Below, one piece after another: positions 1-64,000 of a stretch of 64,000 nucleotides of DNA. The notes beneath the pieces were generated by a model, which was given only the letters and a program-made list of their open reading frames with translations, searched no databases and had not been told where the DNA came from. How positions within the stretch are numbered: position 1 is the stretch's first letter; the number at the start of each line of letters is the position of its first letter. This DNA comes from an uncultured Candidatus Bathyarchaeia archaeon (GTDB lineage Archaea; Thermoproteota; Bathyarchaeia; Bathyarchaeales; Bathyarchaeaceae). The DNA is taken from positions 196,875-260,874 of the forward strand of contig CAYQMM010000002.1 in NCBI GenBank assembly GCA_964418675.1, in the 5' to 3' direction. Position numbers and translations under genes: made by a program.

Positions 1-1317
1 GAGTTCACCGATTTCCGGCACAGGATATTTGTTTGCGTCGATGACGTTATCTAAGAAGTGGACAGCTGTTCTGGTGACTCGCCTCAGTTTCTCCCAGTTC
101 AATTCATTATTTTCAATCATTTTAGCCAAGTTGATGGAGCCTAGATTACATGATTCGTAGGGCAGCAATGGCTGTTCTCCACAAGGATTGGTGCTCCGAA
201 TCTCTCCCACCTGCGGAGTTGGATTATGCCGATTTATCTCATCAATAAATATGAGACCGGGGTCTCCCGTTCTCCAGGCATTGGAGACTATCAAGTCAAA
301 AATGTGGCGCGCCCGCAGCTTCCCTTCAACCTCTCCGTTTCGAGGATTTATCAGGGCAACTTCACCATCTTTCTCTACTGCATCCATAAACTCGTCTGTA
401 ACTGCCACTGAAATGTTGAAGTTCGTCAAAATTCCCTCTCTCGACTTTGCTTCAATGAACTTTATGATGTCGGGGTGGGTCACGTCCAATATTGCCATGT
501 TGGCTCCCCTTCTTCGTCCTCCCTGTTTAATTACGTTGGTGGCAGCGTCGTAGATTGTCATGAAAGAGACTGGTCCGGAGGCTACTCCCTTGGTGGATCC
601 CACTATGTCTCCTGCAGGTCTCAACTTCGAGAAGGAGAAGCCTGTTCCCCCGCCTGACTGGTGAATCATTGCCATTTGCTTTAATGTGGTGAATATCCCA
701 TCTATCGAATCCTCCACAGGCAAAACGAAACAGGCGGAGAGCTGACCAAGTCTGGTGCCGGCGTTCATAAGGGTTGGAGAGTTAGGTAGAAACTCCCGGT
801 TCGCCATAACCTGATAGAATGTTTCCTCAGTCTCCTCCACCTCTGCTTTCTTGTCATAGAGAAGGTCGGCTTCAGCCACTGCTTTGGCAACTCTGCGAAA
901 CATCTGGCGGGGAGTCTCGATTACTTTTCCTTCATAATCTTTCATGAGATACCTGTTTTTCAGCACTTTTATGGCATTGACTCCCAGCTTTAAATCGTCA
1001 ACAACACCAAAGAACTGTTTGGTTTCTCTAATTTCTGTGCGCTTCTGACGGTACAAAATGTACGCTTTAGCCACATCAGCGTAGCCGTCTCTGATAAGAA
1101 CCTCCTCAACGATATCCTGAACGTTCTCGACGCTAGGGATCTTATCCTTAAACCGTTCGTTGATGAGCTTCACAGCATCTTCCGAAAGCTTTTTTGCAGC
1201 GTCTTTATCTCCTCTCTCGACAGCCTCTAATGCCTTACGAATGGCATTCGTTATCTTGGTCTCATCGAAATCAACTATTCGACCGTCCCTCTTTGTGATT
1301 TGAGAAACTCTAACCAA
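1..1317 (-). CDS. nrdJ: Class II (adenosylcobalamin-dependent) ribonucleotide reductase, N-terminal ~439 codons; the C-terminus lies beyond the window start
   Basis: Absent from the ORF track because it is open to the window edge. Hand translation of the minus strand from TTG 1317-1315 gives [39 protein letters not shown] (ATP-cone). Further on it gives [63 protein letters not shown], typical of class II RNR. Confidence 0.8.
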
Positions 1318-1501
1318 CTTCAGCCCACAAAGTACTAATGTTCGCCCTTACTTTAATCTATAACCTATAACCCTAAAATTAAGAATGATTTTCGAATTGA
1401 CCTAATGATCAGAAAGGGATTTTCTGCTATAAGAAAGGCGGATTAACTTAACAAAAAAGAGAAGGGGGAATTTTCAGAATTTCAGTGCTATTTAGCTGTG
1501 C

Positions 1502-2887
1502 TTAGTAGGGGAGCGTTTCCAACCAGGGATAAAGCTCCTTTATCTTCGCTACTGCCTTCTGCACCTTTTCCTCTGGGTAATTGTATGGTAGCAGTTTGCC
1601 GTGATTGTAGTCATCGTAAGCTTGCATATCAAAGTAGCCATGACCACAGAGCAGGAAGAGCAAGGTCTTCTCCTCTCCAGTCTTCTTACACCTCAAAGCC
1701 TCATCAATGACAGCCTTAATGGCATGAGTAGGCTCGGGAGCAGGAATTATCGCCTCGCTTTCTATGAAGCGTTTTGCAGCATCAAAGACCTCTACCTGAT
1801 TATAGGCAGCGGTCTCTACCACATTTGCTTCATGCAAGACGCTTAACGTTGGAGCTATACCGTGGTAGCGCAGACCTCCAGCATGGATTGGTGGTGGAAT
1901 GAAGTCATGTCCTAAAGTGTGCATTTTAACTAAAGGCGTAATTTTTGCTGTGTCCCCGTGGTCGTACATGTATATTCCCTTGGTAATCGATGGTGCAGCA
2001 GTTGCTTCAGTTGCTACAAATCGGGTTTCTTTTGGAGCCTTTTTTGTGACTTTGTCGTAGTAGAAAGGCCACATGAGACCTGAGAAGCTGCTGCCGCCAC
2101 CTATGCATCCGTAAATTACGTCGGGGTAGTCATCTACTTTTTCAAGCTGTTTCTTAGTTTCCAGTCCTACCACTGTTTGATGCAAAAGAACATGATTGAA
2201 GACACTGCCTATACCATAATTTGCTTCTTGGTGGTTCAGAGCGTCTTCTACAGCTTCGCTGATGGCAATTCCTAGGCTTCCTGTGCTGTTAGGATCTTCC
2301 GCTAAAATGTCTCTGCCAGCTTTCGTCTCTTTGCTTGGGCTCGCGTAAACTTTGGCGCCGTAACTTTCCATCAATACGCGTCTGTAGGGCTTTTGGTCGT
2401 AGCTAATCCTGACCATGTATACTGTACAGCCGATGTTAAAAGTCATGCAACCAAATGCAAAAGCTGAGCCCCACTGGCCAGCTCCAGTTTCGGTGGCCAT
2501 GCGTTCTTTTCCCTCTTTCATATTGTAGTAGGCTTGTGGAACCGCAGTGTTGGGTTTGTGGCTTCCCGAGGGGCTGACTCCCTCGTATTTGTAGTAGATT
2601 TTGGCTGGTGTTTTGAGGGCTTTTTCCAATCGAGTGGCTCTGATAAGGGGTGTGGGTCTCCAGATACGATAGACCTCCCTCACTTCGTCAGGGATATTTA
2701 TCCATCTTTCTTGGCTCATCTCTTGCCCAAGAATTTCTTTGGGAAATATCAGAGGGACGATGCCGGGTCCAGGTTCCTTAGTTTTTGGGTCTATAATTGG
2801 AGGCAATGGTTTAGGCAGGTCGGGCAGTATGCAGTACCATTGTTTGGGTATTTCTTCCTCGTCTAGCAATATTTTTTTGGGTACCAT
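1502..2887 (-). CDS. trpB2: TrpB2-type tryptophan synthase beta-like PLP enzyme (stand-alone; no trpA nearby)
   Basis: 461-aa ORF. It has the long N-terminal extension ([18 protein letters not shown]) and [12 protein letters not shown]-lysine motif characteristic of TrpB2. Confidence 0.8.
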
Positions 2888-2944
2888 TAGTTTTTCACTC
2901 TCTTTTTCGGATTTGAAGAATACTTTTTTTATGCCATGAAGTTG

Positions 2945-2952
2945 TTATATAA
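2945..2952 (-). promoter_or_regulatory. Candidate TATA box (TTATATAA, preceded on the minus strand by GCAAAGC) for trpB2
   Basis: AT-rich octamer ~58 nt upstream of the trpB2 ATG in the 104-bp divergent intergenic region. A very similar string (GTTATAAGCTTTTCGCCGAA) occurs in the cysH promoter at 25451-25470. Confidence 0.3.
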
Positions 2953-2991
2953 GCTTTGCCGAATAACAGTGTGCCTTAAGGAGGGGTAAGT

Positions 2992-3495
2992 ATGTGGAGC
3001 CAAATCAAAGATTTCTTCAAAGATTTACCTGCTCAAGAGAGGGTGGCAAGGCTCTTGTTTGAGAGGGGCTTCCAAGTCAGGGAAGACGGCAAGGTCGTGA
3101 GCGGTGGAATCGAGATTCCCCACACCCAGATTGCGAAGGAAGTGGGAGTTGAACGCCGAGCCGTCGACAACACCGTTCAAACAATACTCGCGAAGAGCGA
3201 GCTGAAGAGGATTTACATGAATCTTAGGCAGGTGTATTCGCTGCAGGAGGTTGCTCGCGAATTCAACCTGAGCGTAATAGTTTTCGTTCCTGAGGATGCT
3301 CGCCAGACAGGCATCATTGCGAAGGTTACGAAGAAAGTGTCAGAGAAGGGGCTTAGTATAAGGCAGGCTCTGGCAGAAGACCCCAGCATAAGTGAACATC
3401 CGAAACTGACCTTAATCATTGAGGGCGATATTCCCTCTGAACTGATCGGCGAGATAAGGAGACTGCCGGGAACCAGAAGCATCACAGTGTATTAG
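2992..3495 (+). CDS. Putative amino-acid-responsive regulator: N-terminal HTH-like region plus C-terminal ACT domain
   Basis: 167-aa ORF with an AGGAGG-like SD upstream. The N-terminal part (IPHTQIAKEVGVERRAVDNTV) looks HTH-like. The C-terminal LSVIVFVPEDARQTGIIAKVTKKVSEKGLSIRQ looks like an ACT fold. Confidence 0.55.
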   Translation: MWSQIKDFFKDLPAQERVARLLFERGFQVREDGKVVSGGIEIPHTQIAKEVGVERRAVDNTVQTILAKSELKRIYMNLRQVYSLQEVAREFNLSVIVFVPEDARQTGIIAKVTKKVSEKGLSIRQALAEDPSISEHPKLTLIIEGDIPSELIGEIRRLPGTRSITVY

Positions 3496-3506
3496 CTGAT
3501 TCAGAA

Positions 3507-4067
3507 TCAAGTTGATTTGCTGATGTAGATTTTGATGGCTGAGTACATAATCCATGCGACAACAAGTTTTGATATGGTTTCTGGAACAGCAATGCCAATG
3601 TTGAATATGCCTAATCCATATAGCATCCATGAGCCGAGAACTATCAGAAAGGTTGTTAGAGCTACGGCTGACCTTCTTTCTATGGTGTAAACGATGGAAG
3701 TGATGCTCAGCATTACGAAATGGGGCACCGCCACCGCATAGTGAAGAGAACCGTATACCTCATTGAAAGCTGCCAGCAACTGGATTAAAAAAGATGAAGC
3801 CAACAGGCAGAAGCTACTGTACTTAGCGTGTTCTTTGAAGACCGTTGCCGCGTAGACAATCAGAAGAAAACCCGCTAGCAACAGACCAAGATTAAATATG
3901 GGGGCAGCATTGCTCGTAACGGCGTGTCCGAGGTCGCTTAAGGCGTTGCTTTCCCAACTGAACCCTGGAGAAAGAACTAATGATGCTGCAATTGAAAAGT
4001 AAACTAGCAAGGGTCCAGAAATGCCGAACAGAGCATAGACCCTTTTTTCCATATCCGGGCACCCCAA
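3507..4067 (-). CDS. Polytopic membrane protein (resembles the DUF998 family)
   Basis: 186-aa ORF with about six hydrophobic segments. Confidence 0.6.
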   Translation of the reverse strand: MGCPDMEKRVYALFGISGPLLVYFSIAASLVLSPGFSWESNALSDLGHAVTSNAAPIFNLGLLLAGFLLIVYAATVFKEHAKYSSFCLLASSFLIQLLAAFNEVYGSLHYAVAVPHFVMLSITSIVYTIERRSAVALTTFLIVLGSWMLYGLGIFNIGIAVPETISKLVVAWIMYSAIKIYISKST

Positions 4068-4109
4068 GAAAATAGACCTTCTTGGTTAGTTGCTTATAAT
4101 CCATTCCTT

Positions 4110-4517
4110 TCATGTATAGCTTCTAAACTTCACTTCCTCCGCTGCACCCTCCGCAACAATTTTTCTCTCCAGTTCTTCCACTTTGCATTTGCATCTGGAA
4201 ACGTCGGCTACAACAACCCATTCAGCTGATTTTCCTCTCCGCAGAGTTCTGGATTGGCTGGAAAGCAGGTCGACTCCCTGAGTTGCTAGGATGTTTGCGG
4301 CTTTTGCGAGGGCGCCAGGGATGTCTGAGAAGGTGATGCGCAATTCAACCAGTTTTGCTTCTGGGTCGGCGAAGGGGGTGATTCTAACCTCTTTTTCGTC
4401 TAAATCGGCTATCAGCATTACGTACATTCCCTCTGAGAGCCTCACGGCTTCACGAATGGAGGAGGGCATGGTGACTCTTCCTCTGGAGTCTATTCGAACT
4501 ATCTCGGTCATCCGCAA
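4110..4517 (-). CDS. AbrB/SpoVT-type DNA-binding domain fused to an ACT domain
   Basis: 135 aa. The N-terminus IVRIDSRGRVTMPSSIREAVRLSEG is a SpoVT/AbrB swapped-hairpin signature. The C-terminus ITFSDIPGALAKAANILATQGVDLLS is ACT-like. It lies divergent to the his operon. Confidence 0.65.
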   Translation of the reverse strand: MRMTEIVRIDSRGRVTMPSSIREAVRLSEGMYVMLIADLDEKEVRITPFADPEAKLVELRITFSDIPGALAKAANILATQGVDLLSSQSRTLRRGKSAEWVVVADVSRCKCKVEELERKIVAEGAAEEVKFRSYT

Positions 4518-4627
4518 TGTTCTCTGGTCTCCACTATTTTCTTTCAGAAACCTTTATATAAGATGTGCGTAATATGGGTTCCAACCCACAAATTACCCAC
4601 ATGGAGGACAAACGATGACAGGGAGGA

Positions 4628-5905
4628 ATAACGTTCACCAGACTACACACCCCGAAAGGAACCAGAGACTACCTGCCTAACGAAGTCCAACAATACCGCT
4701 ACATCGAAGACCAGCTAAAAGAAATTTTTGAACTATGGAACTACAGCGAAGTCCGCTCCCCCACCATCGAATTCGTAGAAACCCTATCCACAGGCGTCGG
4801 ACCTGAACTGGTAGACGCCATGTTCAAGTTCCAAGACTTCGACGGAAAAATTTTGGCGCTGAGAGCCGAAATGACGGCGCCAGTCGCCAGAATCGTGACA
4901 ACCCGCATGCCCTCCGTGCCCGAGCCGATTCGCCTGTTTTATGTAACCAATGTTTTCAGGTACAGCCAATCTTACCTCAAGAGAGAAAGAGAGTTCTGTC
5001 AGGCTGGAGTTGAACTTGTCGGCTGCAACACCCCTGAAACTGATGGAGAAATCTTGGCTCTGCTCATTTCGTCTCTGAAGAAAATTGGCTTGAAGGAAGT
5101 GCGGATCGACCTAGGTCACGCTAGCCTTCTCAAAGACCTCTTGGATGCGGCAGGCTTGGATAAAGAAAAGAAAGGCAATCTTCAGAATCTTCTATCGTGT
5201 CGAGATGCTGTGAATCTAAGGAAGTTCATGGAAGAGAACGATTTTTCCTCCAAACTCAGGGAAGCTTTCCTTCAGCTTTCTTGTTGCAGAAGATTAGATG
5301 AAGTTTCGTCAATATCCCTCAACAAATCAAAATATCCAAAGGCTAACAAACATCTAGAAAGCATCCTAGAACTTCAGGAAATCCTAGCTGACTACGACAT
5401 AGAAGACATGGTTTTCTTCGATTTTTCTTTAACAAAAGAGATTGAATACTACACTGGGATGGTGTTTGAAGCTTCCGTTCCAAACATGGGTCTTCCACTC
5501 GGCGGCGGAGGCAGATATGACAACTTCATCGAAAAATTTGGAAAACTCGAGCTCCCAGCAACAGGATTCGCACTGGAAATAGGAAAACTCCTCCAAGCCC
5601 TCACGGCTCAGGGCTTTGAGTTCCCAGAAGAGACAAAAGCCAAAGTCATCGTCTCGTCTAGGTCCAGAAGTACTGCGGTGGAAGCAGTTAAGACTCTTCG
5701 TGAAGCCGGAGTCATCGCCTCACTGGAGGTAACGAGGAGGAGCCTTGAGAAAACGTTGGAATACGGAAAGCTTGCTGGAACAGATTACGTGGTTTCAGTC
5801 GGCTCATCCCTCAAGTCCCCTATAACCGTCTACGATGTAAAGTCAAACATTTCAAGAAGTATAATGCTCGAAGCTTTCCTTCGAGAACTCGGAGGGCAAT
5901 CCTGA
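4628..5905 (+). CDS. hisZ: ATP phosphoribosyltransferase regulatory subunit (HisRS paralogue); the start codon is unresolved
   Basis: The ORF track starts at ATG 4820. The same frame is open from 4619 and encodes PKGTRDYLPNEVQQYRYIEDQLKEIFELWNYSEVRSPTIEF, the conserved HisS/HisZ N-terminus. No ATG/GTG/TTG lies in frame between 4619 and 4820; ATA at 4628 is the nearest candidate. The gene sits directly upstream of a short-form hisG. Confidence 0.75.
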   Translation: MTFTRLHTPKGTRDYLPNEVQQYRYIEDQLKEIFELWNYSEVRSPTIEFVETLSTGVGPELVDAMFKFQDFDGKILALRAEMTAPVARIVTTRMPSVPEPIRLFYVTNVFRYSQSYLKREREFCQAGVELVGCNTPETDGEILALLISSLKKIGLKEVRIDLGHASLLKDLLDAAGLDKEKKGNLQNLLSCRDAVNLRKFMEENDFSSKLREAFLQLSCCRRLDEVSSISLNKSKYPKANKHLESILELQEILADYDIEDMVFFDFSLTKEIEYYTGMVFEASVPNMGLPLGGGGRYDNFIEKFGKLELPATGFALEIGKLLQALTAQGFEFPEETKAKVIVSSRSRSTAVEAVKTLREAGVIASLEVTRRSLEKTLEYGKLAGTDYVVSVGSSLKSPITVYDVKSNISRSIMLEAFLRELGGQS

Positions 5906-5906
5906 A

Positions 5907-6548
5907 ATGAAGAAAAGAATTCGCATCGCCCTACCAAACAAGGGGCGCCTAAAGCAACCCGCGATGGAGGTGCTGGGGCAGGCGGGCATAGAAATTCTGG
6001 AGGAGAAACGAACTTACGTTTCCAAGACCTCTGACCCAAGATTCGAGGCGGTCTTCGCCAGAGCCTACGATATACCCGTCTACGTCCACTACGGCGCCGT
6101 TGACCTAGGCATCACTGGTCACGACCTGATTATCGAGAGAGAAGCAGATGTTCTCGAGTTATTGGACCTCGAATTCGGCAAGTGCACTCTCGTCGTCGCT
6201 GTTCCAGAATCCTCAACCATCAATGCGGTCAGTGAGATTCCCGCTCTGACAAGAGTAGCAACCGAATTTCCAGTCCTTGCCAGAAAATATTTCGAAGGAT
6301 TAGGAAAGCAGGTGGAAGTTTTGGAGGTTAGCGGAACCTCAGAACTTGCCCCTAAACTGGGTTTGGCTCAGGTAATCGTGGACATCACATCAAGCGGCGA
6401 AACCCTGCGGAAAAACAGCCTCAGGATAATCGCCACCATCATGGACTCAACTACCCGATTAGCCTGCAATAAGATCGCCTATAGAACCTTCGAGAAGCAA
6501 ATCACCGAGCTATTATCCAGACTGCGAGGAGGGTTAGGAAAAAAATGA
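5907..6548 (+). CDS. hisG: ATP phosphoribosyltransferase, short form
   Basis: 213 aa. IRIALPNKGRL and DITSSGETLRKN motifs. Operon position. Confidence 0.9.
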   Translation: MKKRIRIALPNKGRLKQPAMEVLGQAGIEILEEKRTYVSKTSDPRFEAVFARAYDIPVYVHYGAVDLGITGHDLIIEREADVLELLDLEFGKCTLVVAVPESSTINAVSEIPALTRVATEFPVLARKYFEGLGKQVEVLEVSGTSELAPKLGLAQVIVDITSSGETLRKNSLRIIATIMDSTTRLACNKIAYRTFEKQITELLSRLRGGLGKK

Positions 6549-7846
6549 GAATTGTAACCGCTCAAGAATTCAAAAAGGAACTGCTTAACCAAGTGACGAA
6601 CAGGGGAAAATCTGACCTATCCACGATCTATTCTTCGGTTATACCGATAATAGATGATGTCAGAGAAAAGGGTGACAAAGCCCTTCTGAAATATACGGAA
6701 AAGTTCGACAAAGTGCGCCTTCCCCCATCAAAGCTCAAAGTTGACGAGAGGGAGATAAAAGAGGCATACAAAAAACTGGAAAAAAATCAGATCAGCGCTT
6801 TAAGGAAAGCCGCAGATAACATCGTAAGTTTCCACAAGAAACAGGTCAGAGACAAGTGGACCATGGAGATTGCGGAGGGCGTAACCGTTGGGCAGGTTAC
6901 TCGACCCCTATCGTCTGTTGGTGTCTACGTTCCCGGAGGAAGAGCATCCTATCCTTCTTCGGTGCTGATGTGTGCCATCCCAGCACGAGTAGCTGGAGTC
7001 GAAAAGACCATTATATGTTCACCACCGGGAAAGGGTGGAGACGTTAATCCGGCGCTTTTGGTGGCTGCCGACATAGCTGGAGTAACGGAGATTTATCGTG
7101 TTGGGGGAGCCCAAGCCATAGCCGCCATGGCTTACGGCACAGAAATAGTGCCAAAAGTAGACAAGATTGTGGGTCCGGGAAACGTTTTTGTGACAGCCGC
7201 GAAACTGGAGGTAAGCAAGGACGTTGCTATTGACGTTCCAGCTGGTCCAAGCGAGGTTTTGATAATCGCTGATGAGAGTGGCAAGGCTTCCTTTATTGCT
7301 TCGGACCTCCTTGCCCAAACAGAACACGACCCCCAAGCATGGGCGATTCTCCTCACCACATCCGAAGCTTTAGCGTCAGCGGTTAAAGAAGAGGTTAACA
7401 GGCAGATGAAGTCCCTCTCCAGAACAGAAGTCATAAAGTCCTCCATCCAAAAAGGAGGGCTAATAGTGGTCGTTAGGAACATCGAAGAGGCAATAGAATA
7501 CGCAAATCTGATAGCTCCTGAACACCTACAAATCCAAACCAAGGCTCCCACCGAAGTCTTCAACAAGATTCGAAACGCCGGAGCAGTCTTTCTGGGCGGT
7601 TACTCGCCAGTGGCTTTTGGCGATTACTCCTCCGGATTGAATCACGTCCTTCCCACCAGAGGCTATGCACGATTTTACTCCGGTCTTTCAACGTTAGATT
7701 TTGTTAAGACAATAAACTTTCTCCAGTGCAGTAGAGCGGGCTACGAGACGCTGAAGGAGACAGCAGTTACCCTCGCAAAGATGGAGGGCTTCGACGGACA
7801 CGCAAAATCAGTCGCAATAAGAGAGGATGAAAAAGATGAAAATTGA
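6545..7846 (+). CDS. hisD: Histidinol dehydrogenase
   Basis: 433 aa. Motifs VGVYVPGGRASYPSSVLM, QTEHDP, GDYSSGLNHVLPT. 4-nt overlap with hisG. Confidence 0.92.
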   Translation: MRIVTAQEFKKELLNQVTNRGKSDLSTIYSSVIPIIDDVREKGDKALLKYTEKFDKVRLPPSKLKVDEREIKEAYKKLEKNQISALRKAADNIVSFHKKQVRDKWTMEIAEGVTVGQVTRPLSSVGVYVPGGRASYPSSVLMCAIPARVAGVEKTIICSPPGKGGDVNPALLVAADIAGVTEIYRVGGAQAIAAMAYGTEIVPKVDKIVGPGNVFVTAAKLEVSKDVAIDVPAGPSEVLIIADESGKASFIASDLLAQTEHDPQAWAILLTTSEALASAVKEEVNRQMKSLSRTEVIKSSIQKGGLIVVVRNIEEAIEYANLIAPEHLQIQTKAPTEVFNKIRNAGAVFLGGYSPVAFGDYSSGLNHVLPTRGYARFYSGLSTLDFVKTINFLQCSRAGYETLKETAVTLAKMEGFDGHAKSVAIREDEKDEN

Positions 7847-8927
7847 GGAACTAATTCAAAAGGAAGTTAGAAATCTTTCCTCCTATGAGGTTGAAACCAT
7901 CCTTGGACGAAAACTTTGTGAAAAGATCGTGAAGTTGGACTTCAACGAGAATTTTGCCATGCCAAGCGATATTATAGAAAGGCTGTTGCTTGATGCTTGC
8001 CGAAGCGTTGACGTTAGAGCGTATCCTCCTCCTCGCGGATGCATGGCTGTCAAGGCTGTCTCTAGTTTCCTCGGCTTCAGCGAATCTGAGGTATCGGTGG
8101 CTAACGGTGCAGATGAGATCATTGATTTGCTTATGAAGGTGTTTGTCCGAAGGGGTTCGAAGGTCGTGGTGGTTGAGCCCACGTTTCCCATGTATACTTT
8201 CTTCACGCAGTTGTATGGAGGCAGCAAAGTCACTGCCATGTTGGGACCTAACTTCGAGTTGGATGTTGACTCTGTATTGAAGAAGGCTGACAGGGAAGCT
8301 TCGTTGCTCTTCGTTTGTTCTCCAAACAACCCCACCGGCAACCAATTCCGCGAAGCGGACATCAAAAAACTCTTGCAGGAATTCAAGGGTGTTGTGGTGG
8401 TGGATGAAGCATATGGTGACTTCGCTGGATATTCGGTCATCAAGTGGGTGAGAGACTATGATAACCTTGTTGTATTGCGAAGCTTTTCGAAGGCTTTCGG
8501 TTTGGCTGGACTCCGCCTCGGCTATCTGGTTTCAAACAAATCCATCGTGGAGTATGTTCAGAGAGTGATAAGTCCCTTCAACTTGAATGTGGTAACTCAG
8601 CAGCTCATAACCTTGGCTCTACAGAATTGGAATTACTTCGAAGAACGAATCAAGTTCGTAGTCAACGAACGGCAATGGCTGATGGAGAACCTAACAAGAA
8701 TCGATGGGGTAACTCCTTATCCTTCTGATGCAAATTTCATTCTCTTCAAAGTAACTAAAAGCAATCTCACTTCAGCCACCGTTAAAGAGAGGCTGGAAAC
8801 CCGAAATGTCTTGGTGAAGGACAGGGGGCACCTGCCTCTCCTAGAGAATTGCATACGCGTCACCGTTGGCACCCGAAACATGAACGAAACCTTCCTTTCA
8901 GCCCTTAAAGAGGCTCTGGAGGAATAG
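7827..8927 (+). CDS. hisC: Histidinol-phosphate aminotransferase
   Basis: 366 aa. Class II aminotransferase features (SPNNPTGN, RSFSKAFGLAGLRLGY). Overlaps the hisD end. Confidence 0.9.
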   Translation: MKKMKIEELIQKEVRNLSSYEVETILGRKLCEKIVKLDFNENFAMPSDIIERLLLDACRSVDVRAYPPPRGCMAVKAVSSFLGFSESEVSVANGADEIIDLLMKVFVRRGSKVVVVEPTFPMYTFFTQLYGGSKVTAMLGPNFELDVDSVLKKADREASLLFVCSPNNPTGNQFREADIKKLLQEFKGVVVVDEAYGDFAGYSVIKWVRDYDNLVVLRSFSKAFGLAGLRLGYLVSNKSIVEYVQRVISPFNLNVVTQQLITLALQNWNYFEERIKFVVNERQWLMENLTRIDGVTPYPSDANFILFKVTKSNLTSATVKERLETRNVLVKDRGHLPLLENCIRVTVGTRNMNETFLSALKEALEE

Positions 8928-8933
8928 GCAAGG

Positions 8934-10130
8934 ATGGCTTACCAATTATTGAGTAAAGAAAGGCGGATATACCTGAGGGAAGACGCCGAGGAGACTCTTC
9001 GTGGAATAGACAAGATAATCTTCGATTTCGACGGTGTGCTAGTTCAAACCTCAGAGTCATACCGCCAGACCATAAGGAAGGTTGTTGACTACTACTTCCT
9101 AGAGATTCTGGGTCTTGAGGGAGAAGAGGGGAAGCTAGCTACTTTACGGGATATTCAGAAGTTTAAGGATACGGGACTGTACAACAACGATTGGAACCTC
9201 TCCTACGCCTTCATCACCTACTACCTCAACCTCACAATGAAAGAGCTTGAACAAAAAAGCGCCCTCCAAGATTTCATAAAACGATTCTACAACCTCCAAT
9301 TCTCAGATGCAGAGAACTTCCTTCAAAATCTAAGCGAAGTCGGTTACTATCTAAGACAGAACGGAATTAATGGAACTGACCTAGCCAACCTAAAGAACGA
9401 CGACCTTGTAGGCTTGGATTTGTTCTTGACACAAGTCAACCTTAAAAAACCGAAGCCCATTGAAGCCTCTCTTGTGGGTGTTGACCCAGAAGTTGAAAAT
9501 GACGAAAAAAGGCTTGCTAGGCGCTTGATACCCTACGACCTCGAAAAACCTGACCTTCTGAAGCGCCTGTTTGAAGAGACATATCTGGGCAGAATGTTAT
9601 TCAACAAGTTTTATGGCGTGCCATCCATTTTCAAGTTTGATGCAAGCTTCATAGACAAAGAGACGTTCACTCCCACAAAGGAGACCCTTGATGTGCTTCG
9701 GCAAGAGTTTGGCAAGTTTGGAATATACTCTGGAAGACCCAGAATCCAGGGCATGTACATCCTAGAGAAATACAACTATCTGGAATATTTTGACGAAGAG
9801 GAATCAGTGTTCCTTGGAGACCTGCTTAAATCTGAGGTTGAAATGGAGAAGCTTGGAAAACCAGACCCCACTCTCTTCATCGAGTTGATAGAGAAGTTCT
9901 TCGGGGAGGCAAGTGGGGTGGCTTATGTGGGAGATGGCATCGCAGACGCCCTGCTGGTTGAAAACGCAAGGTCTGAAGGTCTTGAGAACCTATCGTTTCT
10001 AGGCGTCCTGTCCTCATCGGAGGATTCAAATAAACTTTTTACTGAATACGCCAAACATGGAGCTGACGCCATAATAACGGATGTGAATGACATTCCAGGC
10101 ATACTCAAGAGTCTGGGAGGAAGTGTTTGA
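8934..10130 (+). CDS. HAD-superfamily phosphatase with an oversized cap insertion; candidate histidinol-phosphate phosphatase
   Basis: 398 aa. HAD motifs I FDFDGVLVQT, II GIYSGRP, III LGKPDP, IV VGDGIAD. About 230 residues separate motifs I and II. Located between hisC and hisB with 6-nt and 1-nt gaps. Confidence 0.6.
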   Translation: MAYQLLSKERRIYLREDAEETLRGIDKIIFDFDGVLVQTSESYRQTIRKVVDYYFLEILGLEGEEGKLATLRDIQKFKDTGLYNNDWNLSYAFITYYLNLTMKELEQKSALQDFIKRFYNLQFSDAENFLQNLSEVGYYLRQNGINGTDLANLKNDDLVGLDLFLTQVNLKKPKPIEASLVGVDPEVENDEKRLARRLIPYDLEKPDLLKRLFEETYLGRMLFNKFYGVPSIFKFDASFIDKETFTPTKETLDVLRQEFGKFGIYSGRPRIQGMYILEKYNYLEYFDEEESVFLGDLLKSEVEMEKLGKPDPTLFIELIEKFFGEASGVAYVGDGIADALLVENARSEGLENLSFLGVLSSSEDSNKLFTEYAKHGADAIITDVNDIPGILKSLGGSV

Positions 10131-10131
10131 A

Positions 10132-10710
10132 ATGAGAAAAGTGAAGGTTGAAAGAAAAACGAAAGAAGTGAACATAACCGTGGAGCTAGATGTGGACGGA
10201 AAAGGAAAAATAGAGGTGGAGACGGGCATCAAATTTCTGAACCACCTTCTAGTCACCCTAGCGAAACATGGTCTCTTCGACCTGAAAGTCAAAGCCACAG
10301 GAGACCTGAAGCACCACATAAGCGAGGATGTAGCCTTGGTTTTGGGCGAGGCACTGCGTAAAGTAGTGGATAAAGGGCAGGGAATCAAACGGTTCGGATC
10401 AGCCTATGTTCCCATGGACGAATCCCTTGCAAGAGCAACTGTCGACTTGGGCGGAAGACCCTACATCATCCGAAACCTCAGATTAATGCAACCAGAAATT
10501 GAAGACCTGAAAACCGAGGACATAGAACACTTCTTCGACTCCCTAGCCCAAGCCTCGAAAGCCAACCTGCACATAACAGTTCTCTACGGCAGCAACGAAC
10601 ACCACAAAATAGAAGCAGCCGTAAAAGCCTTAGCTCTGGCGTTGAGGGAAGCTTTACAACTAGACCCAAGAATCGGAGATCAGGTTCCAAGCGCAAAGGG
10701 GGTTCTGTAA
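10132..10710 (+). CDS. hisB: Imidazoleglycerol-phosphate dehydratase
   Basis: The ORF track begins at 10087. The internal ATG 10132 (MRKVKVERKTKEVNITVELDVDG) starts 1 nt after the HAD gene stop. Motifs HHISEDVALVLG and SNEHHKIEA. Confidence 0.9.
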   Translation: MRKVKVERKTKEVNITVELDVDGKGKIEVETGIKFLNHLLVTLAKHGLFDLKVKATGDLKHHISEDVALVLGEALRKVVDKGQGIKRFGSAYVPMDESLARATVDLGGRPYIIRNLRLMQPEIEDLKTEDIEHFFDSLAQASKANLHITVLYGSNEHHKIEAAVKALALALREALQLDPRIGDQVPSAKGVL

Positions 10711-10721
10711 CGGCACCTCAG

Positions 10722-11321
10722 GTGGCAGTCGTGAATTACGGCGTGGGAAACCTGAGAAGTATCAAACGAGGACTCGAAAAATCGGGAGCTCAGGTTCAGA
10801 TTACCCACAGCATCAAGGAACTGCGCAGTTCAGATGCTATCGTTCTGCCGGGTGTGGGCGCCTTTGCACCAGCAGTCAAAAATCTTGTGCCAATAACTGA
10901 CGTTGTAACTGAGACTATGGAGGCGGATAAGCCTATTCTTGGGGTGTGTTTGGGTCTTCAGCTTCTCTTCACGCGGAGCAGCGAAGGCGGCTCAATTCGG
11001 GGACTGGACTTCATCTCAGGAGACATCGTCAAACTGCCTGAGAGTGTAAAGATTCCCCAGATGGGATGGAACACCATCGACTTCACACATGCTCATCCGC
11101 TGCTTGAGGGAGTTAAAAACCACTCCTACGTCTACTTCGTTCACTCCTACTATCCACAGCCCTCGGACCCGAAAGTAATCATAGCCACTACGGAATATGG
11201 AGTCAAGTTTTCTTCGATTGTGGCAAAAAAGAATCTCTTTGCAACACAATTTCACCCTGAGAAGAGCAGCAAAACCGGATTAACCATCCTGAAGAACTTC
11301 GTAAAGATCGTGGAGAGGTAG
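10722..11321 (+). CDS. hisH: Imidazole glycerol phosphate synthase, glutaminase subunit
   Basis: 199 aa with a GTG start. GVCLGLQLL catalytic Cys and QFHPEKS. Confidence 0.9.
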   Translation: MAVVNYGVGNLRSIKRGLEKSGAQVQITHSIKELRSSDAIVLPGVGAFAPAVKNLVPITDVVTETMEADKPILGVCLGLQLLFTRSSEGGSIRGLDFISGDIVKLPESVKIPQMGWNTIDFTHAHPLLEGVKNHSYVYFVHSYYPQPSDPKVIIATTEYGVKFSSIVAKKNLFATQFHPEKSSKTGLTILKNFVKIVER

Positions 11322-11326
11322 CCAGC

Positions 11327-12046
11327 ATGCTAATCATCCCAGCAGTGGACATCCTAGAGGGGAAATGCGTCAGACTAGTTCGAGGAGACCCAGAGAAAAG
11401 CAAGGTCTACTACAATGATCCCCTAGAGGCGGCTCAACTGCTGGAGAACCAAGGGGCAGAACTCATCCATCTAATCGACCTCGACGCAGCCTTAGGTTCT
11501 GGACAAAACATGGAAACAATCAAAAAAATATTAGAAACTGTAAGCGTGAAGGTGCAGATAGGCGGAGGAATCAGAACCCTCGAAAAAGCCGATTCTCTCC
11601 TGAAACTCGGCGCCTACCGCGTAATCTTCGGAACAGCCGCAGTTCAGAAACCCCAATTGGTAGAAGAGGCTGCCCGTCGCCACGGATCAAAAAGCGTTGC
11701 CGTAGCTGTGGACGAGAAAGAGGGAAAAGTGGCTGTCCACGGCTGGAAGAGCCGCTCCGAAATAGATTACTTGGACCTCGCCCGCTCTTTCGAAGCCATG
11801 GGAGTTGGCGCCTTAATCTTCACATCAATCAGCGTGGATGGAACCTTGAAGGGACCAAGAATGGAAAAAATCGTGAAACTAGTGGAAGCTGTGAAAGTTC
11901 CGGTCATCGCATCTGGTGGCGTAGCCACTCTAGCGGACTTGGTGGAGTTGGCTGGGACTGGTGTGGAGGGTGTGGTGGTTGGCACCGCCCTTTACGAGAA
12001 AAAGTTTACCCTTAAAGAGGCGTTGGAGGCTGTCAAGGAATGTTAG
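11327..12046 (+). CDS. hisA: ProFAR isomerase
   Basis: 239 aa. [31 protein letters not shown]. Confidence 0.9.
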
Positions 12047-12849
12047 CTAAGAGAATAGTGCCCTGTCTTGATGTCATGGACGGCAAGGTTGTGAAGGGCG
12101 TGCAATTCGTGAACTTGAGAATCGAGGGAGACCCTCCGGAGCTTGCTGCGGTCTATGAAGAACAGGGCGCTGACGAGGTGGTTTTCCTAGATATAACTGC
12201 TTCTCACGAGAAACGAGACACAATGTTGGATGTGGTAAGAAAAACCTCGGATATGATTTCCATCCCCTTCACTGTGGGCGGAGGCATCAGAAACATAACT
12301 GACATTCAGAATGCTCTCTCTTCTGGAGCAGATAAGGTTTCCATAAACACTGCGGCGGTGAGAGAGCCAAAAATCGTGAAGGAATCTGCTGAGGTTTTTG
12401 GCAGTCAATGCATAGTTGTTGCCATAGACTCTAAGAGAGTTTACGTGGACACCAACTTGCCTGACAGGATTGTCGTAGATACTCCTGCGGGGAGGTGCTG
12501 GTGGGAAGTCTATGTTGAGGGTGGAAGAGTGCCCACGGGAATAGATGCCCTAGCTTGGGCTAAGACTGTTAAAGAATTGGGTGCAGGGGAGCTCTTGCCA
12601 ACCAGCATGGACTGTGATGGCACCCAGAACGGGTACGACATAGCTTTGACACGCTCCATGAGTGAAGCAACCAATTTGCCGATAATCGCCAGCGGAGGCG
12701 CAGGAAATCTCAATCACATCTATGAAGTTTTGACGGATGGAGACGCTGACGCCGCTCTGGCAGCCTCCATCTTCCATCGGAGTCAATATTCTGTGGGAGA
12801 AGTTAAGAGGTACCTCGTAGAGAAAGGAGTGCCCATGCGTCTAGTCTAA
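12040..12849 (+). CDS. hisF: Imidazole glycerol phosphate synthase, cyclase subunit
   Basis: 269 aa. [21 protein letters not shown]. 7-nt overlap with hisA. Confidence 0.92.
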
Positions 12850-12863
12850 AGGAGATAGAAGAA

Positions 12864-13532
12864 ATGGTATTGCAACTAAATGAAACCGAGATTGAAGAAT
12901 TCATCAAGAAAGTGAACTTTGAAAAAGGAGATGGGCTTGTTCCCGCCATTGTTCAAGACACGTCAAACGACAGGGTGTTGATGCAGGCTTACATGAACGA
13001 GGAGGCGTTGCGGTTGACGCTGGAGAGTGGCAAAATGCATTTCTGGAGCAGAAGCCGTAAAAGAATATGGCTTAAAGGCGAAGAGTCTGGACACCACTCC
13101 CTAGTGCAGAATGCTGTTCTAGATTGTGACAGTGACGCAATTCTCTTCAAAGTTCAGCAGATAGGCGCGGTCTGTCATACTGGCGAAGAAACGTGCTTCC
13201 ACAAGCCCTTCATAGCAGAAGAAGAGCAGGAAGTTGATGCAAAGATAGTTGAAAGGATTTTCGAGGTGGTGAAAGAACGGATTCGAAATCCCACAGAGAA
13301 GTCCTATGTCTCCCGCTTAACTGCCGAAGGAGAGGATGCCGTTCTTCAGAAGATAGGGGAAGAATCTGTGGAACTTGTTCTTGCAGTAAAAGAAGGCAAT
13401 GCGAAGGAGATTACACATGAAGCCGCTGACGTGCTCTTTCACATCCTCGTGCTCTTCGCCAAAAAAGGACTCAAGCTTACCAGCATCTTCGAAGAACTGG
13501 AACGTCGCCACAAAAGAAAAACAGAAAATTAA
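12864..13532 (+). CDS. hisIE: Bifunctional phosphoribosyl-AMP cyclohydrolase / phosphoribosyl-ATP pyrophosphatase
   Basis: 222 aa. HisI part (LVPAIVQD, WLKGEESGH, CDSDAILFKV). HisE part (KIGEESVELVLA, EAADVLFH). Confidence 0.9.
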   Translation: MVLQLNETEIEEFIKKVNFEKGDGLVPAIVQDTSNDRVLMQAYMNEEALRLTLESGKMHFWSRSRKRIWLKGEESGHHSLVQNAVLDCDSDAILFKVQQIGAVCHTGEETCFHKPFIAEEEQEVDAKIVERIFEVVKERIRNPTEKSYVSRLTAEGEDAVLQKIGEESVELVLAVKEGNAKEITHEAADVLFHILVLFAKKGLKLTSIFEELERRHKRKTEN

Positions 13533-13560
13533 CAAAAATGACGGAGATTTGCCAAACCGT

Positions 13561-14079
13561 TTAAGCTTCACTTCCATCCAAAGCTTCAATCAATGTGTCG
13601 GCGCCGTCCGGCGTAAACTGCGATTCCACATTTCTCACTTTCTTTCCCGTGACCGACTGGAAAATTGCCATGGCTATGAGCGCATAGGTGCAGGCCACGT
13701 CCTTCGGCTTCAGCAGATCGTGGCAGGTTTCAGCAAAGGTGCAGCATCCAACGTGAAACATGTATTTTTCGTTACCAAGCTTCTTGAAGGTAGCTTCCTT
13801 CAAAAATCCTGTTCTCATAAGTTCTTTCGCGAAGTTATTAAAAACCTCGTCTAGCGTTTCCCCTTTGATTAAGTTAAGGCCTTTTTGCCGTTCAATTAGG
13901 TTGATGGTATCCAGCACTGGATGTACGAAAACTGCTTCTCCAGAGCCTAGGATGTCCTTGAGTTTCTTCTGGTACGCGAAGAGTATGGTGTGGAAGAATG
14001 TAGGAAGATCAAATTTGCTTTGTGGCCCAGTCAACTTTACAACGCATCCATTGTAGAAGATGTTTTTCTGTTGTGGCAT
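13561..14079 (-). CDS. Hypothetical cytosolic protein (weak resemblance to V4R-type small-molecule-binding domains)
   Basis: 172-aa ORF. It contains a HVGCCTFAETCH cysteine cluster. No confident family assignment from reading alone. Confidence 0.5.
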   Translation of the reverse strand: MPQQKNIFYNGCVVKLTGPQSKFDLPTFFHTILFAYQKKLKDILGSGEAVFVHPVLDTINLIERQKGLNLIKGETLDEVFNNFAKELMRTGFLKEATFKKLGNEKYMFHVGCCTFAETCHDLLKPKDVACTYALIAMAIFQSVTGKKVRNVESQFTPDGADTLIEALDGSEA

Positions 14080-14343
14080 AAAAGTTTATTGAAAAATCAA
14101 TACAGATTTTGTATATCATTATTTTGTTATTACACGTTTAGTTCAGATATTCTTATTTTCCATCGGATTCTGAAAGTGAACAGTAATTTTCAATTCATAC
14201 CCATGCTTCACATGATTTAAAACCGTAAAGTTACTAAATCATAACTTCGTGCATATTAATCTCAGATGCGTTCTCAAAGGAGCATCAAATCTTTCCTTTC
14301 TTAAGGGGCGCTCATCATGTAGAGGGAACGCGTCGATGGAGAC

Positions 14344-14350
14344 AAAAAAA
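14344..14350 (-). terminator. Oligo-T run (T7 on the minus strand) downstream of the MBL-fold gene
   Basis: A7 on the plus strand, 56 nt past the stop at 14406. Archaeal terminators are typically oligo-T tracts. Confidence 0.3.
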
Positions 14351-14405
14351 TGCACTCATTCCCCTTTTTTTCATGGACCCACATGCTTCTATCAAGTTGG
14401 ACGCT

Positions 14406-15182
14406 TCAAAGTGTAAGTTCCAAGCCGTCAAATGCTGCGGTTGTTTCATGAAATATCTTCTTCGCCGCAGATTCTGCCTCTTTTCGATTCTTCACAGTTT
14501 CGTAAATGCTGGCGTCAAAATGGGTCAGCGCTAGTTTCTTTACATGTGCCTGTTTGGCGACATTTGCTGCATCTTCGGGTTTCAGATGAGACCAGCCCCA
14601 TTCAACTTGTCCCGGCTTAAATGAACATTCAGCTATTAGTAAATCTGCATTTTCAGAAAGTTCAATCATGTTTTCGCAAACTCTGGTGTCTACGCAATAG
14701 GCGATGATTTTATCCTCTAATTCAAGTCTGTATCCTAGACATGGATCTGCGTGGACAAGAAGTTTGCAAGTGAAAGGAAAGGGTTTATGATGTTTTCCCT
14801 CTTTTAGTTCGTGAATTTGTATTTTTAAAGGTAAATCATTAAAGGGAACAGAGTATGGGTGGCGAATTATCTTCAGCCCATCTTTTGTGCCTGTGTATCC
14901 GTATATATTCAGCGGTTGCTTGAATTTGAATTTGCTAAGCGCGTGAAGCCCTACTATATGATCAAGATGCAAATGGCTCAAAAACAGGTTTATCGGCTTC
15001 TCGGTCTTGATATACCTGTCTAACTTGAACAGCCCGTCACCAGCGTCTAGAATTACGTAGGACTCCTTTGAATCCACCAAAACGCACTGCGTATTACCTA
15101 AGCCTGTTGAATACCATCCATTAGTCCCGAGAAACACAACTTTCAAGACCTTAACCTCAATTGGATTAAAACAATAAGTCAC
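14406..15182 (-). CDS. MBL-fold metallo-hydrolase (RNase Z-like)
   Basis: 258 aa. LSHLHLDHIVGLH (HxHxDH) motif. Confidence 0.8.
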   Translation of the reverse strand: MTYCFNPIEVKVLKVVFLGTNGWYSTGLGNTQCVLVDSKESYVILDAGDGLFKLDRYIKTEKPINLFLSHLHLDHIVGLHALSKFKFKQPLNIYGYTGTKDGLKIIRHPYSVPFNDLPLKIQIHELKEGKHHKPFPFTCKLLVHADPCLGYRLELEDKIIAYCVDTRVCENMIELSENADLLIAECSFKPGQVEWGWSHLKPEDAANVAKQAHVKKLALTHFDASIYETVKNRKEAESAAKKIFHETTAAFDGLELTL

Positions 15183-15231
15183 TATGACAAGAAAAGAGTA
15201 ACGTTAAGAACTTCTTCTGGTCTGGCTTTGT

Positions 15232-16368
15232 TTACACGATTTCCTTGAATAATTTTCCAAGACCAGCTATTTTGTAAACATATTGCAGATGAATTATTCT
15301 CTTCACCATTTGGGCAAGTCGTCCTTCCATCTTCACTCCAGAGATCATTCCTATACCATATTTCTCCCCTACGGCTAAGATTAGCCCACTAAACTTCGGA
15401 ACGAAAACACTCCTCTCAGCCCCAGTTAAATCTGCATACAAGTTCTTAGCCACTGCTTCAGCTTGCTGCAAGGCAATCTCAATACATTGCGGAAGGATTT
15501 CTCTGGTTTTGGAATCTACAACAAGAGCGCAATCACCCACCACATAAACTCCAGGGAACCCAACAGCTTCACAAAACTCGTTAATCTCCACCCTATTATT
15601 CTTTCCAATCTTCAACCCGCTCCTACTAGTTACCCCAGAACCCTGAACCCCCCCCGTCCAAATAAAAAGGGAACAATCAATTTGGCTGCCGTCATTCAAA
15701 ACAATAGTGTCTGCCTTAACCTCAACGATATATTTGCCGAAAATAATTTCGGCGCCCATCTCTGTTAAAAGGGCAGTCACCTTTCTAGAAAATTCTGGCA
15801 TATCCCATGATGGAAGCAAGCTTTTAGAGCCTTCAATTATGGTGACATGGCATTTGAGTTCGTCCAGAATTTCACCTGCCACCTCAGCACCTGTAAATCC
15901 CCCACCGCCCACGACGATAGTAGCATCTTTATCTTGCGCTAAAGCCTTCTTCAACTTGTCCCTGATTTGAGCAGCTGCCTCTACAGAACTAACACAGAAA
16001 GATTGCTCCTCAGCCCCTTTAATATGATAATAGTTTGGTTCGCTTCCAAGGGCAACTACGAGTTTGTAATATGGTAAGTCGCCGTTATTGGTCTTAATCA
16101 CTTTGTTTGTGAAGTCAATCTCATGGACGGTTGCCTGAAAAAACTGAATTTTCCTTTTCTCCAGCAACTCATTCAAAGGTACTGTGATATCAGAAGCTTT
16201 CTTTGCATCTGTAATAATTTCATAGGCAAGATGCAAGTATTGATGGTAATCATTTTTGTCAACGAGAACAATCTCAATATCATCTGAAGGCTTTATCTTC
16301 TCTTCAAGCTCAACCGCTGTCAGCAAACCACCATATCCAGCTCCAAGAATTACCAATCGCTTCTTCAA
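15232..16368 (-). CDS. ndh: FAD-dependent pyridine nucleotide-disulfide oxidoreductase, type II NADH dehydrogenase-like
   Basis: 378 aa. Two Rossmann motifs (VILGAGYGG, VVGGGGFTGAE) and GDCA near the C-terminus. Confidence 0.7.
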   Translation of the reverse strand: MKKRLVILGAGYGGLLTAVELEEKIKPSDDIEIVLVDKNDYHQYLHLAYEIITDAKKASDITVPLNELLEKRKIQFFQATVHEIDFTNKVIKTNNGDLPYYKLVVALGSEPNYYHIKGAEEQSFCVSSVEAAAQIRDKLKKALAQDKDATIVVGGGGFTGAEVAGEILDELKCHVTIIEGSKSLLPSWDMPEFSRKVTALLTEMGAEIIFGKYIVEVKADTIVLNDGSQIDCSLFIWTGGVQGSGVTSRSGLKIGKNNRVEINEFCEAVGFPGVYVVGDCALVVDSKTREILPQCIEIALQQAEAVAKNLYADLTGAERSVFVPKFSGLILAVGEKYGIGMISGVKMEGRLAQMVKRIIHLQYVYKIAGLGKLFKEIV

Positions 16369-16442
16369 TAACTAAACCAACCAACTGTGAACATATTCCT
16401 AATTAACCTAACTTCTTAATCCCGCTTAATTATGCGCCAGAA

Positions 16443-16718
16443 TTACCATTGGCTCCACATTTGCATTTTGTCTCGTCCCCAGATGATCCACATCAAGCCA
16501 ATGAGCACACCAGTGATGCATAGAGACACGACGAAGACAACGATGTTTTGAAACAGATTAAACTCTTCTGACCAGTACAAAGCAAAGATCAGGATGAAGA
16601 CAAGCCACACGAGAAAGACAACAACCGAAGCAACGATAAGCCCCATTGGAAATATTTTCTGCATGTCCACAGGAGGCGCGCCCTCGTTTTCAGTTGCCAT
16701 ATATTTTTGGTTCAACAT
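16443..16718 (-). CDS. Small membrane protein, two TM helices
   Basis: 91-aa ORF with two strongly hydrophobic segments. Confidence 0.45.
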   Translation of the reverse strand: MLNQKYMATENEGAPPVDMQKIFPMGLIVASVVVFLVWLVFILIFALYWSEEFNLFQNIVVFVVSLCITGVLIGLMWIIWGRDKMQMWSQW

Positions 16719-16834
16719 GTTGTTTAGTTATTTTCTTAGCTTTCAATATTTATGACTGTTGGTCTTCGAAAGTTGGCTAACTTCAGAAGGTTTTGCGATA
16801 TGTATTTCTCTCAGTTTAAGCAATCATCCTTAAA

Positions 16835-17563
16835 ATGTCACTTAAACCAATGTTTACCCGAGTAGTGAAAAGATACGACCTCCTCAACCACCTCCTCACC
16901 TGGGGGCTTGATACAGTCTGGCGAAAGACATGCGCCAAAGAGTGCGCGTCTGATGGAGTCATCGTTGACCTCTGTTGCGGAACTGGCGACCTTGCACTAA
17001 ACATATCAACCTATGCTGCTTCAGAGACAACCATGCTTGGACTGGACTTCAGCAAGATGATGCTCAAACGGGCGAAAGGCAAAGAACATTCAGAAAGACG
17101 AAGAAACGATATTAAACAGAAGAAAATAGGAGACGGCAAAAGCGACATAAACTTTATCCTTGCAGATGCAGCTCACCTCCCATTCAAAGATGATGCCATT
17201 AATCGAATAGGCATCTCATTCTCCTTCCGCAACCTAATCTACAGGAACCCCAAGGCAAAGACATTTCTAATGGAGGTTCTAAGGACACTTCGCCTCCATG
17301 GAAAGTTCATATTTGTGGAGACCAGCCAACCAAAATCACTGCCCTTAAGAATTCTCTATCACTTGTACCTCAGCAAAGCTGTGCCCCTTCTCGGATGGCT
17401 CATATCAGGAAACAAAGGCGCCTATCGTTACCTTGGAACATCAGCAACAAATTTTCCCTCAGCAGAAGAAGTTGCCAACATGCTATTCAACGCTGGATTC
17501 CAAAGCGTATTATTCAAGCATATAACTTTCGGAGCAGTGGCACTACACGTTGGGGTGAAGTAG
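16835..17563 (+). CDS. ubiE: UbiE/MenG-family (demethyl)menaquinone/ubiquinone C-methyltransferase
   Basis: 242 aa. YDLLNHLLTWGLDTVWRK is the UbiE signature. DLCCGTGD is the SAM motif. Confidence 0.75.
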   Translation: MSLKPMFTRVVKRYDLLNHLLTWGLDTVWRKTCAKECASDGVIVDLCCGTGDLALNISTYAASETTMLGLDFSKMMLKRAKGKEHSERRRNDIKQKKIGDGKSDINFILADAAHLPFKDDAINRIGISFSFRNLIYRNPKAKTFLMEVLRTLRLHGKFIFVETSQPKSLPLRILYHLYLSKAVPLLGWLISGNKGAYRYLGTSATNFPSAEEVANMLFNAGFQSVLFKHITFGAVALHVGVK

Positions 17564-17637
17564 CTACCCGCACGTCCAAACTTGTTGAAGTATACGTTAG
17601 ATAAATCTCTCTTTTTATAAGATGCCACATTCTGTTA

Positions 17638-18231
17638 TTGGACGGTGAGATTATGTTTAATGAATTGGCTTTGATGATGCTGATGATGTGGCCAGCAATA
17701 CCGATGTCTCTAATTCAACTACACCTAGTCCCCAGTTTTTGGAGAAAACTAGGCGTCCGGACATACCTTGTCTGGCTGTTGGAATGGTTGCCCGTCGCCT
17801 ACGTAATACGTTCCTTGCAAGATGCACTTCTTCAAAATGAAATCCCTGTTAATTCACCTATAATTGCTATTGGAGTCTTCTTCGTAGTCGCGGGCATTGC
17901 TCTTCATGCGTGGACAGCTAAACTGCTTGGAATCAAGGCTACAGTTGGCTACACGGAGCTGAAGCCAGAAACTGATGCTAATGGGAGTCTGGTAATGTCT
18001 GGTCCTTTCTCTGTGGTGAGGCACCCGTCTTATGGGGCGCACTCCCTCATTCTTGTAGGTACATTCCTGATTACAAGCGTTATCGCTGTTGGAATTATGG
18101 CATTAACTGACCTGCTGATTGCTTACTTCGTTACCATGGAACTGGAAGAACGAGAATTACTGGAAAGATTCGGAGACCAGTACGAGAAATATCGGATGAA
18201 AGTCCCTAAATTCTTCCCCAAAATCGGCTAA
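17638..18231 (+). CDS. Isoprenylcysteine carboxyl / phospholipid methyltransferase-family membrane protein
   Basis: 197 aa, polytopic. VVRHPSYGAHSL and EERELLERFGDQYEKY motifs. Confidence 0.65.
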   Translation: MDGEIMFNELALMMLMMWPAIPMSLIQLHLVPSFWRKLGVRTYLVWLLEWLPVAYVIRSLQDALLQNEIPVNSPIIAIGVFFVVAGIALHAWTAKLLGIKATVGYTELKPETDANGSLVMSGPFSVVRHPSYGAHSLILVGTFLITSVIAVGIMALTDLLIAYFVTMELEERELLERFGDQYEKYRMKVPKFFPKIG

Positions 18232-18265
18232 AGACAGCCCTTGATGCCCCGTAAAATTCGTCGTT

Positions 18266-18850
18266 CTAGGTTTGCGTCTTTATTGGTTTGAAGGATCGGA
18301 GACCAATAAATCGGGGCACGTTCTTACAATACTCTTCGTATGGTTTTCCATATTGTTGCCGTAGCCAAGGCTCTTCGCTAAAAGGAAGTATCACAAACAC
18401 AGCCACAACAATGGTTCCTGTGACTAAAGCCATGAATGAGCTTGTGGCAAGAATTACTCCCGCATACAGAAGAATGAAACCCACATATTGCGGATTTCGC
18501 GTAAACCGATACGGACCAGCCGTCACCAGTTTTCCCTTCAAACCAAGGCTCTGATGTGTACTCAAGGTTAGGGTTCCCCAATAGGCAAAGCTGCCTCCTA
18601 TCAGAATCATCAAACCCCCAATCAAAAAGCGAGACCAATGGGCATAACCTAACGTCTCCAAGTCGAGGATTCCAACTAATGGCACCCCACCCATGCCAAT
18701 CGCCGAAAGGACCCAGCTGACCCAGAACTGCCACGAATTCTTTCTTGGAGGTGGCCAGATACGAAATTTTGGAAAAAGCGCGCTGACGGCAACCCCGAGG
18801 AGCAGCAGGAGATTTACTGAAAGAACAACAGCAAATAACGCGAATTTCAT
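18266..18850 (-). CDS. Second ICMT/PEMT-family membrane methyltransferase paralogue
   Basis: 194 aa, polytopic. FTRNPQYVGFILLY and EEPWLRQQYGKPYEEY motifs. Convergent with the previous gene. Confidence 0.65.
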   Translation of the reverse strand: MKFALFAVVLSVNLLLLLGVAVSALFPKFRIWPPPRKNSWQFWVSWVLSAIGMGGVPLVGILDLETLGYAHWSRFLIGGLMILIGGSFAYWGTLTLSTHQSLGLKGKLVTAGPYRFTRNPQYVGFILLYAGVILATSSFMALVTGTIVVAVFVILPFSEEPWLRQQYGKPYEEYCKNVPRFIGLRSFKPIKTQT

Positions 18851-18925
18851 GGCTCTATTTTAGTGTATACACGGCTTAAAAGCATTGTATGCAACATAAG
18901 CTGCGCTTGTTAGACAAGTTAGTTA

Positions 18926-19915
18926 TTAGATTCGAAGCAGTTCTATCTCTTCATCACTTGCTGCACTGGCTGCTAGGGTCTTCACCTTTTCGGCTACATA
19001 TTTAACATCCACTTCGACGCCTTCTGCAGCATCGGAGTATCTGACAGTGATCTCCGCAGCCTTCTTAACCACCTTATCTGGGCATCCGTCTTCTAACACA
19101 GTTATCGGACCCATGTAACCAACAACCTCTAGATAGGGTCGCTTTCTTTGTCTAGCAATGGACAATAAGCGGTTATTCTCCTCTTCGTTTCTTCCCACAA
19201 CAATTTTGCAGCCATCAACCCTGAAGTGCCTGCCAATTCTCAAGAGCGATATATCATCTATTTCTAGGCGCTCGTTATGCTTCAGGAACTCCCTGAGTCT
19301 ATCAGCGAACCGTGGGTCAGTCAGCAGACATCCTCCCGACGGACAAGGATAATCGTTAATTCCCCACTCTTTAGCCAGGCTCATCTGTGGCAATCTTCGC
19401 CTGCCACGAATCGAAAAGAGCTTCTCCCTATCTACCAGCCCACTTTTCTCAGCCTCTGTTTCTGGTAATAGTTTGGCTGATAGAGGTCTCAGAATCTCTC
19501 CCTCCATTCCCGCCTCCTTTTCTATGCGTTCCATAGACCTCTTAGTTTGGGAGAAAGGTCTTTCATCCAGAACCTCCCCGGTTACGACACATTCTGCCCC
19601 AATTTTCTGTGCCAGCTCCTTGGCTTTTCTCAGCATCAATATTCTGCAGTCGATACAGGGGTTCATCCGGCTTCCATAGCCATGGGGAGGATCTGTCACC
19701 AAATCCAAGTATTCTTTGCCCAGAAAGACTGTGTGAGCCTTTATTCCAAACTTTTTCACCGCAGATTCTGCTGCACACTTGTCGCAAAGACAAAAAGGAG
19801 TGGTAAAAATGGCTGCCTCCACATCCACACCCTGCTCAAGCATTGCTTTAACAGCTAATGTGCTGTCTAAGCCACCGGAGAGCAGGACCAGCACTTTTCT
19901 ATTCTTCTCAGTCAA
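18926..19915 (-). CDS. PP-loop ATPase, ThiI/MnmA-like sulfurtransferase without a THUMP domain
   Basis: 329 aa. LLSGGLDST PP-loop, NPCIDCRILM, CPSGGCLLTD. Last gene of the sulfur array. Confidence 0.65.
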   Translation of the reverse strand: MTEKNRKVLVLLSGGLDSTLAVKAMLEQGVDVEAAIFTTPFCLCDKCAAESAVKKFGIKAHTVFLGKEYLDLVTDPPHGYGSRMNPCIDCRILMLRKAKELAQKIGAECVVTGEVLDERPFSQTKRSMERIEKEAGMEGEILRPLSAKLLPETEAEKSGLVDREKLFSIRGRRRLPQMSLAKEWGINDYPCPSGGCLLTDPRFADRLREFLKHNERLEIDDISLLRIGRHFRVDGCKIVVGRNEEENNRLLSIARQRKRPYLEVVGYMGPITVLEDGCPDKVVKKAAEITVRYSDAAEGVEVDVKYVAEKVKTLAASAASDEEIELLRI

Positions 19916-19964
19916 TACCCTGTCACCAACATGAACGAAGAACCGTTTCTTGGAGGTTCCAGAT

Positions 19965-21080
19965 TCACGAGATTAATTTTTCAGAGATGCCAAGCCCATC
20001 CACAAGTGTTTCGCGGAAAAAGTTTAGGGCTTCCTGCTTTTCTTTGAGGCCTTCTACGATCATGACTCCGCTTTTAAGAATGCTGGCGGAGACTTCTTGA
20101 TCTTTGTCAAAGGTTAAGCCGAGGGAAGCGCTGATTTTTACTTTGAAACCGTTTTTCTTGAGATAGGGTTGTAATTCAGCTAGGTTAATTTGGAGATTCT
20201 TTCTTGGGATGATGACGAAGACTTTTTTTCCGCTTCTTCCACAGATTTCTTCAACGAGCTCTCGTTTAAGAGGCATAGGAGAATCTTGAGGTTTTGAGCC
20301 GCAGACTGGGCATTCGTCAACTTTTGAGAGGCGAATTTCGTTGAATTCCATATGTTCTAGGTCAACGTGGAAGAGCCTGTTGGCTAAAAGAGGCTGCTTT
20401 CCTGTAAGTATCCTAATGGCTTCACTGACTTCCAAGCTTGCTATTATACTCAGCAATGATGGATGAACTCCCACCACTCCGCATTTGGGTAGCTTGTCAT
20501 CTTCGAGGTTGCCGTAGAAGCATTCGAGGCATGCTGTTTTTCCCGGGATTATCGTAGAGACGTTGCCTGTGGTTGTTATTGCGGCTGCAAAAATGTAGGG
20601 TATGCCAAGTTTGACGCATGCTCGGTTAATGGCGTAGCGGGGTGTCATGCTGTCTAAGCAGTCAATCACCACATCCATGCCCTTTACTATTTCTTCAGCG
20701 TTGTCCTCTGTTATGTAGAGGGGAAGAGGCTCTATTTCGATGTAAGGATTCAATCTATGCAACTTCTTGGCGGCAACCTCAACCTTTGGGTATCCCACGT
20801 CATCAACTCCGTAGAGGTGCTGCCTATGCAGATTAGCTAATTCCACAACATCCCTGTCAACGAGACGCAAATGTCCAACTCCAATCGCGGCTAATTGAGT
20901 CACAGCTGGAGAGCCTAATCCACCCAAACCCAGCAGGCAAGCCTTGGAGTTTTTAAGTTTCAATTGGGCGCTGTATCCCAGTTCAGCCAGAACAATCTGT
21001 CTTGAATAATATTCCATTTCCTCGCGGGAAAGGTCTGCCTCATTTTGTTTGGTTTTTTTTGTCTCGCTGGTGGGGGTCAT
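19965..21080 (-). CDS. ThiF/MoeB/UbaA-family E1-like adenylyltransferase with an extra ~110-aa C-terminal domain
   Basis: 371 aa. YSRQIVLAELG, GLGGLGSP nucleotide loop, two CxxC pairs (CLEC, CPVC). Confidence 0.85.
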   Translation of the reverse strand: MTPTSETKKTKQNEADLSREEMEYYSRQIVLAELGYSAQLKLKNSKACLLGLGGLGSPAVTQLAAIGVGHLRLVDRDVVELANLHRQHLYGVDDVGYPKVEVAAKKLHRLNPYIEIEPLPLYITEDNAEEIVKGMDVVIDCLDSMTPRYAINRACVKLGIPYIFAAAITTTGNVSTIIPGKTACLECFYGNLEDDKLPKCGVVGVHPSLLSIIASLEVSEAIRILTGKQPLLANRLFHVDLEHMEFNEIRLSKVDECPVCGSKPQDSPMPLKRELVEEICGRSGKKVFVIIPRKNLQINLAELQPYLKKNGFKVKISASLGLTFDKDQEVSASILKSGVMIVEGLKEKQEALNFFRETLVDGLGISEKLIS

Positions 21081-21087
21081 TTAAGTT

Positions 21088-21366
21088 TTAGCCTCCGACT
21101 ACTGCCGGAAGAATCAACACTTCGTCCCCATCGTTGAGTGGAGTGTTGAGCTTCTTAAGGAAGCGGATATCTTTACCGTTTATATAGATTCTGATATGCC
21201 TTCTCGGATTTCCTGCGCTATCAAGTATCTTTGTCTTGAACTCTTCACCGTGTTCCTCAATCAAAGAGTCAAGAACCTCCTTCAACGAAGAGCCTTCTGC
21301 CCCCACTTCCTTCTTTCCCAAGGCTGTAGCTAAAGTTGCGAAAACCCGTAAAGTTACTTTCGCCAC
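21088..21366 (-). CDS. MoaD/ThiS-family ubiquitin-like sulfur-carrier protein ending in Gly-Gly
   Basis: 92 aa. The C-terminus is ...DEVLILPAVVGG followed directly by the stop. Overlaps the ThrC-like gene by 13 nt and lies 7 nt upstream of the E1 gene. Confidence 0.85.
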   Translation of the reverse strand: MAKVTLRVFATLATALGKKEVGAEGSSLKEVLDSLIEEHGEEFKTKILDSAGNPRRHIRIYINGKDIRFLKKLNTPLNDGDEVLILPAVVGG

Positions 21367-22613
21367 TTCAACTCCTCCAAGTTAAAGGCTTTCGCAAAGG
21401 ACTTTAGGTTGGGTTCAATTTCAACTGGTTTCGGGATATGAGGCAGAACCGCTTCGGTTGCTTTCAATCCATTACCTGTCACGTAGCATACAACCTTTTC
21501 ATCTGGTGAAATGTCTCCGCTTTCAACTAGCTTCTTCAGAACCGCTATGGTTACGCCGCCTGCTGGTTCCGTGAATATTCCTTCGGTCTTCGCTAAAAGT
21601 TTAATTGCGTCCACCACCTCAGCGTCTGTGGCGGATTCTGCTGTTCCCCCCGATTGGCGTATGGTTTCAACGGCGTGAACTCCATCGCCTGGGTCTCCTA
21701 CAGCCAAGCTTTTCGCGATGGTATCTGGGTATTCGATTGGGGTGACATCGGTGGAGTTGGATTTGAAGGCGTTTACTACAGGGGCGCATCCTGAGGGCTG
21801 AGCGCCGGACACCCTGATTTTTGTGTCTTCGATTAGGTTGAGTTTCTTGAATTGGTTGAATCCTCGTTGGATGGCGCAGAGCAGGGCTCCGCTGCCCATC
21901 GGCACTACCACATGGTCTGGGTTTTCCCATCTAAGTTGCTCACATACTTCGAAGGCTAAGGTTTTTGAGCCTTCAACGTAGTAGGGGCGTACGTTGATGT
22001 TGGCAAAAGCCCAGTCATAGATTTCTGCGGCTTGGGCGGCGAGCCTGTTAGCGTCATCGTAGGTTCCTTTTACAGCCACTATTTTGGCTCCGTAGATTGA
22101 AGCTTGAACAATCTTGTTAGGTTCTATGTCAGCAGGGATAAATACGTAACATGGCAGTCCCGCTTTGGCTGCGTGGGCGGCTACGGCGGCGGCTAAGTTA
22201 CCAGTTGATGCGGCTCCGAAGGCTTTGGAGTTAAATTCCACGGCTTTGGATGCTGCTACTGTGGCTGGGCGGTCCTTGAAGGAGTATGTTGGGTTGACGC
22301 TGTCGTCTTTGGCGTATAGCGTTTTCAATCCAAGGGCTTTGGCTAGCCTGTTACATTTATGCAGGATTGTATAGCCTGCGCCTAGGTCCACGATTTTCGT
22401 TTTGTCCTGTACTGGTAGCAGTTCGAAGTATCGCCAAACTGTGTTTGGTCTGTTATGGAATGATTTTCTGTCTAGTTCTATGGAGTTGAAGTTGTATGTT
22501 ACTTCTAAGGGTCCAAAACATTCTTCGCAAACATAGGTTTTGGTGGGCGGATATTCTCTGCCGCATTGCCTACATTTGAGGGATTTTATGTGGTTGAGTT
22601 TCGAGACCTCCAT
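21354..22613 (-). CDS. Threonine synthase-family PLP enzyme with an N-terminal zinc ribbon (possibly a thiocarboxylate-dependent homocysteine synthase)
   Basis: 419 aa. CRQCGREY...CEECFG ribbon and SFKDRPA PLP-lysine motif. Confidence 0.8.
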   Translation of the reverse strand: MEVSKLNHIKSLKCRQCGREYPPTKTYVCEECFGPLEVTYNFNSIELDRKSFHNRPNTVWRYFELLPVQDKTKIVDLGAGYTILHKCNRLAKALGLKTLYAKDDSVNPTYSFKDRPATVAASKAVEFNSKAFGAASTGNLAAAVAAHAAKAGLPCYVFIPADIEPNKIVQASIYGAKIVAVKGTYDDANRLAAQAAEIYDWAFANINVRPYYVEGSKTLAFEVCEQLRWENPDHVVVPMGSGALLCAIQRGFNQFKKLNLIEDTKIRVSGAQPSGCAPVVNAFKSNSTDVTPIEYPDTIAKSLAVGDPGDGVHAVETIRQSGGTAESATDAEVVDAIKLLAKTEGIFTEPAGGVTIAVLKKLVESGDISPDEKVVCYVTGNGLKATEAVLPHIPKPVEIEPNLKSFAKAFNLEELKWRK

Positions 22614-22711
22614 TAGTGTTTTAACGATTTGGATGTTATTCTCTTATTAATATCTTCTTGATAGTTTTATTCCCATCGGAATATCAGCTCTCAGAACCAC
22701 CACAGCCTGTT

Positions 22712-23479
22712 TCATTGAAGAACCCTGAACAGCATGTATATGCTGAGCAATATCACTCCAAATCCCACAAGTTGCCCGAATTTTCTTCGTGTACCACAAT
22801 GCACCAATCTTTTGCAGAGCAACACTGCAATGGGGGCAGAAATCAAGCCACCTACTATCAACGCAGCAACCAGACTCCAATCAAAGCCGCTAGGACCCAA
22901 AAGAATGAAGAAAGTTGAGGCTATCGCTACAGTTACAAAAAACCTTGCGAAGTTCACAGAACCAACAACTTCTCGGGGGTCATTATGGTTCAAAATCAGC
23001 GTGGGTGTAACTATTGGACCCCATCCTCCGCCGCCCATGGCATCCAAAAAGGCTCCCATAAACCCTAATGCAAGAAGCGTTCTGGTAGACTTTTTTTTCA
23101 CCTTGATGTGGATACCGTCGAATGTGAATCTGTAGAGGACAAGGCACCCCAGCGCAAGAAGTATGACACCCACTAGGACTCTTAGCGGGGTAATTGGCGT
23201 GAAAATAAGCCCATATGCACCTATAATTCCTCCTATGCAGCCAGATACTACGAGAGGCAGAACAATTTCCCGTTTGACATTGCCTATCTTGAAGTGGGCG
23301 ACACCTGAGATGAGAGAGGTGAAAATTCCAGATGTATGTACGCTTGAGCTGGCAATAGCGGGGATTACGCCGAAGGAGAGGAGGAAAGTTGTTGATGTGA
23401 CTCCATAGCCCATGCCTATTGAGCCGTTGATGAATTGCGCCAAGAACCCAATTATGGCGTAAATAAAGAATAGATACAA
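22712..23479 (-). CDS. TSUP (TauE/SafE) family anion permease
   Basis: 255 aa, about 8 TM segments, Gly-rich repeats (GGGGWGPIVTP). Confidence 0.7.
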   Translation of the reverse strand: MYLFFIYAIIGFLAQFINGSIGMGYGVTSTTFLLSFGVIPAIASSSVHTSGIFTSLISGVAHFKIGNVKREIVLPLVVSGCIGGIIGAYGLIFTPITPLRVLVGVILLALGCLVLYRFTFDGIHIKVKKKSTRTLLALGFMGAFLDAMGGGGWGPIVTPTLILNHNDPREVVGSVNFARFFVTVAIASTFFILLGPSGFDWSLVAALIVGGLISAPIAVLLCKRLVHCGTRRKFGQLVGFGVILLSIYMLFRVLQ

Positions 23480-23497
23480 ATTGGTGACCCTTTGGGT

Positions 23498-24658
23498 CTA
23501 CACGAGTAGACCAGTGTATTTTCTCAGTATCTTGGCGATTTCTGGGCGCATCATCTCCGGTGGAGGCAGCTCACCGTTTTTGAGCATCTCTCTTAAAGCC
23601 GTCATGCTTATTCTGATGTGATTCTCGATGATGTGCCCGCAAGTCTTGTCTGTAGCTACAAGGCGGCATTGTTTACAGAAGAAGGATTCTCTGAACAAGA
23701 TTGGTTCTATGCCCAAATCCAGTTTTTTGAAGGCTTCATGGGCTGAGTAGGGACCGTAATAGTTTCCTACACCTGCTATGTCTCTGCCTACCACGAAGTG
23801 TGTGCAGCCGTAGTTTTTTCTGATGATTGCTAGGAAGATTGCGGCTTTTGGTCCTGCATACCTCATGGATAACGATAGGGTGGCTAAGACGGCGCGGTCC
23901 TTGGGATAATAGTTCTGTGTAAGGTACTCGTAGGCTTCCATTATTGCATCTGGTGGAAAGTCCCCTTTCTTCAGCTTTCCAATAACAGGGTGGATGAAGA
24001 GTCCATCAACCATTTCTAGGGCGCATCTCTGAAGATATTCGTGGACCATGTGCGGCGGGTTTCTGGTCTGGTACGCCGCGATTGATTTCCATCCTCGTTC
24101 TTCAAAGATTCTTCGGGTTTCGGAGGGCGTTAGTTCGTATTTTGCAGCGGGAAAGTCTACGTGCTGGATGAGGTTGATTTCTCCGCCGACTAACGTCTCT
24201 CCGTTCTTGTATAGTTCGCTAACGTTGGGGTGTTGGGGGTCAGTTGTTCCAAAGGTCTGCTTTGCAAGTTCTTTTTTGTCGTACTTGAATTTCTCCTGTA
24301 CATGGAGTATGGCAATGGGTTTTTCGGTGTAAAAGAGGGCGATGTCCTCGCCTTCCTTTATTGTCTTTAGTGTTTCGTGATTTCTTTTTCCGTTGGGGGC
24401 AAGTATGATTGGTATCGTCCATGGGAGTCCATTTGTCAGTTGCCCTTCATGCACTACGTTTGTGTAGTCTTCTTTTGTCATGAATCCTTCTAGGGGACTG
24501 AATGCTCCTACCGCGATTTTGTCAGCATCCAAGATTGATTCTGTGTTAACATCTAATCTGGGCAGCTCCTCCGCTTCTTTGAGTGCCGCTTCTATATTAT
24601 CACTAGCTATGACTCGGTTGACGAGTTTTCCTCCGTGGGGTTTTGGTAAGCCGCTCAT
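23498..24658 (-). CDS. sat: Sulfate adenylyltransferase (ATP sulfurylase)
   Basis: 386 aa. QTRNPPHMVHEYL (QxRNPxHxxH). VVGRDIAGVG sits where GRDHAG is usual. Confidence 0.88.
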   Translation of the reverse strand: MSGLPKPHGGKLVNRVIASDNIEAALKEAEELPRLDVNTESILDADKIAVGAFSPLEGFMTKEDYTNVVHEGQLTNGLPWTIPIILAPNGKRNHETLKTIKEGEDIALFYTEKPIAILHVQEKFKYDKKELAKQTFGTTDPQHPNVSELYKNGETLVGGEINLIQHVDFPAAKYELTPSETRRIFEERGWKSIAAYQTRNPPHMVHEYLQRCALEMVDGLFIHPVIGKLKKGDFPPDAIMEAYEYLTQNYYPKDRAVLATLSLSMRYAGPKAAIFLAIIRKNYGCTHFVVGRDIAGVGNYYGPYSAHEAFKKLDLGIEPILFRESFFCKQCRLVATDKTCGHIIENHIRISMTALREMLKNGELPPPEMMRPEIAKILRKYTGLLV

Positions 24659-24661
24659 CTT

Positions 24662-25411
24662 TCACGCTTCCTTTTGGTGAGGGTGCAGTCCGCACTCTTT
24701 GGTGAGGTCTATTTCCCACCACCATCTTCCAGCCCTGAGGTCTTCTCCCGGTTTGATTGCTCTGGTGCAAGGTTCGCAGCCTATGCTGGGAAAACACTTG
24801 TCATGTAACTTGTTGTATGGAAGTTTCTCTGCCTTGACGTAGTCCCAAACTTGCTCGTTTGTCCAATCGGCTAGAGGGTTAATCTTGATTATTCCATCGT
24901 TGAAATGGTCAACTTCAACTTTCTGGATGTCTGCTCTTGAAACGTTCTGTAATCTTCTTAGACCCGTAATCCATGCGTCAAGCCCTTTAAGCGCTCTTTT
25001 CAGCGGCTCTATCTTCCGTACTTGGCAGCAGAGCTTACGCAATTCTGGGCTTGTGTAAAACAGGTTCACGCCATGCTCTCTCACCATCTTCTCCGCGGAG
25101 GCGGCATCTGGATAGTACACTTCGATTTTGAGGTTGTATTTTCGTCTAACATCATCGATTAGCTCGTATGTCTCTTGATTGAGGCGTCCCGTATCTAGAG
25201 TGAAGATTATGATGTCTGGGTTAATTTTTTGAAGCATGTCAATGAGCACGACGTCTTCTGCGCCGAAGCTGGATGCGAAGGCGATCTTGGGATAAAACGT
25301 CTCTGCAGCCCACTCTAAAACTTTTTCAGCTTTTTTTCCTTCGAGTTGTGCTGCGATTTTCTTTACATCGTTTTCGTTTGGTGTCATTTTTGTGTCTCCT
25401 TCTTGATCCAT
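24662..25411 (-). CDS. cysH: Assimilatory adenylylsulfate (APS) reductase, CysH family with Fe-S cysteines
   Basis: 249 aa. CC (KLCCQVRK) plus CEPC cysteines, and C-terminal KECGLH. Confidence 0.85.
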   Translation of the reverse strand: MDQEGDTKMTPNENDVKKIAAQLEGKKAEKVLEWAAETFYPKIAFASSFGAEDVVLIDMLQKINPDIIIFTLDTGRLNQETYELIDDVRRKYNLKIEVYYPDAASAEKMVREHGVNLFYTSPELRKLCCQVRKIEPLKRALKGLDAWITGLRRLQNVSRADIQKVEVDHFNDGIIKINPLADWTNEQVWDYVKAEKLPYNKLHDKCFPSIGCEPCTRAIKPGEDLRAGRWWWEIDLTKECGLHPHQKEA

Positions 25412-25415
25412 CTGC

Positions 25416-25430
25416 TATAACACTGTTATG
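25416..25430. promoter_or_regulatory. Palindromic operator candidate P1: TATAACACTGTTATG
   Basis: 15-bp dyad (TATAAC-N3-GTTAT) 5 nt upstream of the cysH ATG. One of four near-identical sites. Confidence 0.55.
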
Positions 25431-25441
25431 ACCACATAGCC

Positions 25442-25456
25442 TATAACACCGTTATA
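25442..25456. promoter_or_regulatory. Palindromic operator candidate P2: TATAACACCGTTATA, overlapping the likely cysH TATA box
   Basis: Perfect 6-bp arms. Centre is 26 bp from the P1 centre. Adjacent to an AAGCTTTTCGCC BRE-like string on the minus strand. Confidence 0.55.
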
Positions 25457-25585
25457 AGCTTTTCGCCGAAACAACAACCATTCTCAAAACGTTCAAACAA
25501 GTGCAAAAACTTCAAAGCCTTCTGAGGGAAAGATGGACGGAAAAAACGTAATGTTTATATCCTTTGTTGCTAGGTGTAAAATAAC

Positions 25586-25600
25586 TATTACAGTGTTATG
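25586..25600. promoter_or_regulatory. Palindromic operator candidate P3: TATTACAGTGTTATG (reverse complement CATAACACTGTAATA)
   Basis: Lies between an AT-rich TATA-like TAAAATAA (25576-25583) and the start of the CysM-like gene at 25618. Confidence 0.5.
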
Positions 25601-25617
25601 AGGGATATAGATGGCTG

Positions 25618-26661
25618 GTGGATATGTTTGTTCAACCCCAAAAATCTTCCTTAATATCAGTCGATTCTCTTCCATCTAGCTCTTACCTCAAAAAGATACA
25701 TCTTCTCAAACAGAAAATCGGAAAAACCCCACTTGTACACATAGATAACGTCAACGGCAGCTCCATCTACGCAAAACTCGAATATTACAACCCTTTAAGC
25801 CACTCCGTTAAAGACAGAGCAGCAATATACATGCTGGAAGGAGCAATAAAGCAGGGTCTAGTAACATCCGAAAACAGCGTCTTCGTTGAAGCCTCTTCAG
25901 GAAATCTTGGAATCGCCTACGGAAAAGCTGGCAGCTTCTTAGGTCTAAAAACATTAATTGTGATACCGAGCGTTGTCGGCAAAAAAACCTTTGAAAGAAT
26001 AATCGAGGCGGGAGCAACGGTTGAAAAAACCCCAGACGGTTACTGCCCAAGAAGAAACGAACGAGACGGCGCCATAGCAAAAGTCAAGGACATGTACCTT
26101 GATGATCCAAAAAAGATATGGCTAGACCAATACAGCAACCAAGACAACCTGAGAGCCCATATGGAAGGAACAGGACCTGAAATCTGGAACCAAACCGACG
26201 GAAAACTAACAAACATCGTTCTGGGAGTCGGCACAGGCGGGTCAATTGTAGGCATAACCCGTTACCTGAAGGTAGAGAATCCTGAATTGGAAAGTATAGC
26301 GGTTCAGCCCCAAGAAAACCATCACATCCAAGGATTAAGGAACTTCCAAGAATCCTTAGAGCCAACTCTAATCAGAAAAAACAGGGACTTAATTGACAAT
26401 TGGAGTGAAGTCAGCGATAAAGAAAGCTTTGAAGCTACAAAGTACCTGTGGAGAAGAGGCTATCTCGTAGGCACATCATCAGGACTAAACTACTTCGCCG
26501 CAAGAAAGATAGCAAAGGAAAACCAAGGCTCAACCATAGTTACACTCTTCCCAGACACATGCCTCAACTCCTTCAAAGTGATGCAAAAACACATTCTAAA
26601 CGGTGACCTCACAAAACACGGAAAGAGAGAGTTACCCCATGAAATCAGAAAACAAGACTAA
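25618..26661 (+). CDS. Cysteine synthase-family (CysK/CysM-like) PLP enzyme
   Basis: 347 aa. HSVKDRAA PLP-lysine, SSGNLGIAYG, GVGTGGSIVG, GTSSGLN. Confidence 0.8.
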   Translation: MDMFVQPQKSSLISVDSLPSSSYLKKIHLLKQKIGKTPLVHIDNVNGSSIYAKLEYYNPLSHSVKDRAAIYMLEGAIKQGLVTSENSVFVEASSGNLGIAYGKAGSFLGLKTLIVIPSVVGKKTFERIIEAGATVEKTPDGYCPRRNERDGAIAKVKDMYLDDPKKIWLDQYSNQDNLRAHMEGTGPEIWNQTDGKLTNIVLGVGTGGSIVGITRYLKVENPELESIAVQPQENHHIQGLRNFQESLEPTLIRKNRDLIDNWSEVSDKESFEATKYLWRRGYLVGTSSGLNYFAARKIAKENQGSTIVTLFPDTCLNSFKVMQKHILNGDLTKHGKRELPHEIRKQD

Positions 26662-26708
26662 CCTAAACAGGAATATTAACTTAATAAAACACCACAACCC
26701 ATCAGAAG

Positions 26709-28256
26709 GTGAAGTCATACCCAAGAGATGAAACAATCTTGGCAAAGATAGAAACAGCAGACATAGAACGGTTCATGGGTCGATTCTCTATTGGACGCGA
26801 CAGCAATCCCATGAATCCAACAGGCTCCCTCCACTTCTTAAGACTAAAAGTCCCCGGAGGCTTCTTAACCACCAAACAGTTTCGGGGAGTAGCTGAGTTA
26901 GCTGAAGAATACGGTAGATCACGGGCGGAGATAACTGACAGACAGGACATACAGCTTCACTGGATAGACGCTGCAGATGCCCTAGAAATCTTTTCAAAAA
27001 TGGATGAACTAGGGTTCACCACAGACATGTGCGGACAGAGCTTTGGCGGCGCAAGATATGGAGACGCAAGAAACATCGTGCTTTGTCCAGCCTCCGGAAT
27101 CGAAAAAGATGAGTTGCTGAATGGCTACCCCCTCATGAACGAGCTAAGCAACTTTCTAATTGGAAACCCTGATTTCCAAGACATGCCCCGAAAATTCAAG
27201 TTTTCAATATCAGGATGCGGGTCTGACTGTACACGAGCAGCAACAAATGATCTTTCCTTTGTAGCTGTCAAAAAGAATGATGAAATAGGATACACCACGT
27301 TGCTGGGAGGCAGCATGGGCGCATCGCTGCCCGGTCCCAGATTAGCCAAGCCATCTGGCATGTTTTTGAAGCCTGAGGACGCATTCAATGTAGCAATCGC
27401 CACTATCGAAATTCACCGGGACAATGGAAACAGAGAGACCAAGGCTAAGGCACGGTTTAAGTGGCTCCTTGAAGAGTGGGGCATCGAAAAGTTCCGGAAT
27501 GCGTTAGAAAGCAAACTTGGACGACCCCTTGAAAGCTACGCTGGTCCCGCTTTCACCAAATATGAGGGGCACGATGGGGTGCAACCACAGAAGCAGAGAG
27601 GCTACTATTACGTGAATCTTCCCCTCATTGGCGGCGCTTTATCTGCTGAACAGATGTTTTCTCTTGCGGACCTTGCCGACGAATATGGAAGCGGTGAACT
27701 GAGGCTAACATGCACACAGAACCTTATCTTACCCAACATTAAGAAGAAGGAACCAGTTCTGAAGCGCTTAGAAGCATTAGGTTTTTTCCTTCAAGGTTCC
27801 AAGTTACGCTGGACCAGCATGGGATGTGCTTCAAATTTTTGCGGGAAGACCAAGAGCCCTCACGCCAAGGAAATCTTTAGAGAGGTTGTGGAGTTCCTTG
27901 AGAGCAGTTTCGCTAAGGAGGTTCTGGCGGAGGCAAAGTTTCGGATACATGCCAGTGGCTGTCTCAACAACTGTTGCGCGAATCTCATAGCTGAAGTAGG
28001 TTTGCGTGGCAGGCTCCTTAGGGATGAAGAGAAACTGAAACAGGGCTATGATATAATGCTACTTGAAAAATGCGAACAAGAACAATGTTTCGGAAGTGTC
28101 ATTGAGGGGTCTGTTCCTGCGGCGGATGTGAAGTACAAGCTCAAGGCTCTTTTATCAAATTACTTGAAACACAGAAAACCGACCGAGGACCTGAGGCAGT
28201 TCTGCAAAAGACATACAACAGAAGAACTGAGGAAGTATCTGGAGGGTGAAGTATGA
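26709..28256 (+). CDS. sir: Assimilatory sulfite (nitrite/sulfite family) reductase, siroheme/4Fe-4S type
   Basis: 515 aa with a GTG start. Internally duplicated NiR/SiR fold with cysteine clusters (GCASNFCG ... SGCLNNCC). Confidence 0.8.
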   Translation: MKSYPRDETILAKIETADIERFMGRFSIGRDSNPMNPTGSLHFLRLKVPGGFLTTKQFRGVAELAEEYGRSRAEITDRQDIQLHWIDAADALEIFSKMDELGFTTDMCGQSFGGARYGDARNIVLCPASGIEKDELLNGYPLMNELSNFLIGNPDFQDMPRKFKFSISGCGSDCTRAATNDLSFVAVKKNDEIGYTTLLGGSMGASLPGPRLAKPSGMFLKPEDAFNVAIATIEIHRDNGNRETKAKARFKWLLEEWGIEKFRNALESKLGRPLESYAGPAFTKYEGHDGVQPQKQRGYYYVNLPLIGGALSAEQMFSLADLADEYGSGELRLTCTQNLILPNIKKKEPVLKRLEALGFFLQGSKLRWTSMGCASNFCGKTKSPHAKEIFREVVEFLESSFAKEVLAEAKFRIHASGCLNNCCANLIAEVGLRGRLLRDEEKLKQGYDIMLLEKCEQEQCFGSVIEGSVPAADVKYKLKALLSNYLKHRKPTEDLRQFCKRHTTEELRKYLEGEV

Positions 28257-28510
28257 GCAAAAAATTTGAATTGGAAAAGATTGGTGAAAAACGTTATTCT
28301 CTGGATGTTCGCGGCTCCGTATGTCCCTATCCCCAAATATTGACGTTACGTGCCCTCAACAGCCTTTCTTCAGATGGCATTCTTGAGGTGATTCTTGACA
28401 ATCCCCCATCCGTCCGGGACATCCCTCCTGTTCTGAAAGAAAAGAAATACATGGTCGAAGTGTCAGACGTAGCCAAGGGAACATGGAAAATAATCGTAAG
28501 CCGCAAGTAA
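28253..28510 (+). CDS. tusA: TusA/SirA-like sulfur-relay protein
   Basis: 85 aa. LDVRGSVCPYPQILT (CPxP active-site motif). ATGA overlap with the sir stop. Confidence 0.8.
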   Translation: MSKKFELEKIGEKRYSLDVRGSVCPYPQILTLRALNSLSSDGILEVILDNPPSVRDIPPVLKEKKYMVEVSDVAKGTWKIIVSRK

Positions 28511-28579
28511 CGGCTACACTGCATTTATAAGCCGATTCCATGTTGCATACAACCAATTGAAGCCTCGGCTGGATGAAGA

Positions 28580-29635
28580 ATGAGTTGGGAGAAAACCTTA
28601 GACAGTTATGGCGCGGTAATTGAGGAGCATCTCAAAAAATTTTTGGCGGAAACCTTGAAAGAAGCGGGAGCTTACCATCCCTTCATTGCGAGGGTTTACT
28701 CTGATCTTGAAGAGTTTGTGCTTAGGAAGGGCAAGAGGTTGGCTTCCTGCAGCACGCTCCTCACATACAAAGGTTACAGCGGAAAGGTGGATGACAAAAT
28801 CTTAGATGTCTGTGTCGGAATCGAGCTGTACCGCCACGCCATTCTGGTTCACGACGATCTAGTTGACATGGACGATCTCAGGAGAGGAGGAAGTACACTG
28901 CACAAAAAATTCATGAAGAGCTACGACCCCTACACACCCCGGTTTGGGGAGGGAACTGCCATCTTCGCTGGCAACATCGCATATTCCTTGGCGCTCAAAT
29001 CTATAATCGATTCTGGTTTTCCTGAAGAGAAAATTGGCAAAGTGTTATCTCTCCTTTCTGAGGGTTACAGGGATGTCAATGAGAGCCAAATCCTCGATTT
29101 GCTATTCGAGTTTAAGGATGTGGATGTTAACGAATGGATGGTTATGGCGGCTAAGAGGGCTGCTTCCCTCTTCAAGGTTACAATGCTGGCTGGCGCAGTC
29201 CTAGGCGGCACCCCAGAGAAGGATCATTCTATTTTGGGTGAAGCAGCAGAGAACATGGGCTACTCCTTCGACATTCAAGACGACATCATCGACAGCTTCG
29301 CCCCTGAAGACAAGTATGGTCGACCTCCATGCGTGGACATCGCCACAGGCAAGAAACCTCTTCACGTAATTTATGCCCTCAACTCGGCAGACAAGGAGAA
29401 ATCTGAAGCTTTAAGGTGTCTTCTTGGAAAGAAAAATCTCAACCATGGAGAGATAGAGTTGGTGAGAACGGTGCTTAGGGAGAGCGGAGGATTAGAAGCC
29501 GCAAAGAAAACATCAAGGAAACATGCTGAAGAGGCGAAAGTGCTCCTCACTCAAACAAGCCTGAGTGATGAAGTTAAAGAGTTTTTTAAAAGCTTCGTTT
29601 CATACATAGAGGAAAGCCTAGACTGGTACAAATAG
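28580..29635 (+). CDS. Polyprenyl (geranylgeranyl) diphosphate synthase
   Basis: 351 aa. First Asp-rich motif HDDLVDMDDLRRG and second FDIQDDIID. Confidence 0.85.
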   Translation: MSWEKTLDSYGAVIEEHLKKFLAETLKEAGAYHPFIARVYSDLEEFVLRKGKRLASCSTLLTYKGYSGKVDDKILDVCVGIELYRHAILVHDDLVDMDDLRRGGSTLHKKFMKSYDPYTPRFGEGTAIFAGNIAYSLALKSIIDSGFPEEKIGKVLSLLSEGYRDVNESQILDLLFEFKDVDVNEWMVMAAKRAASLFKVTMLAGAVLGGTPEKDHSILGEAAENMGYSFDIQDDIIDSFAPEDKYGRPPCVDIATGKKPLHVIYALNSADKEKSEALRCLLGKKNLNHGEIELVRTVLRESGGLEAAKKTSRKHAEEAKVLLTQTSLSDEVKEFFKSFVSYIEESLDWYK

Positions 29636-29702
29636 AAAAAGACGATTAAAACTTTATATTTGTCTATGGGCATTGAGGGGTTCATTCGGGTGTCGTGAAT
29701 GA

Positions 29703-32700
29703 GTGGTGGCCGCGAAATTCAAGGCTAATTCTAGACCTCTGCTGACCCAAAACTATCGCCCACTCGAGCTTGAACGTGAAGTTCGCGATTACTGGGAAAA
29801 AAATCAGACACTCCAGAAACTGGCGGGATACCGCGAAAAAAATAACAAGGGACTTCTAGGCTACGTTGAGGGTCCACCGACCTTAAACGGCATTCAGCAT
29901 GTCGGTCATGCTCGAGGTAGGGTTATAAAGGATTTTCGTTATCGCCTGAAGACAATGCAGGGATTTTATTTTACTTTCTGGGCTGGCTGGGACACTCAAG
30001 GCTTGCCCGTTGAGCTGGAGGTGGAGCAGACTCTTGGTGCGAAGAATAAGAAGGAGCTGCTGGAGCGGGTGGGTGAAGAGCGCTTCGTTGAGGAGTGCAA
30101 GAAGAGCATTATGAAGTATCACCGCATGTGGGTTGAGGCTGACAAGAAACTGGGCATGTTCATAGACCAAGACAAAGCCTACTATACCCACCAAGACAGG
30201 TATATCGAGCGGGAGTGGCAGTACCTCAAACGGGCATGGGAACAAAACCTCCTCGGCGAAGGCTACTATGTTGTTGCCTACTGCCCCCACTGCCAAACAT
30301 CCCTCAGCAACGCCGAAGTAGGCCTCGGATACAAAGAAGTTGAGGACCCCTCCATCCACTTCAAATTCAGGCTAAGCGAAACCGAAAACGAATACTTCAT
30401 CATCTGGACCACCATGCCCTTCACTCTAATCACAGATATGATAATCGGAGTCAACCCCAAGGAGGAGTACGCACGGGTTAAAGTGGAAAACGAAGTCTGG
30501 ATTCTTGCTAGTGGACGCGTCGAACCAATCATGGAAGAAATTGGAGTCGAAGAGTACAAAGTTCTCGAAATTGCGAAGGGCAAGGACTTGGTGGGCATGA
30601 AATACGAGTACCCCTTCAAGGACATTATTCCCAAACAAGGAGAACTGGACAAATTACCCCTCATCCACACCGTGGTAGGAGAAAGTTTCGTAGACGTTTC
30701 CACAGCCACAGGCATAGTGCACCTCTCCCCAGCAAACGGGGAAGACGACTTTTTAGCCTCCCAGAAACGCAAATTACCCATGTACGCTCCCTTTGATGAC
30801 GAAGCCATGTTCACGAAGGAGGCGGGCGAGTTTGCTGGTTTCTTCGTCAGGAAAACTGACAGTATGGTTGTGGAGGAGCTTCGCAAGAGGGGACTATTGC
30901 TTAAAGTGAAGACTATCACTCATGAATATCCGACCTGCTGGAGGTCCCACCACAAACTCGTGTGGCTGGCTCGGAGAGAATACTTCCTTTGGACAGACAA
31001 AATAAACGACAAAGTTGTAAAAGCCGCACAAAAAGTAAACTACTTCTACGAAAGCCCAAAAAACAGATTCTTCGCCTTCCTGAAAGAAGGAAAACCATGG
31101 TGCATCTCCAGAGACAGAGTCTGGGGCTCGCCTTTACCCATCTGGGTCTGCGAAAAATGCGGCTCCAAAACCATGGTAGCCAGCAAGAAGGAGTTGATTG
31201 AGAAAGCCTTGGAGTTGCCTGGCAAAGACTTTGAACTCCACAAACCGTGGATAGACCGTGTAATACTGAAGTGCGAGAAGTGTGGAGGCATGATGCTGAG
31301 GGAACATTTTGTGTTGGATGTCTGGCACAACAGCGGCGCCTCACCTTACGCCAGATTCACCGATGAAGAATTCAATAAGTTTGTTCCAGTGAACTTTCTG
31401 ACTGAAGCTGTGGATCAGACGAGGGGATGGGCAAACTCGCTTCTCCTCGAACACGTGATATTAACGGGCAAAGCCGAGGCTCCTTACGAAGAGTTTCTTT
31501 TTCAGGGTTTTGTGTTGGACGCGAAAGGAAGAAAGATGAGTAAGAGCCTTGGAAACGTGATAGAAATCAACCAGCTACTCCAGAATCGCTCAGCCGATGT
31601 CTCCCGCTTCTACTTCCTATGGAAAACTTCACCTATCGATTCGATGAACTTCGACACCCAAGACCTTAGGGGGCGCCCATACCAAGTTCTCAGCACCCTC
31701 TATCACCTCCACAACTTCTTCCTGCAAAACGCCGAATACGACCGCTTCAACCCGAAAAAACACACGCTCCAATGGGCGAATAAAGAGGATTCCCTTAAAA
31801 CTCCTGATCGGTGGCTCCTGTCCAAACTGCAAAGTCTCATAAAGGATTTCACCTCAGATGCTGAGGCATGCGAATTCAATTCTGCCCTCTCCAAACTTGA
31901 AGACTACGTTGTCAACATTCTGAGCCGTGAGTATGTCCCTATGATTCGAAAAGATCTGTGGAGCGACGCCCCAGAAACCCTGAACCGGCGACTAACCATC
32001 TATGCAACCCTCTGGTATGTCCTAAAAACGTTGGTTCTCCTCTTCAACCCCACTACACCATTTCTGAGCGAAGCACTGCATCAGAAGGTCTACAGGGAAC
32101 TGGATAGCTCCCTCTCCGAGACTGTGAATCTGGAAAGCTGGCCAGAACCAGATGCTAATTTGAAGGATGCTGCCTTAGAGGAAGAATTTGAGATTCTGCT
32201 ACAAAGCCTTCCTCTGGTATATTCTGCCCGGCAGGATGCCCAGCTGAAACGGCGATGGCCTCTGGCAAAGGCAGTGGTTGTTGCACCCAAAAAGGTTCAG
32301 AAAGCCCTAAAAAAATTGGAGATGCTGTTTCTTGAGCTGGCGAACATAAAGGAGGTCAAGTATGCGGAGGAGCTTCCCAAAGTTGACTCGAAGAGGTGGG
32401 CGATGGCTTCTGAAGGTGAACTGCATGTTCTGCTTGACACGCATCGTAACGTGGCTCTTGAGGGGGAAGGTCTTATGCGGGACCTAGCCCGCCGAGTTCA
32501 GGCCCTCAGGAAAGAGCTTGGATTCTCACCCACCGACATACTTGAGGCAGTTCACATTGCGGAACTGGACCCAACGAGTATAAAGCTGTTGAAGCCTTAC
32601 GTGACTGAGATGGAGGAGCTTGTTCGCGCCAGAAACGTCCTTGTTCACAAGGAGCGTATTGGAGTCGATGCTGATTGGCATGAAAGCAAGCTGGACCGAA

Positions 32701-32726
32701 AGAAAGTATACGTTGCCGTCTTGTAG
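29703..32726 (+). CDS. ileS: Isoleucyl-tRNA synthetase
   Basis: 1007 aa. HVGH (HIGH), KMSKSLGN, WCISRDRVWGSPLPIW, zinc knuckles CPHC/CEKC. Confidence 0.88.
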   Translation: MVAAKFKANSRPLLTQNYRPLELEREVRDYWEKNQTLQKLAGYREKNNKGLLGYVEGPPTLNGIQHVGHARGRVIKDFRYRLKTMQGFYFTFWAGWDTQGLPVELEVEQTLGAKNKKELLERVGEERFVEECKKSIMKYHRMWVEADKKLGMFIDQDKAYYTHQDRYIEREWQYLKRAWEQNLLGEGYYVVAYCPHCQTSLSNAEVGLGYKEVEDPSIHFKFRLSETENEYFIIWTTMPFTLITDMIIGVNPKEEYARVKVENEVWILASGRVEPIMEEIGVEEYKVLEIAKGKDLVGMKYEYPFKDIIPKQGELDKLPLIHTVVGESFVDVSTATGIVHLSPANGEDDFLASQKRKLPMYAPFDDEAMFTKEAGEFAGFFVRKTDSMVVEELRKRGLLLKVKTITHEYPTCWRSHHKLVWLARREYFLWTDKINDKVVKAAQKVNYFYESPKNRFFAFLKEGKPWCISRDRVWGSPLPIWVCEKCGSKTMVASKKELIEKALELPGKDFELHKPWIDRVILKCEKCGGMMLREHFVLDVWHNSGASPYARFTDEEFNKFVPVNFLTEAVDQTRGWANSLLLEHVILTGKAEAPYEEFLFQGFVLDAKGRKMSKSLGNVIEINQLLQNRSADVSRFYFLWKTSPIDSMNFDTQDLRGRPYQVLSTLYHLHNFFLQNAEYDRFNPKKHTLQWANKEDSLKTPDRWLLSKLQSLIKDFTSDAEACEFNSALSKLEDYVVNILSREYVPMIRKDLWSDAPETLNRRLTIYATLWYVLKTLVLLFNPTTPFLSEALHQKVYRELDSSLSETVNLESWPEPDANLKDAALEEEFEILLQSLPLVYSARQDAQLKRRWPLAKAVVVAPKKVQKALKKLEMLFLELANIKEVKYAEELPKVDSKRWAMASEGELHVLLDTHRNVALEGEGLMRDLARRVQALRKELGFSPTDILEAVHIAELDPTSIKLLKPYVTEMEELVRARNVLVHKERIGVDADWHESKLDRKKVYVAVL

Positions 32727-32827
32727 AGACAAACACGAATTTGTTGCCATAAAAGCTTAATTATATTAGTTTTTGACGCCAACACATTTCCTCGTAGATA
32801 GTAGACTCGAAAGGAGATGTGCAAGCG

Positions 32828-33781
32828 GTGGATAAAATCAAATTCGGCGTGTTCCTTCCCTTTTATGCTTTCAGAACTGAAACAAGTTCGCAATTGTTTA
32901 ATCTGCTTCAAGATGCCGTCTTGGAATGTGAGCGGTTAGGGTACCATTCGGTTTGGCTGGACGATCATCTTATGCTAGATAAAATGCCGATTCTCGAGTG
33001 CTGGACGACCCTCTCAGCCCTCTCCTCAATTACGGAAAGGATACGGCTGGGCACCATGGTAACCTGTAACTCCTTCAGGAACCCCTCATTGCTAGCCAAG
33101 ATGGGTGCCGCCATCGATAACATATCAAAGGGAAGATTAGAGCTGGGCATGGGAGCGGGAGTCCAGAAGAAGGAGCACATAGCCTACGGCTTTCCCTTCC
33201 CCTCTTTGAAGACCAGGGTAGAGCGGTTGAAGGAGGCTGTGGAAATCGTGAAGAAACTGTGGACAGAAGAGAAGGCAAGCTACAAGGGGAAACATTACAG
33301 GATATGGGAGGCTGTTTGTGAGCCTAAGCCATTGCAGAAGCCTCATCCCCCAATAACCATTGGTGGAGGAGGAGAAAAACTAACGTTGAGAGTAACCGCT
33401 CAACATGCGGACAGGTACGACTGGGGCTATATACCTTCCCTGGAACTGTATAAGCGTAAGCTCAAGGTTTTGGAAAAACACTGCATGGCGGTGGGTAGAA
33501 GCCTTCAAGAAATTGAGAAGTCATGCTGGCCTGCAGGACAGATATTCATTGGAGAGAACCGAGAAAAACTAGAAGCAAGAGTTCTGCAGTGGGTACCGAA
33601 AGGTGTTTCTCTGGAAGATTTTGTGCGAACAAACCTTGTGGGCACTCCCGAAGATTGCCTAAACCAAATACGGCAGTATACGAATCTGGGCGTGACGCAT
33701 TTTATGCTGTTTTTCGGTGATCTTCCTGATTTGAGGGGATTGAGGCTCTTCGCCGAAGAAGTTGTTCGAAAGATAGATTAA
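32828..33781 (+). CDS. Luciferase-like (LLM) F420-dependent oxidoreductase family protein
   Basis: The ORF track starts at GTG 32819. GTG 32828 has better spacing from the AAGGAG at 32811. Typical LLM TIM-barrel sequence (FGVFLP, LGTMVT, GRLELGMGAG). Confidence 0.7.
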   Translation: MDKIKFGVFLPFYAFRTETSSQLFNLLQDAVLECERLGYHSVWLDDHLMLDKMPILECWTTLSALSSITERIRLGTMVTCNSFRNPSLLAKMGAAIDNISKGRLELGMGAGVQKKEHIAYGFPFPSLKTRVERLKEAVEIVKKLWTEEKASYKGKHYRIWEAVCEPKPLQKPHPPITIGGGGEKLTLRVTAQHADRYDWGYIPSLELYKRKLKVLEKHCMAVGRSLQEIEKSCWPAGQIFIGENREKLEARVLQWVPKGVSLEDFVRTNLVGTPEDCLNQIRQYTNLGVTHFMLFFGDLPDLRGLRLFAEEVVRKID

Positions 33782-33843
33782 AGCAACTGAAGAAATTTTT
33801 TGTTGGACGCTAATCAGTTATTTGATACGTTTCATGTCGGAGC

Positions 33844-34920
33844 CTAAAAGAGGGGGCTTAATGGCACTATAGAGAGGACAAATATGGCGGCGAGCCCGAT
33901 GGCACCTACTTTTCTAAGGGCAGTAAGTTTGGAAACGTCATCTAAAGGTCCAGGATGTTCAGCAACAGAAAAGAAGAGAGCTAAGAGAGCCATTGGCCAC
34001 GCAATGAACATTAACAGAGCAATGCCGAGGTATGAAAGAATTTTGTGGAATCTACGTCCAACCAAACTTCGAGCAACGTGACCGCCATCAAACATGCCTG
34101 AGGGAACCAGATTAAGCATGGTGACCACCATGCCAATCCAACCAGCAAAAACAAGAGGATGCGGTGTTACCGTAGCGCCTGCGGGCACATTGGGCGGAAA
34201 CATCATAAGAATAAACCGATATATCAGGGGGTACAATTCATTCATTGGTATTCCCGGTTGGATGGGGTTTTGCTCAACTTGGAAGGGCAACTGGATTCCG
34301 ATGAGCATAATGATCACTGAGATTATGAATCCTGTTATTGGTCCCGTGAATCCAACATCGAAGAGGGCATCCCTGTTTGGGGGAAGAGCTTTCTGTCGGA
34401 TGAGGGCTCCGAAAGTACCAATACCGTAAGGAAACGGAAGGCCTGGAATGAAGTATGGGTAGGTGGCTTCAACATCATGTTTGTCTGCCAGTAGCTTGTG
34501 TCCCATCTCATGGGTACCCAGTATTGCCATGATGGCTCCAGTGAACAGTAGGGCACCTGTAATGTCTGATTCTGCCAGATAGTATCCGGAGAGAAAAACC
34601 GTTCCAAGCGTCGCAAAAAACAGGGCGATGTTTATTATGTTTCGGCTTGGTTGTGTGGGGGGTTTAGCCATGATTCGAAGTACAACTTTTTCTTCTCTTC
34701 GTCTGAGGATTGGAAGAAGCTCCAGTGATTCTAGGCGTTTCATAAGCCTCAGGAAGGCTTCTTTCGAGTCTTCTCGGAGCCTTACGATGAATGTTGGGAC
34801 ACCATGGTCAACAAAGCTTTCTTCTACGTTGAATTCTGCCTCAACCATGACTTGAACTTGTTCAAAATGAGGCAAGCCGACGGGGTCAGCAAAGTATTCG
34901 TCTGAAGATGCACAGCACAT
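33844..34920 (-). CDS. Site-2 protease-family (M50) membrane metalloprotease
   Basis: 358 aa, polytopic, HEMGHKL (HExxH). Confidence 0.8.
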   Translation of the reverse strand: MCCASSDEYFADPVGLPHFEQVQVMVEAEFNVEESFVDHGVPTFIVRLREDSKEAFLRLMKRLESLELLPILRRREEKVVLRIMAKPPTQPSRNIINIALFFATLGTVFLSGYYLAESDITGALLFTGAIMAILGTHEMGHKLLADKHDVEATYPYFIPGLPFPYGIGTFGALIRQKALPPNRDALFDVGFTGPITGFIISVIIMLIGIQLPFQVEQNPIQPGIPMNELYPLIYRFILMMFPPNVPAGATVTPHPLVFAGWIGMVVTMLNLVPSGMFDGGHVARSLVGRRFHKILSYLGIALLMFIAWPMALLALFFSVAEHPGPLDDVSKLTALRKVGAIGLAAIFVLSIVPLSPLF

Positions 34921-35026
34921 GGTGACCTCGTATTGGACTCGCTTCGAAGTATTAGAATGTTATGTAAATCAGTTTGCAGCCCTCACTTTCACGAAGTTTT
35001 AATGAATAGCTGGTATACGCAAGCTT

Positions 35027-35041
35027 TATGACAGTGTTATA
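35027..35041. promoter_or_regulatory. Palindromic operator candidate P4: TATGACAGTGTTATA (reverse complement TATAACACTGTCATA)
   Basis: Same 15-bp dyad as P1-P3, 28 nt upstream of the cysK GTG start. Confidence 0.5.
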
Positions 35042-35068
35042 GAATGATTATAGACAAAAGTATAACCG

Positions 35069-36079
35069 GTGAAGAAAACGATTGTGAATAACATCCTCGA
35101 TTTAATCGGAAACACTCCGATGGTACGAATTAATCATCTAAATCCAAACCCTAAGCTTGAGATGTTCCTGAAACTTGAAAAATTCAATCCAGGCGGCTCA
35201 GTTAAAGACCGCATAACAAAATACATGATTGAACACGCAGAGAAGGATGGAAAGCTGAAGAAAGGGATGACGGTCATTGAACCCACCAGCGGAAACACAG
35301 GCATCGGGCTCGCCTTGGTCTGCCGCGTAAAAGGATACGACCTAGCTCTGGTAATGCCCGACACCATGACACGGGAGAGACGCCAGATACTGCTAGCCTT
35401 AGGCGCCAAAGTCATTCTCAGCAAAGGCTCAAAGGGAATGGACGGAGCCGAAGACCTAGCCCACGAGATTGCCAAACAGAACCCAGATAAATACTTCATA
35501 CCCAACCAATTCGCAAATCCAGCCAACGTCCTCGCTCACTACGAAACCACAGCCGAAGAAATATGGAGAGACACAAAAGGCAAAATCACACATTTCGTTG
35601 CGGGCTTAGGCACAAGCGGCACCCTAATGGGAGTCTCCAAGAGACTGAAAGAACTTAAACCTAATGTTCAAATTATTGCTGTTCAACCCGAAGCCGGCAC
35701 CGCCATCCAAGGGCTGAAGAACATAGAAACCCAGTATGTTCCCGCCATCTGGAAACAGGAATTGGTAGATGAAATCCATACGGCTTCTCCAAAGGACGCT
35801 GAGGAGTCAGCGAGAATCTTGGGTCTTCAAGAAGGTCTCTTTGTTGGACCGAGCTCGGGGGCTATTTTTCACATCGCCAGAAAGAAGGCGAGGGAGATCA
35901 AGGGAGGAGTGATGGTGGCGATAGCTCCTGATGGTGGAGAAAAATATCTCAGCACATCTCTATGTGACCCAGCTCTATGCGTGGAAGCCGTCAGAAAGTT
36001 TGGAATCCAGTGCTCCTATAAAGACGGAAAACCAGTAACAGAGGCTACGACCACAACCCTCAAAGAGTCTTCGCCCTAA
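35069..36079 (+). CDS. cysK: Cysteine synthase (O-acetyl/O-phosphoserine sulfhydrylase) with a Cys-containing C-terminal extension
   Basis: 336 aa. GGSVKDRI, TSGNTGIGLA, GLGTSGTLMG, GPSSGA. Confidence 0.85.
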   Translation: MKKTIVNNILDLIGNTPMVRINHLNPNPKLEMFLKLEKFNPGGSVKDRITKYMIEHAEKDGKLKKGMTVIEPTSGNTGIGLALVCRVKGYDLALVMPDTMTRERRQILLALGAKVILSKGSKGMDGAEDLAHEIAKQNPDKYFIPNQFANPANVLAHYETTAEEIWRDTKGKITHFVAGLGTSGTLMGVSKRLKELKPNVQIIAVQPEAGTAIQGLKNIETQYVPAIWKQELVDEIHTASPKDAEESARILGLQEGLFVGPSSGAIFHIARKKAREIKGGVMVAIAPDGGEKYLSTSLCDPALCVEAVRKFGIQCSYKDGKPVTEATTTTLKESSP

Positions 36080-36085
36080 AGGGCG

Positions 36086-36970
36086 TTAATCATCATCTTC
36101 TGTACACCACGCTTTACATTCAATACCTGAACAAAAATACTTGCTTTCAAGCTCGACTGTCGAGTGCTCAATATGATGCTTCTTCAGCACTTCTTTGATG
36201 GCTTTTCTGGTTTGATCTGGCTTTTTAAGCCGCACTTCATCTGCTACGATATGTGCTGTTAAGATGTCGGTTTCCCCTTCCAAAGACCAAATGTGCATGT
36301 CATGCGCTCCCATTACCCCATCAATTGCCAAAAGGTCTCGTTTGACCTCGTTAATGTTGATGTGCTTCGGCACTCCTTCAAGCAGGATGTTCACTGCTTC
36401 CTTCAAATTCTTGGATACGTTGTAAAGGATAAAGACCGTTAAGCCCAGAGTCATTATAGGGTCAAGCAGGTAAACATCCCAGAAGTTGATGATGATGCCC
36501 CCAATTAGGATGGTCACCCATCCAAGCACATCCTCCAATAGATGCCATGACAGGACTTTTTCATTCAAGCTTTCTCCTCTTTTTAACAGGAAAAAACCTG
36601 CCCCATTGAATAAGACGCCGATGATTGCTAATCCAACCATGCCAGTTGCATTTACAGTTGCTGGATTAAGAACTCGGGGTATGGCTTGGAAGATAATCAC
36701 TATGGAGCCCCCTATTAGAACCATCGCAGAAAAGAGAGCGGAAAACAGGGAGAGCCGTTGATAGCCAAAGGTTCGGGTGGTGTCAGGTGATTTGCGTGCC
36801 CCCCGTTCAAAAAGCCATGAAGCCAGTAATGCTACGCTGTCGCCGAAGTCGTGGAGAGCGTCTGATAGGATTGCCAAGCTGTTTGTCCAAAAGCCACCAA
36901 CAATTTCTAGAATGGTGAAGCCAACGTTTAGCAGTGCTGCGATTTGAACTCTTTTCTCTCGCTTGGGCAT
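36086..36970 (-). CDS. Cation diffusion facilitator (CzcD/ZnT-like) metal efflux protein
   Basis: 294 aa. Six TM segments plus a cytosolic domain. LSDALHDFGD motif. Confidence 0.8.
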   Translation of the reverse strand: MPKREKRVQIAALLNVGFTILEIVGGFWTNSLAILSDALHDFGDSVALLASWLFERGARKSPDTTRTFGYQRLSLFSALFSAMVLIGGSIVIIFQAIPRVLNPATVNATGMVGLAIIGVLFNGAGFFLLKRGESLNEKVLSWHLLEDVLGWVTILIGGIIINFWDVYLLDPIMTLGLTVFILYNVSKNLKEAVNILLEGVPKHININEVKRDLLAIDGVMGAHDMHIWSLEGETDILTAHIVADEVRLKKPDQTRKAIKEVLKKHHIEHSTVELESKYFCSGIECKAWCTEDDD

Positions 36971-37159
36971 ATTTCATGCTACTCTCTTAGTTGAATAAAA
37001 AGCTGACCCATACTAATTTATTATCGATATGCTTAACCCTTTTTGCTAACACAAAATTTTCGGCTCTGCATATAGCTTAGGTGGGACTCAAAAATCTCCA
37101 GAAGGCTTCCCTACACCTTGTTGTCTATAAACTGTTCAAGTATTTGGTTTAGTGCCGTT

Positions 37160-37624
37160 CTATAAGAACAGTTTGCCGAACCGCGAGTTAACAGGGAACG
37201 CGGTATCATTAATTAAGGCGAATTCTACGCTATCAACACTCGGCTCTTTCCTGATTTCATTCACTAACGCTTTAAGGCTATTCAAGTCTTTGACTGGTGC
37301 AATGCCTATTATCTCGAAATCTCCAATCATCTCGCTGACTATGAATACGTTTCGCATTTTTTTGAGAGCAGCTATTGTCTTTGATTTATCGTGGTTTGGT
37401 GCGTTCGTGATCATCAAGAAAACTTTGCCTTGATATCCAATTTTCGAGAGGTCGATTGATATTGAACAGTGCCTGATTGTTCCTTCTTCCTTCATTTTTA
37501 TGTATCTTTGTCTGACAGTTTCCGGTGAAACGCCAAGTTTCTTTGCGATTCTTAGGAAAGGCGTTTGAGCATCTTTTATTAATTCTCTTATTATTTGGAG
37601 GTCAATTTTATCCATAACCATCAA
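37160..37624 (-). CDS. Lrp/AsnC-family transcriptional regulator
   Basis: 154 aa. HTH (DLQIIRELIKDAQTPFLRIAKKLGVSPETVRQR) plus a RAM domain. Confidence 0.8.
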   Translation of the reverse strand: MMVMDKIDLQIIRELIKDAQTPFLRIAKKLGVSPETVRQRYIKMKEEGTIRHCSISIDLSKIGYQGKVFLMITNAPNHDKSKTIAALKKMRNVFIVSEMIGDFEIIGIAPVKDLNSLKALVNEIRKEPSVDSVEFALINDTAFPVNSRFGKLFL

Positions 37625-38103
37625 ACTCTTGTCGGTTGCAGGTCTAGATGTTCAAGAAAGAAATATGGTTCGGAAACCCATATGTTGACAGCCACTCTTT
37701 TTACACCACGCTGTTTCCTTATAGCCTGTGTAATACTGTCCAGTTCTTGAAGGCTTTTTGTGAGCATGAAGGCGGTTAAGTCGTACTTCCCGATACTTGA
37801 AGAAAGCTCAATTAAATTCGTTTTCGTCCGCTCTAGGATCAATTTAACGATTTCGTCTTCTTGTGCATAATCTAAGTTGACTCCAATAGTTGCTACGTGC
37901 GTGAAACCAAATTTTCTTGCATCAGGATACAATGTTGTTCCCACGATTACTCCGATACTTTTTAAGTGTTTGATTCGTTTGATAATAGCGTTAGATGATA
38001 GGTCGCAATCTTTTGCTATTTTTTTCAGTTTTGTGCGTGCATCTCTTATCAAAGCGCTTAAAATCTTGACGTCAATTTCGTCAAGTTCTACTTCGGGGTC
38101 CAT
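37621..38103 (-). CDS. Lrp/AsnC-family transcriptional regulator (4-nt overlap with its paralogue)
   Basis: 160 aa. HTH (DVKILSALIRDARTKLKKIAKDCDLSSNAIIKRI) plus a RAM domain. Confidence 0.8.
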   Translation of the reverse strand: MDPEVELDEIDVKILSALIRDARTKLKKIAKDCDLSSNAIIKRIKHLKSIGVIVGTTLYPDARKFGFTHVATIGVNLDYAQEDEIVKLILERTKTNLIELSSSIGKYDLTAFMLTKSLQELDSITQAIRKQRGVKRVAVNIWVSEPYFFLEHLDLQPTRV

Positions 38104-38302
38104 TTTTGTTCGCTTAAGGAAGATTGGTCCATTATGTAAATAAGCTTTTTAGTTAGGCATTCCAAGTTTAGTTGCTTGTAAAAAGCAACATCTTCATTGC
38201 TTGCAGATAATAATTTCCATTAGAAGAGCGGAATTCTGGAAAAATTTATATGTTTAACGAAAATAACCTTTATGTGTCAACAAAAAAGAGAAGAGATCAG
38301 AA

Positions 38303-40987
38303 ATGAAATTTTGGAAAAATAAATCGAAGATTACTGCTATTGCTTTTGTTCTGTTGCTATCCTTTGGTGTTATGTTTGTTGCTTTGCCTATCGTTGGTGC
38401 TCATGATCCTTCATGGCAGATTCCAACATATGCCTATCTCGGTGTTTCACCTAACCCCGTTGGCGTCGACCAAACTGTGTTCATTCTAATGTGGATTGAC
38501 AAGATTCCCCCGACAGCAGGGGGTATTGGCGGTGAAAGATGGGAAAACTTCAACATTGTAGTTACAAAACCTGACGACACCACCGAGGACCTTGGCTTAT
38601 TCACGTCCGACGCTACATCATCAACGTATACGCTATACACACCTGACCAAGTCGGCACATATACATTCAATTTCACATTTCCAGGACAGGTGGCAGACCT
38701 GTATGGTCCAACCGGAATACCTGGCATCCCTAGCGCCAATGAAAATGACACTTACTTAGCTAGCACTACAACTGAGACACTTACTGTTCAGGCAGACCCC
38801 GTGGCTGAGCCTCCAGCTTATCCGCTTCCAAGCAGGTTCTGGACGCGTCCCATAGAAGGACAGAACACTCCTTGGTCCAGCGTTGCATCAAACTGGCTGG
38901 GTTGGGGTAGTGGTCAAATTGTTGGAGGAGGAAATTGGGGTGGGGGTGGGGTTCAACCGGACGGCATTGCACCTAACAGCCCTCACATAATGTGGACAAA
39001 GCCGCTGCAGGATGGAGGTGTTGTCGGAGGAACTTATTCAATCGATGGCGTAGGCTACTATTCAGGGCTTTCATATGAAGGCAGATTCAACAATCCACTA
39101 GTCGTTGGCGGAAGGCTCTTCTACGACACACCACTGAGTGATAATCCTACTGCTGGACCATATGTAGCCGTAGATCTGACTACTGGAGAAACATTATGGA
39201 CAAGAGATGACATCTCACCATCATTTGGTCAACTCTACCTTTACGAATCATTTAACCAACACGGTGTCATCGGAGACGGCTACCTTTGGCAGACTCAAGG
39301 TAGGACGTGGAGAGCCATGGACCCACGCACTGGAGTCAATCTGTTCAACCTGACCAACGTTCCTTCTGGCACACCTGTATACAGTCCAAACGGGGAGATA
39401 CAACGTTACGTGCTTAACTATGCGGAACGCTCGCTGTCCTTGTGGACCTCAGCTGCACTACCAAATTCAAGTTTGGTATCGATACCCGGAACCGGAACCG
39501 ATGCTTACCAGTACAGACCTATCGGAAAGGAGGTTAATATGGAAAACAATACTCTGTGGAACGTGACAATACCGGATTTACCGGGTCTCGGAAATCCTGC
39601 CATTCTCAGCGTTATCCCTGATGATTTAGTATTTGGCACTTCCACAGCCTTCCCGCCATTCTTTGGATTTGGGACTCCAGATCCCTACACATTTTGGGCA
39701 ATAAATCTGAACGAATCAAAAGGTGACGTAGGTGAACTGTTGTGGATTCAGAATTATACCGCACCTTCAGGCAACCAAACTCTAGTGTTCTTGGGAACAC
39801 CGAATGTGGTAAACCGCAACCAACAAGTGGATGCAGTGAACCGCGTATTCTTTGCGACAGTTAAAGAGACTATGCAGTGGTATGGCTACGACCTCGACAC
39901 TGGCGAAATGTTGTGGGGTCCGATTGGAGATTTCAGAGACTTCCAGTACTATGGCACTACTTCAAACCCTCCGGCGCCAGGCTACGTCTATAATGGCAAG
40001 TTTTACGTTGCCGGTTACGGTGGAGAACTCCACTGTTACAATTCTAGGACTGGTGCTCTAGAGTGGGTATACAACAACACTAACAGCGGCGAGGAAACAC
40101 CTTGGGGTAATTATCCCCTCTTCGTGAGCACTTTTGCCGACGGAAAAATCTACCTGTTCAGCAGCGAACACTCTCCCAACTCACCACTATACAAGGGTTC
40201 AAGGATACGCGCCGTTAACGCTACAGATGGAACTGAAATATGGACTATGCTGGGCTGGTTTGCTAGCAGCAGTTTTGGTCAATTGGGCAGTCCAATCGCA
40301 GACGGCTACTACATATTCTTCAACATATACGACAATCAAATCTACTGCATCGGCAAGGGACCAAGCAAAACAACAGTCACTGCAGCACCAAAAGTTGTAT
40401 CCTCTGGGTCCAGCATAATAGTTGAAGGCACGGTGACTGATCAATCTGCTGGTGCTAAAAGGAAGGTAGAGAGCGGCGAGTTCAGTGTGGTGCCAGCCAT
40501 GGCTGATGAATACATGGGCGAATGGATGGAGTACGTGTACATGCAGAAGCCTATACCCGCAATGGCTCAAGGAGTTACAGTGCATCTATATGCTATTGAC
40601 CCCAACGGCAACTACCAAGACATAGGAGAAACTCACACCGATCAGTGGGGCAACTTCGGAAAGAGCTGGAAACCACCGGTCCCAGGCGATTATCTCATCA
40701 TAGCTGAATTTACTGGCACAGAATCTTACTGGCCCTCATCAGATTCAACCTATCTAGCAGTGAATCCAGCACCATCAGCCGGACAGCCAATGGAAACTGA
40801 AGAACCAACAACCCCAGCACCACCAACAACTGAAGAGCCATCAACCGCGCCACCAACAACTGAAGAGCCTACAGCAGTGCCGACTGAAGCACCTGTCATA
40901 ACCACAGAAGTGCTCATCATCGCAGCCGTTGGCGTAGCAGCCATCATAGGCGTCGGTGCCTACTGGGTACTCAGAAGACGAAAATAA
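38303..40987 (+). CDS. Large secreted cell-surface glycoprotein: signal peptide, PQQ-like beta-propeller repeats, Ig-like region, Pro/Thr linker, C-terminal TM anchor
   Basis: 894 aa. N-terminal signal-like ITAIAFVLLLSFGVMFVALPIVGA. Many N-x-S/T sequons. Repeated G-x-LW / Y-x-YD blade-like motifs. The C-terminus has PAPPTTEEPSTAPPTTEEP, then VLIIAAVGVAAIIGVGAYWVL and RRRK. Confidence 0.7.
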   Translation: MKFWKNKSKITAIAFVLLLSFGVMFVALPIVGAHDPSWQIPTYAYLGVSPNPVGVDQTVFILMWIDKIPPTAGGIGGERWENFNIVVTKPDDTTEDLGLFTSDATSSTYTLYTPDQVGTYTFNFTFPGQVADLYGPTGIPGIPSANENDTYLASTTTETLTVQADPVAEPPAYPLPSRFWTRPIEGQNTPWSSVASNWLGWGSGQIVGGGNWGGGGVQPDGIAPNSPHIMWTKPLQDGGVVGGTYSIDGVGYYSGLSYEGRFNNPLVVGGRLFYDTPLSDNPTAGPYVAVDLTTGETLWTRDDISPSFGQLYLYESFNQHGVIGDGYLWQTQGRTWRAMDPRTGVNLFNLTNVPSGTPVYSPNGEIQRYVLNYAERSLSLWTSAALPNSSLVSIPGTGTDAYQYRPIGKEVNMENNTLWNVTIPDLPGLGNPAILSVIPDDLVFGTSTAFPPFFGFGTPDPYTFWAINLNESKGDVGELLWIQNYTAPSGNQTLVFLGTPNVVNRNQQVDAVNRVFFATVKETMQWYGYDLDTGEMLWGPIGDFRDFQYYGTTSNPPAPGYVYNGKFYVAGYGGELHCYNSRTGALEWVYNNTNSGEETPWGNYPLFVSTFADGKIYLFSSEHSPNSPLYKGSRIRAVNATDGTEIWTMLGWFASSSFGQLGSPIADGYYIFFNIYDNQIYCIGKGPSKTTVTAAPKVVSSGSSIIVEGTVTDQSAGAKRKVESGEFSVVPAMADEYMGEWMEYVYMQKPIPAMAQGVTVHLYAIDPNGNYQDIGETHTDQWGNFGKSWKPPVPGDYLIIAEFTGTESYWPSSDSTYLAVNPAPSAGQPMETEEPTTPAPPTTEEPSTAPPTTEEPTAVPTEAPVITTEVLIIAAVGVAAIIGVGAYWVLRRRK
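40821..40870 (+). repeat. Two copies of CCACCAACAACTGAAGAGCC with a 30-bp period (the PPTTEEP linker repeat)
   Basis: Identical 20-mers at 40821-40840 and 40851-40870, inside the surface-protein ORF. Confidence 0.85.
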
Positions 40988-41005
40988 ACCATCAATTTCC
41001 CTCCC

Positions 41006-41013
41006 TTTTTTTT
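41006..41013 (+). terminator. T8 tract flanked by CTCCC/GGGGAG complementarity, 19 nt after the surface-protein stop
   Basis: TCCCTCCCTTTTTTTTATGGGGAG. Confidence 0.45.
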
Positions 41014-41247
41014 ATGGGGAGTAAAGCATCATCGGAAAATGGGGGCTGAGAAGGCTCCAGCATGGGAAAAATGAAACCTAACCAAAAGCAATAGCAGTAG
41101 TAGCCTTTGGAGTTTCATTTTTTTCTCCTCAATTGCCCGTGTGCGGAGCCTCAGCAAACCCTTTATTGACTAAAAATTGTTAAATATCCAGTTTTCCTTT
41201 CCTTTACTTACCTCAAAATCTCCATCATAATAGGAGAAAAGGGAAAG

Positions 41248-41904
41248 ATGGTTAAAAACAATGAATTTTCGCAGTTAACTGAGGCTCTTGTGGATAAGTC
41301 GCTGACGAAGGAGGAGCTTCTCATTAGGGTTAGACAGGACTTTAGCCTGCTTCCTTTCCTGCTCAGCGGTGTTCATTCCTCAAAAGCCGCTGTTAGATAT
41401 GGTTGTGCAAAAGTATTGATGGATTTAAGCGAAGAGAATCCGGAGAAACTGTATCCCCACCTGGATTTGTTCATTAATCTTTTAGACAGCAAATACAGAA
41501 TCTTAACGTGGAATGCCCTAGCTATCATTGCGAATCTGACCAGAGTTGATGCAGACAAGAAGTTTGATGCCGTCTTCGGCAAGTATTACAGCTTCTTAAG
41601 TAACGACTACATGGTCACAGTTGCGAACGTTGTTGGTAATTCTAGTAAGATTGCCCAAGCAAAACCATATCTTATACCTAAGATAACAGATGAACTGCTG
41701 AAAGTTGAAAGCATTTCTACGACCCCGCATCTAACAGAAGAGTGCAGAAGAGTCATAGCTGAAAAAACCATCAAGTCTCTAGATGTGTTTTTTGACGGAG
41801 TTGAACAGAAAGATAGAGTAATCTCCTTTGTTAAAGCGCATCTTGATAGCCCACGAAAAAGCCTGAGAGTAGCAGCAGAAAACTTTCTCAAGAAATGGGG
41901 CTAA
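41248..41904 (+). CDS. Hypothetical all-helical protein (HEAT/ARM-like repeats?)
   Basis: 218-aa ORF. Periodic helical-repeat appearance. No confident family. Confidence 0.5.
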   Translation: MVKNNEFSQLTEALVDKSLTKEELLIRVRQDFSLLPFLLSGVHSSKAAVRYGCAKVLMDLSEENPEKLYPHLDLFINLLDSKYRILTWNALAIIANLTRVDADKKFDAVFGKYYSFLSNDYMVTVANVVGNSSKIAQAKPYLIPKITDELLKVESISTTPHLTEECRRVIAEKTIKSLDVFFDGVEQKDRVISFVKAHLDSPRKSLRVAAENFLKKWG

Positions 41905-42220
41905 TCAACCTTCTGCCTTAATGTTCATAGTGTATCTTTGTTTTACATGTCTACAAAACCGAATTCTAGATTCGGAAGATTTTTTATTTTAGTATACGTA
42001 ACTCTCTATAGTTTGGTGCCGAGTCTCCAGATGAAAATTAAACATTCCTTTGAGCTTATGCTCAAACAGCAGGGTTGCTCTGAGAAGGCGATAAAAGAAT
42101 TGTGGAAATGGTATAATCCCTCAGAGAAAAGAGGAGTTGCAAGTTTCTAATTTAGGGTTGTTTTGTGAGGAGAAGTTTTTAATGGCGAAGTTGTAACTAT
42201 ACTATCCAGAGTGGCTCAAA

Positions 42221-42961
42221 ATGGCTCAGCAACTTCATTCAACTTCCATTAAACTAGCCCTTTCAGCCTTCTTCACGGCTTTGGTGTTTGTAGCCACCGT
42301 GATTTTCAGCAGCTATGTTCCTCAAACAACAGGTTTCTTCAATATCGGTGAAACTATGGTTTATACCACTGCCTTACTTTTTGGTCCTTTGGTTGGTGCT
42401 TTCGCTGGGGGGGTTGGTTCTATGCTTGCAGACTTATTCTTGAATTATCCCCTTTTTGCTCCTGCTACTCTTATCATAAAGGGCTGTGAAGGAGCAATAG
42501 TTGGTTTTCTTAGTCGCAAGAAACTTGGGTTAAATTCTAAACTTCAGTGGAGGATTTTCACGTTTGTTGTTGGTTTAGTTGCTGGTCTTCTGTTGGCGGG
42601 TGTGGGTTCAATCTATTATAGTGGGTCTGTTGAGTTGTATATTGGTATTCCTCCGCCTCTAACTCCCAATTTTGTGTTGTCTGTTCCGCCCCTGTTTTGG
42701 TATGGTTTAGGAGCCCTGATTACTGTGCTTATTGCTTTGATGGGTTTTGTGTTTGATCCGGAGTTTGGTTGGCTTGTTCTTACGATTATTGTTGGTGGTT
42801 TGGTGATGGTTTCGGGGTATTTTCTTTATGAGCAGTTCTTTCTTGGTGTGGCGGCGGTGGCGGAGATTCCTATTAATGTGGGGCAGATGAGTGTTGGTCT
42901 TATCGTTTCGATTCCTATTGTGCGGGCTGTGTGGCGTTATCTTCCTTCCCTCAGAACTTAG
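42221..42961 (+). CDS. ECF-transporter S-component-like membrane protein
   Basis: 246 aa, about six TM segments. FFNIGETMVYTTALLFGPLVGAFAGGVGSMLADL resembles substrate-capture S components. Confidence 0.6.
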   Translation: MAQQLHSTSIKLALSAFFTALVFVATVIFSSYVPQTTGFFNIGETMVYTTALLFGPLVGAFAGGVGSMLADLFLNYPLFAPATLIIKGCEGAIVGFLSRKKLGLNSKLQWRIFTFVVGLVAGLLLAGVGSIYYSGSVELYIGIPPPLTPNFVLSVPPLFWYGLGALITVLIALMGFVFDPEFGWLVLTIIVGGLVMVSGYFLYEQFFLGVAAVAEIPINVGQMSVGLIVSIPIVRAVWRYLPSLRT

Positions 42962-44325
42962 TTTTTTGTCTTTTTGAGGGCGTGTATATTTTTTAGTCTC
43001 GGTGTGTAGATGTGTTGGGGTGGGCTGGTGGTGTCAATGGAGCCTAAGAGGTTGGAGAGGGTTCTGGTGGTTTCTAAGGCTGACCCATCTGAGGTTAATG
43101 GGGTTTTGGTTGCTGGGGGCTTCAGGGTTGTTGAGGAGAATCCTGATTTTGTTGTTTGTTTTGGGGGTGATGGTACGGTTTTGTTTGGGGAGAGGAGTTT
43201 CCCTGGGGTTCCTAAGCTTATTGTGAAGACCTCGAGGGTTTGGAGGGAGTGGGATTATACTCTGGAGAACTTGAATGATGTTTTGTCTGGGATTAGGGCG
43301 GGGGATTTTCGGTTGCGTGGGGAGATGAAGTTGGTGGCGGAGGCGGGGGGTGTGAGGTTGGTGGGGTTGAATGAGGTTCAGGTTCATTTGAAGTTGCCGA
43401 TTTCTGCTGTGAGGTTTAGTGTTTCTGTTGATGGGAGGGAGTTTGGTGGTTTGGTGGGTGATGGGGTTGTTGTTGCTACGCCTTTTGGTTCAACGGGGTA
43501 TTATGAGGCGACTGGAGGAGAAAGATTCGAGAAGGGCATTGGTATTTCCTTTAACAACTTGCACAACAGGAAGATAGGGAGTTTTGTGGTTTCGGAGGAT
43601 TCTGTGGTGAAGTTGAGGGTGAGGAGGGGTCCTGCGTGGCTTTTGGCGGATAATAATGAGAATTTTGTTGAGTTGAATGGTGGGGATTCTGCGGTTGTGC
43701 GGAGGGCTGATGGTGTGGCGAGGTTCATTGTTGTTTCTGGGAGGTGAAGGGTGATTGTTGAGGGTTGGGCACCGGGGGGCTAGGGCTTATGAGCCTGAGA
43801 ATACGTTGCGGAGTTTTGGGAGGGCTATTGAGTTGGGGGTTGATGCGGTGGAGTTGGATGTGAGGAGGACGGCGGATGGGGAGGTTGTTGTTGTTCATGA
43901 TGCTAAGGTGGATCGGGTTACGGATGGGAGGGGTTTGGTGGGGGAGCTTACGTTGGAGGAGATTAAGGGGTTCACTGCTGAGAAGGGGGAGAAGATTCCT
44001 ACTTTGGGGGAGGCGTTGGATTTCTTGAAGGGAAAGGTGAAGGTGTTGATAGAGCTGAAGGAAAGTGGCATTGAAGAGCAGGTTGTGGATTTGATTCGTG
44101 AGAGGGGGATGGTGGAGTCTGTGATTGTTGTCTCTTTTTTGGAGGAGGCTCTTGGGAGGGTGAGGGAGTTGGATGAGGGGGTGGCGACGGGCTTGATTTA
44201 TGTTCGGTACAAGAAGCCTGTTGAGGCGGCTTTGGAGTTGGGAGCGGAGTATCTGCTTCCGTTGTATAGGTTTACGCATTCTGCGGATGTGAGGAAGGCT
44301 CATGAGGCTGGGTTAAAGGTGATCG
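42380..44325. other. Tract with a G+T-rich plus strand (A- and C-depleted); the right edge is sharp and falls inside the GDPD ORF
   Basis: Hand count of 43021-43080: G26 T17 A10 C7. 35 of the first 40 codons from 43010 end in G or T. The intergenic stretch 42962-43009 shares the bias. Confidence 0.8.
43037..43747 (+). CDS. nadK: NAD kinase
   Basis: The ORF track starts at 43010. ATG 43037 (MEPKRLERVLVV) gives a typical N-terminus. GGDGTVL and ATPFGSTGY motifs. Confidence 0.85.
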   Translation: MEPKRLERVLVVSKADPSEVNGVLVAGGFRVVEENPDFVVCFGGDGTVLFGERSFPGVPKLIVKTSRVWREWDYTLENLNDVLSGIRAGDFRLRGEMKLVAEAGGVRLVGLNEVQVHLKLPISAVRFSVSVDGREFGGLVGDGVVVATPFGSTGYYEATGGERFEKGIGISFNNLHNRKIGSFVVSEDSVVKLRVRRGPAWLLADNNENFVELNGGDSAVVRRADGVARFIVVSGR

Positions 44326-44417
44326 TCTGGACCATCAACACCCCAGAAGAAGTTAATGAATACATGAAGAAGGGCGTAGACGGCATAGCAACAGACAAAC
44401 CAGACATCTTCAAATAA
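43755..44417 (+). CDS. Glycerophosphodiester phosphodiesterase
   Basis: 220 aa with a TTG start. GHRGA, EPENTLRSF, ELDVRRTADGEVVVVHD. Confidence 0.85.
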   Translation: MLRVGHRGARAYEPENTLRSFGRAIELGVDAVELDVRRTADGEVVVVHDAKVDRVTDGRGLVGELTLEEIKGFTAEKGEKIPTLGEALDFLKGKVKVLIELKESGIEEQVVDLIRERGMVESVIVVSFLEEALGRVRELDEGVATGLIYVRYKKPVEAALELGAEYLLPLYRFTHSADVRKAHEAGLKVIVWTINTPEEVNEYMKKGVDGIATDKPDIFK

Positions 44418-44423
44418 TAAAAA

Positions 44424-44472
44424 CAGAAAAAAGCTAGTTTTCAACAATGAAGTATTATTAGGCTCCAAATAG
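44424..44472 (+). repeat. Left copy of the 48/49-bp inverted repeat (39-bp perfect core at 44428-44466)
   Basis: CAGAAAAAAGCTAGTTTTCAACAATGAAGTATTATTAGGCTCCAAATAG equals the reverse complement of 59504-59551, apart from one extra A and one A/T mismatch. Confidence 0.95.
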
Positions 44473-44509
44473 CTCATGTGAAAAGAGCTAAAAAGGTTCG
44501 TTTTTTAAA

Positions 44510-45475
44510 CTATAATATGCATTCCTGTCTTCGGATAAACAAAAAAATGCTATTGATAGCGGTTAAAGTCACAAGGAAAACCTCAATTGGGAGGTCACTA
44601 GACACATCCCAACTTTGATTATTAATTTCAGTATCCGTTGTATGTTTGAACGCATTTCTCATTTGACCGACAAATTGGATGAAACCAAGTTGTTTCTTGG
44701 TAATCTTTCCAGCTGACTTTAATCTGTTACCTATCTCTATGAAGCCTCTTGTTCTCGTTATGTTAACAGATTCATCATTTGCACATTTCTTGAGAAAGTC
44801 TTCAAAAACATCTGCCGTTTCTTTTATGCAAGAAATTGGCGCTGATTCAAACTTCATGCCAGCTGAAATGAGTTTTTCCTTTAAATCTCCTAAATATTGA
44901 ACAACTGCATCATCTAATTGATTTGCAACATAAGCCTCAATCTGCGCTTCATCATTTAGAGTGTTCTGGATTGATTTGAAAACGTTAAGTATTTCTGGTT
45001 GCTCTTTGAAAATAGGTTCAACACCTCTCTCTGTTTCTGCAAACACTTGTGAAAAACTCCCAAGTTCAAGAAGAGTATTTTTAAGAATTGTTATGCTTCC
45101 TGTAACGTTGAAAACTGTTTTGGTTTTGATTGTTGCACGGGTTACATCTTCCCCCCTGAGAATAAGACCGAAAAAGAATTTGAAAGGCTTGTATTGCATA
45201 AGCAAAAATTTCAAAATAGCTTTTTTATCATTGGCTTTCGCGTTTGAGAGCAAACGGGCAAATGGAAGTGTTGCTTTATAGAGTCCCCCATCATTTTTAA
45301 CAAGCTTAAGTTGCATTGCCATTTTTAATGCCTTTTCAGCTGTATCTGAATCAATATCGGAATATTGAACAATTTCGGGTAGCGTTGCCCTATCTCGTAA
45401 AACAATAACAGCCTCTACAACATCTAGAAGATTTCTATGGTTCACTTCAACAGCTTCATAGTTGCTGGAACTCAT
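44510..45475 (-). CDS. Hypothetical protein: N-terminal winged-helix-like region plus a C-terminal helical domain with a HEPN-type R-x4-H motif (QMRNAFKH); candidate RNase/toxin
   Basis: 321-aa ORF in an AT-rich island. ATGA overlap with the upstream ORF. Motif read directly from the translation. Confidence 0.45.
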   Translation of the reverse strand: MSSSNYEAVEVNHRNLLDVVEAVIVLRDRATLPEIVQYSDIDSDTAEKALKMAMQLKLVKNDGGLYKATLPFARLLSNAKANDKKAILKFLLMQYKPFKFFFGLILRGEDVTRATIKTKTVFNVTGSITILKNTLLELGSFSQVFAETERGVEPIFKEQPEILNVFKSIQNTLNDEAQIEAYVANQLDDAVVQYLGDLKEKLISAGMKFESAPISCIKETADVFEDFLKKCANDESVNITRTRGFIEIGNRLKSAGKITKKQLGFIQFVGQMRNAFKHTTDTEINNQSWDVSSDLPIEVFLVTLTAINSIFLFIRRQECIL

Positions 45476-46257
45476 TCCGTTGCTTCCCCACGTTTTTCAG
45501 AATGAATCAAATAGTTCCTAATCTTCCTAATAGCTTCAGCAATTTCCTGCAAGTCAGACTCTTCTGGGTGTATTGGAACCTGAAAATCCAGTCGAATCTG
45601 AATTTGCATTGGAATTTCCTTTTTTTCTAAAACTCTATATTTTTGGAGTTGTAGCTGTTTTGTTGTAACCTCGGTTCCACTCAATTTTGCTGTAACTTCT
45701 GTCCTAGGTGTCTCCCTCAGTTTCCCAGCAAGTTCAGTGGCAGTGATGTTATCACCCTCTCTTTCAACTAATTTAGAAGTAACGAGAATGTCAATTACTG
45801 CTTGTGCTCCAATGGTCGATCTTGGGTCCTTTTTTGTAACCTTTGCCCGTTTTCCAATTTCATCCCTTAACTGATAATTAGAAATACTGCCTCGGGTTTT
45901 TATCGAAAATACTAAACTTTTCAAAAATTCGTTTTCATAGATTAATGTTCTAAATGCAGAAGAAATCCCTTCCTCGTCACCGTACTCAATTGAGTAAGCT
46001 AGGTCTATGCCTTCCTTGGTTAATGAATAAGCAGTACCTTCTTTTTCTACTATGCCCATGAACTCAATAGCCTTAATATTCTGGCTAACCATTGCAGGGT
46101 GTCTTCCGATATATGTTGACACAGTCTTTGTGGAAACTGGTTGCTTCTCTGCACCAGCATTCAAGAAGCCTTTGATTATGCTTAAAAAAAGGTCATAACT
46201 CCCCCGAGGTAATTCTATCAGTTCTTCGGTTGACAATATGTCTCCCTCATTAATCAA
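45472..46257 (-). CDS. Hypothetical protein with a MarR-like winged helix (possibly two wH units); candidate regulator/partner of the HEPN-like protein
   Basis: 261-aa ORF. VSTKTVSTYIGRHPAMVSQNIKAIEFMGIVEKEGTAYSLTKEG looks like a wHTH. The C-terminus has IRKIRNYLIHS. Confidence 0.45.
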   Translation of the reverse strand: MINEGDILSTEELIELPRGSYDLFLSIIKGFLNAGAEKQPVSTKTVSTYIGRHPAMVSQNIKAIEFMGIVEKEGTAYSLTKEGIDLAYSIEYGDEEGISSAFRTLIYENEFLKSLVFSIKTRGSISNYQLRDEIGKRAKVTKKDPRSTIGAQAVIDILVTSKLVEREGDNITATELAGKLRETPRTEVTAKLSGTEVTTKQLQLQKYRVLEKKEIPMQIQIRLDFQVPIHPEESDLQEIAEAIRKIRNYLIHSEKRGEATE

Positions 46258-46489
46258 TGCATAGCATGTCTTTAATTCTGCTCTTTAGTGTTTCGGTGTA
46301 ATTATATTGATTCATTCGAAACTTTTTTGTTGGATGCATGAACCCTGCCTTGAAGTTTTAGCTATTACTTAATTAGCGAGATCATTACTTTCCTTGTTTA
46401 TTGTGACGTAATAGAAAGTAGCGGGGAAAAGGCGAGAGTATCAGAAAAATGAAGAAACTACATAATTTCATATCTGTAGAACTGTGTTG

Positions 46490-47701
46490 TTACCAGATTG
46501 TTATTTTTCCTTTGATTAGTTGTTGGCAGAAGTTTTCTATGTTTGCCAGTTCAGCGTCTATCACGTCGATTATCCGCTTCTCCACACTCTTCTCCAACGC
46601 GCCGCCACCATCCATAACCACCTGAGCCGCAGCAATCGCAGGCTGATCAATCGGCTTACCAATCCGACTCAACAACCAAACACAAACCTCAGCCGCCTCA
46701 GGCACCTCATCACAAACCCGCCGAGCAATCCTATGACTCAAAGCATTGTAAATCTTCCCCACATGACTAACCGGATTCTTCCCAGCCGCAGCCTCAGTCC
46801 CAATCGGACGATTCAAAGAAATAACACCATTCACCTTATTCCCCCGCCCCACCTGACCAGAATCCGCACCATCCGCACTCGTACCCAAAACAGTCAAATA
46901 CACACCATCCACACCCCGACCCTCAACATCCAAAGTATTCAAACTCACAAAATGCTTCTCAAAACGCCCCTTCCCCTCAACAAACTTGCGGACGTCCTCC
47001 AGCATCGCCGCCTTCTTCTCCATATAATCCCGCTCGCCAGATACAAACCTGTCAACAAAAGCCATAGCGATAGTTAAGTCAAGGCATTCCCCATACCTGA
47101 AACCCATAACCTTCACATCCTCCCCAGCCGCAGGAAACCGATCCTTAAACCCTTTCGAATTCACGTACCTCTCAGTCTCCAAAACCGTATTCTCAACCCT
47201 ACTCAAAGGAGCATAACCCACAGCCGCACTAGTATCATTAGCACCAAACATACACACCTTCCTCCTGAAAATGTCAGTAAGCCCCTGACTACCCGGCTTC
47301 AACTCCACCTGATACCTCATATGCACATCAGGATCAACAAACCGCAAATTCTTCTTCAACCAATCCTTAGCCGTCTCAACAGCAATCTCCCCCACAGGAA
47401 TCTTCTTCCCATCAGCCTCAAAAGTCGCCCGATCACCAAAAATAAGAAGCATTGGCTCATTCACAACACCCCCACCAAACCGGCACTCAACCTCACCCGC
47501 AACCAACAACGACTTATCAGCATTATGATGCAAAATCGCCCCAAACTCATCCAAATACGCCTTACTCAAACCCACAGAAACCTGATCCATAATCGCATCA
47601 CACATAGAATCAGGATGCCCAACACCCTTCCGCTCAACAATCTCAATCTGCTGCTTCTCAAGAGGAATCCGCCTCGAACCAGACACCATAATATTCCGCA
47701 T
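46490..47701 (-). CDS. metK: Archaeal-type S-adenosylmethionine synthetase
   Basis: The ORF track starts at 47728. The internal ATG 47701 gives MRNIMVSG...IEIVERKGVGHPDSMCDAI, the canonical archaeal MAT N-terminus. Confidence 0.88.
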   Translation of the reverse strand: MRNIMVSGSRRIPLEKQQIEIVERKGVGHPDSMCDAIMDQVSVGLSKAYLDEFGAILHHNADKSLLVAGEVECRFGGGVVNEPMLLIFGDRATFEADGKKIPVGEIAVETAKDWLKKNLRFVDPDVHMRYQVELKPGSQGLTDIFRRKVCMFGANDTSAAVGYAPLSRVENTVLETERYVNSKGFKDRFPAAGEDVKVMGFRYGECLDLTIAMAFVDRFVSGERDYMEKKAAMLEDVRKFVEGKGRFEKHFVSLNTLDVEGRGVDGVYLTVLGTSADGADSGQVGRGNKVNGVISLNRPIGTEAAAGKNPVSHVGKIYNALSHRIARRVCDEVPEAAEVCVWLLSRIGKPIDQPAIAAAQVVMDGGGALEKSVEKRIIDVIDAELANIENFCQQLIKGKITIW

Positions 47702-49380
47702 AGAAACACCTTGCCGAATGGCTAACACAAATAATTCATATATACCTTACGATACAACGAGCACCAAAACCCAACACACAACACCTATTCCATCTCGCAC
47801 CACCAAAACTTTTCCACCCCCAATTTTTGCCATAAAATTGTAGCAAACATTGATAAACAAGACCACTCCATACTGCAAAATATGCTAGAACATTTAAAAG
47901 AAGCCTGCGGAGTCTTCGGAGCACAAGACCACCAAAACAAACCCATATTCCCCTACATCTACTGGGGACTACGCGCCCAAAACCACCGCGGACACCAATC
48001 CCACGGCTTCCTCACCTACGACAGCGGAGCATTCCACAGCCACAAAGGACTAGACCTAGTCCCAAAAATAAGAAACGAAGAAATCAACGAATGGCTCACA
48101 AAACTCCCCGGACCAACCGGACTAGGACACGTAAGATACAGCACCTCAGGCGGAACCGACCAACAATCCCTCGTAAAAAGCACCCAACCCATCCTAGAAA
48201 CATACGGAACCAAACAAATCGCCCTAGCCTTCAACGGCAACGTCGTCAACACCCCCCAAATAATCCAAGAAATAAGAGAAGACTACCCCAACTTCCGCTT
48301 CAACTACGACGCAGAACTAATCTCCAGAAAACTCCTAAGACTCGGAAAAAAAGACGACCTAGCCTCATCCATCAAAAGATGCATGAAAGAAATCGAAGGC
48401 GCCTTCTCCGTAGCAGGAATAACCGAAAAAGGAGAACTCTTCGCCTTCAAAGACCCACGCGGAATAAGACCCCTATGCTGCGGCTGCAGCAGAGACAGAA
48501 AAACTTGCGTAGTCTCATCAGAAACCGTGGGCCTAGACATAAACGACTTCCAACTAGATTTTGAAATAAACCCCGGAGAACTCGTAACCGCCACAAAAGA
48601 CGGATTCAACCGGGAACAACTGGTAAACGGAGAAAAAAAGGCATTATGCGCCTTCGAATTCGCCTACTTCTCCAGACCAGACTCAAAACTAGGAGACAAG
48701 CACGTTTACGAAGTAAGAGAAGAATTCGGAAGAAACTTCGCTTGGGAATACCCAGAAACCACCAGCAAAGTAGACATAATCCTATCCATGCCCGAAACAG
48801 GCAACGACGCCGCCTTCGGATTCCACGAACTAACACGCATAAGATGGGAAAGAGCCTCAAGAAGACACAGATACGTAGCAGAAAGAGCCTTCATCCTCCT
48901 ACCCGAAGAACGATACACAACAATAAACAGAAAAATCAACATCGTCGACCACAAACTAATCGGAAAAAACGTCGCAGTAGTAGATGACAGCATCGTCAGA
49001 GGCGACACCACCAAAGTCGTAGTGAAAAAACTCCGCGAAATGGGCGCAAAAAAAATCTACCTCTTCATCACCTTCCCCCGAATAATAGGCCCCTGCTTCT
49101 ACGGAGTCGACATGGCAACCTACCGAGAACTCATAGGATCACGATACGAACCCGAAGAGATAGCAGAGATAGTGGGCGCCGACGCCGTAAACTACCAATC
49201 AGTAGAAGGACTTGTCAAAGCCACCGGCATGAACAAAGACGAACTATGCCTAGGATGCATCACAGGCAAATATCCCACGCCCATGGCACAGAGACTGGCA
49301 GACGAAATGAAAGAAAGATTCGCGAACGGCTACAACGAACAAGGAAGAATATACGAGACTGCCATCAACTAACCCAGAAT
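46570..49380. other. Tract with an A+C-rich plus strand (G- and T-depleted) spanning most of metK (minus strand), the divergent intergenic region and all of purF (plus strand)
   Basis: Hand counts: 47401-47460 A19 C19 G8 T14; 48091-48150 A20 C20 G13 T7. 37 of the first 40 purF codons end in A or C. The intergenic stretch 47729-47881 has only about 10 G. Confidence 0.8.
47882..49372 (+). CDS. purF: Amidophosphoribosyltransferase
   Basis: 496 aa. Propeptide then CGVFG. Ntn-amidotransferase and PRTase (VVDDSIVRGDT) motifs. Confidence 0.9.
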   Translation: MLEHLKEACGVFGAQDHQNKPIFPYIYWGLRAQNHRGHQSHGFLTYDSGAFHSHKGLDLVPKIRNEEINEWLTKLPGPTGLGHVRYSTSGGTDQQSLVKSTQPILETYGTKQIALAFNGNVVNTPQIIQEIREDYPNFRFNYDAELISRKLLRLGKKDDLASSIKRCMKEIEGAFSVAGITEKGELFAFKDPRGIRPLCCGCSRDRKTCVVSSETVGLDINDFQLDFEINPGELVTATKDGFNREQLVNGEKKALCAFEFAYFSRPDSKLGDKHVYEVREEFGRNFAWEYPETTSKVDIILSMPETGNDAAFGFHELTRIRWERASRRHRYVAERAFILLPEERYTTINRKINIVDHKLIGKNVAVVDDSIVRGDTTKVVVKKLREMGAKKIYLFITFPRIIGPCFYGVDMATYRELIGSRYEPEEIAEIVGADAVNYQSVEGLVKATGMNKDELCLGCITGKYPTPMAQRLADEMKERFANGYNEQGRIYETAIN

Positions 49381-49394
49381 GCGGGTGACCCCGG

Positions 49395-50804
49395 ATGGAA
49401 AAAGTTGGCATCCTAGTGGTTTCGTACGGCTCAAGAGCAGTTGCCATGATAGACACTTTCCTCCGCAGCGAAGAATACGCCCCAGAAATCTACGTTGTGG
49501 ACAAACAGAAAAACCCCTTCAACGTAAAACGGGCTGAGAGACACATTGTTATTTCTGACTTCAATTTAAAGGAAATTGTGAGGTTCGCCAAAAGGCACGA
49601 AGACAGAATAGACTTTGGGATAGTTGGCCCTGAAAAGCCCATCATTGCTGGCGTGCGAGACCTCGTCGAGAAGGAAACACGTATACCAATGATATGCCCC
49701 ACCAAGAGATATGCCATCGAAGGCAGCAAGGTGGCTCAGCGGCAGCTGTTCCAGAGGGTTGCCCCCGAAGTAAACCCGAAATTCAAGGTTTTTGACCCGA
49801 AGGATTACGGCAGCGTGGGGCATGTTAAGAAGAGCGTTTACGCTTGGCTTAAAGAACTCAACAACGAGGTGGCGGTGAAGCCTGACAGAGCAACTGCTGG
49901 AAAGGGGGTCGGCGTTTGGGGTGACCATTTCAGCACTCGCGAAGAGGTTTTCGAGCATTTTCTCTCCAACTACCAGTATGGTCCAGTGATAATTGAGGAG
50001 AAAGTTGAGGGAGAAGAGTCCAGTTTCCAAACGTTCTGCGATGGAAAGCGTTTGGTTCCCTTGCCTGAGACCCGTGACTACAAGAGAGCCTTTGATGGCG
50101 ATAAGGGTCCAAACACTGGGGGGATGGGTTCCTACAAAGACTCCGGAGATATTCTTCCATTCATGAATTCAAGGGATAGGGAGAAAGAAATTGAACTTGT
50201 TAACAGGGTTTTCAGGGAACTGAAGGGAAAAGGAAGCAATCCCGAGTTGCGAGGCATCCCCTTCTACTCCGCCTTCATCCACACCAGCAAAGGACCAAAA
50301 ATCTTGGAGAATAACAGTCGACCCGGAGACCCAGAGATAATGAACCTTCTTCCCGTCCTGAAGGACGACTTCGTTGAGTTTTGCTATAAAATGTTGGATG
50401 GAAACCTGAGGAAGGTCGATTTTAGGGGGATGGCGACTGTTGTGACCTACAAGGTTCCGCCCAGCTACGGTGGCTACTCAACAGAGTTTCCTGAACGAGT
50501 GGAGAAGAATGAAGTAGATACTCCTGTAGATTTGTCGGGAGCACAAAAACTGGTTGAGAAAGAGGGGGAGAGAATAAGGGTTTATCCGGGGTCTTTGGAG
50601 TTGAGGGATAGAGAGAATTTTGCCCTTGGGTCTCGTGCCGTCTGTGTCGTCGGCATTGGAGATGACATTCAGGAGGCTAGGGAAAGCTCCTTGGAGGGCA
50701 TAGGGGCGATTAAAGGCGGAGCTCTTTGGAACAGAGATGATATTGCCGCAGCAGAACATATTAAGAAAAGCGTGCGACACATGGAAAAGCTGAGGAGGCG
50801 CTGA
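49395..50804 (+). CDS. purD: Phosphoribosylamine-glycine ligase
   Basis: 469 aa. ATP-grasp features (GKGVGVWG, GPNTGGMGSY, ENNSRPGDPE). Confidence 0.88.
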   Translation: MEKVGILVVSYGSRAVAMIDTFLRSEEYAPEIYVVDKQKNPFNVKRAERHIVISDFNLKEIVRFAKRHEDRIDFGIVGPEKPIIAGVRDLVEKETRIPMICPTKRYAIEGSKVAQRQLFQRVAPEVNPKFKVFDPKDYGSVGHVKKSVYAWLKELNNEVAVKPDRATAGKGVGVWGDHFSTREEVFEHFLSNYQYGPVIIEEKVEGEESSFQTFCDGKRLVPLPETRDYKRAFDGDKGPNTGGMGSYKDSGDILPFMNSRDREKEIELVNRVFRELKGKGSNPELRGIPFYSAFIHTSKGPKILENNSRPGDPEIMNLLPVLKDDFVEFCYKMLDGNLRKVDFRGMATVVTYKVPPSYGGYSTEFPERVEKNEVDTPVDLSGAQKLVEKEGERIRVYPGSLELRDRENFALGSRAVCVVGIGDDIQEARESSLEGIGAIKGGALWNRDDIAAAEHIKKSVRHMEKLRRR

Positions 50805-51910
50805 TGGCACCAGAAGCGTCGCAAAAGAATTCCAGAATTTTCGTTACGGATTGTGAGGGTCCTATTTCGAAGAATGACAATGCCTTCGAGTTGACGAGCA
50901 GCTTTGTTCCCAAGGGAGACCGCTTCTTTGCTTTGGTGAGTAAATATGATGATGTTCTAGCGGATGTTGTCAAAAAGCCCGGATACAAGGCTGGGGACAC
51001 TCTGCGATTGATTCTTCCCTTCCTGAAGGCTTATGGAGCAAGCGATGAGAAGATGAGAGATTACTCTTCCAGAAACGTTCTTCTGGTTCCCGGCGCCCGG
51101 GACATGCTCCAATTTGTGAAGAAGCTGATGCCATCCTTTATTGTCAGCACCAGCTACGAGCAGTATATCTCTTCCTTGTGCCAGCTAACTGGTTTTCCAT
51201 TCGGCAACGCCTACTGCACCCGCCTGAACATCGACAAGTATGGTATCAGCGAGGAAGAGGTGAAGAGGCTCCAAAAGCTTGGGGAGGAGATAGCGGCTAT
51301 GCCCATGATTGAAATCCCAGAAAACAGCCGCTCTATCCAAGATTTTTACCCGAGAGACCAAGCAACAATAGAGCGATTAGATGAGATATTCTGGGAAATA
51401 ATTCCAAGAATGGAATCCGGCAGAATGCTGAGGGAGGTTAATCCTGTTGGCGGGTCAGAGAAGGCGAAGGCTGTGCAGGATATTGTTGAGAAGTTAGGTA
51501 GCAGCCTTGACAGGGTAATGTATGCGGGCGACAGCATCACAGACGTCCCGCCATTAAGGTTAGTTAGAGAAAATGGGGGATTAACGGTCTCTTTCAATGG
51601 GAACGATTATGCGGTACGAGAGGCTGAAGTTGCCGTGCTTTCAGGCAACACAATAGTGACATCTGTTCTCGCAGAATCCTTCAGCAGATTAGGCAAGAAT
51701 CAGATACTGAAGTTGATTGAAGAGTGGACCCCCTCAGGACTGAAAAAGTATTGTGTTAATTCAGCGTTACAAGAGCGGATGTTGGCGTTGTATCCCGATG
51801 GCTTTCCTCAAGTTGAAGAGATAAATGCTAACAATATGGAGAGACTGAAAAGGGAAAGCAGTATCTTTAGGAAGAGTGTGAGAGGAGAGGCTATAGGAAA
51901 GTTAGGATAA
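50804..51910 (+). CDS. HAD-fold protein of unknown function, with D-x-E in place of D-x-D in motif I
   Basis: 368 aa. Motifs FVTDCEGPIS, IVSTSYEQ, GGSEKAKA, AGDSITDV. 1-nt overlap (TGATG) with purD. Confidence 0.6.
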   Translation: MAPEASQKNSRIFVTDCEGPISKNDNAFELTSSFVPKGDRFFALVSKYDDVLADVVKKPGYKAGDTLRLILPFLKAYGASDEKMRDYSSRNVLLVPGARDMLQFVKKLMPSFIVSTSYEQYISSLCQLTGFPFGNAYCTRLNIDKYGISEEEVKRLQKLGEEIAAMPMIEIPENSRSIQDFYPRDQATIERLDEIFWEIIPRMESGRMLREVNPVGGSEKAKAVQDIVEKLGSSLDRVMYAGDSITDVPPLRLVRENGGLTVSFNGNDYAVREAEVAVLSGNTIVTSVLAESFSRLGKNQILKLIEEWTPSGLKKYCVNSALQERMLALYPDGFPQVEEINANNMERLKRESSIFRKSVRGEAIGKLG

Positions 51911-51928
51911 GCATATGACAGTGATTCC

Positions 51929-52834
51929 ATGAAGGCAGAAATCGAAGACACCTATGCAGAAGCTTTCGACGGATTATACGCAAGAGTCATCGTCACCGCA
52001 GACCACAAAGAAGTGCTAAAGAGAGCCGCAGAAGACGCCACAGCAACACCCTCCATAGTCATCGGCAGAATCGAGGGCGGCATCGAAAAATATCTAAACA
52101 CAAAGGAAACACCAGATGGACGCAGCGGCGCCCTTCTACAATTCTGGGGAGGCATCAACGAAACCAAGCCTCTAGAGGAAGATGTGAAAAAGTTTGAGAA
52201 AGAGCTCTCATATCGAATACGGCAGGACATCCTCGTGAAGCCCTTCACTGCCCTCTTTGACTTCCTGCCGAAACCGGATGGAAAGATTGGGATGATGGAG
52301 AGGGTTGGTCACTGCGGAGACGGTTTCGAATGGACAGAAAAACGTTACGGACGAAACATGATAATCATCCCCCTCATGGTCTCTAACTTTTTGATAGAAA
52401 GTAAACTGGGCTATGCCAAAGGAGTAATGGGAGCAAACTTCTGGTATATGTGCAAAACCAAGCAGGCAGTTATGGAAGCGGGAAGAAGAGCGCTGGATGC
52501 CATCCACCAAATTTCAGAGGTCATAACTCCCTTTGATGTCTGCTCAGCAGGGTCAAAACCCGAGACGAAATTTCCATCTATCGGTCCCACAACCAATCAT
52601 CCATACTGTCCTACCCTGAAGGAAAAATTAGGAAAAAAGTCAAAGGTTCCGGAAGGCGTGAAGTACATTCCGGAGATAGTGATCAACGGCACCTCCCTTG
52701 AAGCTGTGAAGAAGGCTATGCGAGTCGGTATCCAAAGTGCCTGCAACGTGGAGGGGGTCGTTAGGATTTCAGCGGGAAATTATGGGGGAAAACTTGGCAG
52801 GCACAGAATAGCCCTGCGGGAGCTGTTTCCATGA
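51929..52834 (+). CDS. ftr: Formylmethanofuran:tetrahydromethanopterin formyltransferase family (Ftr/FhcD-like)
   Basis: 301 aa. [10 protein letters not shown]-terminus and C-terminal [24 protein letters not shown]...[14 protein letters not shown], as I recall from Ftr proteins. Confidence 0.75.
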
Positions 52835-53733
52835 AGTTCCAGGTTGTAGGCTTCGGCGCCCTCAACTTGGACAAGCTGTACAAGGTGAACATGATTGCCA
52901 AAGAAGAGGAGGAGGGCTTCGTCACGGGCTTCAAGGAATCCGCTGGCGGCTCAGCAGCCAACACCGTTGTGGGCTTGGCTAGGCTGGGGCTGAAAACGGG
53001 TTTCATAGGGAAGGTTGCCGCAGACCATGAAGGTAACTTTCTCCTTGAAGACTTCAGAACCGAGGGGGTTGACACCGACGGCATAACGGTTTCTGAAGAG
53101 GGCAGAAGCGGCGTGGTTATGGGATTCATCGATATAAAGGGAGACAGAGCCTTGTACGTTGACCCCGGCGTCAACAACCTGACAGAATTTAGCGACATCA
53201 ACTTGGATTACGTGGCTAACACCGAATTTCTGCATCTATCATCTTTTGTTGGAGACAAACCCCTGAAAGCCCAAAAACAACTCATAGAACAGCTTTCCGA
53301 TATCAAGATAAGTTTCGACCCCGGCGCCCTCTACGCAAGAAAAGGCTTGAGAGCACTAAGACCAGTAATCAAAAGATGTTATGTCATGTTTCCCAATGCC
53401 ATAGAAACGAAAATGCTTACAGGACGGGACTATGAGGAAGGCGCCAAAACCTTCACAAAATTAGGCGCTGAAATCGTTGCAGTTAAGCTCGGCAGGAAGG
53501 GCTGCTACGTCACTGACGGAAAGGAGAACCATCTGGTTGAGGCTTACAAGGTGGACGCGGTAGATACAACTGGCGCTGGCGACGCTTTCTGTGCAGGCTT
53601 TCTCTACGGTTTAATCAAGGGAAAAGACTTGGTTGAGTGCGGAAGGCTGGGAAACTTTGTTGCATCCCGTTGCGTAGCAAAGATGGGCGCCAGAACCGGA
53701 TTGCCTAGATTAGAAGACCTGAAAGACCTCTAG
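52831..53733 (+). CDS. PfkB/ribokinase-family sugar or nucleoside kinase
   Basis: 300 aa. GGSAANT and [16 protein letters not shown] motifs. ATGA overlap with ftr. Confidence 0.8.
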
Positions 53734-53738
53734 AAACC

Positions 53739-54557
53739 TCAGAAACGTTTCTTCAGATATTCGACCATGGATTCGAAAACTAGTTTTCCATCGCCATACT
53801 CTGGCATGTTTTCTGTTTTGGTCCAGTCAGGGAGTTGCCAACCGTAAAAGGCTCGTTCTGGATGTGGCATCAAACCAAAAATGGTTCCTGTGGGGTCGCA
53901 GATGCCCGCGATGTCGTGGAAGGCACCGTTAGGATTCACTGGATATTTGCCCTCTGCATACTCGCCCATTTGGTTGCAGTACCTGAAGACAAGCTGGTCA
54001 TTATCATACAACTTCTCCAGATACCTGTTCTCCTTCTCCTTTGAAAAGAGGAACCGCCCTTCGCCATGAGCCACCGGTATCCGCAGCACCTTTCCTTTCG
54101 GAATTTTTTGTGTGAAGAGGCACTTGCCAGAATTTTCATGCTTAACATAGACCCACCGGCAATTATAGCCAATGGGAATGTTAGTTGCTAATGCTGCCTC
54201 AGGATACTCGCTAACTCCTTCGTAGGCAGGTAGCAAGCCTGCTTCAACCAGAACCTGAAAACCGTTGCAAATTCCCAAGATAGGTCTTCCCTCATCAACG
54301 AACGTTTCAAGTTCGCTACGAAGTTTTGTCAGGGTTCCCTTGGCTAAGATGGCTCCAGCCCGCACGTAATCGCCGTAGGAGAATCCACCAGGAAAAACAA
54401 GGGCATTATAGTCTAGGAGATTGGCATTTTTCACTACCTCGTTAAGATGAACGACCTCCGCCTTGACTCCCACTTCGTCTAAGGCTCTCTTGGTCTCTGC
54501 GTCACAGTTTGTTCCGCCCACCCTCATGACGCAGACGCGAACATCCCCTATTTTCAC
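53739..54557 (-). CDS. purQ: FGAM synthase, glutaminase subunit
   Basis: The ORF track extends to 54629, which overlaps purL. GTG 54557 (MKIGDVRVCVMRVGGTNCD) begins 1 nt after the purL TAG stop. ICNGFQVL catalytic Cys and MPHPER. Confidence 0.85.
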   Translation of the reverse strand: MKIGDVRVCVMRVGGTNCDAETKRALDEVGVKAEVVHLNEVVKNANLLDYNALVFPGGFSYGDYVRAGAILAKGTLTKLRSELETFVDEGRPILGICNGFQVLVEAGLLPAYEGVSEYPEAALATNIPIGYNCRWVYVKHENSGKCLFTQKIPKGKVLRIPVAHGEGRFLFSKEKENRYLEKLYDNDQLVFRYCNQMGEYAEGKYPVNPNGAFHDIAGICDPTGTIFGLMPHPERAFYGWQLPDWTKTENMPEYGDGKLVFESMVEYLKKRF

Positions 54558-54558
54558 A

Positions 54559-56934
54559 CTATTGCCCTCCCAACGTGCTCTTCCAGCGTCTCCGCAACTC
54601 AGGCAACCCGGCACAAACAACGTTTTCACCCTTCAACCCATAAACCGAAAGACTGCCCTCTTTCTTGACTCTGCCAATTTCTGTGCAATCGCCGCCTTTC
54701 ATCAGGGCTTCGAAGTCTTCTCTGCGCTTTTCTGTGACTTCCACAAGGAATCTGCTGTTTGATTCCGAGAAGAGAAGAAAATCGTTTCTACTGATTTTAT
54801 TGGTTCTTGGAACATTCTTGAGGTGCAGTTCCGCACCGTATCCGCTACTGAAAGACATCTCCGCCGAAGCAACAACCAAACCTCCATCAGAAAGGTCGTG
54901 GCATGACCTTACATAGCCGGAGTCAATGGCTTTCGTCACCAAATCCATCGTTTTCTTAGCTTGGTCAATCCTCACTCTCGGAACTGCCCTTCCAGTGTAG
55001 CCCTTGAGTTGATAGTATCGAGAGCCTCCTAGCTCGGCGTAGGTTTTGCCGACCAGGTAGATGAGGTTTCCCGGCTGCTTCAACTCCATGGAAACTGCCT
55101 TTCGTATGTCGGGGATTACTCCAACTGCTGTGATTAAGAGCGTTGGGGTAACCGGTCCCAGAGGAGATTCGTTGTAGAGGCTGTCTTTTCCCGAAATGAA
55201 GGGGGTCTGGAAGCCCTTGGCGAAGTCGTAGCAGGCTCTGCAGGCTCTCACCAGAGACCCCAGCCTATCAGGCTTTTCCGGGTTTCCCCAAGTGAAGTTG
55301 TCGAGTAGTGCAGCTCTTCTTCCGCCAACGGCAGTGTTGTTTCTCAGCGCCTCGTCGATGCTGGAAGCTGCCATCCAGTAGGGGTCAATCTTCCCATAAT
55401 TTGGGTTCATTCCACAGGAGATAACGACTCCCCGCCAAGAATCTGACAATGGTTTTATGACAGCGGCATCGTTTGGTCCGCCGTACTTGCTTTGGAGGGG
55501 CTTTAGAGCGGTGTTTCCTTTCACTTCATGGTCGTAGGTTCTTACCACCGATTCCTTGCTGGCGATGCTGAGTAAAGAGAGGAGCTTGAAAACTTCATCT
55601 GTTAGGTCCTTTGGTTCTGGGAAACTGTGCTCTTCGTGGTTGGGTTCTTGCCACTCAGCGGTGCTTCTGACTTTTGGGGGGTTGAACATGAAGTCTATGT
55701 CTAGCTCTGCGACTCTCTGCCCCAGATAATCAACTTTGAGGACTCCGTCATCAGTGAATTTGCCTATGGGCGTGGCTTCGACGTTTTCGGTTTCAAAAAT
55801 TTCCAGAGCCCTTCTGAGATTCTTTTCTGGAACTGATAGGAGCATTCTCTCTTGTGATTCGGAGATGTAGATTTCCCAAGGAGCCAAGCCCGGATATTTC
55901 AGCGGAATCCTGTCGAGGTCTACGTGAATTCCGCAGTTGGACCGGTCAGCCATTTCTCCAGTAGCGCAGGAGATTCCGCCGCCGCCTATGTCGGTTATGG
56001 CAGAGCCTAAGCCTTCGTCTCTCAGTTTTATGATGGCTCGCTTGACTTTCTCCTCCACTATGGGGTTCGCAATCTGAACTGCGGGTCTTGAAACCTCTTC
56101 AGACTCCTTGGTTAATTCTGCCGAGGCGAAGGTTACGCCGTGGATTCCGTCTCTTCCCGTCTCTCCGCCCACAAGAAGGGCAATGTCTCCTGGTTTCGTG
56201 GCTTTCGCGAACTTGTTTTTTGGGAGAATTCCTATGCAGCCGCAGTAGACTACTACGTTGCCGACGTAGCTTTCGTCGAAGTGTATGGCTCCGTTGACTG
56301 TGGGTATTCCCATGTTGTTTCCGTAGTTTCCTATGCCCGCGACGACCCCCCTGTAAACGTATTTTGGATGTTTTGTTCCGGCTGGAAGCTTACTGTAATC
56401 ATAGTCTAATGGACCGAAGCATAGGACGTCGGTGCAGGCTATGGGGTCAGCCCAGACGCCCAGTATGTCTCGTATGACGCCTCCTGTTCCTGTGGCTGCT
56501 CCTCCGAAAGGCTCTATGGCAGAGGGGTGATTGTGGGTTTCAACCTTAGCTGCGATGACATTGTTTCCTTCAAACTCTATTATTCCCGCGTTGTCTTCGA
56601 AGACCGAAACGCACCAAGAAGGATTAAGCTCCTTTGTTGCTTTGGCGATGTATGTTTTGAAGAGGCTCTTGATTTCGCCCTCGGGTGTTGTTATGTCGCC
56701 TTTGAAGGTTTTGTGGTAGCAATGTTCAGACCATGTTTGACCTATGGTTTGAAGCTCCACATCCGTGGGGTTTCTTTTCTTTCTGGAAAAGTAGTTTCTA
56801 ACAGCCTTCATCTCAGTTAGGTTCAAGCCGATTCCTAGTTCTCTGCTGATTTGGAGCAGTTGCTTGTTATCTGCGTCGTGCAGGTTTATTTCTACAAGTT
56901 CGTAGGGTACACCTCTCTTGACGTAACGGCTCAT
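54559..56934 (-). CDS. purL: FGAM synthase II (large subunit)
   Basis: The ORF track extends to 56997. ATG 56934 (MSRYVKRGVPYELVEINL) overlaps the purS stop (ATGA). SEHCYHKTF, ETHNHPSAIEPFGGAATG. Confidence 0.9.
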   Translation of the reverse strand: MSRYVKRGVPYELVEINLHDADNKQLLQISRELGIGLNLTEMKAVRNYFSRKKRNPTDVELQTIGQTWSEHCYHKTFKGDITTPEGEIKSLFKTYIAKATKELNPSWCVSVFEDNAGIIEFEGNNVIAAKVETHNHPSAIEPFGGAATGTGGVIRDILGVWADPIACTDVLCFGPLDYDYSKLPAGTKHPKYVYRGVVAGIGNYGNNMGIPTVNGAIHFDESYVGNVVVYCGCIGILPKNKFAKATKPGDIALLVGGETGRDGIHGVTFASAELTKESEEVSRPAVQIANPIVEEKVKRAIIKLRDEGLGSAITDIGGGGISCATGEMADRSNCGIHVDLDRIPLKYPGLAPWEIYISESQERMLLSVPEKNLRRALEIFETENVEATPIGKFTDDGVLKVDYLGQRVAELDIDFMFNPPKVRSTAEWQEPNHEEHSFPEPKDLTDEVFKLLSLLSIASKESVVRTYDHEVKGNTALKPLQSKYGGPNDAAVIKPLSDSWRGVVISCGMNPNYGKIDPYWMAASSIDEALRNNTAVGGRRAALLDNFTWGNPEKPDRLGSLVRACRACYDFAKGFQTPFISGKDSLYNESPLGPVTPTLLITAVGVIPDIRKAVSMELKQPGNLIYLVGKTYAELGGSRYYQLKGYTGRAVPRVRIDQAKKTMDLVTKAIDSGYVRSCHDLSDGGLVVASAEMSFSSGYGAELHLKNVPRTNKISRNDFLLFSESNSRFLVEVTEKRREDFEALMKGGDCTEIGRVKKEGSLSVYGLKGENVVCAGLPELRRRWKSTLGGQ

Positions 56935-57182
56935 TTTGCTTCCTCGATTTCGTAGCTGTAGTCGTCTTTGGTTGGGTTGGCAAGGAGCCGTCTGCACATC
57001 TCCTCCACCGCTTTCTCTGCTTCTTCTCTGGAGTCTGCTTCAAAAATAACCGTGTAGACCTTGCTTACACCGACGCTTTTTACGGAGTACTTCAGTTCCC
57101 TGAGGGATTGGGCTGTCATTTCTCCTTCGGAGTCTGAATGCCCCGGCTTGAGACCAACTTCGATTCTTGCGCGATACATCAT
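56931..57182 (-). CDS. purS: FGAM synthase PurS subunit
   Basis: 83 aa. RARIEVGLKPGHSDSEGE pattern typical of PurS. Confidence 0.8.
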   Translation of the reverse strand: MMYRARIEVGLKPGHSDSEGEMTAQSLRELKYSVKSVGVSKVYTVIFEADSREEAEKAVEEMCRRLLANPTKDDYSYEIEEAK

Positions 57183-57251
57183 ATGGTTGTAAGTGAAAAT
57201 ACAAAATTTAAATGTTATCTAGATGAAAATTTAAGTAAACAGTTAAACCTG

Positions 57252-58337
57252 TTACCTCAACTCCAGCTTTCTCCCATTGTAATGGGCAACAATTTTCTCT
57301 GAAGCGGTTACATTTCCGATTCGCTCAGCTTCAACTCCACTTTTCTCAAAGACAGAAATCACGTCATCTTCGTCGTTTTTGTCCACAACAACGGCGAATC
57401 CCCATCCCATGTTGAAGGCTTTCAGCATCTCCTCGTCTGTTATCATGCCTTTAACCTCAGGGGCTGTCTTCTGAATCAACTCGAAGACCAGTTGAGGCTT
57501 AAAATTGGTGAATTCGAAGCCTACTCCTTTAGAGAATTTCATGAGTCGGTTGAACTTCAGGTAAGCGTCCCCTGTAACGTGAACTGCGCCCTTTATCTCC
57601 GCCTCTTTGGTTGCGTTCAGGAAAGGTTTAACGTATATTCTTGTGGGTTCCAAGACCTCGTAGATGATTTCTCTTGTGAAACCGTCTGGGATGTCGTTGG
57701 GCTCGTATTTGCCGCCCCACTCCTTGAAGAGAACTTTTCTCGCCAGGGATATCCCGTTGCTGTGAACTCCTGAGCTTCTTAAACCCACAACAGTGTCGCC
57801 CGGTTTGATTTTGTTTCCAAAGATAATGTCCTTTTCACACACTTCTCCTACGCTGGCGATTATCATGTCGAAGCCCCTTCCCGTTTTTATTCCTTTTATG
57901 AGGTCTGCTACGTCTCCTATCTCTCCTCCGGGTACTGAACAGGCTGCTTCGGTAGCGCCTTCAGCTATGCCCTTCATCCACTCCCTCACCAGGTCAGGGT
58001 CAGAGACCTGAGCGTGGATGTTGTCAACCAAGGCTAGGGGCGTGGCGCCGGACCTTATCACGTCGTTGACTGCCATGGCAACTCCGTCTATTCCGATGGT
58101 GTCGTACTTGTCTGCTAGCTGCGCCAAGAGGACTTTAGTTCCAACTCCTTCGATGACAAGGTCTAAGTATCTGTCTCCGATGGAGAAGATGTTGCCGTAG
58201 GGCAGTTGGACAACTTTTCCATATCTGCCTAGGTTGTAGGTTTGTTTCAGGGTTGAGAGAGCTTCCTTGGATTTTGCTCTCGTTTCTCTATCAACACCAG
58301 CTTCGGTATATGTGAACTTCTTTGGCAATGTTTTCAC
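57252..58337 (-). CDS. purM: Phosphoribosylformylglycinamidine cyclo-ligase (AIR synthetase)
   Basis: 361 aa. YTEAGVD, DLVIEGVGTK, DGVAMAVNDV. Confidence 0.9.
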   Translation of the reverse strand: MKTLPKKFTYTEAGVDRETRAKSKEALSTLKQTYNLGRYGKVVQLPYGNIFSIGDRYLDLVIEGVGTKVLLAQLADKYDTIGIDGVAMAVNDVIRSGATPLALVDNIHAQVSDPDLVREWMKGIAEGATEAACSVPGGEIGDVADLIKGIKTGRGFDMIIASVGEVCEKDIIFGNKIKPGDTVVGLRSSGVHSNGISLARKVLFKEWGGKYEPNDIPDGFTREIIYEVLEPTRIYVKPFLNATKEAEIKGAVHVTGDAYLKFNRLMKFSKGVGFEFTNFKPQLVFELIQKTAPEVKGMITDEEMLKAFNMGWGFAVVVDKNDEDDVISVFEKSGVEAERIGNVTASEKIVAHYNGRKLELR

Positions 58338-58445
58338 ATCTGTTCATTGGCGAATTTTTCTTATAAGTTACGCTGGTCCCTGCAAGGGAGGGTTAGCCAG
58401 CTTTTTTGTGAAGTTAAGTTAGCATCACAAGGTTTATATGGGTAT

Positions 58446-58482
58446 GTTATATATATCTAACATGAAGTTATAGATATATAAC
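58446..58482. promoter_or_regulatory. Two 16-bp near-palindromic boxes (GTTATATATATCTAAC / GTTATAGATATATAAC) with a 21-bp period, upstream of the membrane-protein/XRE operon
   Basis: Read directly. Each box is close to its own reverse complement. Located in the 254-bp purM / membrane-gene divergent region. Confidence 0.45.
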
Positions 58483-58591
58483 TTAATGTTGGAAATAATT
58501 AATGGAGATGGAGACCGATGAATAAAACTTTGAAACTGAGAAAACGGAAAAAAACGGCACACATCCTCAATCACCAAAGGGAGGAAACAAA

Positions 58592-58927
58592 ATGAACAAC
58601 ATAGAATGGCCCATCACAATGATCCTCATAGGGCTCATCGCGGTGCTATTTGCCATCATTCTAGTCTGGAAAACTGCCCAGCAGAGAAAATCTGGTCTCC
58701 CCTCTAAGGATGAGCGAACTGAACGAATCAAAGGCAAGGCTGCTCTAGGAGCCTTTTGGATTGGCTACGTTTTCATGGTTATGCAGTTGCTTGGGATAAT
58801 AATCGGGCAGGAGTTTCTGGGTTTCCCCGAGCCAGAAGCAGGATGGATGATTATCGCCGTCATGTTGGTGTCCAGCATTTCCTTTGGCATATTAAATTGG
58901 TACTACGGCAGAAAAGGAGACTTCTGA
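58592..58927 (+). CDS. Small membrane protein (resembles the DUF2178 family that pairs with XRE regulators)
   Basis: 111 aa, four hydrophobic segments, [16 protein letters not shown] loop, AGGGAGG SD upstream. Confidence 0.6.
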
Positions 58928-59157
58928 TGAAGTTCATAACGAGAATCAAAGAATTAAGGGCAAGATATGACTTGACGCAGGAGGACCTAGCAAAAGCGGT
59001 GGGGGTAAGAAGAGAGACCATACTCTACTTGGAGAAAGGGAAATATAATCCATCATTGAGCCTAGCCCACGATGTGGCTAATGCCTTAAAGACTACAATA
59101 GACGAGCTATTCATCTTCGAGGACCAAGAAGAATTTAACAATTATTCCCAAAGATAA
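58927..59157 (+). CDS. XRE-family helix-turn-helix regulator
   Basis: The ORF track begins at 58756. ATG 58927 overlaps the upstream TGA (TGATG). [41 protein letters not shown] is a classic XRE HTH. Confidence 0.8.
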
Positions 59158-59170
59158 GGAAGAGGCAAAC

Positions 59171-59305
59171 ATGAGTCTCGACCTTTTGGACATTGTGATA
59201 ATCGCAACAGGAGCACTAACAGGTGTAATAGCTTTAGCCATACTACGGCTGAGAGTAGAGCACGTGAAAAAAAGGAATACAAAAAACACAACTCCTTTCT
59301 TCTAA
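59171..59305 (+). CDS. 44-aa single-TM peptide
   Basis: Below the ORF-track length cutoff. Hand translation gives MSLDLLDIVIIATGALTGVIALAILRLRVEHVKKRNTKNTTPFF. Its stop overlaps the next ATG (TAATG). Confidence 0.4.
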   Translation: MSLDLLDIVIIATGALTGVIALAILRLRVEHVKKRNTKNTTPFF

Positions 59306-59490
59306 TGGGCGGAACTTGGTTCACGGTTGGATTGATTCTAGGAGCCTTTTACAGAAGAACAGGCGTTTTTGATTCACCACTTCTCAGTTTAGGACTGATA
59401 TTCTTATTCGCGGATATTGGTGTGATACTGAATACCTTAAACGCTAGAATGATCAGGAATACCCAAATATCAAGACTAGACGGATTTTAG
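59305..59490 (+). CDS. 61-aa two-TM peptide
   Basis: ORF-track entry. Hydrophobic. Translationally coupled to the previous ORF. Confidence 0.4.
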   Translation: MGGTWFTVGLILGAFYRRTGVFDSPLLSLGLIFLFADIGVILNTLNARMIRNTQISRLDGF

Positions 59491-59503
59491 GGTAGAAGCC
59501 GTT

Positions 59504-59551
59504 CTATTAGGAGCCTAATAATACTTCATTGTTGAAAACTAGCTTTTTCTG
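59504..59551 (-). repeat. Right copy of the 48/49-bp inverted repeat (39-bp perfect core at 59510-59548)
   Basis: The reverse complement reads CAGAAAAAGCTAGTTTTCAACAATGAAGTATTATTAGGCTCCTAATAG. Confidence 0.95.
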
Positions 59552-59571
59552 GAAAAACAGGCTGACGGGCT

Positions 59572-61002
59572 TTATGTGACTAGTTTCACGCTTTCGGCGA
59601 CGGTTTCAGCTCTTTTCAGGTTGTTGAGGAGAACCTGGAATCGGTAGGAGCTTTTGGCGATTTTAGCCAACTGTTTCACGATGTAGTCTGGGCGAATGAA
59701 GAATCTCTGGTAACCTTCATGGATCATCTCTTCAATCTCTTCGCAGGGTACAGCGTCCGGCGAGACTTCAGGCACCAGAACCCCGGTTTCCCAGTGTTTC
59801 TCTTCATCCAAGAAGCCCTGCATCTTCAGTTCCTCCCAGATGTCTGTTCCCGGAAAAGTGGCTAGAATGTTGAATTGGGGGATGTCCACCTGCAGCTTCC
59901 GCACATACTTTAGGGTGTTCTGGATTTCTCTTCTTGTTTCGTGGGGAGCCCCCAAAATAAAGGATGCAACAATCACATCTATCCCTGCCCTCCTAGCTTT
60001 TCGAACAGCATCGACTGCCTGTTGCGGGGTCGTCCGTTTATCGTAATAATCTAGAACCTTCTGGCTGGCGTTTTCGATTCCAAAATACATCATTTTACAG
60101 TTTGCCCTAGCCATCTCCTGTAGCATATCTTGGGGACAATGGTCAACTCTGCCTTCAGCAAAAAATTCCACCCCCACCCTCTCTTTCCTCAGCCTACGGC
60201 ATATCTTGATGACTCTTTTCGGGTTCAAAGTGAAGTTGTCATCCACAAAAAGAAACTGTTTGTAACCCTGACTGGAGAGAAGATGCAGCTCCTCAACTAT
60301 ATTCTCCACTGACCTAGACCGCCACAGGTCTCGAGCCAATCTTCTGCATCCACAAAAACGACATTGAAAAACGCAGCCTCTGGAGGAGACGAAGCTACTG
60401 AATTTTTTCGGGGCAACAACTATGCCAGCGGTCGTGTTGTGGTATTCTACGTCCAGCAATTCCCTGTCGGGGAACGGTAGGGAGTCAATATCCTTGATTA
60501 GGGGTCTATCAGGAGTTGAAATTATCTGACCATCATTTCTGAAGTTGATTCCCAAAACTTTCTTCAGCTCTCCCTTCTTCTCAAGGCACTTTGCCAGTTC
60601 GAGGCTGGTGTATTCTCCTTCTCCCCGAACAATCACATCCACAAAAGGATATTTCTTCAAGATTCTCTCAGCGTTGAAGGTGGCATAGAAATTGCCGAGA
60701 ACAGTGATGATGTCCGGGTTCTCCCTCTTCACTCTCTCCGCGATAAGTGCTGCTTTGCGTCCTGAACTGCTGCAGGTGGAGAAGCCTAGGATATCCGGGT
60801 TCTCTTTCTTCACCCAGTCAACTGTGCCCTTCAGGGAGTAGCCCTGTGTTGCCTCGTCTATGATGGAGACATCTATTCCGTTTTCTCTGAGGTAGGTTGC
60901 TATGTAAAGCATGCCGAGGGGAGGGGCTGCCCCCACCATCTTCCTAACATCTTCGATGGGAAGCTCAGGATTTGGACCCGGATTTATGAACGAGAACTTC
61001 AT
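59572..61002 (-). CDS. B12-binding-domain radical SAM protein (class B)
   Basis: 476 aa. N-terminal cobalamin-binding-like Rossmann domain. SSRGCVFQCRFCG (Cx3Cx2C). Confidence 0.8.
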   Translation of the reverse strand: MKFSFINPGPNPELPIEDVRKMVGAAPPLGMLYIATYLRENGIDVSIIDEATQGYSLKGTVDWVKKENPDILGFSTCSSSGRKAALIAERVKRENPDIITVLGNFYATFNAERILKKYPFVDVIVRGEGEYTSLELAKCLEKKGELKKVLGINFRNDGQIISTPDRPLIKDIDSLPFPDRELLDVEYHNTTAGIVVAPKKFSSFVSSRGCVFQCRFCGCRRLARDLWRSRSVENIVEELHLLSSQGYKQFLFVDDNFTLNPKRVIKICRRLRKERVGVEFFAEGRVDHCPQDMLQEMARANCKMMYFGIENASQKVLDYYDKRTTPQQAVDAVRKARRAGIDVIVASFILGAPHETRREIQNTLKYVRKLQVDIPQFNILATFPGTDIWEELKMQGFLDEEKHWETGVLVPEVSPDAVPCEEIEEMIHEGYQRFFIRPDYIVKQLAKIAKSSYRFQVLLNNLKRAETVAESVKLVT

Positions 61003-61074
61003 GCTGTCCCCTTTTTTTCAAGCCGTAACTTCTCTTTTCTGCAGAGGCATTTAAGTTTACTGTCAAAAGCGGTT

Positions 61075-62400
61075 TCATGGAGAATGCCAGTTTCTGATCA
61101 TTTCTTTGGGTGCACCCGTTTTTTCTCTTCCGTATCGGCAATGGGGCTTTGTTAGATGCCTCTGAGACCTTGAGGCAGTAATGTAGAGTCCCCTCTTGAG
61201 TTCACGTTCTTCCTCAACCCTCACTTTCTTAAGTTGCGAGGAACGAAAGCCACACTTCTCGCACCTGAACCCCTGATTCTTTCCCATGGACTTCATTCTC
61301 TTCCCGCATTCGGGGCAGCTTGGGTTAACAAGGATCGCCTTAGGCGCCAACTCAAGAATCCGCATCTTCTCAAGATTGATGGTTAACTGATAATTTGAAG
61401 AGGAGGGACGAACACCCCCGAAGACCCTAACTTTGTCTCCAGCAATCAGTTTTCTTGAAATTTTGCAGAGGTTCCCTGTAGGTTCATAAGCAGCACAATC
61501 CACTTCGCCGCTTGAATCCTCAATCGAGAAGATTACATGACCGCCCTGAATCACCCTTGGCTTCTTAGATACCAAGCCCTCAACAACCACTGGATTGTAA
61601 GGCTGAATCTCCCCAACAGCACTGACCCTTCGCAGGTGGGCGTCGGTTCCTTGGTTTGTGCGAAAAATCACCCATCGTTCAACCGGCTCATCTGAGCGAA
61701 CCATCTCATGGGCTTGCTTGACAGCCTCTGGCTGTTCGCCTCTGATTCCGTAAAGGATGGGGTCGGGTCCTCTGGGAGTAATGAGGATTCTGCCCGTTTC
61801 AGCGTCTACGTTGCTGAAGGTGAGGGATGAGGCTGCATCCATCTCTTTCACGGATGAAGCTTGTACCCTGCGTGGTTTGCCGCGGTTTTCTGGTGTTCTG
61901 TAAGATATGAGTTCAAAGGTGTGGTCTTTGTTCAGGTTTTCTCCGATGGCGGCTAATCCTCCGATGATTCCTCGTCCCTTCTTGAATCCCACGGCTTCGG
62001 CATTGAACCGTTTAATGAGTCCTAGGGCTTCCTCCAGCTTCACTATGCCCTGTTCGGCTTTTTTTGTGAAGTCCCTGATTTCTTTTGGGGTGTCATCAGA
62101 AAGGAAGACAACTCCGGGGTCGGTTCCGCTGTATCTTAGCTCAGCATTTTTCTCGATTGCTTCCAAGACTATCTCTTTGATTCCGTCTACATTGTCTTTG
62201 TGGCAATTGATTCGTAAGCAGAGGGCGCCGTTGCCTCGGGTCTTCCATGGGACGTTGGGGTTAAGCCTGATTAGGTTGGGGTAGTCTATGAAGGAGACGT
62301 CCATGCGGCTTAATTTTTCGACGAGGAGGGCGGCTATATAGGTTGTGCAGCCTCCCTTCGGGGAATCTGTGTCGTCGAATCCTATGTGCAGCTTAACCAT
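61075..62400 (-). CDS. tiaS: tRNA(Ile2) 2-agmatinylcytidine synthetase
   Basis: 441 aa. HIGFDDTDSPKGGCTTY N-terminus and a C-terminal zinc ribbon (CPECG...CEKCG). Confidence 0.8.
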   Translation of the reverse strand: MVKLHIGFDDTDSPKGGCTTYIAALLVEKLSRMDVSFIDYPNLIRLNPNVPWKTRGNGALCLRINCHKDNVDGIKEIVLEAIEKNAELRYSGTDPGVVFLSDDTPKEIRDFTKKAEQGIVKLEEALGLIKRFNAEAVGFKKGRGIIGGLAAIGENLNKDHTFELISYRTPENRGKPRRVQASSVKEMDAASSLTFSNVDAETGRILITPRGPDPILYGIRGEQPEAVKQAHEMVRSDEPVERWVIFRTNQGTDAHLRRVSAVGEIQPYNPVVVEGLVSKKPRVIQGGHVIFSIEDSSGEVDCAAYEPTGNLCKISRKLIAGDKVRVFGGVRPSSSNYQLTINLEKMRILELAPKAILVNPSCPECGKRMKSMGKNQGFRCEKCGFRSSQLKKVRVEEERELKRGLYITASRSQRHLTKPHCRYGREKTGAPKEMIRNWHSP

Positions 62401-62511
62401 TAGCTTCCGCTCGTTGGCTCCTATTAGGTTGTTGGATGGATAAGAATATTCAGATGGAGGTTATTTCTTTAGGGCTTAGGAAAAGGCGAATAGAAAAGGG
62501 GGAGGTGGAGG

Positions 62512-62751
62512 CTACTTTTGCCCTTCAATCACTATCATCGTCAGGGTTGACCGAACCTTGTCCAGTCTTCTTACGTGCCAAGTTACAATCTCTTTAAGTT
62601 TATCCATAGTGTTTGCGCTGACTTTTGCTACGACATCGTAAACGCCGTAAACCATGTAAGCTTCCTTCACTGCTTCGATCTTCTTCAGATCCTCTAAAAC
62701 CTCGTTTTCAGATCCTATCTCAGTGTTTATCAACACGAAAGCCATAGGCAT
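62512..62751 (-). CDS. Stand-alone Lrp/AsnC ligand-binding (RAM) domain protein
   Basis: 79 aa. AFVLINTEIGSENEVLEDLKKIEAVKEAYMVYGVYDVVAKV. Confidence 0.7.
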   Translation of the reverse strand: MPMAFVLINTEIGSENEVLEDLKKIEAVKEAYMVYGVYDVVAKVSANTMDKLKEIVTWHVRRLDKVRSTLTMIVIEGQK

Positions 62752-62888
62752 AATCTCATCTCCACAATCTATGATTACTCTGTCTCCCTAAAAAATTTGT
62801 GGATATTTCAGATGTTACATTGGGGTTTGATGGTCAAGTTATATAAAATCGACAAGTATAAAGAATCGGCTGTGATGAAATAGTTCAG

Positions 62889-63425
62889 GTGAGGCTTTTG
62901 GTGCAGTGCGAGGTCTGTGGTCGTCAAATATTCGGTAGCCCCATAAGGGCGATAATCGAAGGCGCCAAACTGGCCGTCTGCAGCGAATGCGCCAAACTGG
63001 GCTCTGGCTACTGGGAACCTAAGCCTCAACGCCGTGCAAAAAAGAGGATAAAACGTCAGCCGATAATTCCTGTCCAGAAACGAAAGCCGACTCCGTCGGT
63101 AACTGAAACGCTGGAGCTTGTGGATGATTTTGGTCAGCGGGTGAGGCAGGCTAGAAGAGGGCTGGAACTGAGCCATGAGGATTTGGGTAGAAAGATCAGG
63201 GAGAAGGTCTCGGTTCTCCGTAAGATTGAGAGTGGTAAAATGGCTCCTGACCTCGTTCTTGCAGAAAAGCTGGAGCACGCACTGAAGATAAAGCTTCGTG
63301 TTCCGCCCCAAGAGCCTGAAACCCAGTTTGTTTCATTATTTAAACCCCGTGGAACAACCTTGGGAGACCTTGTTTTGCTGAAAGAGAAGGGAAAGGAGGA
63401 AAAGAAGGAACGAAAGCAATCATAG
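62889..63425 (+). CDS. mbf1: Archaeal multiprotein bridging factor 1 (zinc ribbon plus XRE HTH)
   Basis: 178 aa. CEVCGRQI...CSECAK ribbon, then RQARRGLELSHEDLGRKIREKVSVLRKIESG HTH. Confidence 0.8.
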   Translation: MRLLVQCEVCGRQIFGSPIRAIIEGAKLAVCSECAKLGSGYWEPKPQRRAKKRIKRQPIIPVQKRKPTPSVTETLELVDDFGQRVRQARRGLELSHEDLGRKIREKVSVLRKIESGKMAPDLVLAEKLEHALKIKLRVPPQEPETQFVSLFKPRGTTLGDLVLLKEKGKEEKKERKQS

Positions 63426-64000
63426 TTCAACGGCGGCTTCCCTCCGAACCTTCAAGCCTAGACGAGCTCAAGAGTCTTGCTAAGGCAGCAGGATACACTG
63501 TTGCGGATTCCCTTGAACAGGTCAGGAGGCGGGACTCTCGCTATCAGATTGGGCGGGGAAAAACAAGGGAACTGGCAGATTTGGTGAAAGAAACTGGCGC
63601 CGAGAAGGTTATTTTCGATAATGAATTGACACCTGTTCAAGCCTACAACCTAGCTAAGGTTACAGGTATGGTGGCTATTGACCGCTTTCAACTCATCCTC
63701 GAAATCTTCTCCAGAAGAGCCTCAACCTACGAGGCGGAGCTTCAGATTCAGCTAGCAAGCCTCAGATACGAATTGTCAAGAGCAAAAGAGAGAGTGAGAC
63801 TGGCAAGAAAGGAAGAGCAGCCCGGTTTCATGGGGCTAGGAAAGTATGAGGTAGACCTTTACTACGAAACCGTGAGGCGGCGAATCACTTCTATCCAAGA
63901 CAAACTTGAGAAGAAACGAGAGAAACGGCAGCTTCATCGCCGCCGAAGAGTCGATTTGGGGTATTTCCTGATTTCCTTGGCTGGTTACACGAATGCTGGT
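63419..64000 (+). CDS. hflX: GTPase HflX, N-terminal domain (partial; 3' end beyond the window; start codon unresolved)
   Basis: Hand translation gives ...KAIIVQRRLPSEPSSLDELKSLAKAAGYTVADSLEQVRRRDSRYQIGRGKTRELADLVKETGAEKVIFDNELTPVQAYNLAKVTG...LQIQLASLRYEL. No ATG/GTG/TTG lies in frame between the TAA at 63341 and TTG 63572. Confidence 0.75.
   Translation, partial: MIVQRRLPSEPSSLDELKSLAKAAGYTVADSLEQVRRRDSRYQIGRGKTRELADLVKETGAEKVIFDNELTPVQAYNLAKVTGMVAIDRFQLILEIFSRRASTYEAELQIQLASLRYELSRAKERVRLARKEEQPGFMGLGKYEVDLYYETVRRRITSIQDKLEKKREKRQLHRRRRVDLGYFLISLAGYTNAG

Follow-up and report, generated by a model that had tools for sequence, protein, structure and literature searches.

An inverted repeat pair around 15 kb of a Bathyarchaeia genome consists of two members of a dispersed intergenic repeat family associated with gene-order breaks

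The window analyzed here, a 64,000-nt stretch of a Bathyarchaeia contig, contains two copies of a ~51-bp repeat, one beside a GDPD gene and a two-gene accessory island and one beside an XRE cassette and a radical-SAM gene (Table 1). The left copy starts 7 nt past the GDPD stop, and its 3' end lies 37 nt from the stop of the oppositely directed ORF 44510-45475 (−). The right copy is also placed between convergent gene ends, with its 5' end approximately 20 nt past the radical-SAM stop (59572) and its 3' side toward the XRE cassette, where ORF 59305-59490 (+) ends. Both accessory cassettes are found on the 3' side of their repeat, and in each copy their genes run into the strand with GCTTTTT(T)C. 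This layout, with copies between convergent gene ends and accessory genes running into a T5-T6 strand, had been described in the first-pass annotation and was borne out by the ORF positions and by direct reading. Neither of the two island proteins matched an entry in Pfam, NCBIfam, or PADLOC.

Table 1. Features around the two repeat copies (positions within the window)
Feature	Position	Strand	Remarks
G+T-rich tract	42500..44400	on +	keto skew +0.4 to +0.5; ends at left copy
GDPD gene	43755..44417	+	PF03009, E 2.8e-42; stop abuts 5' end of left copy
Left copy of ~51-bp dispersed repeat	44424..44472	+	family-consensus orientation, variant ...CAACAATGAAGTATTATTAG...
Two-gene AT-rich accessory island (321 aa, 261 aa)	44510..46257	−	GC 0.35-0.38; 3' side of left copy
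Archaeal metK	46490..47728	−	in 9-10 relatives, forward-orientation repeat directly after stop
Mirror-image A+C-rich tract	46500..49400	on +	keto skew −0.2 to −0.38; starts just past island
purM	57252..58337	−	in 6/9 relatives, upstream repeat pointing into purM
XRE-HTH / small membrane ORF cassette	58592..59490	+	between purM and 3' side of right copy
Right copy of ~51-bp dispersed repeat	59504..59552	−	variant as in left copy, opposite orientation
B12-binding radical-SAM gene (rSAM)	59572..61002	−	stop abuts 5' end of right copy

A repeat search of the window returned inverted arms of 45 nt at 44428-44472 and 59504-59548, which are 98% complementary and 15,031 nt apart. This was by far the best pair, as the next-best inverted repeat reached only 70-74%. 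On direct reading, the left copy is CAGAAAAAAGCTAG...CTCCAAATAG and the right copy CCAGAAAAAGCTAG...CTCCTAATAG. Their common perfect core measures 39 nt, and the left copy differs from the reverse complement of the right one by one A/T mismatch and by an A-run that is longer by one A, in full agreement with the 48-bp inverted repeat originally reported. The flanks of the two copies have no sequence in common and show no target-site duplication, and the earlier observation that transposase, integrase, and target-site duplication are absent was upheld by gene annotation and this flank comparison.

Both arms are copies of a larger family with the non-palindromic, AT-rich consensus TCAGGAAAAAGCCTGTTTTCAACAAT-N6-TGTTATTAGGCTCCAAATATG. 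In the 2.04-Mb Bathyarchaeia genome, nhmmer found 62 copies at E<1e-6, all of them intergenic, and the covariance model R1 found 68, while exact or near matches to the window repeat numbered 7. With the same model, 3-113 copies per species were detected in 23 of 24 species of the genus. The copies are mostly single and seldom form inverted doublets, and a tandem pair is present in G041, the closest complete relative. Mean identity between copies is 79%, uninterrupted matches are short, and the family falls into discrete variants or subfamilies, which include variants of the centre. At least 95% identity was reached by 23 of 1596 copy pairs, and 24 of 57 copies have such a partner, so that near-identical pairs are common and the one in the window is not exceptional. 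A chance origin of the inverted pair is excluded, solely because both arms belong to this family of 62-68 members. Its geometry is expected by chance, since among the 19 neighbours that lie no more than 15.1 kb apart, 12 are inverted as well; such proximity was found for 19 of 48 neighbours (~40%), compared with 37% expected at random. The repeat is not specific to the 15-kb segment: its copies are spread over dozens of intergenic positions, the outcome that the first-pass annotation had itself named as refuting its reading. Viewed as a bracket around 15 kb, the arrangement is ordinary, with two members of a dispersed family facing each other by happenstance, and the family itself matters more.

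This also bears on the idea that an old composite transposon or integrated element covers the 15 kb, with the repeats as its ends, which would explain why these are inverted and identical. However, what lies between them is housekeeping DNA, namely metK and the purine pathway, whose synteny extends to at least 17 relatives. The ends of the segment belong to a family present more than 60 times, and neither a transposase nor an integrase is contained in it. Together with the lack of target duplication and of terminal inverted repeats in the repeat itself, this makes a composite element extremely improbable, and we discarded it.

The repeat does not resemble a structured RNA. RNAalifold gave no consensus structure, and consistent pairing was not found on either repeat strand. 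The lone plausible stem was 82% paired with weak covariation, and the fold z-scores (consensus, −0.6 and −1.4; window copies, +0.1 to +0.9) were not significant. No Rfam family reached its gathering score in the whole window, with only chance-level hits at the left copy (E 2.7-8.6), and a structured RNA was consequently rejected. With regards to mobility, there is no complementarity between the consensus ends CAGGAAAAAG... and ...CCAAATATG, no target duplication appears in the flanks of the aligned family copies, and a search of the genome (92.75% complete) for the Y1 transposase PF01797 gave 0 matches, whereas control genomes do match. A REP/RAYT identity was ruled out by the missing PF01797 gene, and a viral or plasmid att site by the core pattern having 0 hits in viral contigs.

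Among known systems, REP/BIME/REPIN elements come close: they are tens of bp long, high in copy number, strictly intergenic, and located past gene 3' ends in both orientations; they persist vertically in a lineage and are implicated in termination, mRNA 3' ends, and chromosomal rearrangements. Bacterial REPs, however, are GC-rich imperfect palindromes, usually with a GTAG/CGTC end, and co-occur with a RAYT gene, a Y1 transposase that mobilises REPINs, whereas the repeat described here is archaeal, AT-rich, mostly single, and without significant hairpin or PF01797 gene. ERIC and Correia (NEMIS) elements of Enterobacteria and Neisseria are likewise conserved dispersed repeats that mark variable regions, are co-transcribed with neighbouring genes, and can supply terminators or promoters, but they measure 100-150 bp with terminal inverted repeats, and those of the Correia type further possess an IHF site and a TA target duplication, none of which is found here. 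The archaeal MITEs (Sulfolobus SM1-SM4 and haloarchaeal ones) share the non-coding, dispersed nature in an archaeal chromosome, yet they span 80-350 bp, have inverted ends in common with a partner insertion sequence, and make target duplications; such ends and duplications are both absent from this repeat. In the literature searched, we found no description of a dispersed REP-like family for Bathyarchaeia.

A purely selfish miniature element of the MITE/REPIN type, which occupies gene-end spacers only, has no host function, and owes any breakpoint link to dispersed homology, would fit the wide range of copy numbers in the genus, the discrete variants, the tandem pair in G041, and the gains or losses of the repeat at 6 of 16 syntenic repeat-bearing spacers. 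We nevertheless regard it as unlikely. Besides the missing terminal inverted repeats, target duplications, hairpin, and Y1 transposase, orthologous copies kept position and orientation in 8 of 10 cases and retained locus-specific variants across species although the surrounding spacers are unalignable, which argues for long residence under constraint. The spacer DNA around the copies diverges completely between species, and the copies themselves persist at their loci.

Copies are located 5-40 nt past the 3' ends of genes or tRNAs, in either orientation, with median distances of 30-38 nt from gene 3' ends and at least 70 nt from 5' ends; 8-10 of the 44 tRNA genes have a repeat just downstream. 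On the reverse-complement strand, CTTTTTC is at least 90% conserved among copies, and for 13 of 18 genes followed by a reverse-complement repeat, the first T5 run after the gene is the one within the repeat. Only in this orientation does the repeat offer what marks an archaeal oligo-T terminator in sequence, T5 or more shortly past the stop codon. The forward strand offers T4 only, and two-way termination is therefore doubtful. The conserved CTTTTTC may act as an oligo-T transcription stop for the genes that enter it, both accessory cassettes included, and judging from the sequence, the repeat read on its reverse-complement strand would serve as a terminator. As in archaeal oligo-T terminators, the T5-T6 run lies a few tens of nt past the stop codon, but ordinary ones are not set in a conserved sequence of 50 nt; here, the run is limited to one repeat strand. 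A promoter for the downstream gene was rejected, as the distances to gene starts are variable (at least 68 nt) and many copies lie between convergent genes. A small peptide read from the terminal ATG of the repeat, an idea that stemmed from the G+T-rich 50-nt tail, was rejected as well: such ORFs, with a median of 15 codons, do not exceed those of another frame in length and lack conservation.

The left copy occupies a conserved GDPD|metK repeat site. The forward repeat that follows metK in relatives is absent here, and a flipped copy with the ~2-kb island stands in its stead. The island is missing from the closest relative, where the locus (L008) reads metK-repeat-GDPD, whereas locus L009 holds a different two-gene island in the same place, with its junction ~25-30 nt beyond the repeat. 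Homology between the two islands was not found. Filled and empty orthologous spacers were too diverged to be aligned for exact insertion boundaries. As the left copy is flipped and its variant is unlike the resident repeat of L008 and L009, it could have arrived together with the island. A flipped copy at a conserved adjacency is not explained by repeat-by-repeat exchange alone.

At the right site, the far side of the purM repeat is taken by four different genes in the relatives. These lack the XRE cassette, leaving only ~136-175 nt between repeat and purM, and in the window 1.15 kb of cassette has been added on the 3' side of the repeat. The 'rSAM→repeat' arrangement is kept in G041, G043, and, weakly, G047. 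The two junctions are apart in G041, with purM|repeat at position 590.7 kb but repeat|rSAM-TiaS at position 490.6 kb, and purM is beside TiaS in 0 of 10 relatives. The right copy is hence a lineage-specific breakpoint at which 'rSAM→repeat' and 'repeat→purM', separate in relatives, are fused. Since cassette-free relatives already have a repeat at both sites, the right copy is resident rather than brought by the cassette.

It had also been proposed that the repeat is a 3' terminator or UTR module that travels with cassettes, each bringing its own copy. The terminator part agrees with our data, as both cassettes enter the oligo-T strand. Transport by the cassettes is improbable, even though left and right copies are the same sequence variant, the left copy departs from the resident repeat in orientation and variant, and the layout of a repeat with two converging genes recurs in L009 in opposite orientation. 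Apart from the repeats at both sites in cassette-free relatives, the right copy is similar over its whole length to the resident rSAM-side repeat of G041, the repeat beside the L009 island is the resident variant, the pattern is absent from viral contigs, and GC content shows no general drop on the 3' side. That foreign DNA is systematically located on the 3' side was rejected because the repeat shows no GC asymmetry from one side to the other.

A similar division applies to the proposal that the 15-kb block was inverted, with the two copies as the substrates of this event or its scars. Their inverted arms of 45 nt with 98% identity and the demonstrable association of the family with rearrangements speak for it. 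However, the order propeller-ECF-NADK-GDPD | metK-purF...purM, that is, the block with its left flank, is collinear in the two closest relatives and the block therefore does not appear to be inverted, no relative has inverted junctions, the right junction is a translocation-type change (purM joined to rSAM-TiaS) rather than one that an inversion would produce, and the inverted geometry is that of most close neighbours. An inversion is thus very unlikely, while the more general suggestion of recombination substrates is strongly supported for the family and for the right copy with its breakpoint.

Synteny was compared genome-wide with G041 on the basis of 1024 reciprocal best hits. Synteny was broken in 50 of 63 repeat-holding intervals and in 183 of 942 repeat-free ones; expressed the other way, a repeat is present in 50 of 233 breaks and 13 of 772 conserved adjacencies (OR 16, p=1.5e-22). 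For intervals of 90-1500 nt, 21 of 29 with a repeat were broken (72%) compared with 91 of 403 without (23%, p=7e-8). Repeats are therefore strongly over-represented at gene-order breakpoints. Part of this link could come from a common preference for operon boundaries or variable regions, but it survives controls for length and class. For 36 of the 50 repeat-bearing breaks, at least one side of the matching G041 junction holds a repeat, and for 16 both sides do (baseline 5.4% per interval). Orientation relative to both flanking genes was retained in 10 of 12 triads, and the 'parental' G041 junctions often carry repeats oriented as expected for repeat-by-repeat exchange. A chimeric pattern, with the 5' part from one parent and the 3' part from the other, could not be demonstrated in the recombinant copies, where divergence and indels hampered crossover mapping.

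These data suggest that the repeats may be short recombination or break sites where chromosomal blocks are exchanged and cassettes enter. With 79% mean identity and short uninterrupted matches, they are a poor substrate for ordinary homologous recombination. Tyrosine-recombinase core sites and integron attC/attI sites offer an analogy in their presumed manner of working: conserved blocks surround a short variable centre (AACA-N6-TGTT in the repeat), unrelated cassettes gather beside the site, and block exchange leaves one site per junction. In contrast to such sites, the arms of the dyad span only 4 bp, no recombinase gene was found adjoining the repeat, and no cassette flanked by two sites was seen at the loci studied. 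Taken together, we consider it probable that each arm belongs independently to a genus-wide intergenic family, the two being tied neither to each other nor to the 15 kb between them, and that copies of the family would act as recombination or break sites and as oligo-T stops. The family predicts gene-order breaks between species and provides a sequence handle on rearrangement and accessory-gene uptake in an abundant, barely cultivated archaeal group. In practice, it also calls for caution when metagenomes are binned or assembled, as the repeats will break or mis-join contigs.

The family further coincides with cassette hot spots and with mutation tracts that are asymmetric between the strands. 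In G041, the orthologue of the G+T-rich tract in front of the left copy directly abuts the repeat, and tracts with skews of +0.41 and −0.39 have their pivot exactly at the GDPD|metK repeat. Mirrored strand asymmetry around repeat sites was significant in this genome (u-d 0.063 vs 0.010, p=6e-5) as well as in G041 (0.094 vs 0.011, p=3e-6). That the repeat has a kilobase-scale keto skew which depends on its orientation was rejected, given that flipping leaves u-d unchanged and u+d lacks significance; only the mirrored component, which does not depend on orientation, is real. More speculatively, and with rather low confidence, the repeat might be recognized in this genus by a dedicated activity that makes breaks or recombines DNA site-specifically and would shuffle blocks with one repeat per junction, open cassette hot spots on the 3' side, and leave mirror-image G+T/A+C mutation tracts through repeated 5' resection. 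Genome-wide, the mirrored tracts around repeat sites are weaker than those at the GDPD|metK repeat of G041.

A repeat search of the window bore out the inverted repeat described in the first-pass annotation, with two 45-nt arms that are 98% complementary; the remaining inverted pairs of the window are shorter and 70-88% complementary. Reading both copies confirmed the 39-nt perfect core, one additional A in the A-run of the left copy and one A/T mismatch. Convergent gene ends were found to flank each copy on its left and right side (see table), and both accessory cassettes read into the T5/T6 strand of the repeat, as reported earlier. Separately, the 894-aa propeller protein was seen to carry a 30-bp tandem duplication (83% identical, 40817-40876) in its Pro/Thr/Glu linker.

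The 35-nt core pattern occurs seven times in the window's own 2.04-Mb assembly, and short-word BLAST returned many further partial matches. With an iterated nhmmer profile, 62 copies were found in this genome at E<1e-6, rising to 70 at E<0.1; all lie outside long ORFs. The family consensus is tttTCAGGAAAAAGCCTGTTTTCAACAAT-N6-TGTKATTAGGCTCCAAATATG; its edges are sharp, and the flanks of the copies share no similarity. A sequence-only covariance model counted 68 copies in the same genome; it also hit 23 of the genus's 24 species, with 3-113 copies, and two further taxonomic families of the order, with 2-7 copies. The left and right copies of the window are 95.7% identical over a 46-nt core and are two of the seven members of the variant whose centre reads ATGAAGTATT. 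An identity of at least 95% is reached by 23 of 1596 family pairs, and such a partner exists for 24 of 57 copies. Neighbouring copies lie no more than 15.1 kb apart in 19 of 48 cases, compared to a random expectation of 37%, and 12 of these 19 pairs are inverted. Because the family is dispersed over dozens of intergenic sites (62-68 copies) and the pair is not special within it, the pair cannot be kept as a marker specific to the 15-kb segment. Both arms are instead resident copies of an undescribed intergenic repeat family that is non-palindromic and occurs genus-wide; literature searches turned up no account of one like it for Bathyarchaeia. The host carries archaeal AdoMet synthetase, Ftr and TiaS genes, its MetK is 86% identical to that of CP070820.1, and the genome belongs with Candidatus Bathyarchaeum.

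The median distance from a copy to a gene 3' end is 30-38 nt, whatever the side or orientation; copies facing a gene start lie at least about 70 nt off, and 54 of the 62 copies face at least one gene 3' end. Of the 44 tRNA genes, 8-10 are followed closely by a copy, at 9-41 nt from their 3' end. A number of further copies adjoin tRNA-like 3' ends (tggtgcggggg...) that were not called by ARAGORN and that may be intron-bearing tRNAs. A hairpin element was ruled out, since RNAalifold predicted no consensus structure, the single plausible stem showed weak covariation, and fold z-scores were insignificant and positive for both window copies. The idea that the repeats are termini of an old composite element found no support; the aligned copies have no terminal inverted repeats or target duplications, and no Y1/RAYT transposase was detected in the genome. 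The repeat matched neither Rfam nor viral contigs. The proposal of a shared 3' terminator carried by two cassettes held in part. Of 18 genes running into the reverse-complement strand of the repeat, 13 meet their first T5 run past the stop codon in its conserved CTTTTTC; the forward strand has T4 only. As to orientation and T-run the proposal was right, in line with a putative terminator role of this strand; that the repeats are cassette-borne did not hold, at least for the right copy. Past the 3' end of most copies lies a low-complexity, G+T-rich tail of ~50 nt (mean keto skew +0.31 over the first 25 nt), often beginning with ATTGYTG and finishing in a T-run, which is absent at both window copies, where the cassettes abut the repeat. 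A peptide-coding start within the tail was rejected, as there is no conserved ORF.

Locations of the repeat arms and associated features (C1 to C17, contigs of the window's own assembly)
Feature	Location	Strand	Genome or position
Left arm of inverted repeat	44428-44472		window
Right arm of inverted repeat	59504-59548		window
GDPD	43755-44417	+	left side of left copy
Unannotated 321-aa ORF	44510-45475	-	right side of left copy
61-aa ORF	59305-59490	+	left side of right copy
B12-binding radical-SAM gene	59572-61002	-	right side of right copy
tRNA-associated copy (example)	C1:312279-312424		own genome
tRNA-associated copy (example)	C1:170038-170194		own genome
tRNA-associated copy (example)	C7:92632-92797		own genome
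tRNA-associated copy (example)	C2:192821-192980		own genome
G+T tail (example)	C7:67924-67973		own genome
G+T tail (example)	C4:100257-100300		own genome
Far-side gene of purM repeat	C11_2490		G041, G046
Far-side gene of purM repeat	C11_57665		G044, G045
Far-side gene of purM repeat	C2_193863		G042
Far-side gene of purM repeat	C5_131237		G050
Mirrored tract pair	C4:58501-63750		own genome
Mirrored tract pair	C8:103501-110250		own genome
Mirrored tract pair	C16:3501-8250		own genome
Mirrored tract pair	C17:8251-17000		own genome
Mirrored tract pair	C2:275251-279500		own genome
Mirrored tract pair	42500-49400		window

Gene order was compared genome-wide with the chromosome of the closest complete relative, G041, on the basis of 1024 reciprocal best hits (mean amino acid identity 82.6%). 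The repeat lies inside 50 of 233 broken adjacencies but only 13 of 772 conserved ones (odds ratio 16, p=1.5e-22). If only spacers of 90-1500 nt are considered, 21 of 29 with a repeat are broken versus 91 of 403 without (p=7e-8), and the trend is the same within tandem, convergent and divergent spacer classes. For 36 of the 50 repeat-bearing breaks, one or both of the matching G041 junction sides also carry a repeat (both for 16), against a baseline of 5.4% per interval. The repeat has kept its orientation to both flanking genes in 10 of the 12 clean triads, the outcome that exchange between aligned repeats should give. Within conserved adjacencies, orientation was kept in 8 of 10 shared repeats, and the repeat was gained or lost at 6 of 16 sites. 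One spacer of G041 holds two copies in tandem with a 92-nt period (119968-120109, locus L111); the matching spacer of our genome is without a copy, which makes this one of three syntenic spacers filled in G041 alone. The earlier reading of the arms as recombination substrates appears right in this general sense, and the exchange could either be driven by homology or take place by catalysis at a recognition site.

The more specific suggestion, an inversion of the 15-kb block, found no support in the gene order of the relatives. Our genome and its two closest relatives share the order propeller-orf218-ECF-NADK-GDPD | metK-purF-purD-HAD-Ftr-PfkB-purQ-purL-purM; collinearity of the pur-metK part extends to at least 17 relatives, and none is inverted. 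In 9-10 relatives, a forward-orientation repeat directly follows the metK stop, in some with locus-specific centre variants common across species. This metK-side repeat is gone from our genome, where similarity to L009, a locus of another relative, ends ~8 nt past the metK stop. Next comes an AT-rich island of 2 kb with two genes, and the repeat adjoining GDPD is flipped relative to its G041 counterpart and is a different variant. At the same spot, L009 has a two-gene island of its own (263 aa and 207 aa, L009:9321-10686) on the 3' side of the repeat, which shows no similarity to the window island and whose proteins gave no family match. The 263-aa protein contains an R-N-x-x-x-x-x-H-like string (RNKRNIGH).

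At the right site, a repeat upstream of purM and pointing into it is found in 6 of 9 relatives, with four different genes on its far side. Another directly follows the radical-SAM gene in G041, G043 and, weakly, G047. Since the two repeat sites are 100 kb apart in G041 and purM lies near TiaS in none of 10 relatives, the arrangement in our genome is a fusion, radical-SAM→repeat→purM. The right copy resembles the radical-SAM-side repeat of G041 over its whole length. Between the repeat 3' end and purM sits the 1.15-kb XRE cassette, compared to only 136-175 nt in the relatives; in G050 this position is taken by a further cassette, unrelated to it.

The left copy and its island lie between two mirrored tracts, an extreme G+T one (42.5-44.4 kb), where the skew reaches +0.52, and an A+C one (46.5-49.4 kb), where it falls to -0.38. 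In G041, no island separates the mirrored tracts, and the GDPD|metK repeat (578648-578690, equal to L008:11257-11299) is the exact pivot, with +0.41 up to 578.5 kb and -0.39 from 578.75 kb. From established ssDNA deamination chemistry, we infer that this polarity would result if 5' ends were resected at a break in the site and the 3' strands left behind were then deaminated. At least six mirror-image tract pairs, including that of the window, were found in our genome, with G+T on the left and A+C on the right of the + strand and a |skew| of 0.3-0.5 across 1-3 kb. All have an AT-rich accessory island of 1.5-4 kb at their centre, with type I restriction-modification genes on C17 and a TIR-like start on C8, the equivalent site of the latter being empty in G041. 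Their polarity likewise fits a central break, then resection and ssDNA deamination. Repeat-bearing spacers also show a mirrored asymmetry with this polarity, though a weaker one, both in our genome (0.063 vs 0.010, p=6e-5) and in G041 (0.094 vs 0.011, p=3e-6). Coding-strand bias was rejected as its cause, as the mean of -0.029 would give the opposite sign. Because the asymmetry does not depend on repeat orientation and the strongest other mirrored pairs of the genome have repeat-free AT-rich accessory islands at their centre, the link between repeat and skew is an association and not proof of the repeat as its cause. A 400-aa stop-free ORF antisense to metK (L009:7952-9154, - strand) is an artefact of extreme strand bias, since stop codons are missing from a strand that is poor in G and T; such strand-biased tracts will mislead ORF callers.

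Follow-up and report, generated by a model that had tools for sequence, protein, structure and literature searches.

A two-gene cassette encoding tandem winged-helix proteins, one with a predicted HEPN ribonuclease domain, in an AT-rich island beside metK of a Bathyarchaeum genome

An AT-rich island in the genome of an uncultured Candidatus Bathyarchaeum was found to carry an operon of two genes, here called A and B, both of which encode proteins with tandem winged helices. The C-terminal domain of B is, as judged from its predicted structure, a HEPN domain, and its active-site signature is complete and invariant, with E-x3-K in helix 2 and R-N-x3-H where helix 3 ends. We suggest that the island is a horizontally acquired two-gene cassette of the toxin-antitoxin or abortive-infection type, located at an integration hot spot just downstream of metK, and consider this reading probable rather than secure; the toxicity and RNase activity of B and the antitoxin role of A are presumed. 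The island lies in a window of 64,000 nt, which is the whole stretch of DNA analysed (assembly GCA_964418675.1, contig CAYQMM010000002.1, positions 196,875-260,874 of the forward strand), and all coordinates below are positions in that window.

44418..46489, no strand: AT-rich insertion (cargo) flanked by the 3′ ends of GDPD (which ends at 44417) and metK (which ends at 46490)

The inserted segment had a GC content of 36.5%, against a mean of 46.4% (SD 2.5%) for all 2072-nt segments of the window. It was the lowest in GC among segments of about 2 kb, the next lowest non-overlapping one having 40.0%, which bears out the first-pass annotation in its description of some 2 kb of AT-richer DNA between the 3′ ends of GDPD and metK. 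The same annotation had placed the island immediately inside a left inverted repeat, a claim that could not be upheld. The only inverted repeats recovered were pairs of 12-25 nt with 72-95% complementarity, and none of them bracketed or abutted the island. Direct repeats and target-site duplications were also looked for at its edges and were not found, and terminal repeats of either orientation or a duplicated target site were thus rejected as its boundaries. The island had no Rfam match and no credible ORF beyond A and B.

46258..46489, minus strand: leader or promoter region of the cassette, non-coding, 232 nt, in which the last ~25 nt beside metK are ancestral intergenic DNA

About 95 nt of the leader, directly upstream of A, were conserved, with 81% identity to the nearest other copy of the cassette (L104). 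A conserved operator or palindrome upstream of A was sought across seven loci and was not found.

45472..46257, minus strand: gene A, tandem winged-helix partner protein, an ORF of 261 aa as listed
44510..45475, minus strand: gene B, tandem winged helices followed by a C-terminal HEPN (DUF4145-like) predicted RNase domain, an ORF of 321 aa with an ATG start

A and B form one translationally coupled operon. The stop codon of A overlaps the start codon of B in the minus-strand ATGA at 45472-45475, exactly as first described, and the three peptide stretches quoted in that description were all present in the translations. The two genes overlapped in the same way, or were separated by a gap of no more than 4 nt, at six other loci, and wherever the contig reached far enough upstream of B, A was the gene immediately before it. 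Distant homologues of B were preceded by proteins of 280-284 aa that were collinear with A, albeit with weak scores (hhalign E 0.003-0.006). Some distant relatives were exceptions, having a 133-aa gene upstream and a DUF5343 gene downstream, and the two-gene layout is therefore not universal. In the window the arrangement was that of a generic type II toxin-antitoxin system, comprising two adjacent, co-directional and coupled genes, the upstream one encoding a winged-helix protein with a disordered linker and a conserved C-terminal element.

The true start of A is probably the second TTG, at 46236, which would give a protein of 254 aa, because this codon is preceded by a Shine-Dalgarno-like motif (GAGGGAG) and fits the N-termini of the homologues (MS.EE.IELPRGSY). 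Twelve homologues of A were recovered, at 52-79% identity. The AlphaFold2 model of A had a pLDDT of 81 and could be divided into three regions.

45739..46197, minus strand: A residues 21-173, two winged-helix domains (21-79 and 95-173), from secondary structure, pLDDT 85-98
45610..45711, minus strand: A residues 183-216, predicted disordered linker, poorly conserved, pLDDT below 50, variable and gapped in the homologue alignment
45502..45609, minus strand: A residues 217-252, conserved C-terminal strand and helix (MQIQIRLDFQVPxHP...IAxxIRKIRN), candidate B-binding element

A had at first been read as a winged-helix protein, probably with a second such unit, and both the model, with its two domains, and the Foldseek matches to tandem winged-helix structures agreed with this. 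The latter comprised SelB wH2-4, the recognition domains of BpuJI and N.BspD6I, and Sso10a. In profile searches the winged-helix region gave sub-threshold matches to winged helix-turn-helix families of Pfam and PADLOC. PADLOC matches to A were at the level of the winged helix only, with E about 0.01, and CARF-containing models touched no more than this region (E at least 0.009). In the C-terminal part of the protein, P216, Q218, I219, L223, F225, V227, H230, P231, I239, I243, I246 and R247 were invariant among the 12 homologues, and the helix at 233-252 was modelled with a pLDDT of 80-87. The RNYLIH ending of A, to which attention had been drawn earlier, does not qualify as a second HEPN motif. 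The terminal R-x4-H was kept in nine of the 12 homologues, the histidine being absent from the other three; the motif was missing from the distant partners, and a single helix is all that this part of A offers. The possibility that A and B are paralogues was rejected as well, since profile comparison showed no similarity between them.

The AlphaFold2 model of B (pLDDT 82) consisted of two winged helices followed by a C-terminal helical domain.

45014..45439, minus strand: B residues 13-154, two winged-helix domains (13-68 and 96-154), AlphaFold2, pLDDT 90-97
44510..44890, minus strand: B residues ~196-321, four-helix HEPN domain, from AlphaFold2, Foldseek and DUF4145/HEPN profile matches in relatives
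44789..44803, minus strand: Ex3K motif E225-D-F-L-K229 in HEPN helix 2, by the rule of PMC3710099
44642..44659, minus strand: Rx4H motif R273-N274-A-F-K-H278, putative catalytic motif, read from the sequence

Members of the HEPN superfamily carry Rx4-6H, in which the arginine is followed directly by a polar residue (N, D or H), and a second conserved acidic residue in helix 2, typically within Ex3[KR] (PMC3710099). B has both motifs, together with the helix layout in the model and a likeness to solved HEPN domains. Helix 2 was predicted at residues 213-234, an insert at 245-254, helix 3 at 260-276 and helix 4 at 296-316. In the model, helix 260-276 ends at R273/N274 and H278 falls in the following loop (pLDDT below 50). 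Neither R273 nor H278 varied in the 16 close or the 142 distant homologues, and asparagine was the majority residue at position 274. Across the 142 distant sequences, which were about 22% identical to B and had a mean column identity of 25%, the only invariant columns were R273, H278 and W289. E225 was conserved in at least 90% of these sequences, and K229 was invariant among the close homologues. An R-x4-5-H motif at the equivalent place (approximately residues 255-300) was present in all the relatives retrieved except one, a 203-aa N-terminal fragment.

Structural comparison pointed the same way. The top domain-level Foldseek matches of the C-terminal domain were the HepT structures 6m6w_H/6m6u_H, 7bxo_F/H and 5yep_B, the protein AF0298 (2hsb) and 7ae6_B. 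These HEPN matches had probabilities of 0.97-1.00 and TM(target) scores of 0.5-0.71 (0.71 for 2hsb); their E-values were weak (0.08-0.3) because the query was the full three-domain model. Csm6 structures were also among the matches, at probabilities of 0.35-0.6 and over whole multi-domain chains. By sequence, neither the full-length family profile nor a profile of the HEPN domain alone retrieved a HEPN protein from the PDB, the matches being winged-helix regulators, found by the family profile, or a chance match. The initial proposal, a winged-helix N-terminus joined to a domain with the R-N-x-x-x-H motif of HEPN RNases, thus held on the first of the two points on which it could have failed, the four-helix fold together with the conservation of R and H among homologues.

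Close homologues of B numbered 16, with identities down to 46%, and an exhaustive profile search extended the family to 335 cluster representatives at 50% identity, nearly all of them about 320 aa long. Pfam DUF4145 was matched by 20 of the 142 distant relatives at E <= 0.01 (best 1.6e-5) and PF05168 HEPN by one, in both cases over residues ~205-288, and Pfam AAA_assoc_C was matched over the winged-helix region by 11. B itself had no significant match to any HEPN profile and did not match DUF4145 even at E <= 10. The matches of the relatives to DUF4145 fell mostly below its gathering cut-off of 23.1 bits, and those inspected individually scored 12.7-16.4 bits, which points to a related but separate family beside DUF4145 within the HEPN clan. 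No model of Pfam, NCBIfam, PADLOC or PHROG covered either A or B, in keeping with the early remark that the two ORFs resembled no housekeeping family, and PADLOC-DB v2 yielded no family for B or for its distant relatives. Database annotation of the homologues did not go beyond "hypothetical protein". Phage, plasmid and IMG/VR collections yielded no copies of the cassette, a fold search against the viral models of BFVD gave nothing significant, a scan of GTDB species representatives yielded no homologue of B, and a scan of JGI metagenomes recovered known loci only.

The site between metK and GDPD was found in four alternative states in the Bathyarchaeia, the one in the window included. A sister genome (L012) had an empty site, with ~108 bp between the two genes, and the A-B pair is therefore dispensable. 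Homology with the relatives stopped ~25 nt past the metK stop codon and returned at the GDPD stop codon. Two other relatives had different AT-rich cargo at the same point, consisting of an unknown gene pair in L013 and of a TIR_2 protein (E 1e-19) with a tyrosine recombinase (integrase) in L014. Elsewhere, in about ten loci, most of them on short contigs, the cassette neighboured Cas1 (twice), an N6/N4 methyltransferase with an NmeDI-like C-terminus, a PLD nuclease that matched the PADLOC models MkoC/DrmC, and an integrase. In L008 a Cas1 gene (Pfam E 3e-47) followed B at a distance of 310 nt, and in L005 at one of 2.7 kb. Four contigs (L005-L008), among them those with copies next to Cas1, were searched for CRISPR arrays and had none, and the island in the window had neither a cas gene nor an array. 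The cassette was AT-richer than its flanks in five of the six close loci. The distant soil relatives showed no GC anomaly and repeatedly adjoined the same M20 peptidase gene. A conserved core-genome context, the second point on which the initial proposal could have failed, was not what the homologues showed; instead, A and B travel together between unrelated genomic neighbourhoods and are missing from the same site in the sister genome.

The island was originally described as lying where two opposite composition tracts meet, and this was reproduced. For 2-3 kb on each side of the site, the strand whose 3′ end points toward the site had 85-100% G/T at synonymous sites, and this mirror-image bias held whatever genes were present and whichever their orientation. 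A link between the tracts and the origin of the island did not stand, because the tracts were present at the empty site. The flanking tracts predate the island, and causation of the skew by the island was rejected on the same ground and because relatives with other cargo also have it. Nor does the skew move with the cassette, since other cassette loci lacked it. An effect of the coding strand, of transcription or of codon selection was likewise rejected: metK (minus strand) and purF (plus strand) share the bias of the physical strand, the left boundary of the skew falls inside a gene, and the spacer between metK and purF is also depleted in G (7% G). The pattern is what recurrent exposure of single strands, with A->G and C->T change, would be expected to produce. 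A broader and unlikely reading is that A-B is a HEPN system of a new kind, with two components that sense nucleic acids, that it is one of several interchangeable cargos of defence genes at an undescribed kind of integration hot spot in archaea (the 3′ flank of metK in a Bathyarchaeum clade), and that DNA breaks or forks collide chronically at this site, which recruits defence genes. The exposed strands would then be the 3′ tails left after a break at the site is resected or, alternatively, the lagging-strand templates of forks that converge and stall there.

Under the toxin-antitoxin or abortive-infection reading that we favour, B would form dimers through its HEPN domain, with a composite and metal-independent RNase site like that of other HEPN enzymes. 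A would be produced first, in fixed proportion to B, and would keep B inactive by means of its tethered C-terminal element; its winged helices would probably also repress the operon. If A were lost or titrated away, or if the winged helices read a nucleic-acid cue during virus infection or loss of the element, B would be released and would then cut cellular RNA, viral RNA or both and arrest growth. A rather unlikely variant is a sensor-effector defence pair, with B inactive by its own architecture and A a positive partner, either trigger sensor or assembly scaffold, whose winged helices would recognise foreign nucleic acid or protein and which would switch B on, much as some HEPN effectors become active by assembly. 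The defence-type neighbourhoods are equally compatible with either arrangement. The size of A, at 254-261 aa much larger than typical type II antitoxins, counts against an antitoxin and in favour of a sensor, and the lack of a conserved operator-like palindrome upstream and of copies on viruses or plasmids also speaks against a toxin-antitoxin system. Tandem winged helices in both proteins, with nucleic-acid readers as the closest structural matches (SelB-SECIS, BpuJI and N.BspD6I), would suit sensing, and RAZR, the best characterised DUF4145 HEPN protein, offers a parallel, being activated by assembly on phage proteins with no antitoxin release (PMC13017515). Against the sensor-effector pair stand the A-before-B order, the tight coupling and the flexible, conserved tail of A, which together make up the classic type II antitoxin layout.

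Nowhere in the family is conservation stronger than at the R, H and E of the active site, which argues for catalysis rather than binding alone. This weakens the proposal that A and B are non-toxic nucleic-acid-binding regulators or chromatin proteins, with the HEPN domain a ligand- or RNA-binding or processing module that has a dedicated physiological substrate. Four winged-helix domains between the two proteins, the HEPN families that are non-catalytic or act in RNA processing (PMC3710099), and the soil relatives with their constant neighbour and ordinary composition would all fit such a role, yet presence or absence at one site, shifting neighbourhoods and AT-rich composition speak against housekeeping, and we consider it very unlikely. 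More doubtful again is a CRISPR-linked accessory module, in which B would be an ancillary RNase and A a regulator working with Cas1 or adaptation, in the manner of Csm6/Csx1. Its attractions are the two loci with Cas1 downstream of B, the Csm6 structures among the Foldseek matches and the weak matches of the winged-helix domains of A to the PADLOC models CasR and WH_III-A. It is opposed by the lack of a CARF domain, by the absence of arrays on the contigs checked, by the predominance of contexts without cas genes, the island in the window among them, and by the low probability of the Csm6 matches. Finally, annotation as hypothetical proteins alone might suggest that the ORFs are spurious, or are decaying within an intergenic remnant rich in AT. 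This is almost certainly wrong and is refuted by conservation, since full-length, indel-poor homologues extend to 46% (B) and 52% (A) identity, hundreds of distant relatives are also full-length, and both folds are predicted with confidence.

HEPN RNases recur as effectors in the immunity of prokaryotes and in toxin-antitoxin systems, and in archaea those outside CRISPR and HEPN/MNT pairs are barely charted. The present analysis adds a sizeable unannotated family of 335 clusters with a fixed architecture of tandem winged helices and HEPN, whose closer branch also has a partner protein of a new type. R273, H278, E225 and W289 are pinpointed as residues for mutation. The four winged-helix domains suggest nucleic-acid recognition that is possibly useful or mechanistically new, and a hot spot for defence cargo, with extreme local strand asymmetry, is documented for Bathyarchaeia at the metK-GDPD locus.

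Among known systems, the type II/VII toxin-antitoxin system HepT-MntA (5yep, 6m6w, 7bxo and 7ae6) gave the best domain-level structural matches and is likewise a two-gene cassette with a HEPN RNase toxin (predicted in B) and an Rx4H motif, although no sequence similarity between it and B was detectable. In HepT-MntA the toxin is AMPylated by its antitoxin, a minimal nucleotidyltransferase, whereas A is a tandem winged-helix protein in which neither Pfam, NCBIfam and PADLOC nor the fold search revealed a nucleotidyltransferase. The early statement that no MNT-type antitoxin is present is thus correct. HepT toxins are, moreover, stand-alone HEPN proteins of ~130 aa, and B has ~195 additional residues with two winged helices. 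Csm6/Csx1 proteins resemble B in a helix-turn-helix-like middle region joined to a C-terminal HEPN RNase (predicted in B) and in their weak Foldseek matches, and the occasional proximity of the cassette to Cas1 is a further likeness. Unlike them, B has two winged helices in place of a CARF sensor, and no cyclic-oligoadenylate logic is evident.

DUF4145 (PF13643, HEPN clan CL0291), often found in restriction-modification and defence neighbourhoods as B is (PMC3710099), was the only sequence family reached by the relatives of B, the match spanning helix 2 to helix 3 including the motif. Its listed architectures include REase, helicase, sigma-HTH, AbiJ-NTD1, TM and other domains, with no tandem winged-helix N-terminus or A-type partner among them (PMC3710099). 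For the DUF4145 HEPN protein RAZR, experiments have proven that it is an abortive-infection RNase and that its R and H are required (PMC13017515). RAZR differs from B in being bacterial, in consisting of a single gene, in having a Cys4 zinc ribbon where B has two winged helices, and in its motif spacing (R146...H154); B is of archaeal type, has the upstream partner A and lacks a zinc ribbon in both sequence and AlphaFold2 model. PADLOC, which covers many PD-T systems, gave no match for B. RAZR / PD-T7-4 nevertheless shares with B a C-terminal DUF4145-type HEPN domain with R and H (essential in RAZR) that follows an N-terminal module for the recognition of nucleic acid or protein, in a defence context, and 7AE6, the structure used to superpose the HEPN domain of RAZR, is also among the Foldseek matches of B.

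The AT-rich island between the 3′ ends of GDPD and metK (44418-46489) had a GC content of 36.5%, against a mean of 46.4% (SD 2.5%) over all 2072-nt windows of the 64 kb. It was the lowest-GC segment of that size, the next lowest non-overlapping one being at 40.0%, in agreement with the compositional anomaly reported in the first-pass annotation. The two minus-strand ORFs described there were recovered with their ATGA overlap, in which the TGA stop of the upstream gene (A) overlaps the ATG start of the downstream gene (B), and all of the peptide stretches quoted were found in the window. This arrangement shows that A and B are co-translated. An inverted repeat at the island, also claimed, could not be reproduced, and no terminal direct repeats of the island were found. 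Gene A most likely starts at its second TTG (46236), which is preceded by GAGGGAG and agrees with the N-termini of A homologues. The metK flank encodes an archaeal-type AdoMet synthetase (Pfam AdoMet_Synthase match on an identical Logan contig). The other flank, a 220-aa ORF, is putatively GDPD, as judged from its HRG...ENT motifs.

Genes of the island and predicted domains of their products

44510-45475, minus strand: gene B, 321-aa ORF
B residues 13-68 and 96-154: winged-helix (wH) units, pLDDT >90
B residues 213-234: helix of the C-terminal domain, carrying DVFE225DFLK229
B residues 245-254: short helix that follows
B residues 260-276: helix with R273-N274 at its end
B residue 278: H278, in the loop after helix 260-276, modelled with low confidence
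B residues 296-316: helix completing the bundle
45472-46257, minus strand: gene A, 261-aa ORF as listed (254 aa from 46236)
A residues 21-79 and 95-173: winged helices
A residues 183-216: disordered and variable 34-residue linker
A residues 217-252: conserved C-terminal strand plus helix

Protein B was modelled with AlphaFold2 on a 16-sequence alignment (mean pLDDT 82). The modelled order of its C-terminal helices is the canonical HEPN layout of Anantharaman et al. (PMC3710099), in which helix 2 holds an Ex3[KR] acidic motif and an insert lies between helices 2 and 3. At the domain level, Foldseek searches against PDB matched B to the HepT toxins of HEPN/MNT systems (6m6w_H, 6m6u_H, 7bxo, 5yep_B), to an Archaeoglobus HEPN protein (2hsb, TM normalised by target 0.71), to an AMPylated HEPN toxin (7ae6_B) and, more weakly, to Csm6. 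These matches had probabilities of 0.97-1.0 and E-values of 0.08-0.3, which are weak because the query was a three-domain model. The remaining matches were wH proteins. B is very probably a HEPN protein with an intact catalytic signature, as first proposed from its RNxxxH motif; the helix layout, the HepT matches and the invariance of R273 and H278 in the family all argue for this, and the wH-like N-terminus noted earlier resolved into two units.

By word-indexed search B had only 16 relatives and A 12; all were labelled hypothetical, and one came from an Odinarchaeia MAG. An exhaustive profile search for B detected 335 cluster representatives at E <= 1e-3 (224 at E <= 1e-10), almost all about 320 aa long and matching end to end. 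The B family thus comprises hundreds of unannotated, metagenome-only clusters, the window host itself being a Bathyarchaeia archaeon. In an alignment of 142 members, which are about 22% identical to B (mean column identity 25%), only R273, H278 and W289 were invariant, and E225 was conserved in more than 90%. By regular expression, every retrieved relative except a 203-aa N-terminal fragment had R-x4-5-H at the corresponding place (about residue 255-300 of each protein), and 128 of 165 had the form R-[NDHQ]-x3-H. Pfam DUF4145, a HEPN-clan family (PMC3710099), was matched by 20 of the 142 relatives (best E 1.6e-5) and PF05168 HEPN weakly by one, both over residues 205-288 approximately; the wH-type AAA_assoc_C was matched by 11 over the N-terminal half. 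B itself matched no HEPN model, and a profile of the family's HEPN domain alone found no HEPN protein among PDB sequences. On this basis B is assigned to the HEPN superfamily, close to DUF4145 but outside it. A DUF4145 member, RAZR, has been established by experiment as an abortive-infection RNase in which R and H are essential (PMC13017515). One family member from an NCBI metagenome assembly (P0080, 507 aa) had a 200-residue extension before the wH-wH-HEPN body, with an IF2_N domain (E 2.8e-9), which hints that the family also exists outside archaea and can gain extra nucleic-acid-binding modules.

The AF2 model of A (pLDDT 81) contained two winged helices, so that the probable second unit of the first-pass annotation is present. 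Its Foldseek matches were tandem-wH nucleic-acid readers, namely SelB wH2-4 bound to SECIS RNA, the recognition domains of BpuJI and N.BspD6I, and Sso10a. Invariant residues of the homologue alignment clustered densely in the C-terminal element. The terminal IRNYLIH lies on a lone helix and is therefore not a HEPN domain; its R-x4-H was present in 9 of 12 homologues and missing from the other three. No profile similarity between A and B was detected.

Wherever the upstream sequence sufficed (L001/L003, L005, L006, L007, L008, L104, L105 and the P0016 contig), A lay directly upstream of B, mostly overlapping it or separated from it by <=4 nt. Distant B homologues from soil metagenomes were preceded by 280-284-aa proteins whose alignment to A, although statistically weak (hhalign E 0.003-0.006), was collinear over the two winged helices and the C-terminal element. 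Another distant branch had a 133-aa gene upstream instead and a DUF5343 gene downstream. In two distant branches (L097 4658-5386 and L100 1973-2701) a 242-aa DUF5343 protein (E 2e-6 to 2e-5) was encoded directly downstream of the HEPN gene, which suggests a three-gene variant; no mention of DUF5343 was found in the literature searched. Neighbours of the close cassettes varied: Cas1 downstream in L008 (310 nt) and L005 (2.7 kb), an 863-aa N6/N4 DNA methyltransferase with an NmeDI-like C-terminus in L006, a wH-PLD nuclease matching PADLOC MkoC/DrmC in L007, a tyrosine integrase on the P0016 contig and ordinary genes in L001. The nearest copy, L104, had 81% DNA identity over 1.8 kb, including a leader of about 95 nt, and flanks unrelated to those of the window. 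The cassette was AT-richer than its flanks at five of six close loci, and it is very likely accessory and horizontally mobile.

The host belongs to Candidatus Bathyarchaeum, and its MetK shares 86-87% identity with the MetK proteins of CP070820.1 and CAZUQX01. Four states of the metK site were found in this clade.

States of the metK site

CP070820.1 (L012): empty, metK and GDPD stops about 108 bp apart
CAZUQX01 (L013): different AT-rich pair, 207 + 263 aa, in opposite orientation and without family matches
CAZUDX01 (L014): AT-rich segment of 2.4 kb encoding a TIR_2 protein (E 1.3e-19) and a tyrosine recombinase; beyond it, a different set of housekeeping genes
Window: A-B cassette

About 45 nt past the metK stop were common to the three relatives before they diverged, and the window matched them for only about 25 nt. 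The metK 3′ flank is thus a hot spot where AT-rich cargo, for the most part of defence type, integrates, and A-B is one of its occupants. The overlapping pair in L013 (CAZUQX010000003.1, 7346-8711, 35.7% GC) had no match in Pfam, NCBIfam, PADLOC, PHROGs or PDB sequences and may be another uncharacterised cassette; its 263-aa protein contains VRNKRNIGH, a possible R-x6-H. In L014 (CAZUDX010000001.1, 7272-9296) the TIR_2 domain is C-terminal in a 295-aa protein and the recombinase has 282 aa (Phage_integrase, E 4e-5). Genes for 3-hydroxyacyl-CoA dehydrogenase, a ChsH2-like protein and thiolase replace GDPD and the NAD-kinase-like gene there, so this locus is rearranged as well as cargo-loaded.

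The two opposite composition tracts said to meet at the island are real, but the island is not their cause. On the plus strand, third codon positions were 85-100% G/T from about 42580 to about 44350 in the left tract (42350-44350; 3′ half of a membrane-protein gene, NAD-kinase-like gene, GDPD) and 0-12% G/T (88-100% A/C) from about 46610 to about 49200 in the right tract (46610-49300). The latter covers metK (minus strand) and purF (plus strand), and the bias therefore goes with the physical strand, irrespective of gene orientation. The left edge falls within a gene, and the metK-purF spacer is likewise G-depleted (7% G). Sites without the A-B cassette, both the empty one and those with other cargo, were flanked by the same mirror tracts, which rules out the island as their source; in L014 they covered different genes and the cargo itself was unbiased. 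At four-fold sites with outgroup A, the biased clade had mostly G (48 G, 19 T, 12 A). The bias was extreme only in the clade with MetK identity >=80%, weakened in more distant Bathyarchaeum and was absent from the other cassette loci. Its polarity fits 3′ tails after break resection at the site, or lagging-strand templates of converging forks. Long stop-free ORFs overlapping metK, GDPD and purF, on the opposite strand or in another frame, were present in the window and in L013.

Stop-free ORFs

46520-47077, plus strand, window
47321-47725, plus strand, window
43725-44303, minus strand, window
48091-48564, plus strand, window
5977-7179, minus strand, L013: 400 aa, spanning all of metK

These ORFs result from third positions that are G/T- or A/C-only, since a frame starting there never begins a codon with T, and they should not be taken for genes. 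The hot spot with its mirror-image strand bias is a stranger observation than the cassette.

On the best-supported reading, A-B works as a type II toxin-antitoxin pair or in the manner of abortive infection, and a role for the cassette as toxin or defence effector is probable. The HEPN domains of B would dimerise to form a composite Rx4H RNase site, as expected from HEPN proteins in general (PMC13017515). The tethered C-terminal element of A would block B, and the winged helices of A may bind either the DNA of the operon or some nucleic-acid cue. If A were lost or titrated during infection or element loss, RNA cleavage and growth arrest would be released. That A is specifically an antitoxin is a tentative proposal, slightly short of an even chance. 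In the main rival reading the defence role stands, but A would be an activating sensor, by analogy with RAZR-like assembly activation.

In its proposed action the A-B module resembles HEPN toxin cassettes. HepT-MntA has an MNT partner and A-B has none, as the first-pass annotation had observed, its partner being a tandem-wH protein, so A-B is not HepT-MntA. Similarly, it lacks the CARF domain of Csm6/Csx1 and so belongs to neither, and it is not RAZR, since it has no zinc ribbon and consists of two genes rather than one. It falls below the DUF4145 cut-off, and no PADLOC, NCBIfam or PHROG model was found for it. To a specialist the module would be plausible rather than surprising. HEPN toxin cassettes as such are already known, and this one is new in joining tandem wH units to HEPN in the effector and in having a partner that is itself a tandem-wH protein.

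Follow-up and report, generated by a model that had tools for sequence, protein, structure and literature searches.

Strand asymmetry as extreme as that described here, with a local bias affecting 88–98% of neutral sites, has its main known parallels in whole organelle genomes. Animal mitochondrial DNA, with a G+T-rich H strand and an A+C-rich L strand, is polarised along the same amino/keto axis as the tracts reported here and shows a similarly near-complete depletion at neutral sites, with four-fold sites in L-strand genes retaining only a few percent G. In both systems, codon usage and amino-acid content track the DNA strand, as a mutational equilibrium filtered by purifying selection. However, the mitochondrial asymmetry is genome-wide and tied to asymmetric replication, with C->T saturating ahead of A->G, whereas the tracts occupy 2–3 kb within a cellular chromosome of ~1.5–2 Mb, flip at a junction, and carry both transitions together. 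Kataegis, which flanks double-strand breaks and reflects damage to single-stranded DNA during resection or BIR, resembles the tracts in its central polarity switch according to the 3' tails, its kilobase reach and its decay with distance. It is, however, somatic, single-event and sparse, with a few C->T changes in each kb, set in a deaminase motif, whereas the tracts are germline, saturated and motif-independent, have equal A->G, and were built over speciation time.

Replication-associated keto skew likewise produces a G+T-rich leading strand, a sign change of terminus polarity, and co-enrichment of C->T and A->G (PMC6159521), but it is weak and replichore-long, whereas the tracts are local and extreme, with more than one switch within 80 kb. 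R-loop-forming regions at gene ends, such as CpG-island promoters and the terminators of convergent genes, resemble the tracts, most of whose genes likewise have a markedly positive GC skew on the non-template strand and which sit at convergent 3' ends. The skew of R-loop regions follows transcription, whereas here purF and the spacer, which lies upstream of the two putative promoters, have the polarity of the neighbouring gene, and the T/A skew is as strong as the G/C skew. A biochemical asymmetry on the amino/keto axis that treats both transitions alike is provided by NucS/EndoMS, which cleaves G.T, G.G, and T.T but not A.C. This enzyme is known as a genome-wide corrector of replication errors, a local polar effect on composition has not been reported for it, and in these genomes it is a candidate only. 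No description of the phenomenon was found in the literature on local keto/amino skew, on codon or strand bias in Bathyarchaeia, or on CP070820.

The DNA analysed (the window) is a 64,000-nucleotide stretch of contig CAYQMM010000002.1 from an uncultured Candidatus Bathyarchaeia archaeon. It contains two 2–3 kb tracts of opposite polarity, one on each side of an insertion hotspot, a pattern that points to a previously undescribed bias of mutation or repair with a local anchor. The tract over metK and purF is best read as one of two paired, kilobase-scale domains in which a transition bias, specific to one strand and acting on the DNA itself, has gone nearly to saturation. At least four further assemblies related to Candidatus Bathyarchaeum reach the same extremes; the records with tracts are CAZUQX (L001), the complete chromosome CP070820.1 (L002), CAZUDX (L003), JGI Ga0209635 (L105), L031, and L033.

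Composition and edges of the two tracts

Table 1. Features of the metK–purF region in the window. Tract edges are likelihood change points (42544, gradual; 44324; 46574; ~49532).
Feature	Position	Strand	Composition or location	Basis
Left mirror tract	42544..44324	none	plus strand G+T-rich	change points, composition, Pfam
GDPD 3'-terminal 93 nt, polarity reversed	44325..44417	+	plus strand 64.5% A+C	
AT-rich inserted island	44420..46482	none	GC ~0.37; between two convergent stop codons	
Conserved ~50-nt element	44428..44472	+	directly 3' of GDPD stop codon	
metK (archaeal S-adenosylmethionine synthetase)	46490..47728	-		Pfam PF01941, E=2.9e-159
metK 3'-terminal 84 nt, polarity reversed	46490..46573	-	plus strand 64% G+T	
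Right tract	46574..49532	none	plus strand A+C-rich, minus strand G+T-rich	change points, third-position maps, composition
metK/purF divergent intergenic region	47729..47881	none	A62 C47 G10 T34	
purF (amidophosphoribosyltransferase)	47882..49372	+		Pfam GATase_6/7

The right tract, whose plus strand is 67% A+C, takes in all of metK but the final 84 nt, then the spacer of 153 bp, the whole of purF, and ~140 nt at the start of purD. The A+C fraction is 0.672 (z=+6.4) over 46570–49380 and 0.283 (z=-6.9) over 42380–44325, the background being 1018 same-length windows (A+C 0.500 +/- 0.027, maximum 0.556); the left tract itself is 72% G+T. The GC content of the tracts is typical and unchanged (0.46–0.52). 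The base counts given in the initial annotation are exact (A19 C19 G8 T14 at 47401–47460; A20 C20 G13 T7 at 48091–48150), and its figures of about 10 G in the spacer and of 37 A/C-ending codons among the first 40 of purF were reproduced. It placed the start of the tract ~80 nt inside the 3' end of metK, in agreement with a change point 84 nt inside, but its statement that the tract runs to the purF stop codon does not hold, since the bias fades over the last ~70 codons of purF and the first ~45 codons of purD.

The bias of genes was expressed as k3, the G+T fraction at third codon positions of the coding strand, which is 0.88 in metK, 0.07 in purF, and 0.50 in purD, while the 45 other genes of the window range from 0.27 to 0.60 (mean background 0.44). 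At third positions on the keto strand, A and C each account for ~5%, and the non-template strand of most tract genes has a GC skew of +0.6–0.7. Codons 7–384 of metK are ~95% G/T-ending and its last 28 codons ~86% A/C-ending. Among the genes here, only purF, with 93% A/C-ending codons, has a coding strand enriched in amino bases well outside the range usual for the genome. The spacer between the two genes has conserved promoter-like blocks at both ends; its unconserved middle is ~95% A/C in biased genomes, and the spacers of L001 and L003 are nearly devoid of G and T, compared with an A+C fraction of 0.56–0.61 in unbiased relatives. In the left tract, all genes are on the plus strand and encode the distal ECF-S component, NAD kinase, and GDPD (k3 of 0.77, 0.91, and 0.82, respectively). 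The ECF-S/NADK intergenic region is 67–81% G/T, vs 54% in an unbiased orthologue. Both composition and k3 confirm the earlier observation that the two tracts are of opposite polarity.

The inner edges of both tracts are sharp and lie ~85 nt inside the 3' ends of convergent genes (57–93 nt before the stop codons), and the outer edges are gradual, the left one setting in from ~42300. In the last 20 codons of metK, k3 changes from 0.22 to 0.20, 0.12, and 0.06 across rising bias classes; the 3' end of the gene turns more A/C-ending on the coding strand while the gene body turns more G/T-ending. A general preference for A/C codons at 3' ends was not found in the other 45 genes.

The segment between the two convergent stop codons fits the definition of a horizontally acquired compositional island. 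It carries two minus-strand ORFs of unassigned function (44510–45475 and 45472–46257), and its genes show neither keto/amino bias nor patchiness. The island is missing in L002, and other cargo takes its place in L001 and L003, including, in L003, an integrase-like ORF and a TIR protein. The DNA 3' of metK differs in almost every genome and contains unrelated islands; the junction is a hotspot of insertion and synteny breaks. A tRNA search for an att site found none within the window.

The conserved ~50-nt element recurs just 3' of the stop codons of several genes, and an inverted copy is located at 59504–59548, 3' of a radical-SAM gene (59572–61002). An inversion of the 15-kb segment between these 48-bp inverted repeats had been proposed as the cause of the mirror polarity. 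This proposal is contradicted by the presence of the same mirror orientation in L001, L002, and L003 and by the arrangement in L002, where the tracts abut with neither the island nor the 15-kb segment between them; the repeats (45–48 bp) are a common 3'-flanking element, present in unbiased genomes too. The element was also rejected as a sufficient cause of the bias, as it adjoins unbiased genes (at 59504 in the window and in L032, L004, L005, and L013). It is the only repeat family found at the junction, and an Rfam search of 41–61 kb gave no match, the element included.

Recurrence and context dependence among related genomes

Over ~100 genomes, the bias rises stepwise with relatedness. The k3 of metK is 0.31–0.53 at 60–65% amino-acid identity, 0.54–0.69 at 74–80%, and 0.85–0.89 at >=85%, and that of purF moves oppositely, to 0.05–0.15 in biased genomes. 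These data indicate that the bias is heritable and progressive. It is not intrinsic to the genes, because the bias of the NADK and HBD operons varies with their location among genomes. The NADK operon is extreme beside metK in the window, L001, and L002 and is mosaic (k3 0.40–0.56) elsewhere in the genome of L003 (L029); the HBD operon is extreme beside metK in L003 and unbiased (0.43–0.60) elsewhere in the genome of L002 (L032). A codon bias that stays with the gene across close relatives is not what these operons show; the objection raised initially that the tract edges might be assembly breakpoints is answered by the presence of the same tracts in independent assemblies.

Other tract genes with a keto-rich coding strand encode thiolase, DUF35, HBD, citrate synthase, and CBS proteins, and purD in L003, like purF, is biased opposite to its own transcription direction. 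One-sided tracts are found in L031 (the NADK operon beside an unbiased Fer4 gene) and L033 (the HBD operon beside another gene). Moderately biased relatives have no partner tract, and their bias peaks inside metK and purF, not at the metK 3' end. A second, weaker keto-to-amino switch is located ~80 kb away on the same contig (L029).

Weaker patches of the same kind had also been listed: the A/C-rich ones (4590–4830 and 10450–10640) fall in the top 1–2% of same-length windows, but the G/T-rich one (11850–12400) is unremarkable (17th percentile). In all Bathyarchaeia loci, keto and amino states at third positions form clusters over <=50 codons, which three control taxa do not show. This patchiness is intragenic and does not cross gene boundaries, and a genome-wide test for regional DNA-level bias across gene boundaries gave no significant correlation. 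As regards a strain-level SNP spectrum, L029 and L030 are identical, an exact-sequence look-up of the NAD kinase of the window gave no match, and the JGI scan contained no relative closer than 80%, bar one partial at 90%.

Nature of the substitutions

The bias acts on DNA and not through codon choice. As initially stated, it tracks the DNA strand, spanning two divergently transcribed genes and their spacer, and the accompanying argument against translational selection is borne out by the composition of the metK/purF and ECF-S/NADK spacers and by shifts at codon positions 1 and 2. At these positions, amino->keto and keto->amino transitions number 148:39 in metK and 53:70 in purF, with 103:45 and 79:51 in the controls. 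In addition, NNU/NNC codons, which are read by one shared tRNA, are as polarised as NNG/NNA codons. A strand-specific mutational or recombinational history, as first suggested, is the right class of explanation.

At four-fold sites, the purine/pyrimidine class is kept relative to the outgroups at 73–76% in tract genes and 76–78% in controls; transversion divergence in the tract genes is not raised, and GC3 is ~0.5. These values are consistent with a shift explicable by transitions alone. Over ~100 genomes, the A->G and C->T components climb in lock-step, G/(G+A) and T/(T+C) by bias class being 0.32/0.40, 0.43/0.44, 0.53/0.59, 0.67/0.62, and 0.88/0.89. Such a lock-step is expected if both changes pass through the same G.T/A.C mispairs, and an asymmetry between G.T and A.C is documented in replication errors and in NucS/EndoMS repair (PMC6159521). 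Deamination of single-stranded DNA predicts C->T together with A->G on one strand without transversions, as observed, but also a pyrimidine skew leading the purine skew, which is not seen, in what is a soft test, as each genome may be at its own equilibrium. Thermal deamination is unlikely and plain hydrolytic deamination of single-stranded DNA is a poor fit, since the genus consists of mesophiles (PMC10477458) and the A->G component does not lag behind C->T.

With respect to targeted hypermutation by a diversity-generating retroelement or a deaminase, the scanned ORFs yielded neither a reverse transcriptase nor a deaminase domain, and no TR/VR-like repeat pair was found; an enzyme acting in trans from a gene elsewhere may still be involved. 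The conversion is independent of motif because it is saturated. An overlapping antisense gene was rejected, as the antisense 'proteins' are of low complexity; the long stop-free antisense frames arise because A or C never stands at sense third positions.

Candidate mechanisms and significance

Our tentative explanation, suggested by the sequence pattern, is that recurrent strand breaks at the junction are followed by long-patch resection and resynthesis, in which G.T and A.C mispairs may meet unequal fates. The strand that has gained keto bases is on both sides the one running 5'->3' toward the convergent-gene junction, with A and C replaced by G and T wherever selection tolerates it; over 46574–49532, this corresponds to G->A and T->C on the plus strand. 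Third positions and unconstrained spacers saturate, and positions 1 and 2 drift slightly, because purifying selection keeps the proteins functional. At the junction, the strands would be interrupted time and again, by a nick, a double-strand break, or a collapsed fork, and excision or resection would proceed outward from this fixed point with a variable reach of up to ~2–3.5 kb. In the single-strand or resynthesis intermediate, G.T would be handled unlike A.C, and/or the exposed strand would be deaminated, and keto bases would pile up on one strand over many generations. Such a process would have been long active at the metK–purF locus and have intensified toward the clade of the window.

We infer this mechanism from polarity and shape alone. 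An anchored process of variable reach fits the sharp inner and gradual outer edges, and, judging from the geometry, a break or nick at the junction toward which 3'-ended strands point would give the polarity seen. The one-sided tracts speak against a simple two-ended break, and so, for the break model in general, do the moderately biased relatives with their missing partner tract and displaced bias peak. The reversed polarity of the ~85 nt at both gene ends requires an additional assumption in this model.

A doubtful alternative is strand-polar biased gene conversion at a hotspot of island exchange. The DNA of new islands would recombine through the flanking genes via 3' single-stranded tails, and a putative NucS/EndoMS-like mismatch endonuclease would destroy G.T, G.G, and T.T heteroduplexes and ignore A.C, so that only A or C alleles of the invading strand would be incorporated and the flanks would become richer in amino bases on the strand that runs 5'->3' away from the island. 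The required mismatch specificity is documented (PMC6159521), the islands at the junction are variable and defence-like, and the model would yield the exact mirror polarity and the shape of the edges and account for the amino/keto axis and the A<->G and C<->T lock-step. The clustering of keto/amino states in Bathyarchaeia loci also agrees with it, but a Thermococcus control locus (10 genes only) shows no patchiness, and EndoMS was discovered in that genus. Moreover, one-sided tracts are not predicted, and the L002 tracts are extreme yet lack the island. The relationships of the tract genes match the species relationships of their neighbours, giving no sign of frequent between-species allele import. 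Replication asymmetry at a fixed point where forks converge (a terminus or dif-like site) or meet a barrier, with G/T gained by nascent leading strands or exposed lagging templates and amplified by fork stalling over the last 2–3 kb, is unlikely. Replication termini are hotspots of rearrangement and integration, as is the junction, and the polarity of the plus strand, keto to amino, is terminus-like and opposite to that of an origin (amino to keto). The leading strand of C. glutamicum shows a preference for both C->T and A->G (PMC6159521). However, a long-range skew is lacking: outside the tracts, the k3 of plus and minus genes is ~0.44 vs 0.43 on the left and ~0.46 vs 0.41 on the right, and no skew is sustained over tens to hundreds of kb, the tracts ending within 2–3.5 kb. 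Also unfavourable are the second switch only ~80 kb off, the one-sided tracts at other junctions, the lack of a partner in moderately biased relatives, and the absence of a general correlation across gene boundaries. No replication initiator (Orc1/Cdc6) was found in Pfam scans of most, not all, long ORFs of the window.

Transcription-associated mutagenesis through self-reinforcing R-loops, in which the displaced non-template strand would be deaminated, turn G-rich and so stabilise further R-loops in a runaway gain of G+T on the coding strand, is distinctly unlikely. The coding strand is keto-rich in most tract genes (metK, ECF-S, NADK, GDPD, and others), their GC skew would make them strongly R-loop-prone, and positive feedback would account for all-or-none, lineage-specific extremes. 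Against this, purF, and purD in L003, are biased against their own transcription, the spacer, which lies upstream of both promoters, is biased to the same degree, the outer edges fade gradually inside genes instead of coinciding with promoters, the bias ends ~85 nt before stop codons and not at terminators, and A->G keeps up with C->T. Selection on codon or mRNA composition would have to hyper-optimise purF and de-optimise metK and the other operons, or select the latter for G+U-rich, weakly structured mRNA. A/C-ending codons form Watson–Crick pairs with G34/U34 anticodons, and G/U-ending codons need wobble or C34 tRNAs, so the amino/keto axis matches Watson–Crick vs wobble decoding; the background genes, with their mean k3 below one half, already favour A/C-ending codons, and patchiness is confined within genes. 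Nevertheless, such selection is strongly disfavoured and very improbable, as non-coding DNA is shifted as strongly as third positions, amino-acid-changing positions are shifted too, codons sharing one tRNA are polarised like the others, the same operons are unbiased in sister genomes, and the genes next to them in the same genomes show no stronger extremes. An artefact of assembly, binning, or sequencing, or foreign DNA, is hardly credible: the window does come from a metagenome assembly and has an AT-rich foreign island between the tracts, but the tracts occur in six or more independent records, one of them a closed chromosome, with intact reading frames, proteins 85–90% identical to those of relatives, a codon-position-specific pattern, typical GC content, and alignments continuous across the tract edges. 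Horizontal acquisition of the tracts as an island was likewise rejected, given their typical GC, syntenic orthologues (85–90% amino-acid identity), and relationships like those of neighbouring genes. At least one test goes against each of three explanations: replication skew, transcription or R-loops, and translational selection.

The findings describe domains of a few kb in a free-living archaeon that flip at a junction, are conserved, intensify across species, and bear the signature of transitions alone, rising in lock-step. They offer a natural experiment on DNA breaks, repair synthesis, and mismatch processing in archaea, a group in which little is understood of mismatch repair and recombination, and the long spurious antisense ORFs produced by the bias are relevant to annotation. 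It is conceivable, though far from assured, that Bathyarchaeia possess an undescribed site-anchored, strand-specific mutation or biased-conversion process, e.g. G.T-vs-A.C-asymmetric processing of recombination or repair intermediates at insertion hotspots. If so, this process would, in the course of evolution, recode kilobases of essential genes to a nearly pure G/T strand and push their amino-acid composition, and a weaker keto/amino mosaic may remain throughout the genome. A site-anchored repair or conversion bias would then be a new, selection-mimicking source of codon-usage and amino-acid evolution and a sequence-readable marker of break or insertion hotspots, and would call for caution in codon-based prediction of expression and in the detection of horizontal gene transfer in metagenomes.

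Two facing tracts of opposite strand bias

In the composition profile of the 64-kb window, which derives from a Bathyarchaeia chromosome related to Candidatus Bathyarchaeum, two stretches are outliers: 42.4-44.3 kb (extremes of +0.70 in GC skew and -0.56 in AT skew) and 46.6-49.4 kb (extremes of -0.57 in GC skew and +0.50 in AT skew). The GC content of both is normal. The second had been described in the initial annotation as an A+C-rich, G-poor tract over metK and purF, and all base counts reported there were reproduced exactly on recount. The A+C content of 46570-49380 is 0.672 versus 0.500 ± 0.027 in 1018 background windows (z = +6.4), and the left tract deviates with z = -6.9. Codon-by-codon maps display unbroken runs, hundreds of codons long, with G/T (keto) endings in the metK, NAD kinase (NADK) and GDPD genes and A/C (amino) endings in purF; the fraction of G/T at third positions of the coding strand (k3) is listed in the table for genes identified by Pfam.

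The inner edges of the tracts are abrupt; beyond them, 84 nt of metK and 93 nt of the GDPD gene remain before the convergent stop codons, which mark the junction at which the tracts face each other. The outer edges fade across 300-500 nt, within the ECF-S gene and over the end of purF and the start of purD. The short 3'-terminal segments beyond the inner edges have the polarity opposite to that of their tract, and in metK this reversal deepens with the bias of the gene body (k3 of the last 20 codons: 0.22, 0.20, 0.12 and 0.06 across the bias classes); no general 3'-end effect was found in other window genes. All sharp switches seen have the same intrinsic polarity, each strand being keto-rich 5' and amino-rich 3' of the switch.

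Outside the main tract, a small keto block is conserved between the window and the complete chromosome CP070820.1 (L002). It comprises the first ~30 codons of a gene that precedes the left tract and encodes a 218-aa hypothetical protein; in both genomes ~80% of these codons end in G/T. A tandem 30-nt repeat encodes a Pro/Thr-rich C-terminal linker in an 894-aa PQQ/beta-propeller protein; the amino-acid composition of this linker, not the tract process, accounts for the A+C-rich patch there. Long antisense or out-of-frame ORFs occur inside the tracts, the longest (457 aa) in L002. Where A/C (or G/T) is absent from the third positions of the sense frame, the codons of one alternative frame cannot start with T, and that frame is hence stop-free; these ORFs are a mechanical by-product and a hazard for spurious gene calls.

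Positions of tracts and associated features in the window and in loci of related genomes (L numbers), with k3 of genes
Feature	Locus	Position	Strand	k3	Remarks
Left tract	window	about 42544-44324			likelihood change points, left one gradual
Right tract	window	46574-about 49532			likelihood change points
ECF-S	window			0.77
NAD kinase	window			0.91
GDPD	window			0.82
metK	window		-	0.88
purF	window		+	0.07
purD	window			0.50
45 other genes	window			0.27-0.60
Island	window	44420-46482			between convergent stop codons; 2.06 kb, GC ~0.37; ORFs of 321 and 261 aa
~50-nt element	window	44428-44472	+
~50-nt element	window	59504-59548	-
Radical-SAM gene	window	59572-61002			host of ~50-nt element
~50-nt element	L003	6353
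~50-nt element	L004	7907/20931
~50-nt element	L005	4228/20677
~50-nt element	L010	8388
~50-nt element	L013	8473
~50-nt element	L031	~11393
~50-nt element	L032	~11225
~50-nt element	L033	~11205
Small keto block	window	41248-41340
Small keto block	L002	5513-5600
Tandem 30-nt repeat	window	40817-40876
A+C-rich patch	window	40547-41011
Alternative-frame ORFs	window	46520-47077, 47321-47725, 48091-48564, 43725-44303
Alternative-frame ORF	L002	8606-9979
Alternative-frame ORF	L003	3639-4523
Weaker switch	L029	2435-5545			CAZUDX010000001.1; switch point near 4550

Inheritance and mutational signature

The purF-anchored loci of 23 related genomes and the metK-anchored loci of 80 JGI contigs were compared. 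The extremes recur in four other records (L001, L002, L003 and L105), with k3 of 0.85-0.89 in metK and 0.05-0.18 in purF. Relatives with 74-80% MetK identity are intermediate (0.54-0.69 and 0.17-0.40, respectively), and those with 60-65% identity are mostly unbiased (0.31-0.53). The coding-strand biases of metK and purF are always opposite, i.e. they follow the same DNA strand. The tract bias is inherited and is not an artefact: its recurrence in four other records and the relatives' alignments, which cross the tract edges unbroken, exclude both artefact and horizontal transfer as its source. In two distant relatives (61-64% MetK identity), L099 (Ga0153915_10448212) and L101 (JADDYB010002170.1), metK is biased the opposite way (coding k3 of 0.15 and 0.25), which suggests that the phenomenon can have either polarity at this gene.

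Non-coding DNA is shifted as well. Promoter-like blocks are conserved at either end of the metK/purF spacer, and in the extreme genomes its unconserved middle is almost pure A/C; the overall A+C content of the spacer is 0.71-0.76 in these versus 0.56-0.61 in unbiased genomes. G/T accounts for 67-81% of the ECF-S/NADK intergenic region in biased genomes versus 54% in the unbiased orthologue. The first two codon positions also move in the tract direction, the ratio of amino-to-keto to keto-to-amino transitions relative to the outgroup consensus being 148:39 in metK and 53:70 in purF (103:45 in purD and 79:51 in the next gene); K>R, N>D and I>V are the characteristic MetK replacements. NNU/NNC codons, which share one common tRNA, are polarised equally with NNG/NNA. 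The bias is thus very probably one of mutation or repair acting on DNA rather than of selection. In L005, the metK/purF spacer measures 1059 bp instead of ~190 bp owing to an insertion of ~870 bp, and may likewise be a place where insertions occur.

Relative to outgroups, tract genes keep the purine/pyrimidine class at 73-76% of four-fold sites, as well as controls do (76-78%), and transversion divergence is not elevated among the extreme genomes; both results agree with a shift made up of transitions only. On the plus strand, these are G to A and T to C in the right tract and C to T and A to G in the left. From one bias class to the next both components rise in lock-step, with GC3 remaining at ~0.5. 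This behaviour, in a mesophilic genus (PMC10477458), fits asymmetric treatment of G·T and A·C mispairs better than hydrolytic deamination of single-stranded DNA, in which C to T should lead. G·T and A·C mispairs differ in both frequency and repair, NucS/EndoMS cuts G/T, G/G and T/T but not C/A, and in C. glutamicum both C to T and A to G favour the leading strand (PMC6159521).

The junction hotspot and bias elsewhere

The sequence 3' of metK is unlike in nearly every genome compared, and the junction is a hotspot. In L002 nothing is inserted and the stop codons are separated by 100 bp; islands unrelated to one another are present in the window, L001 and L003. That of the window is AT-rich, has neither keto/amino bias nor patchiness, and its two ORFs matched no family in Pfam or PADLOC, giving weak winged-helix hints alone. 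The L003 island encodes an integrase-like ORF and a TIR (ThsB-like) protein, and the L001 island two other ORFs of no assigned function. The junction resembles a hotspot of variable content, perhaps one linked to defence.

A conserved element of ~50 nt (about CCAGAAAAAGCTAGTTTTCAACAATGAAGTATTATTAGGCTCC) abuts the stop codons of unrelated genes on the 3' side, always in gene orientation; its hosts are GDPD, HBD, metK or a radical-SAM gene. It contains a 7+7 palindrome (TATTAGG..CCTAATA) and, read from the opposite direction, an oligo-T run. An Rfam search gave no match; the element might terminate transcription in both directions, bind a protein or represent an att-like site. Copies also flank unbiased genes, and the element is therefore rejected as a sufficient cause of the tracts.

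In L003, the left tract consists of other genes (enoyl-CoA hydratase, thiolase, DUF35 and 3-hydroxyacyl-CoA dehydrogenase; ~98% G/T-ending codons), and the NADK operon of that genome, 80 kb off (L029), is a mosaic only (k3 0.40-0.56). The HBD operon elsewhere in the L002 chromosome (L032) is unbiased (0.43-0.60). One-sided tracts without metK occur in L031 (NADK operon, 0.72-0.84, adjoining an unbiased Fer4 gene) and L033 (HBD operon, 0.65-0.88, beside another gene). No partner tract was found 3' of metK in moderately biased relatives, and in intermediate genomes the bias maxima are intragenic. The bias is neither intrinsic to the genes nor simply due to metK adjacency. A second, weaker keto-to-amino switch lies in L029, ~80 kb from the L003 locus, in a 125-bp intergenic region; the gene order is citrate synthase (+, k3 0.78), AP_endonuc_2 (-, coding k3 0.24) and CBS (-, coding k3 0.76).

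Third-position keto/amino states cluster along genes in all Bathyarchaeia loci analysed (the window, L001-L023, L029 and L032), with a mean runs-test z of -1.2 to -3.3 per gene and an autocorrelation of 0.11 at a lag of one codon and ~0.02 at lags of up to 30 codons (detectable to ~30-50). Such clustering was absent on the purine/pyrimidine and strong/weak axes and in three control loci (Legionella, Thermococcus and Bacillota). It may be a low-level form of the tract process or may reflect Watson-Crick versus wobble decoding; it was not found across gene boundaries.

Origin of the tracts

Replication skew would account for the terminus-like polarity of the switch, but long-range asymmetry is absent on either side of the tracts, further switches lie close by and bias is not generally correlated across gene boundaries. 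Transcription or R-loops would suit most tract genes; this explanation fails on purF, on purD in L003, on the biased spacer upstream of both promoters and on the edge positions. Selection on translation or mRNA likewise fails, being contradicted by the shifted non-coding DNA, by codon positions 1 and 2 and by the operon-translocation comparisons.

The remaining class of process would be locally anchored, variable in reach, strand-specific and alike in its treatment of both transitions. In one version, a break, nick or collapsed fork at the junction would expose the strand that is directed toward it by its 3' end; in a second, A·C-type errors would persist in a strand resynthesised outward; in a third, incoming 3' tails would cause amino-biased conversion, filtered by a G·T-specific mismatch nuclease. 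All three versions give the right polarity. Our preferred reading, resection and resynthesis anchored at a break or nick with G·T/A·C asymmetry, is tentative and has a less than even chance of being correct; it does not explain why some tracts are one-sided, why the maxima in intermediate genomes are intragenic or why the polarity of the ~85-nt gene ends is reversed.

No description of such tracts was found in the literature searched on local keto/amino skew and on codon or strand bias in Bathyarchaeia. Mitochondrial strand asymmetry, break-associated strand-coordinated clusters, replication skew, R-loop GC skew and NucS specificity are near analogues that have some features in common with the tracts but differ in scale, locality or signature. 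We classify the tracts as a new, extreme and local form of mutational strand asymmetry, and there is a substantial chance that they report an undescribed archaeal bias of repair or recombination.
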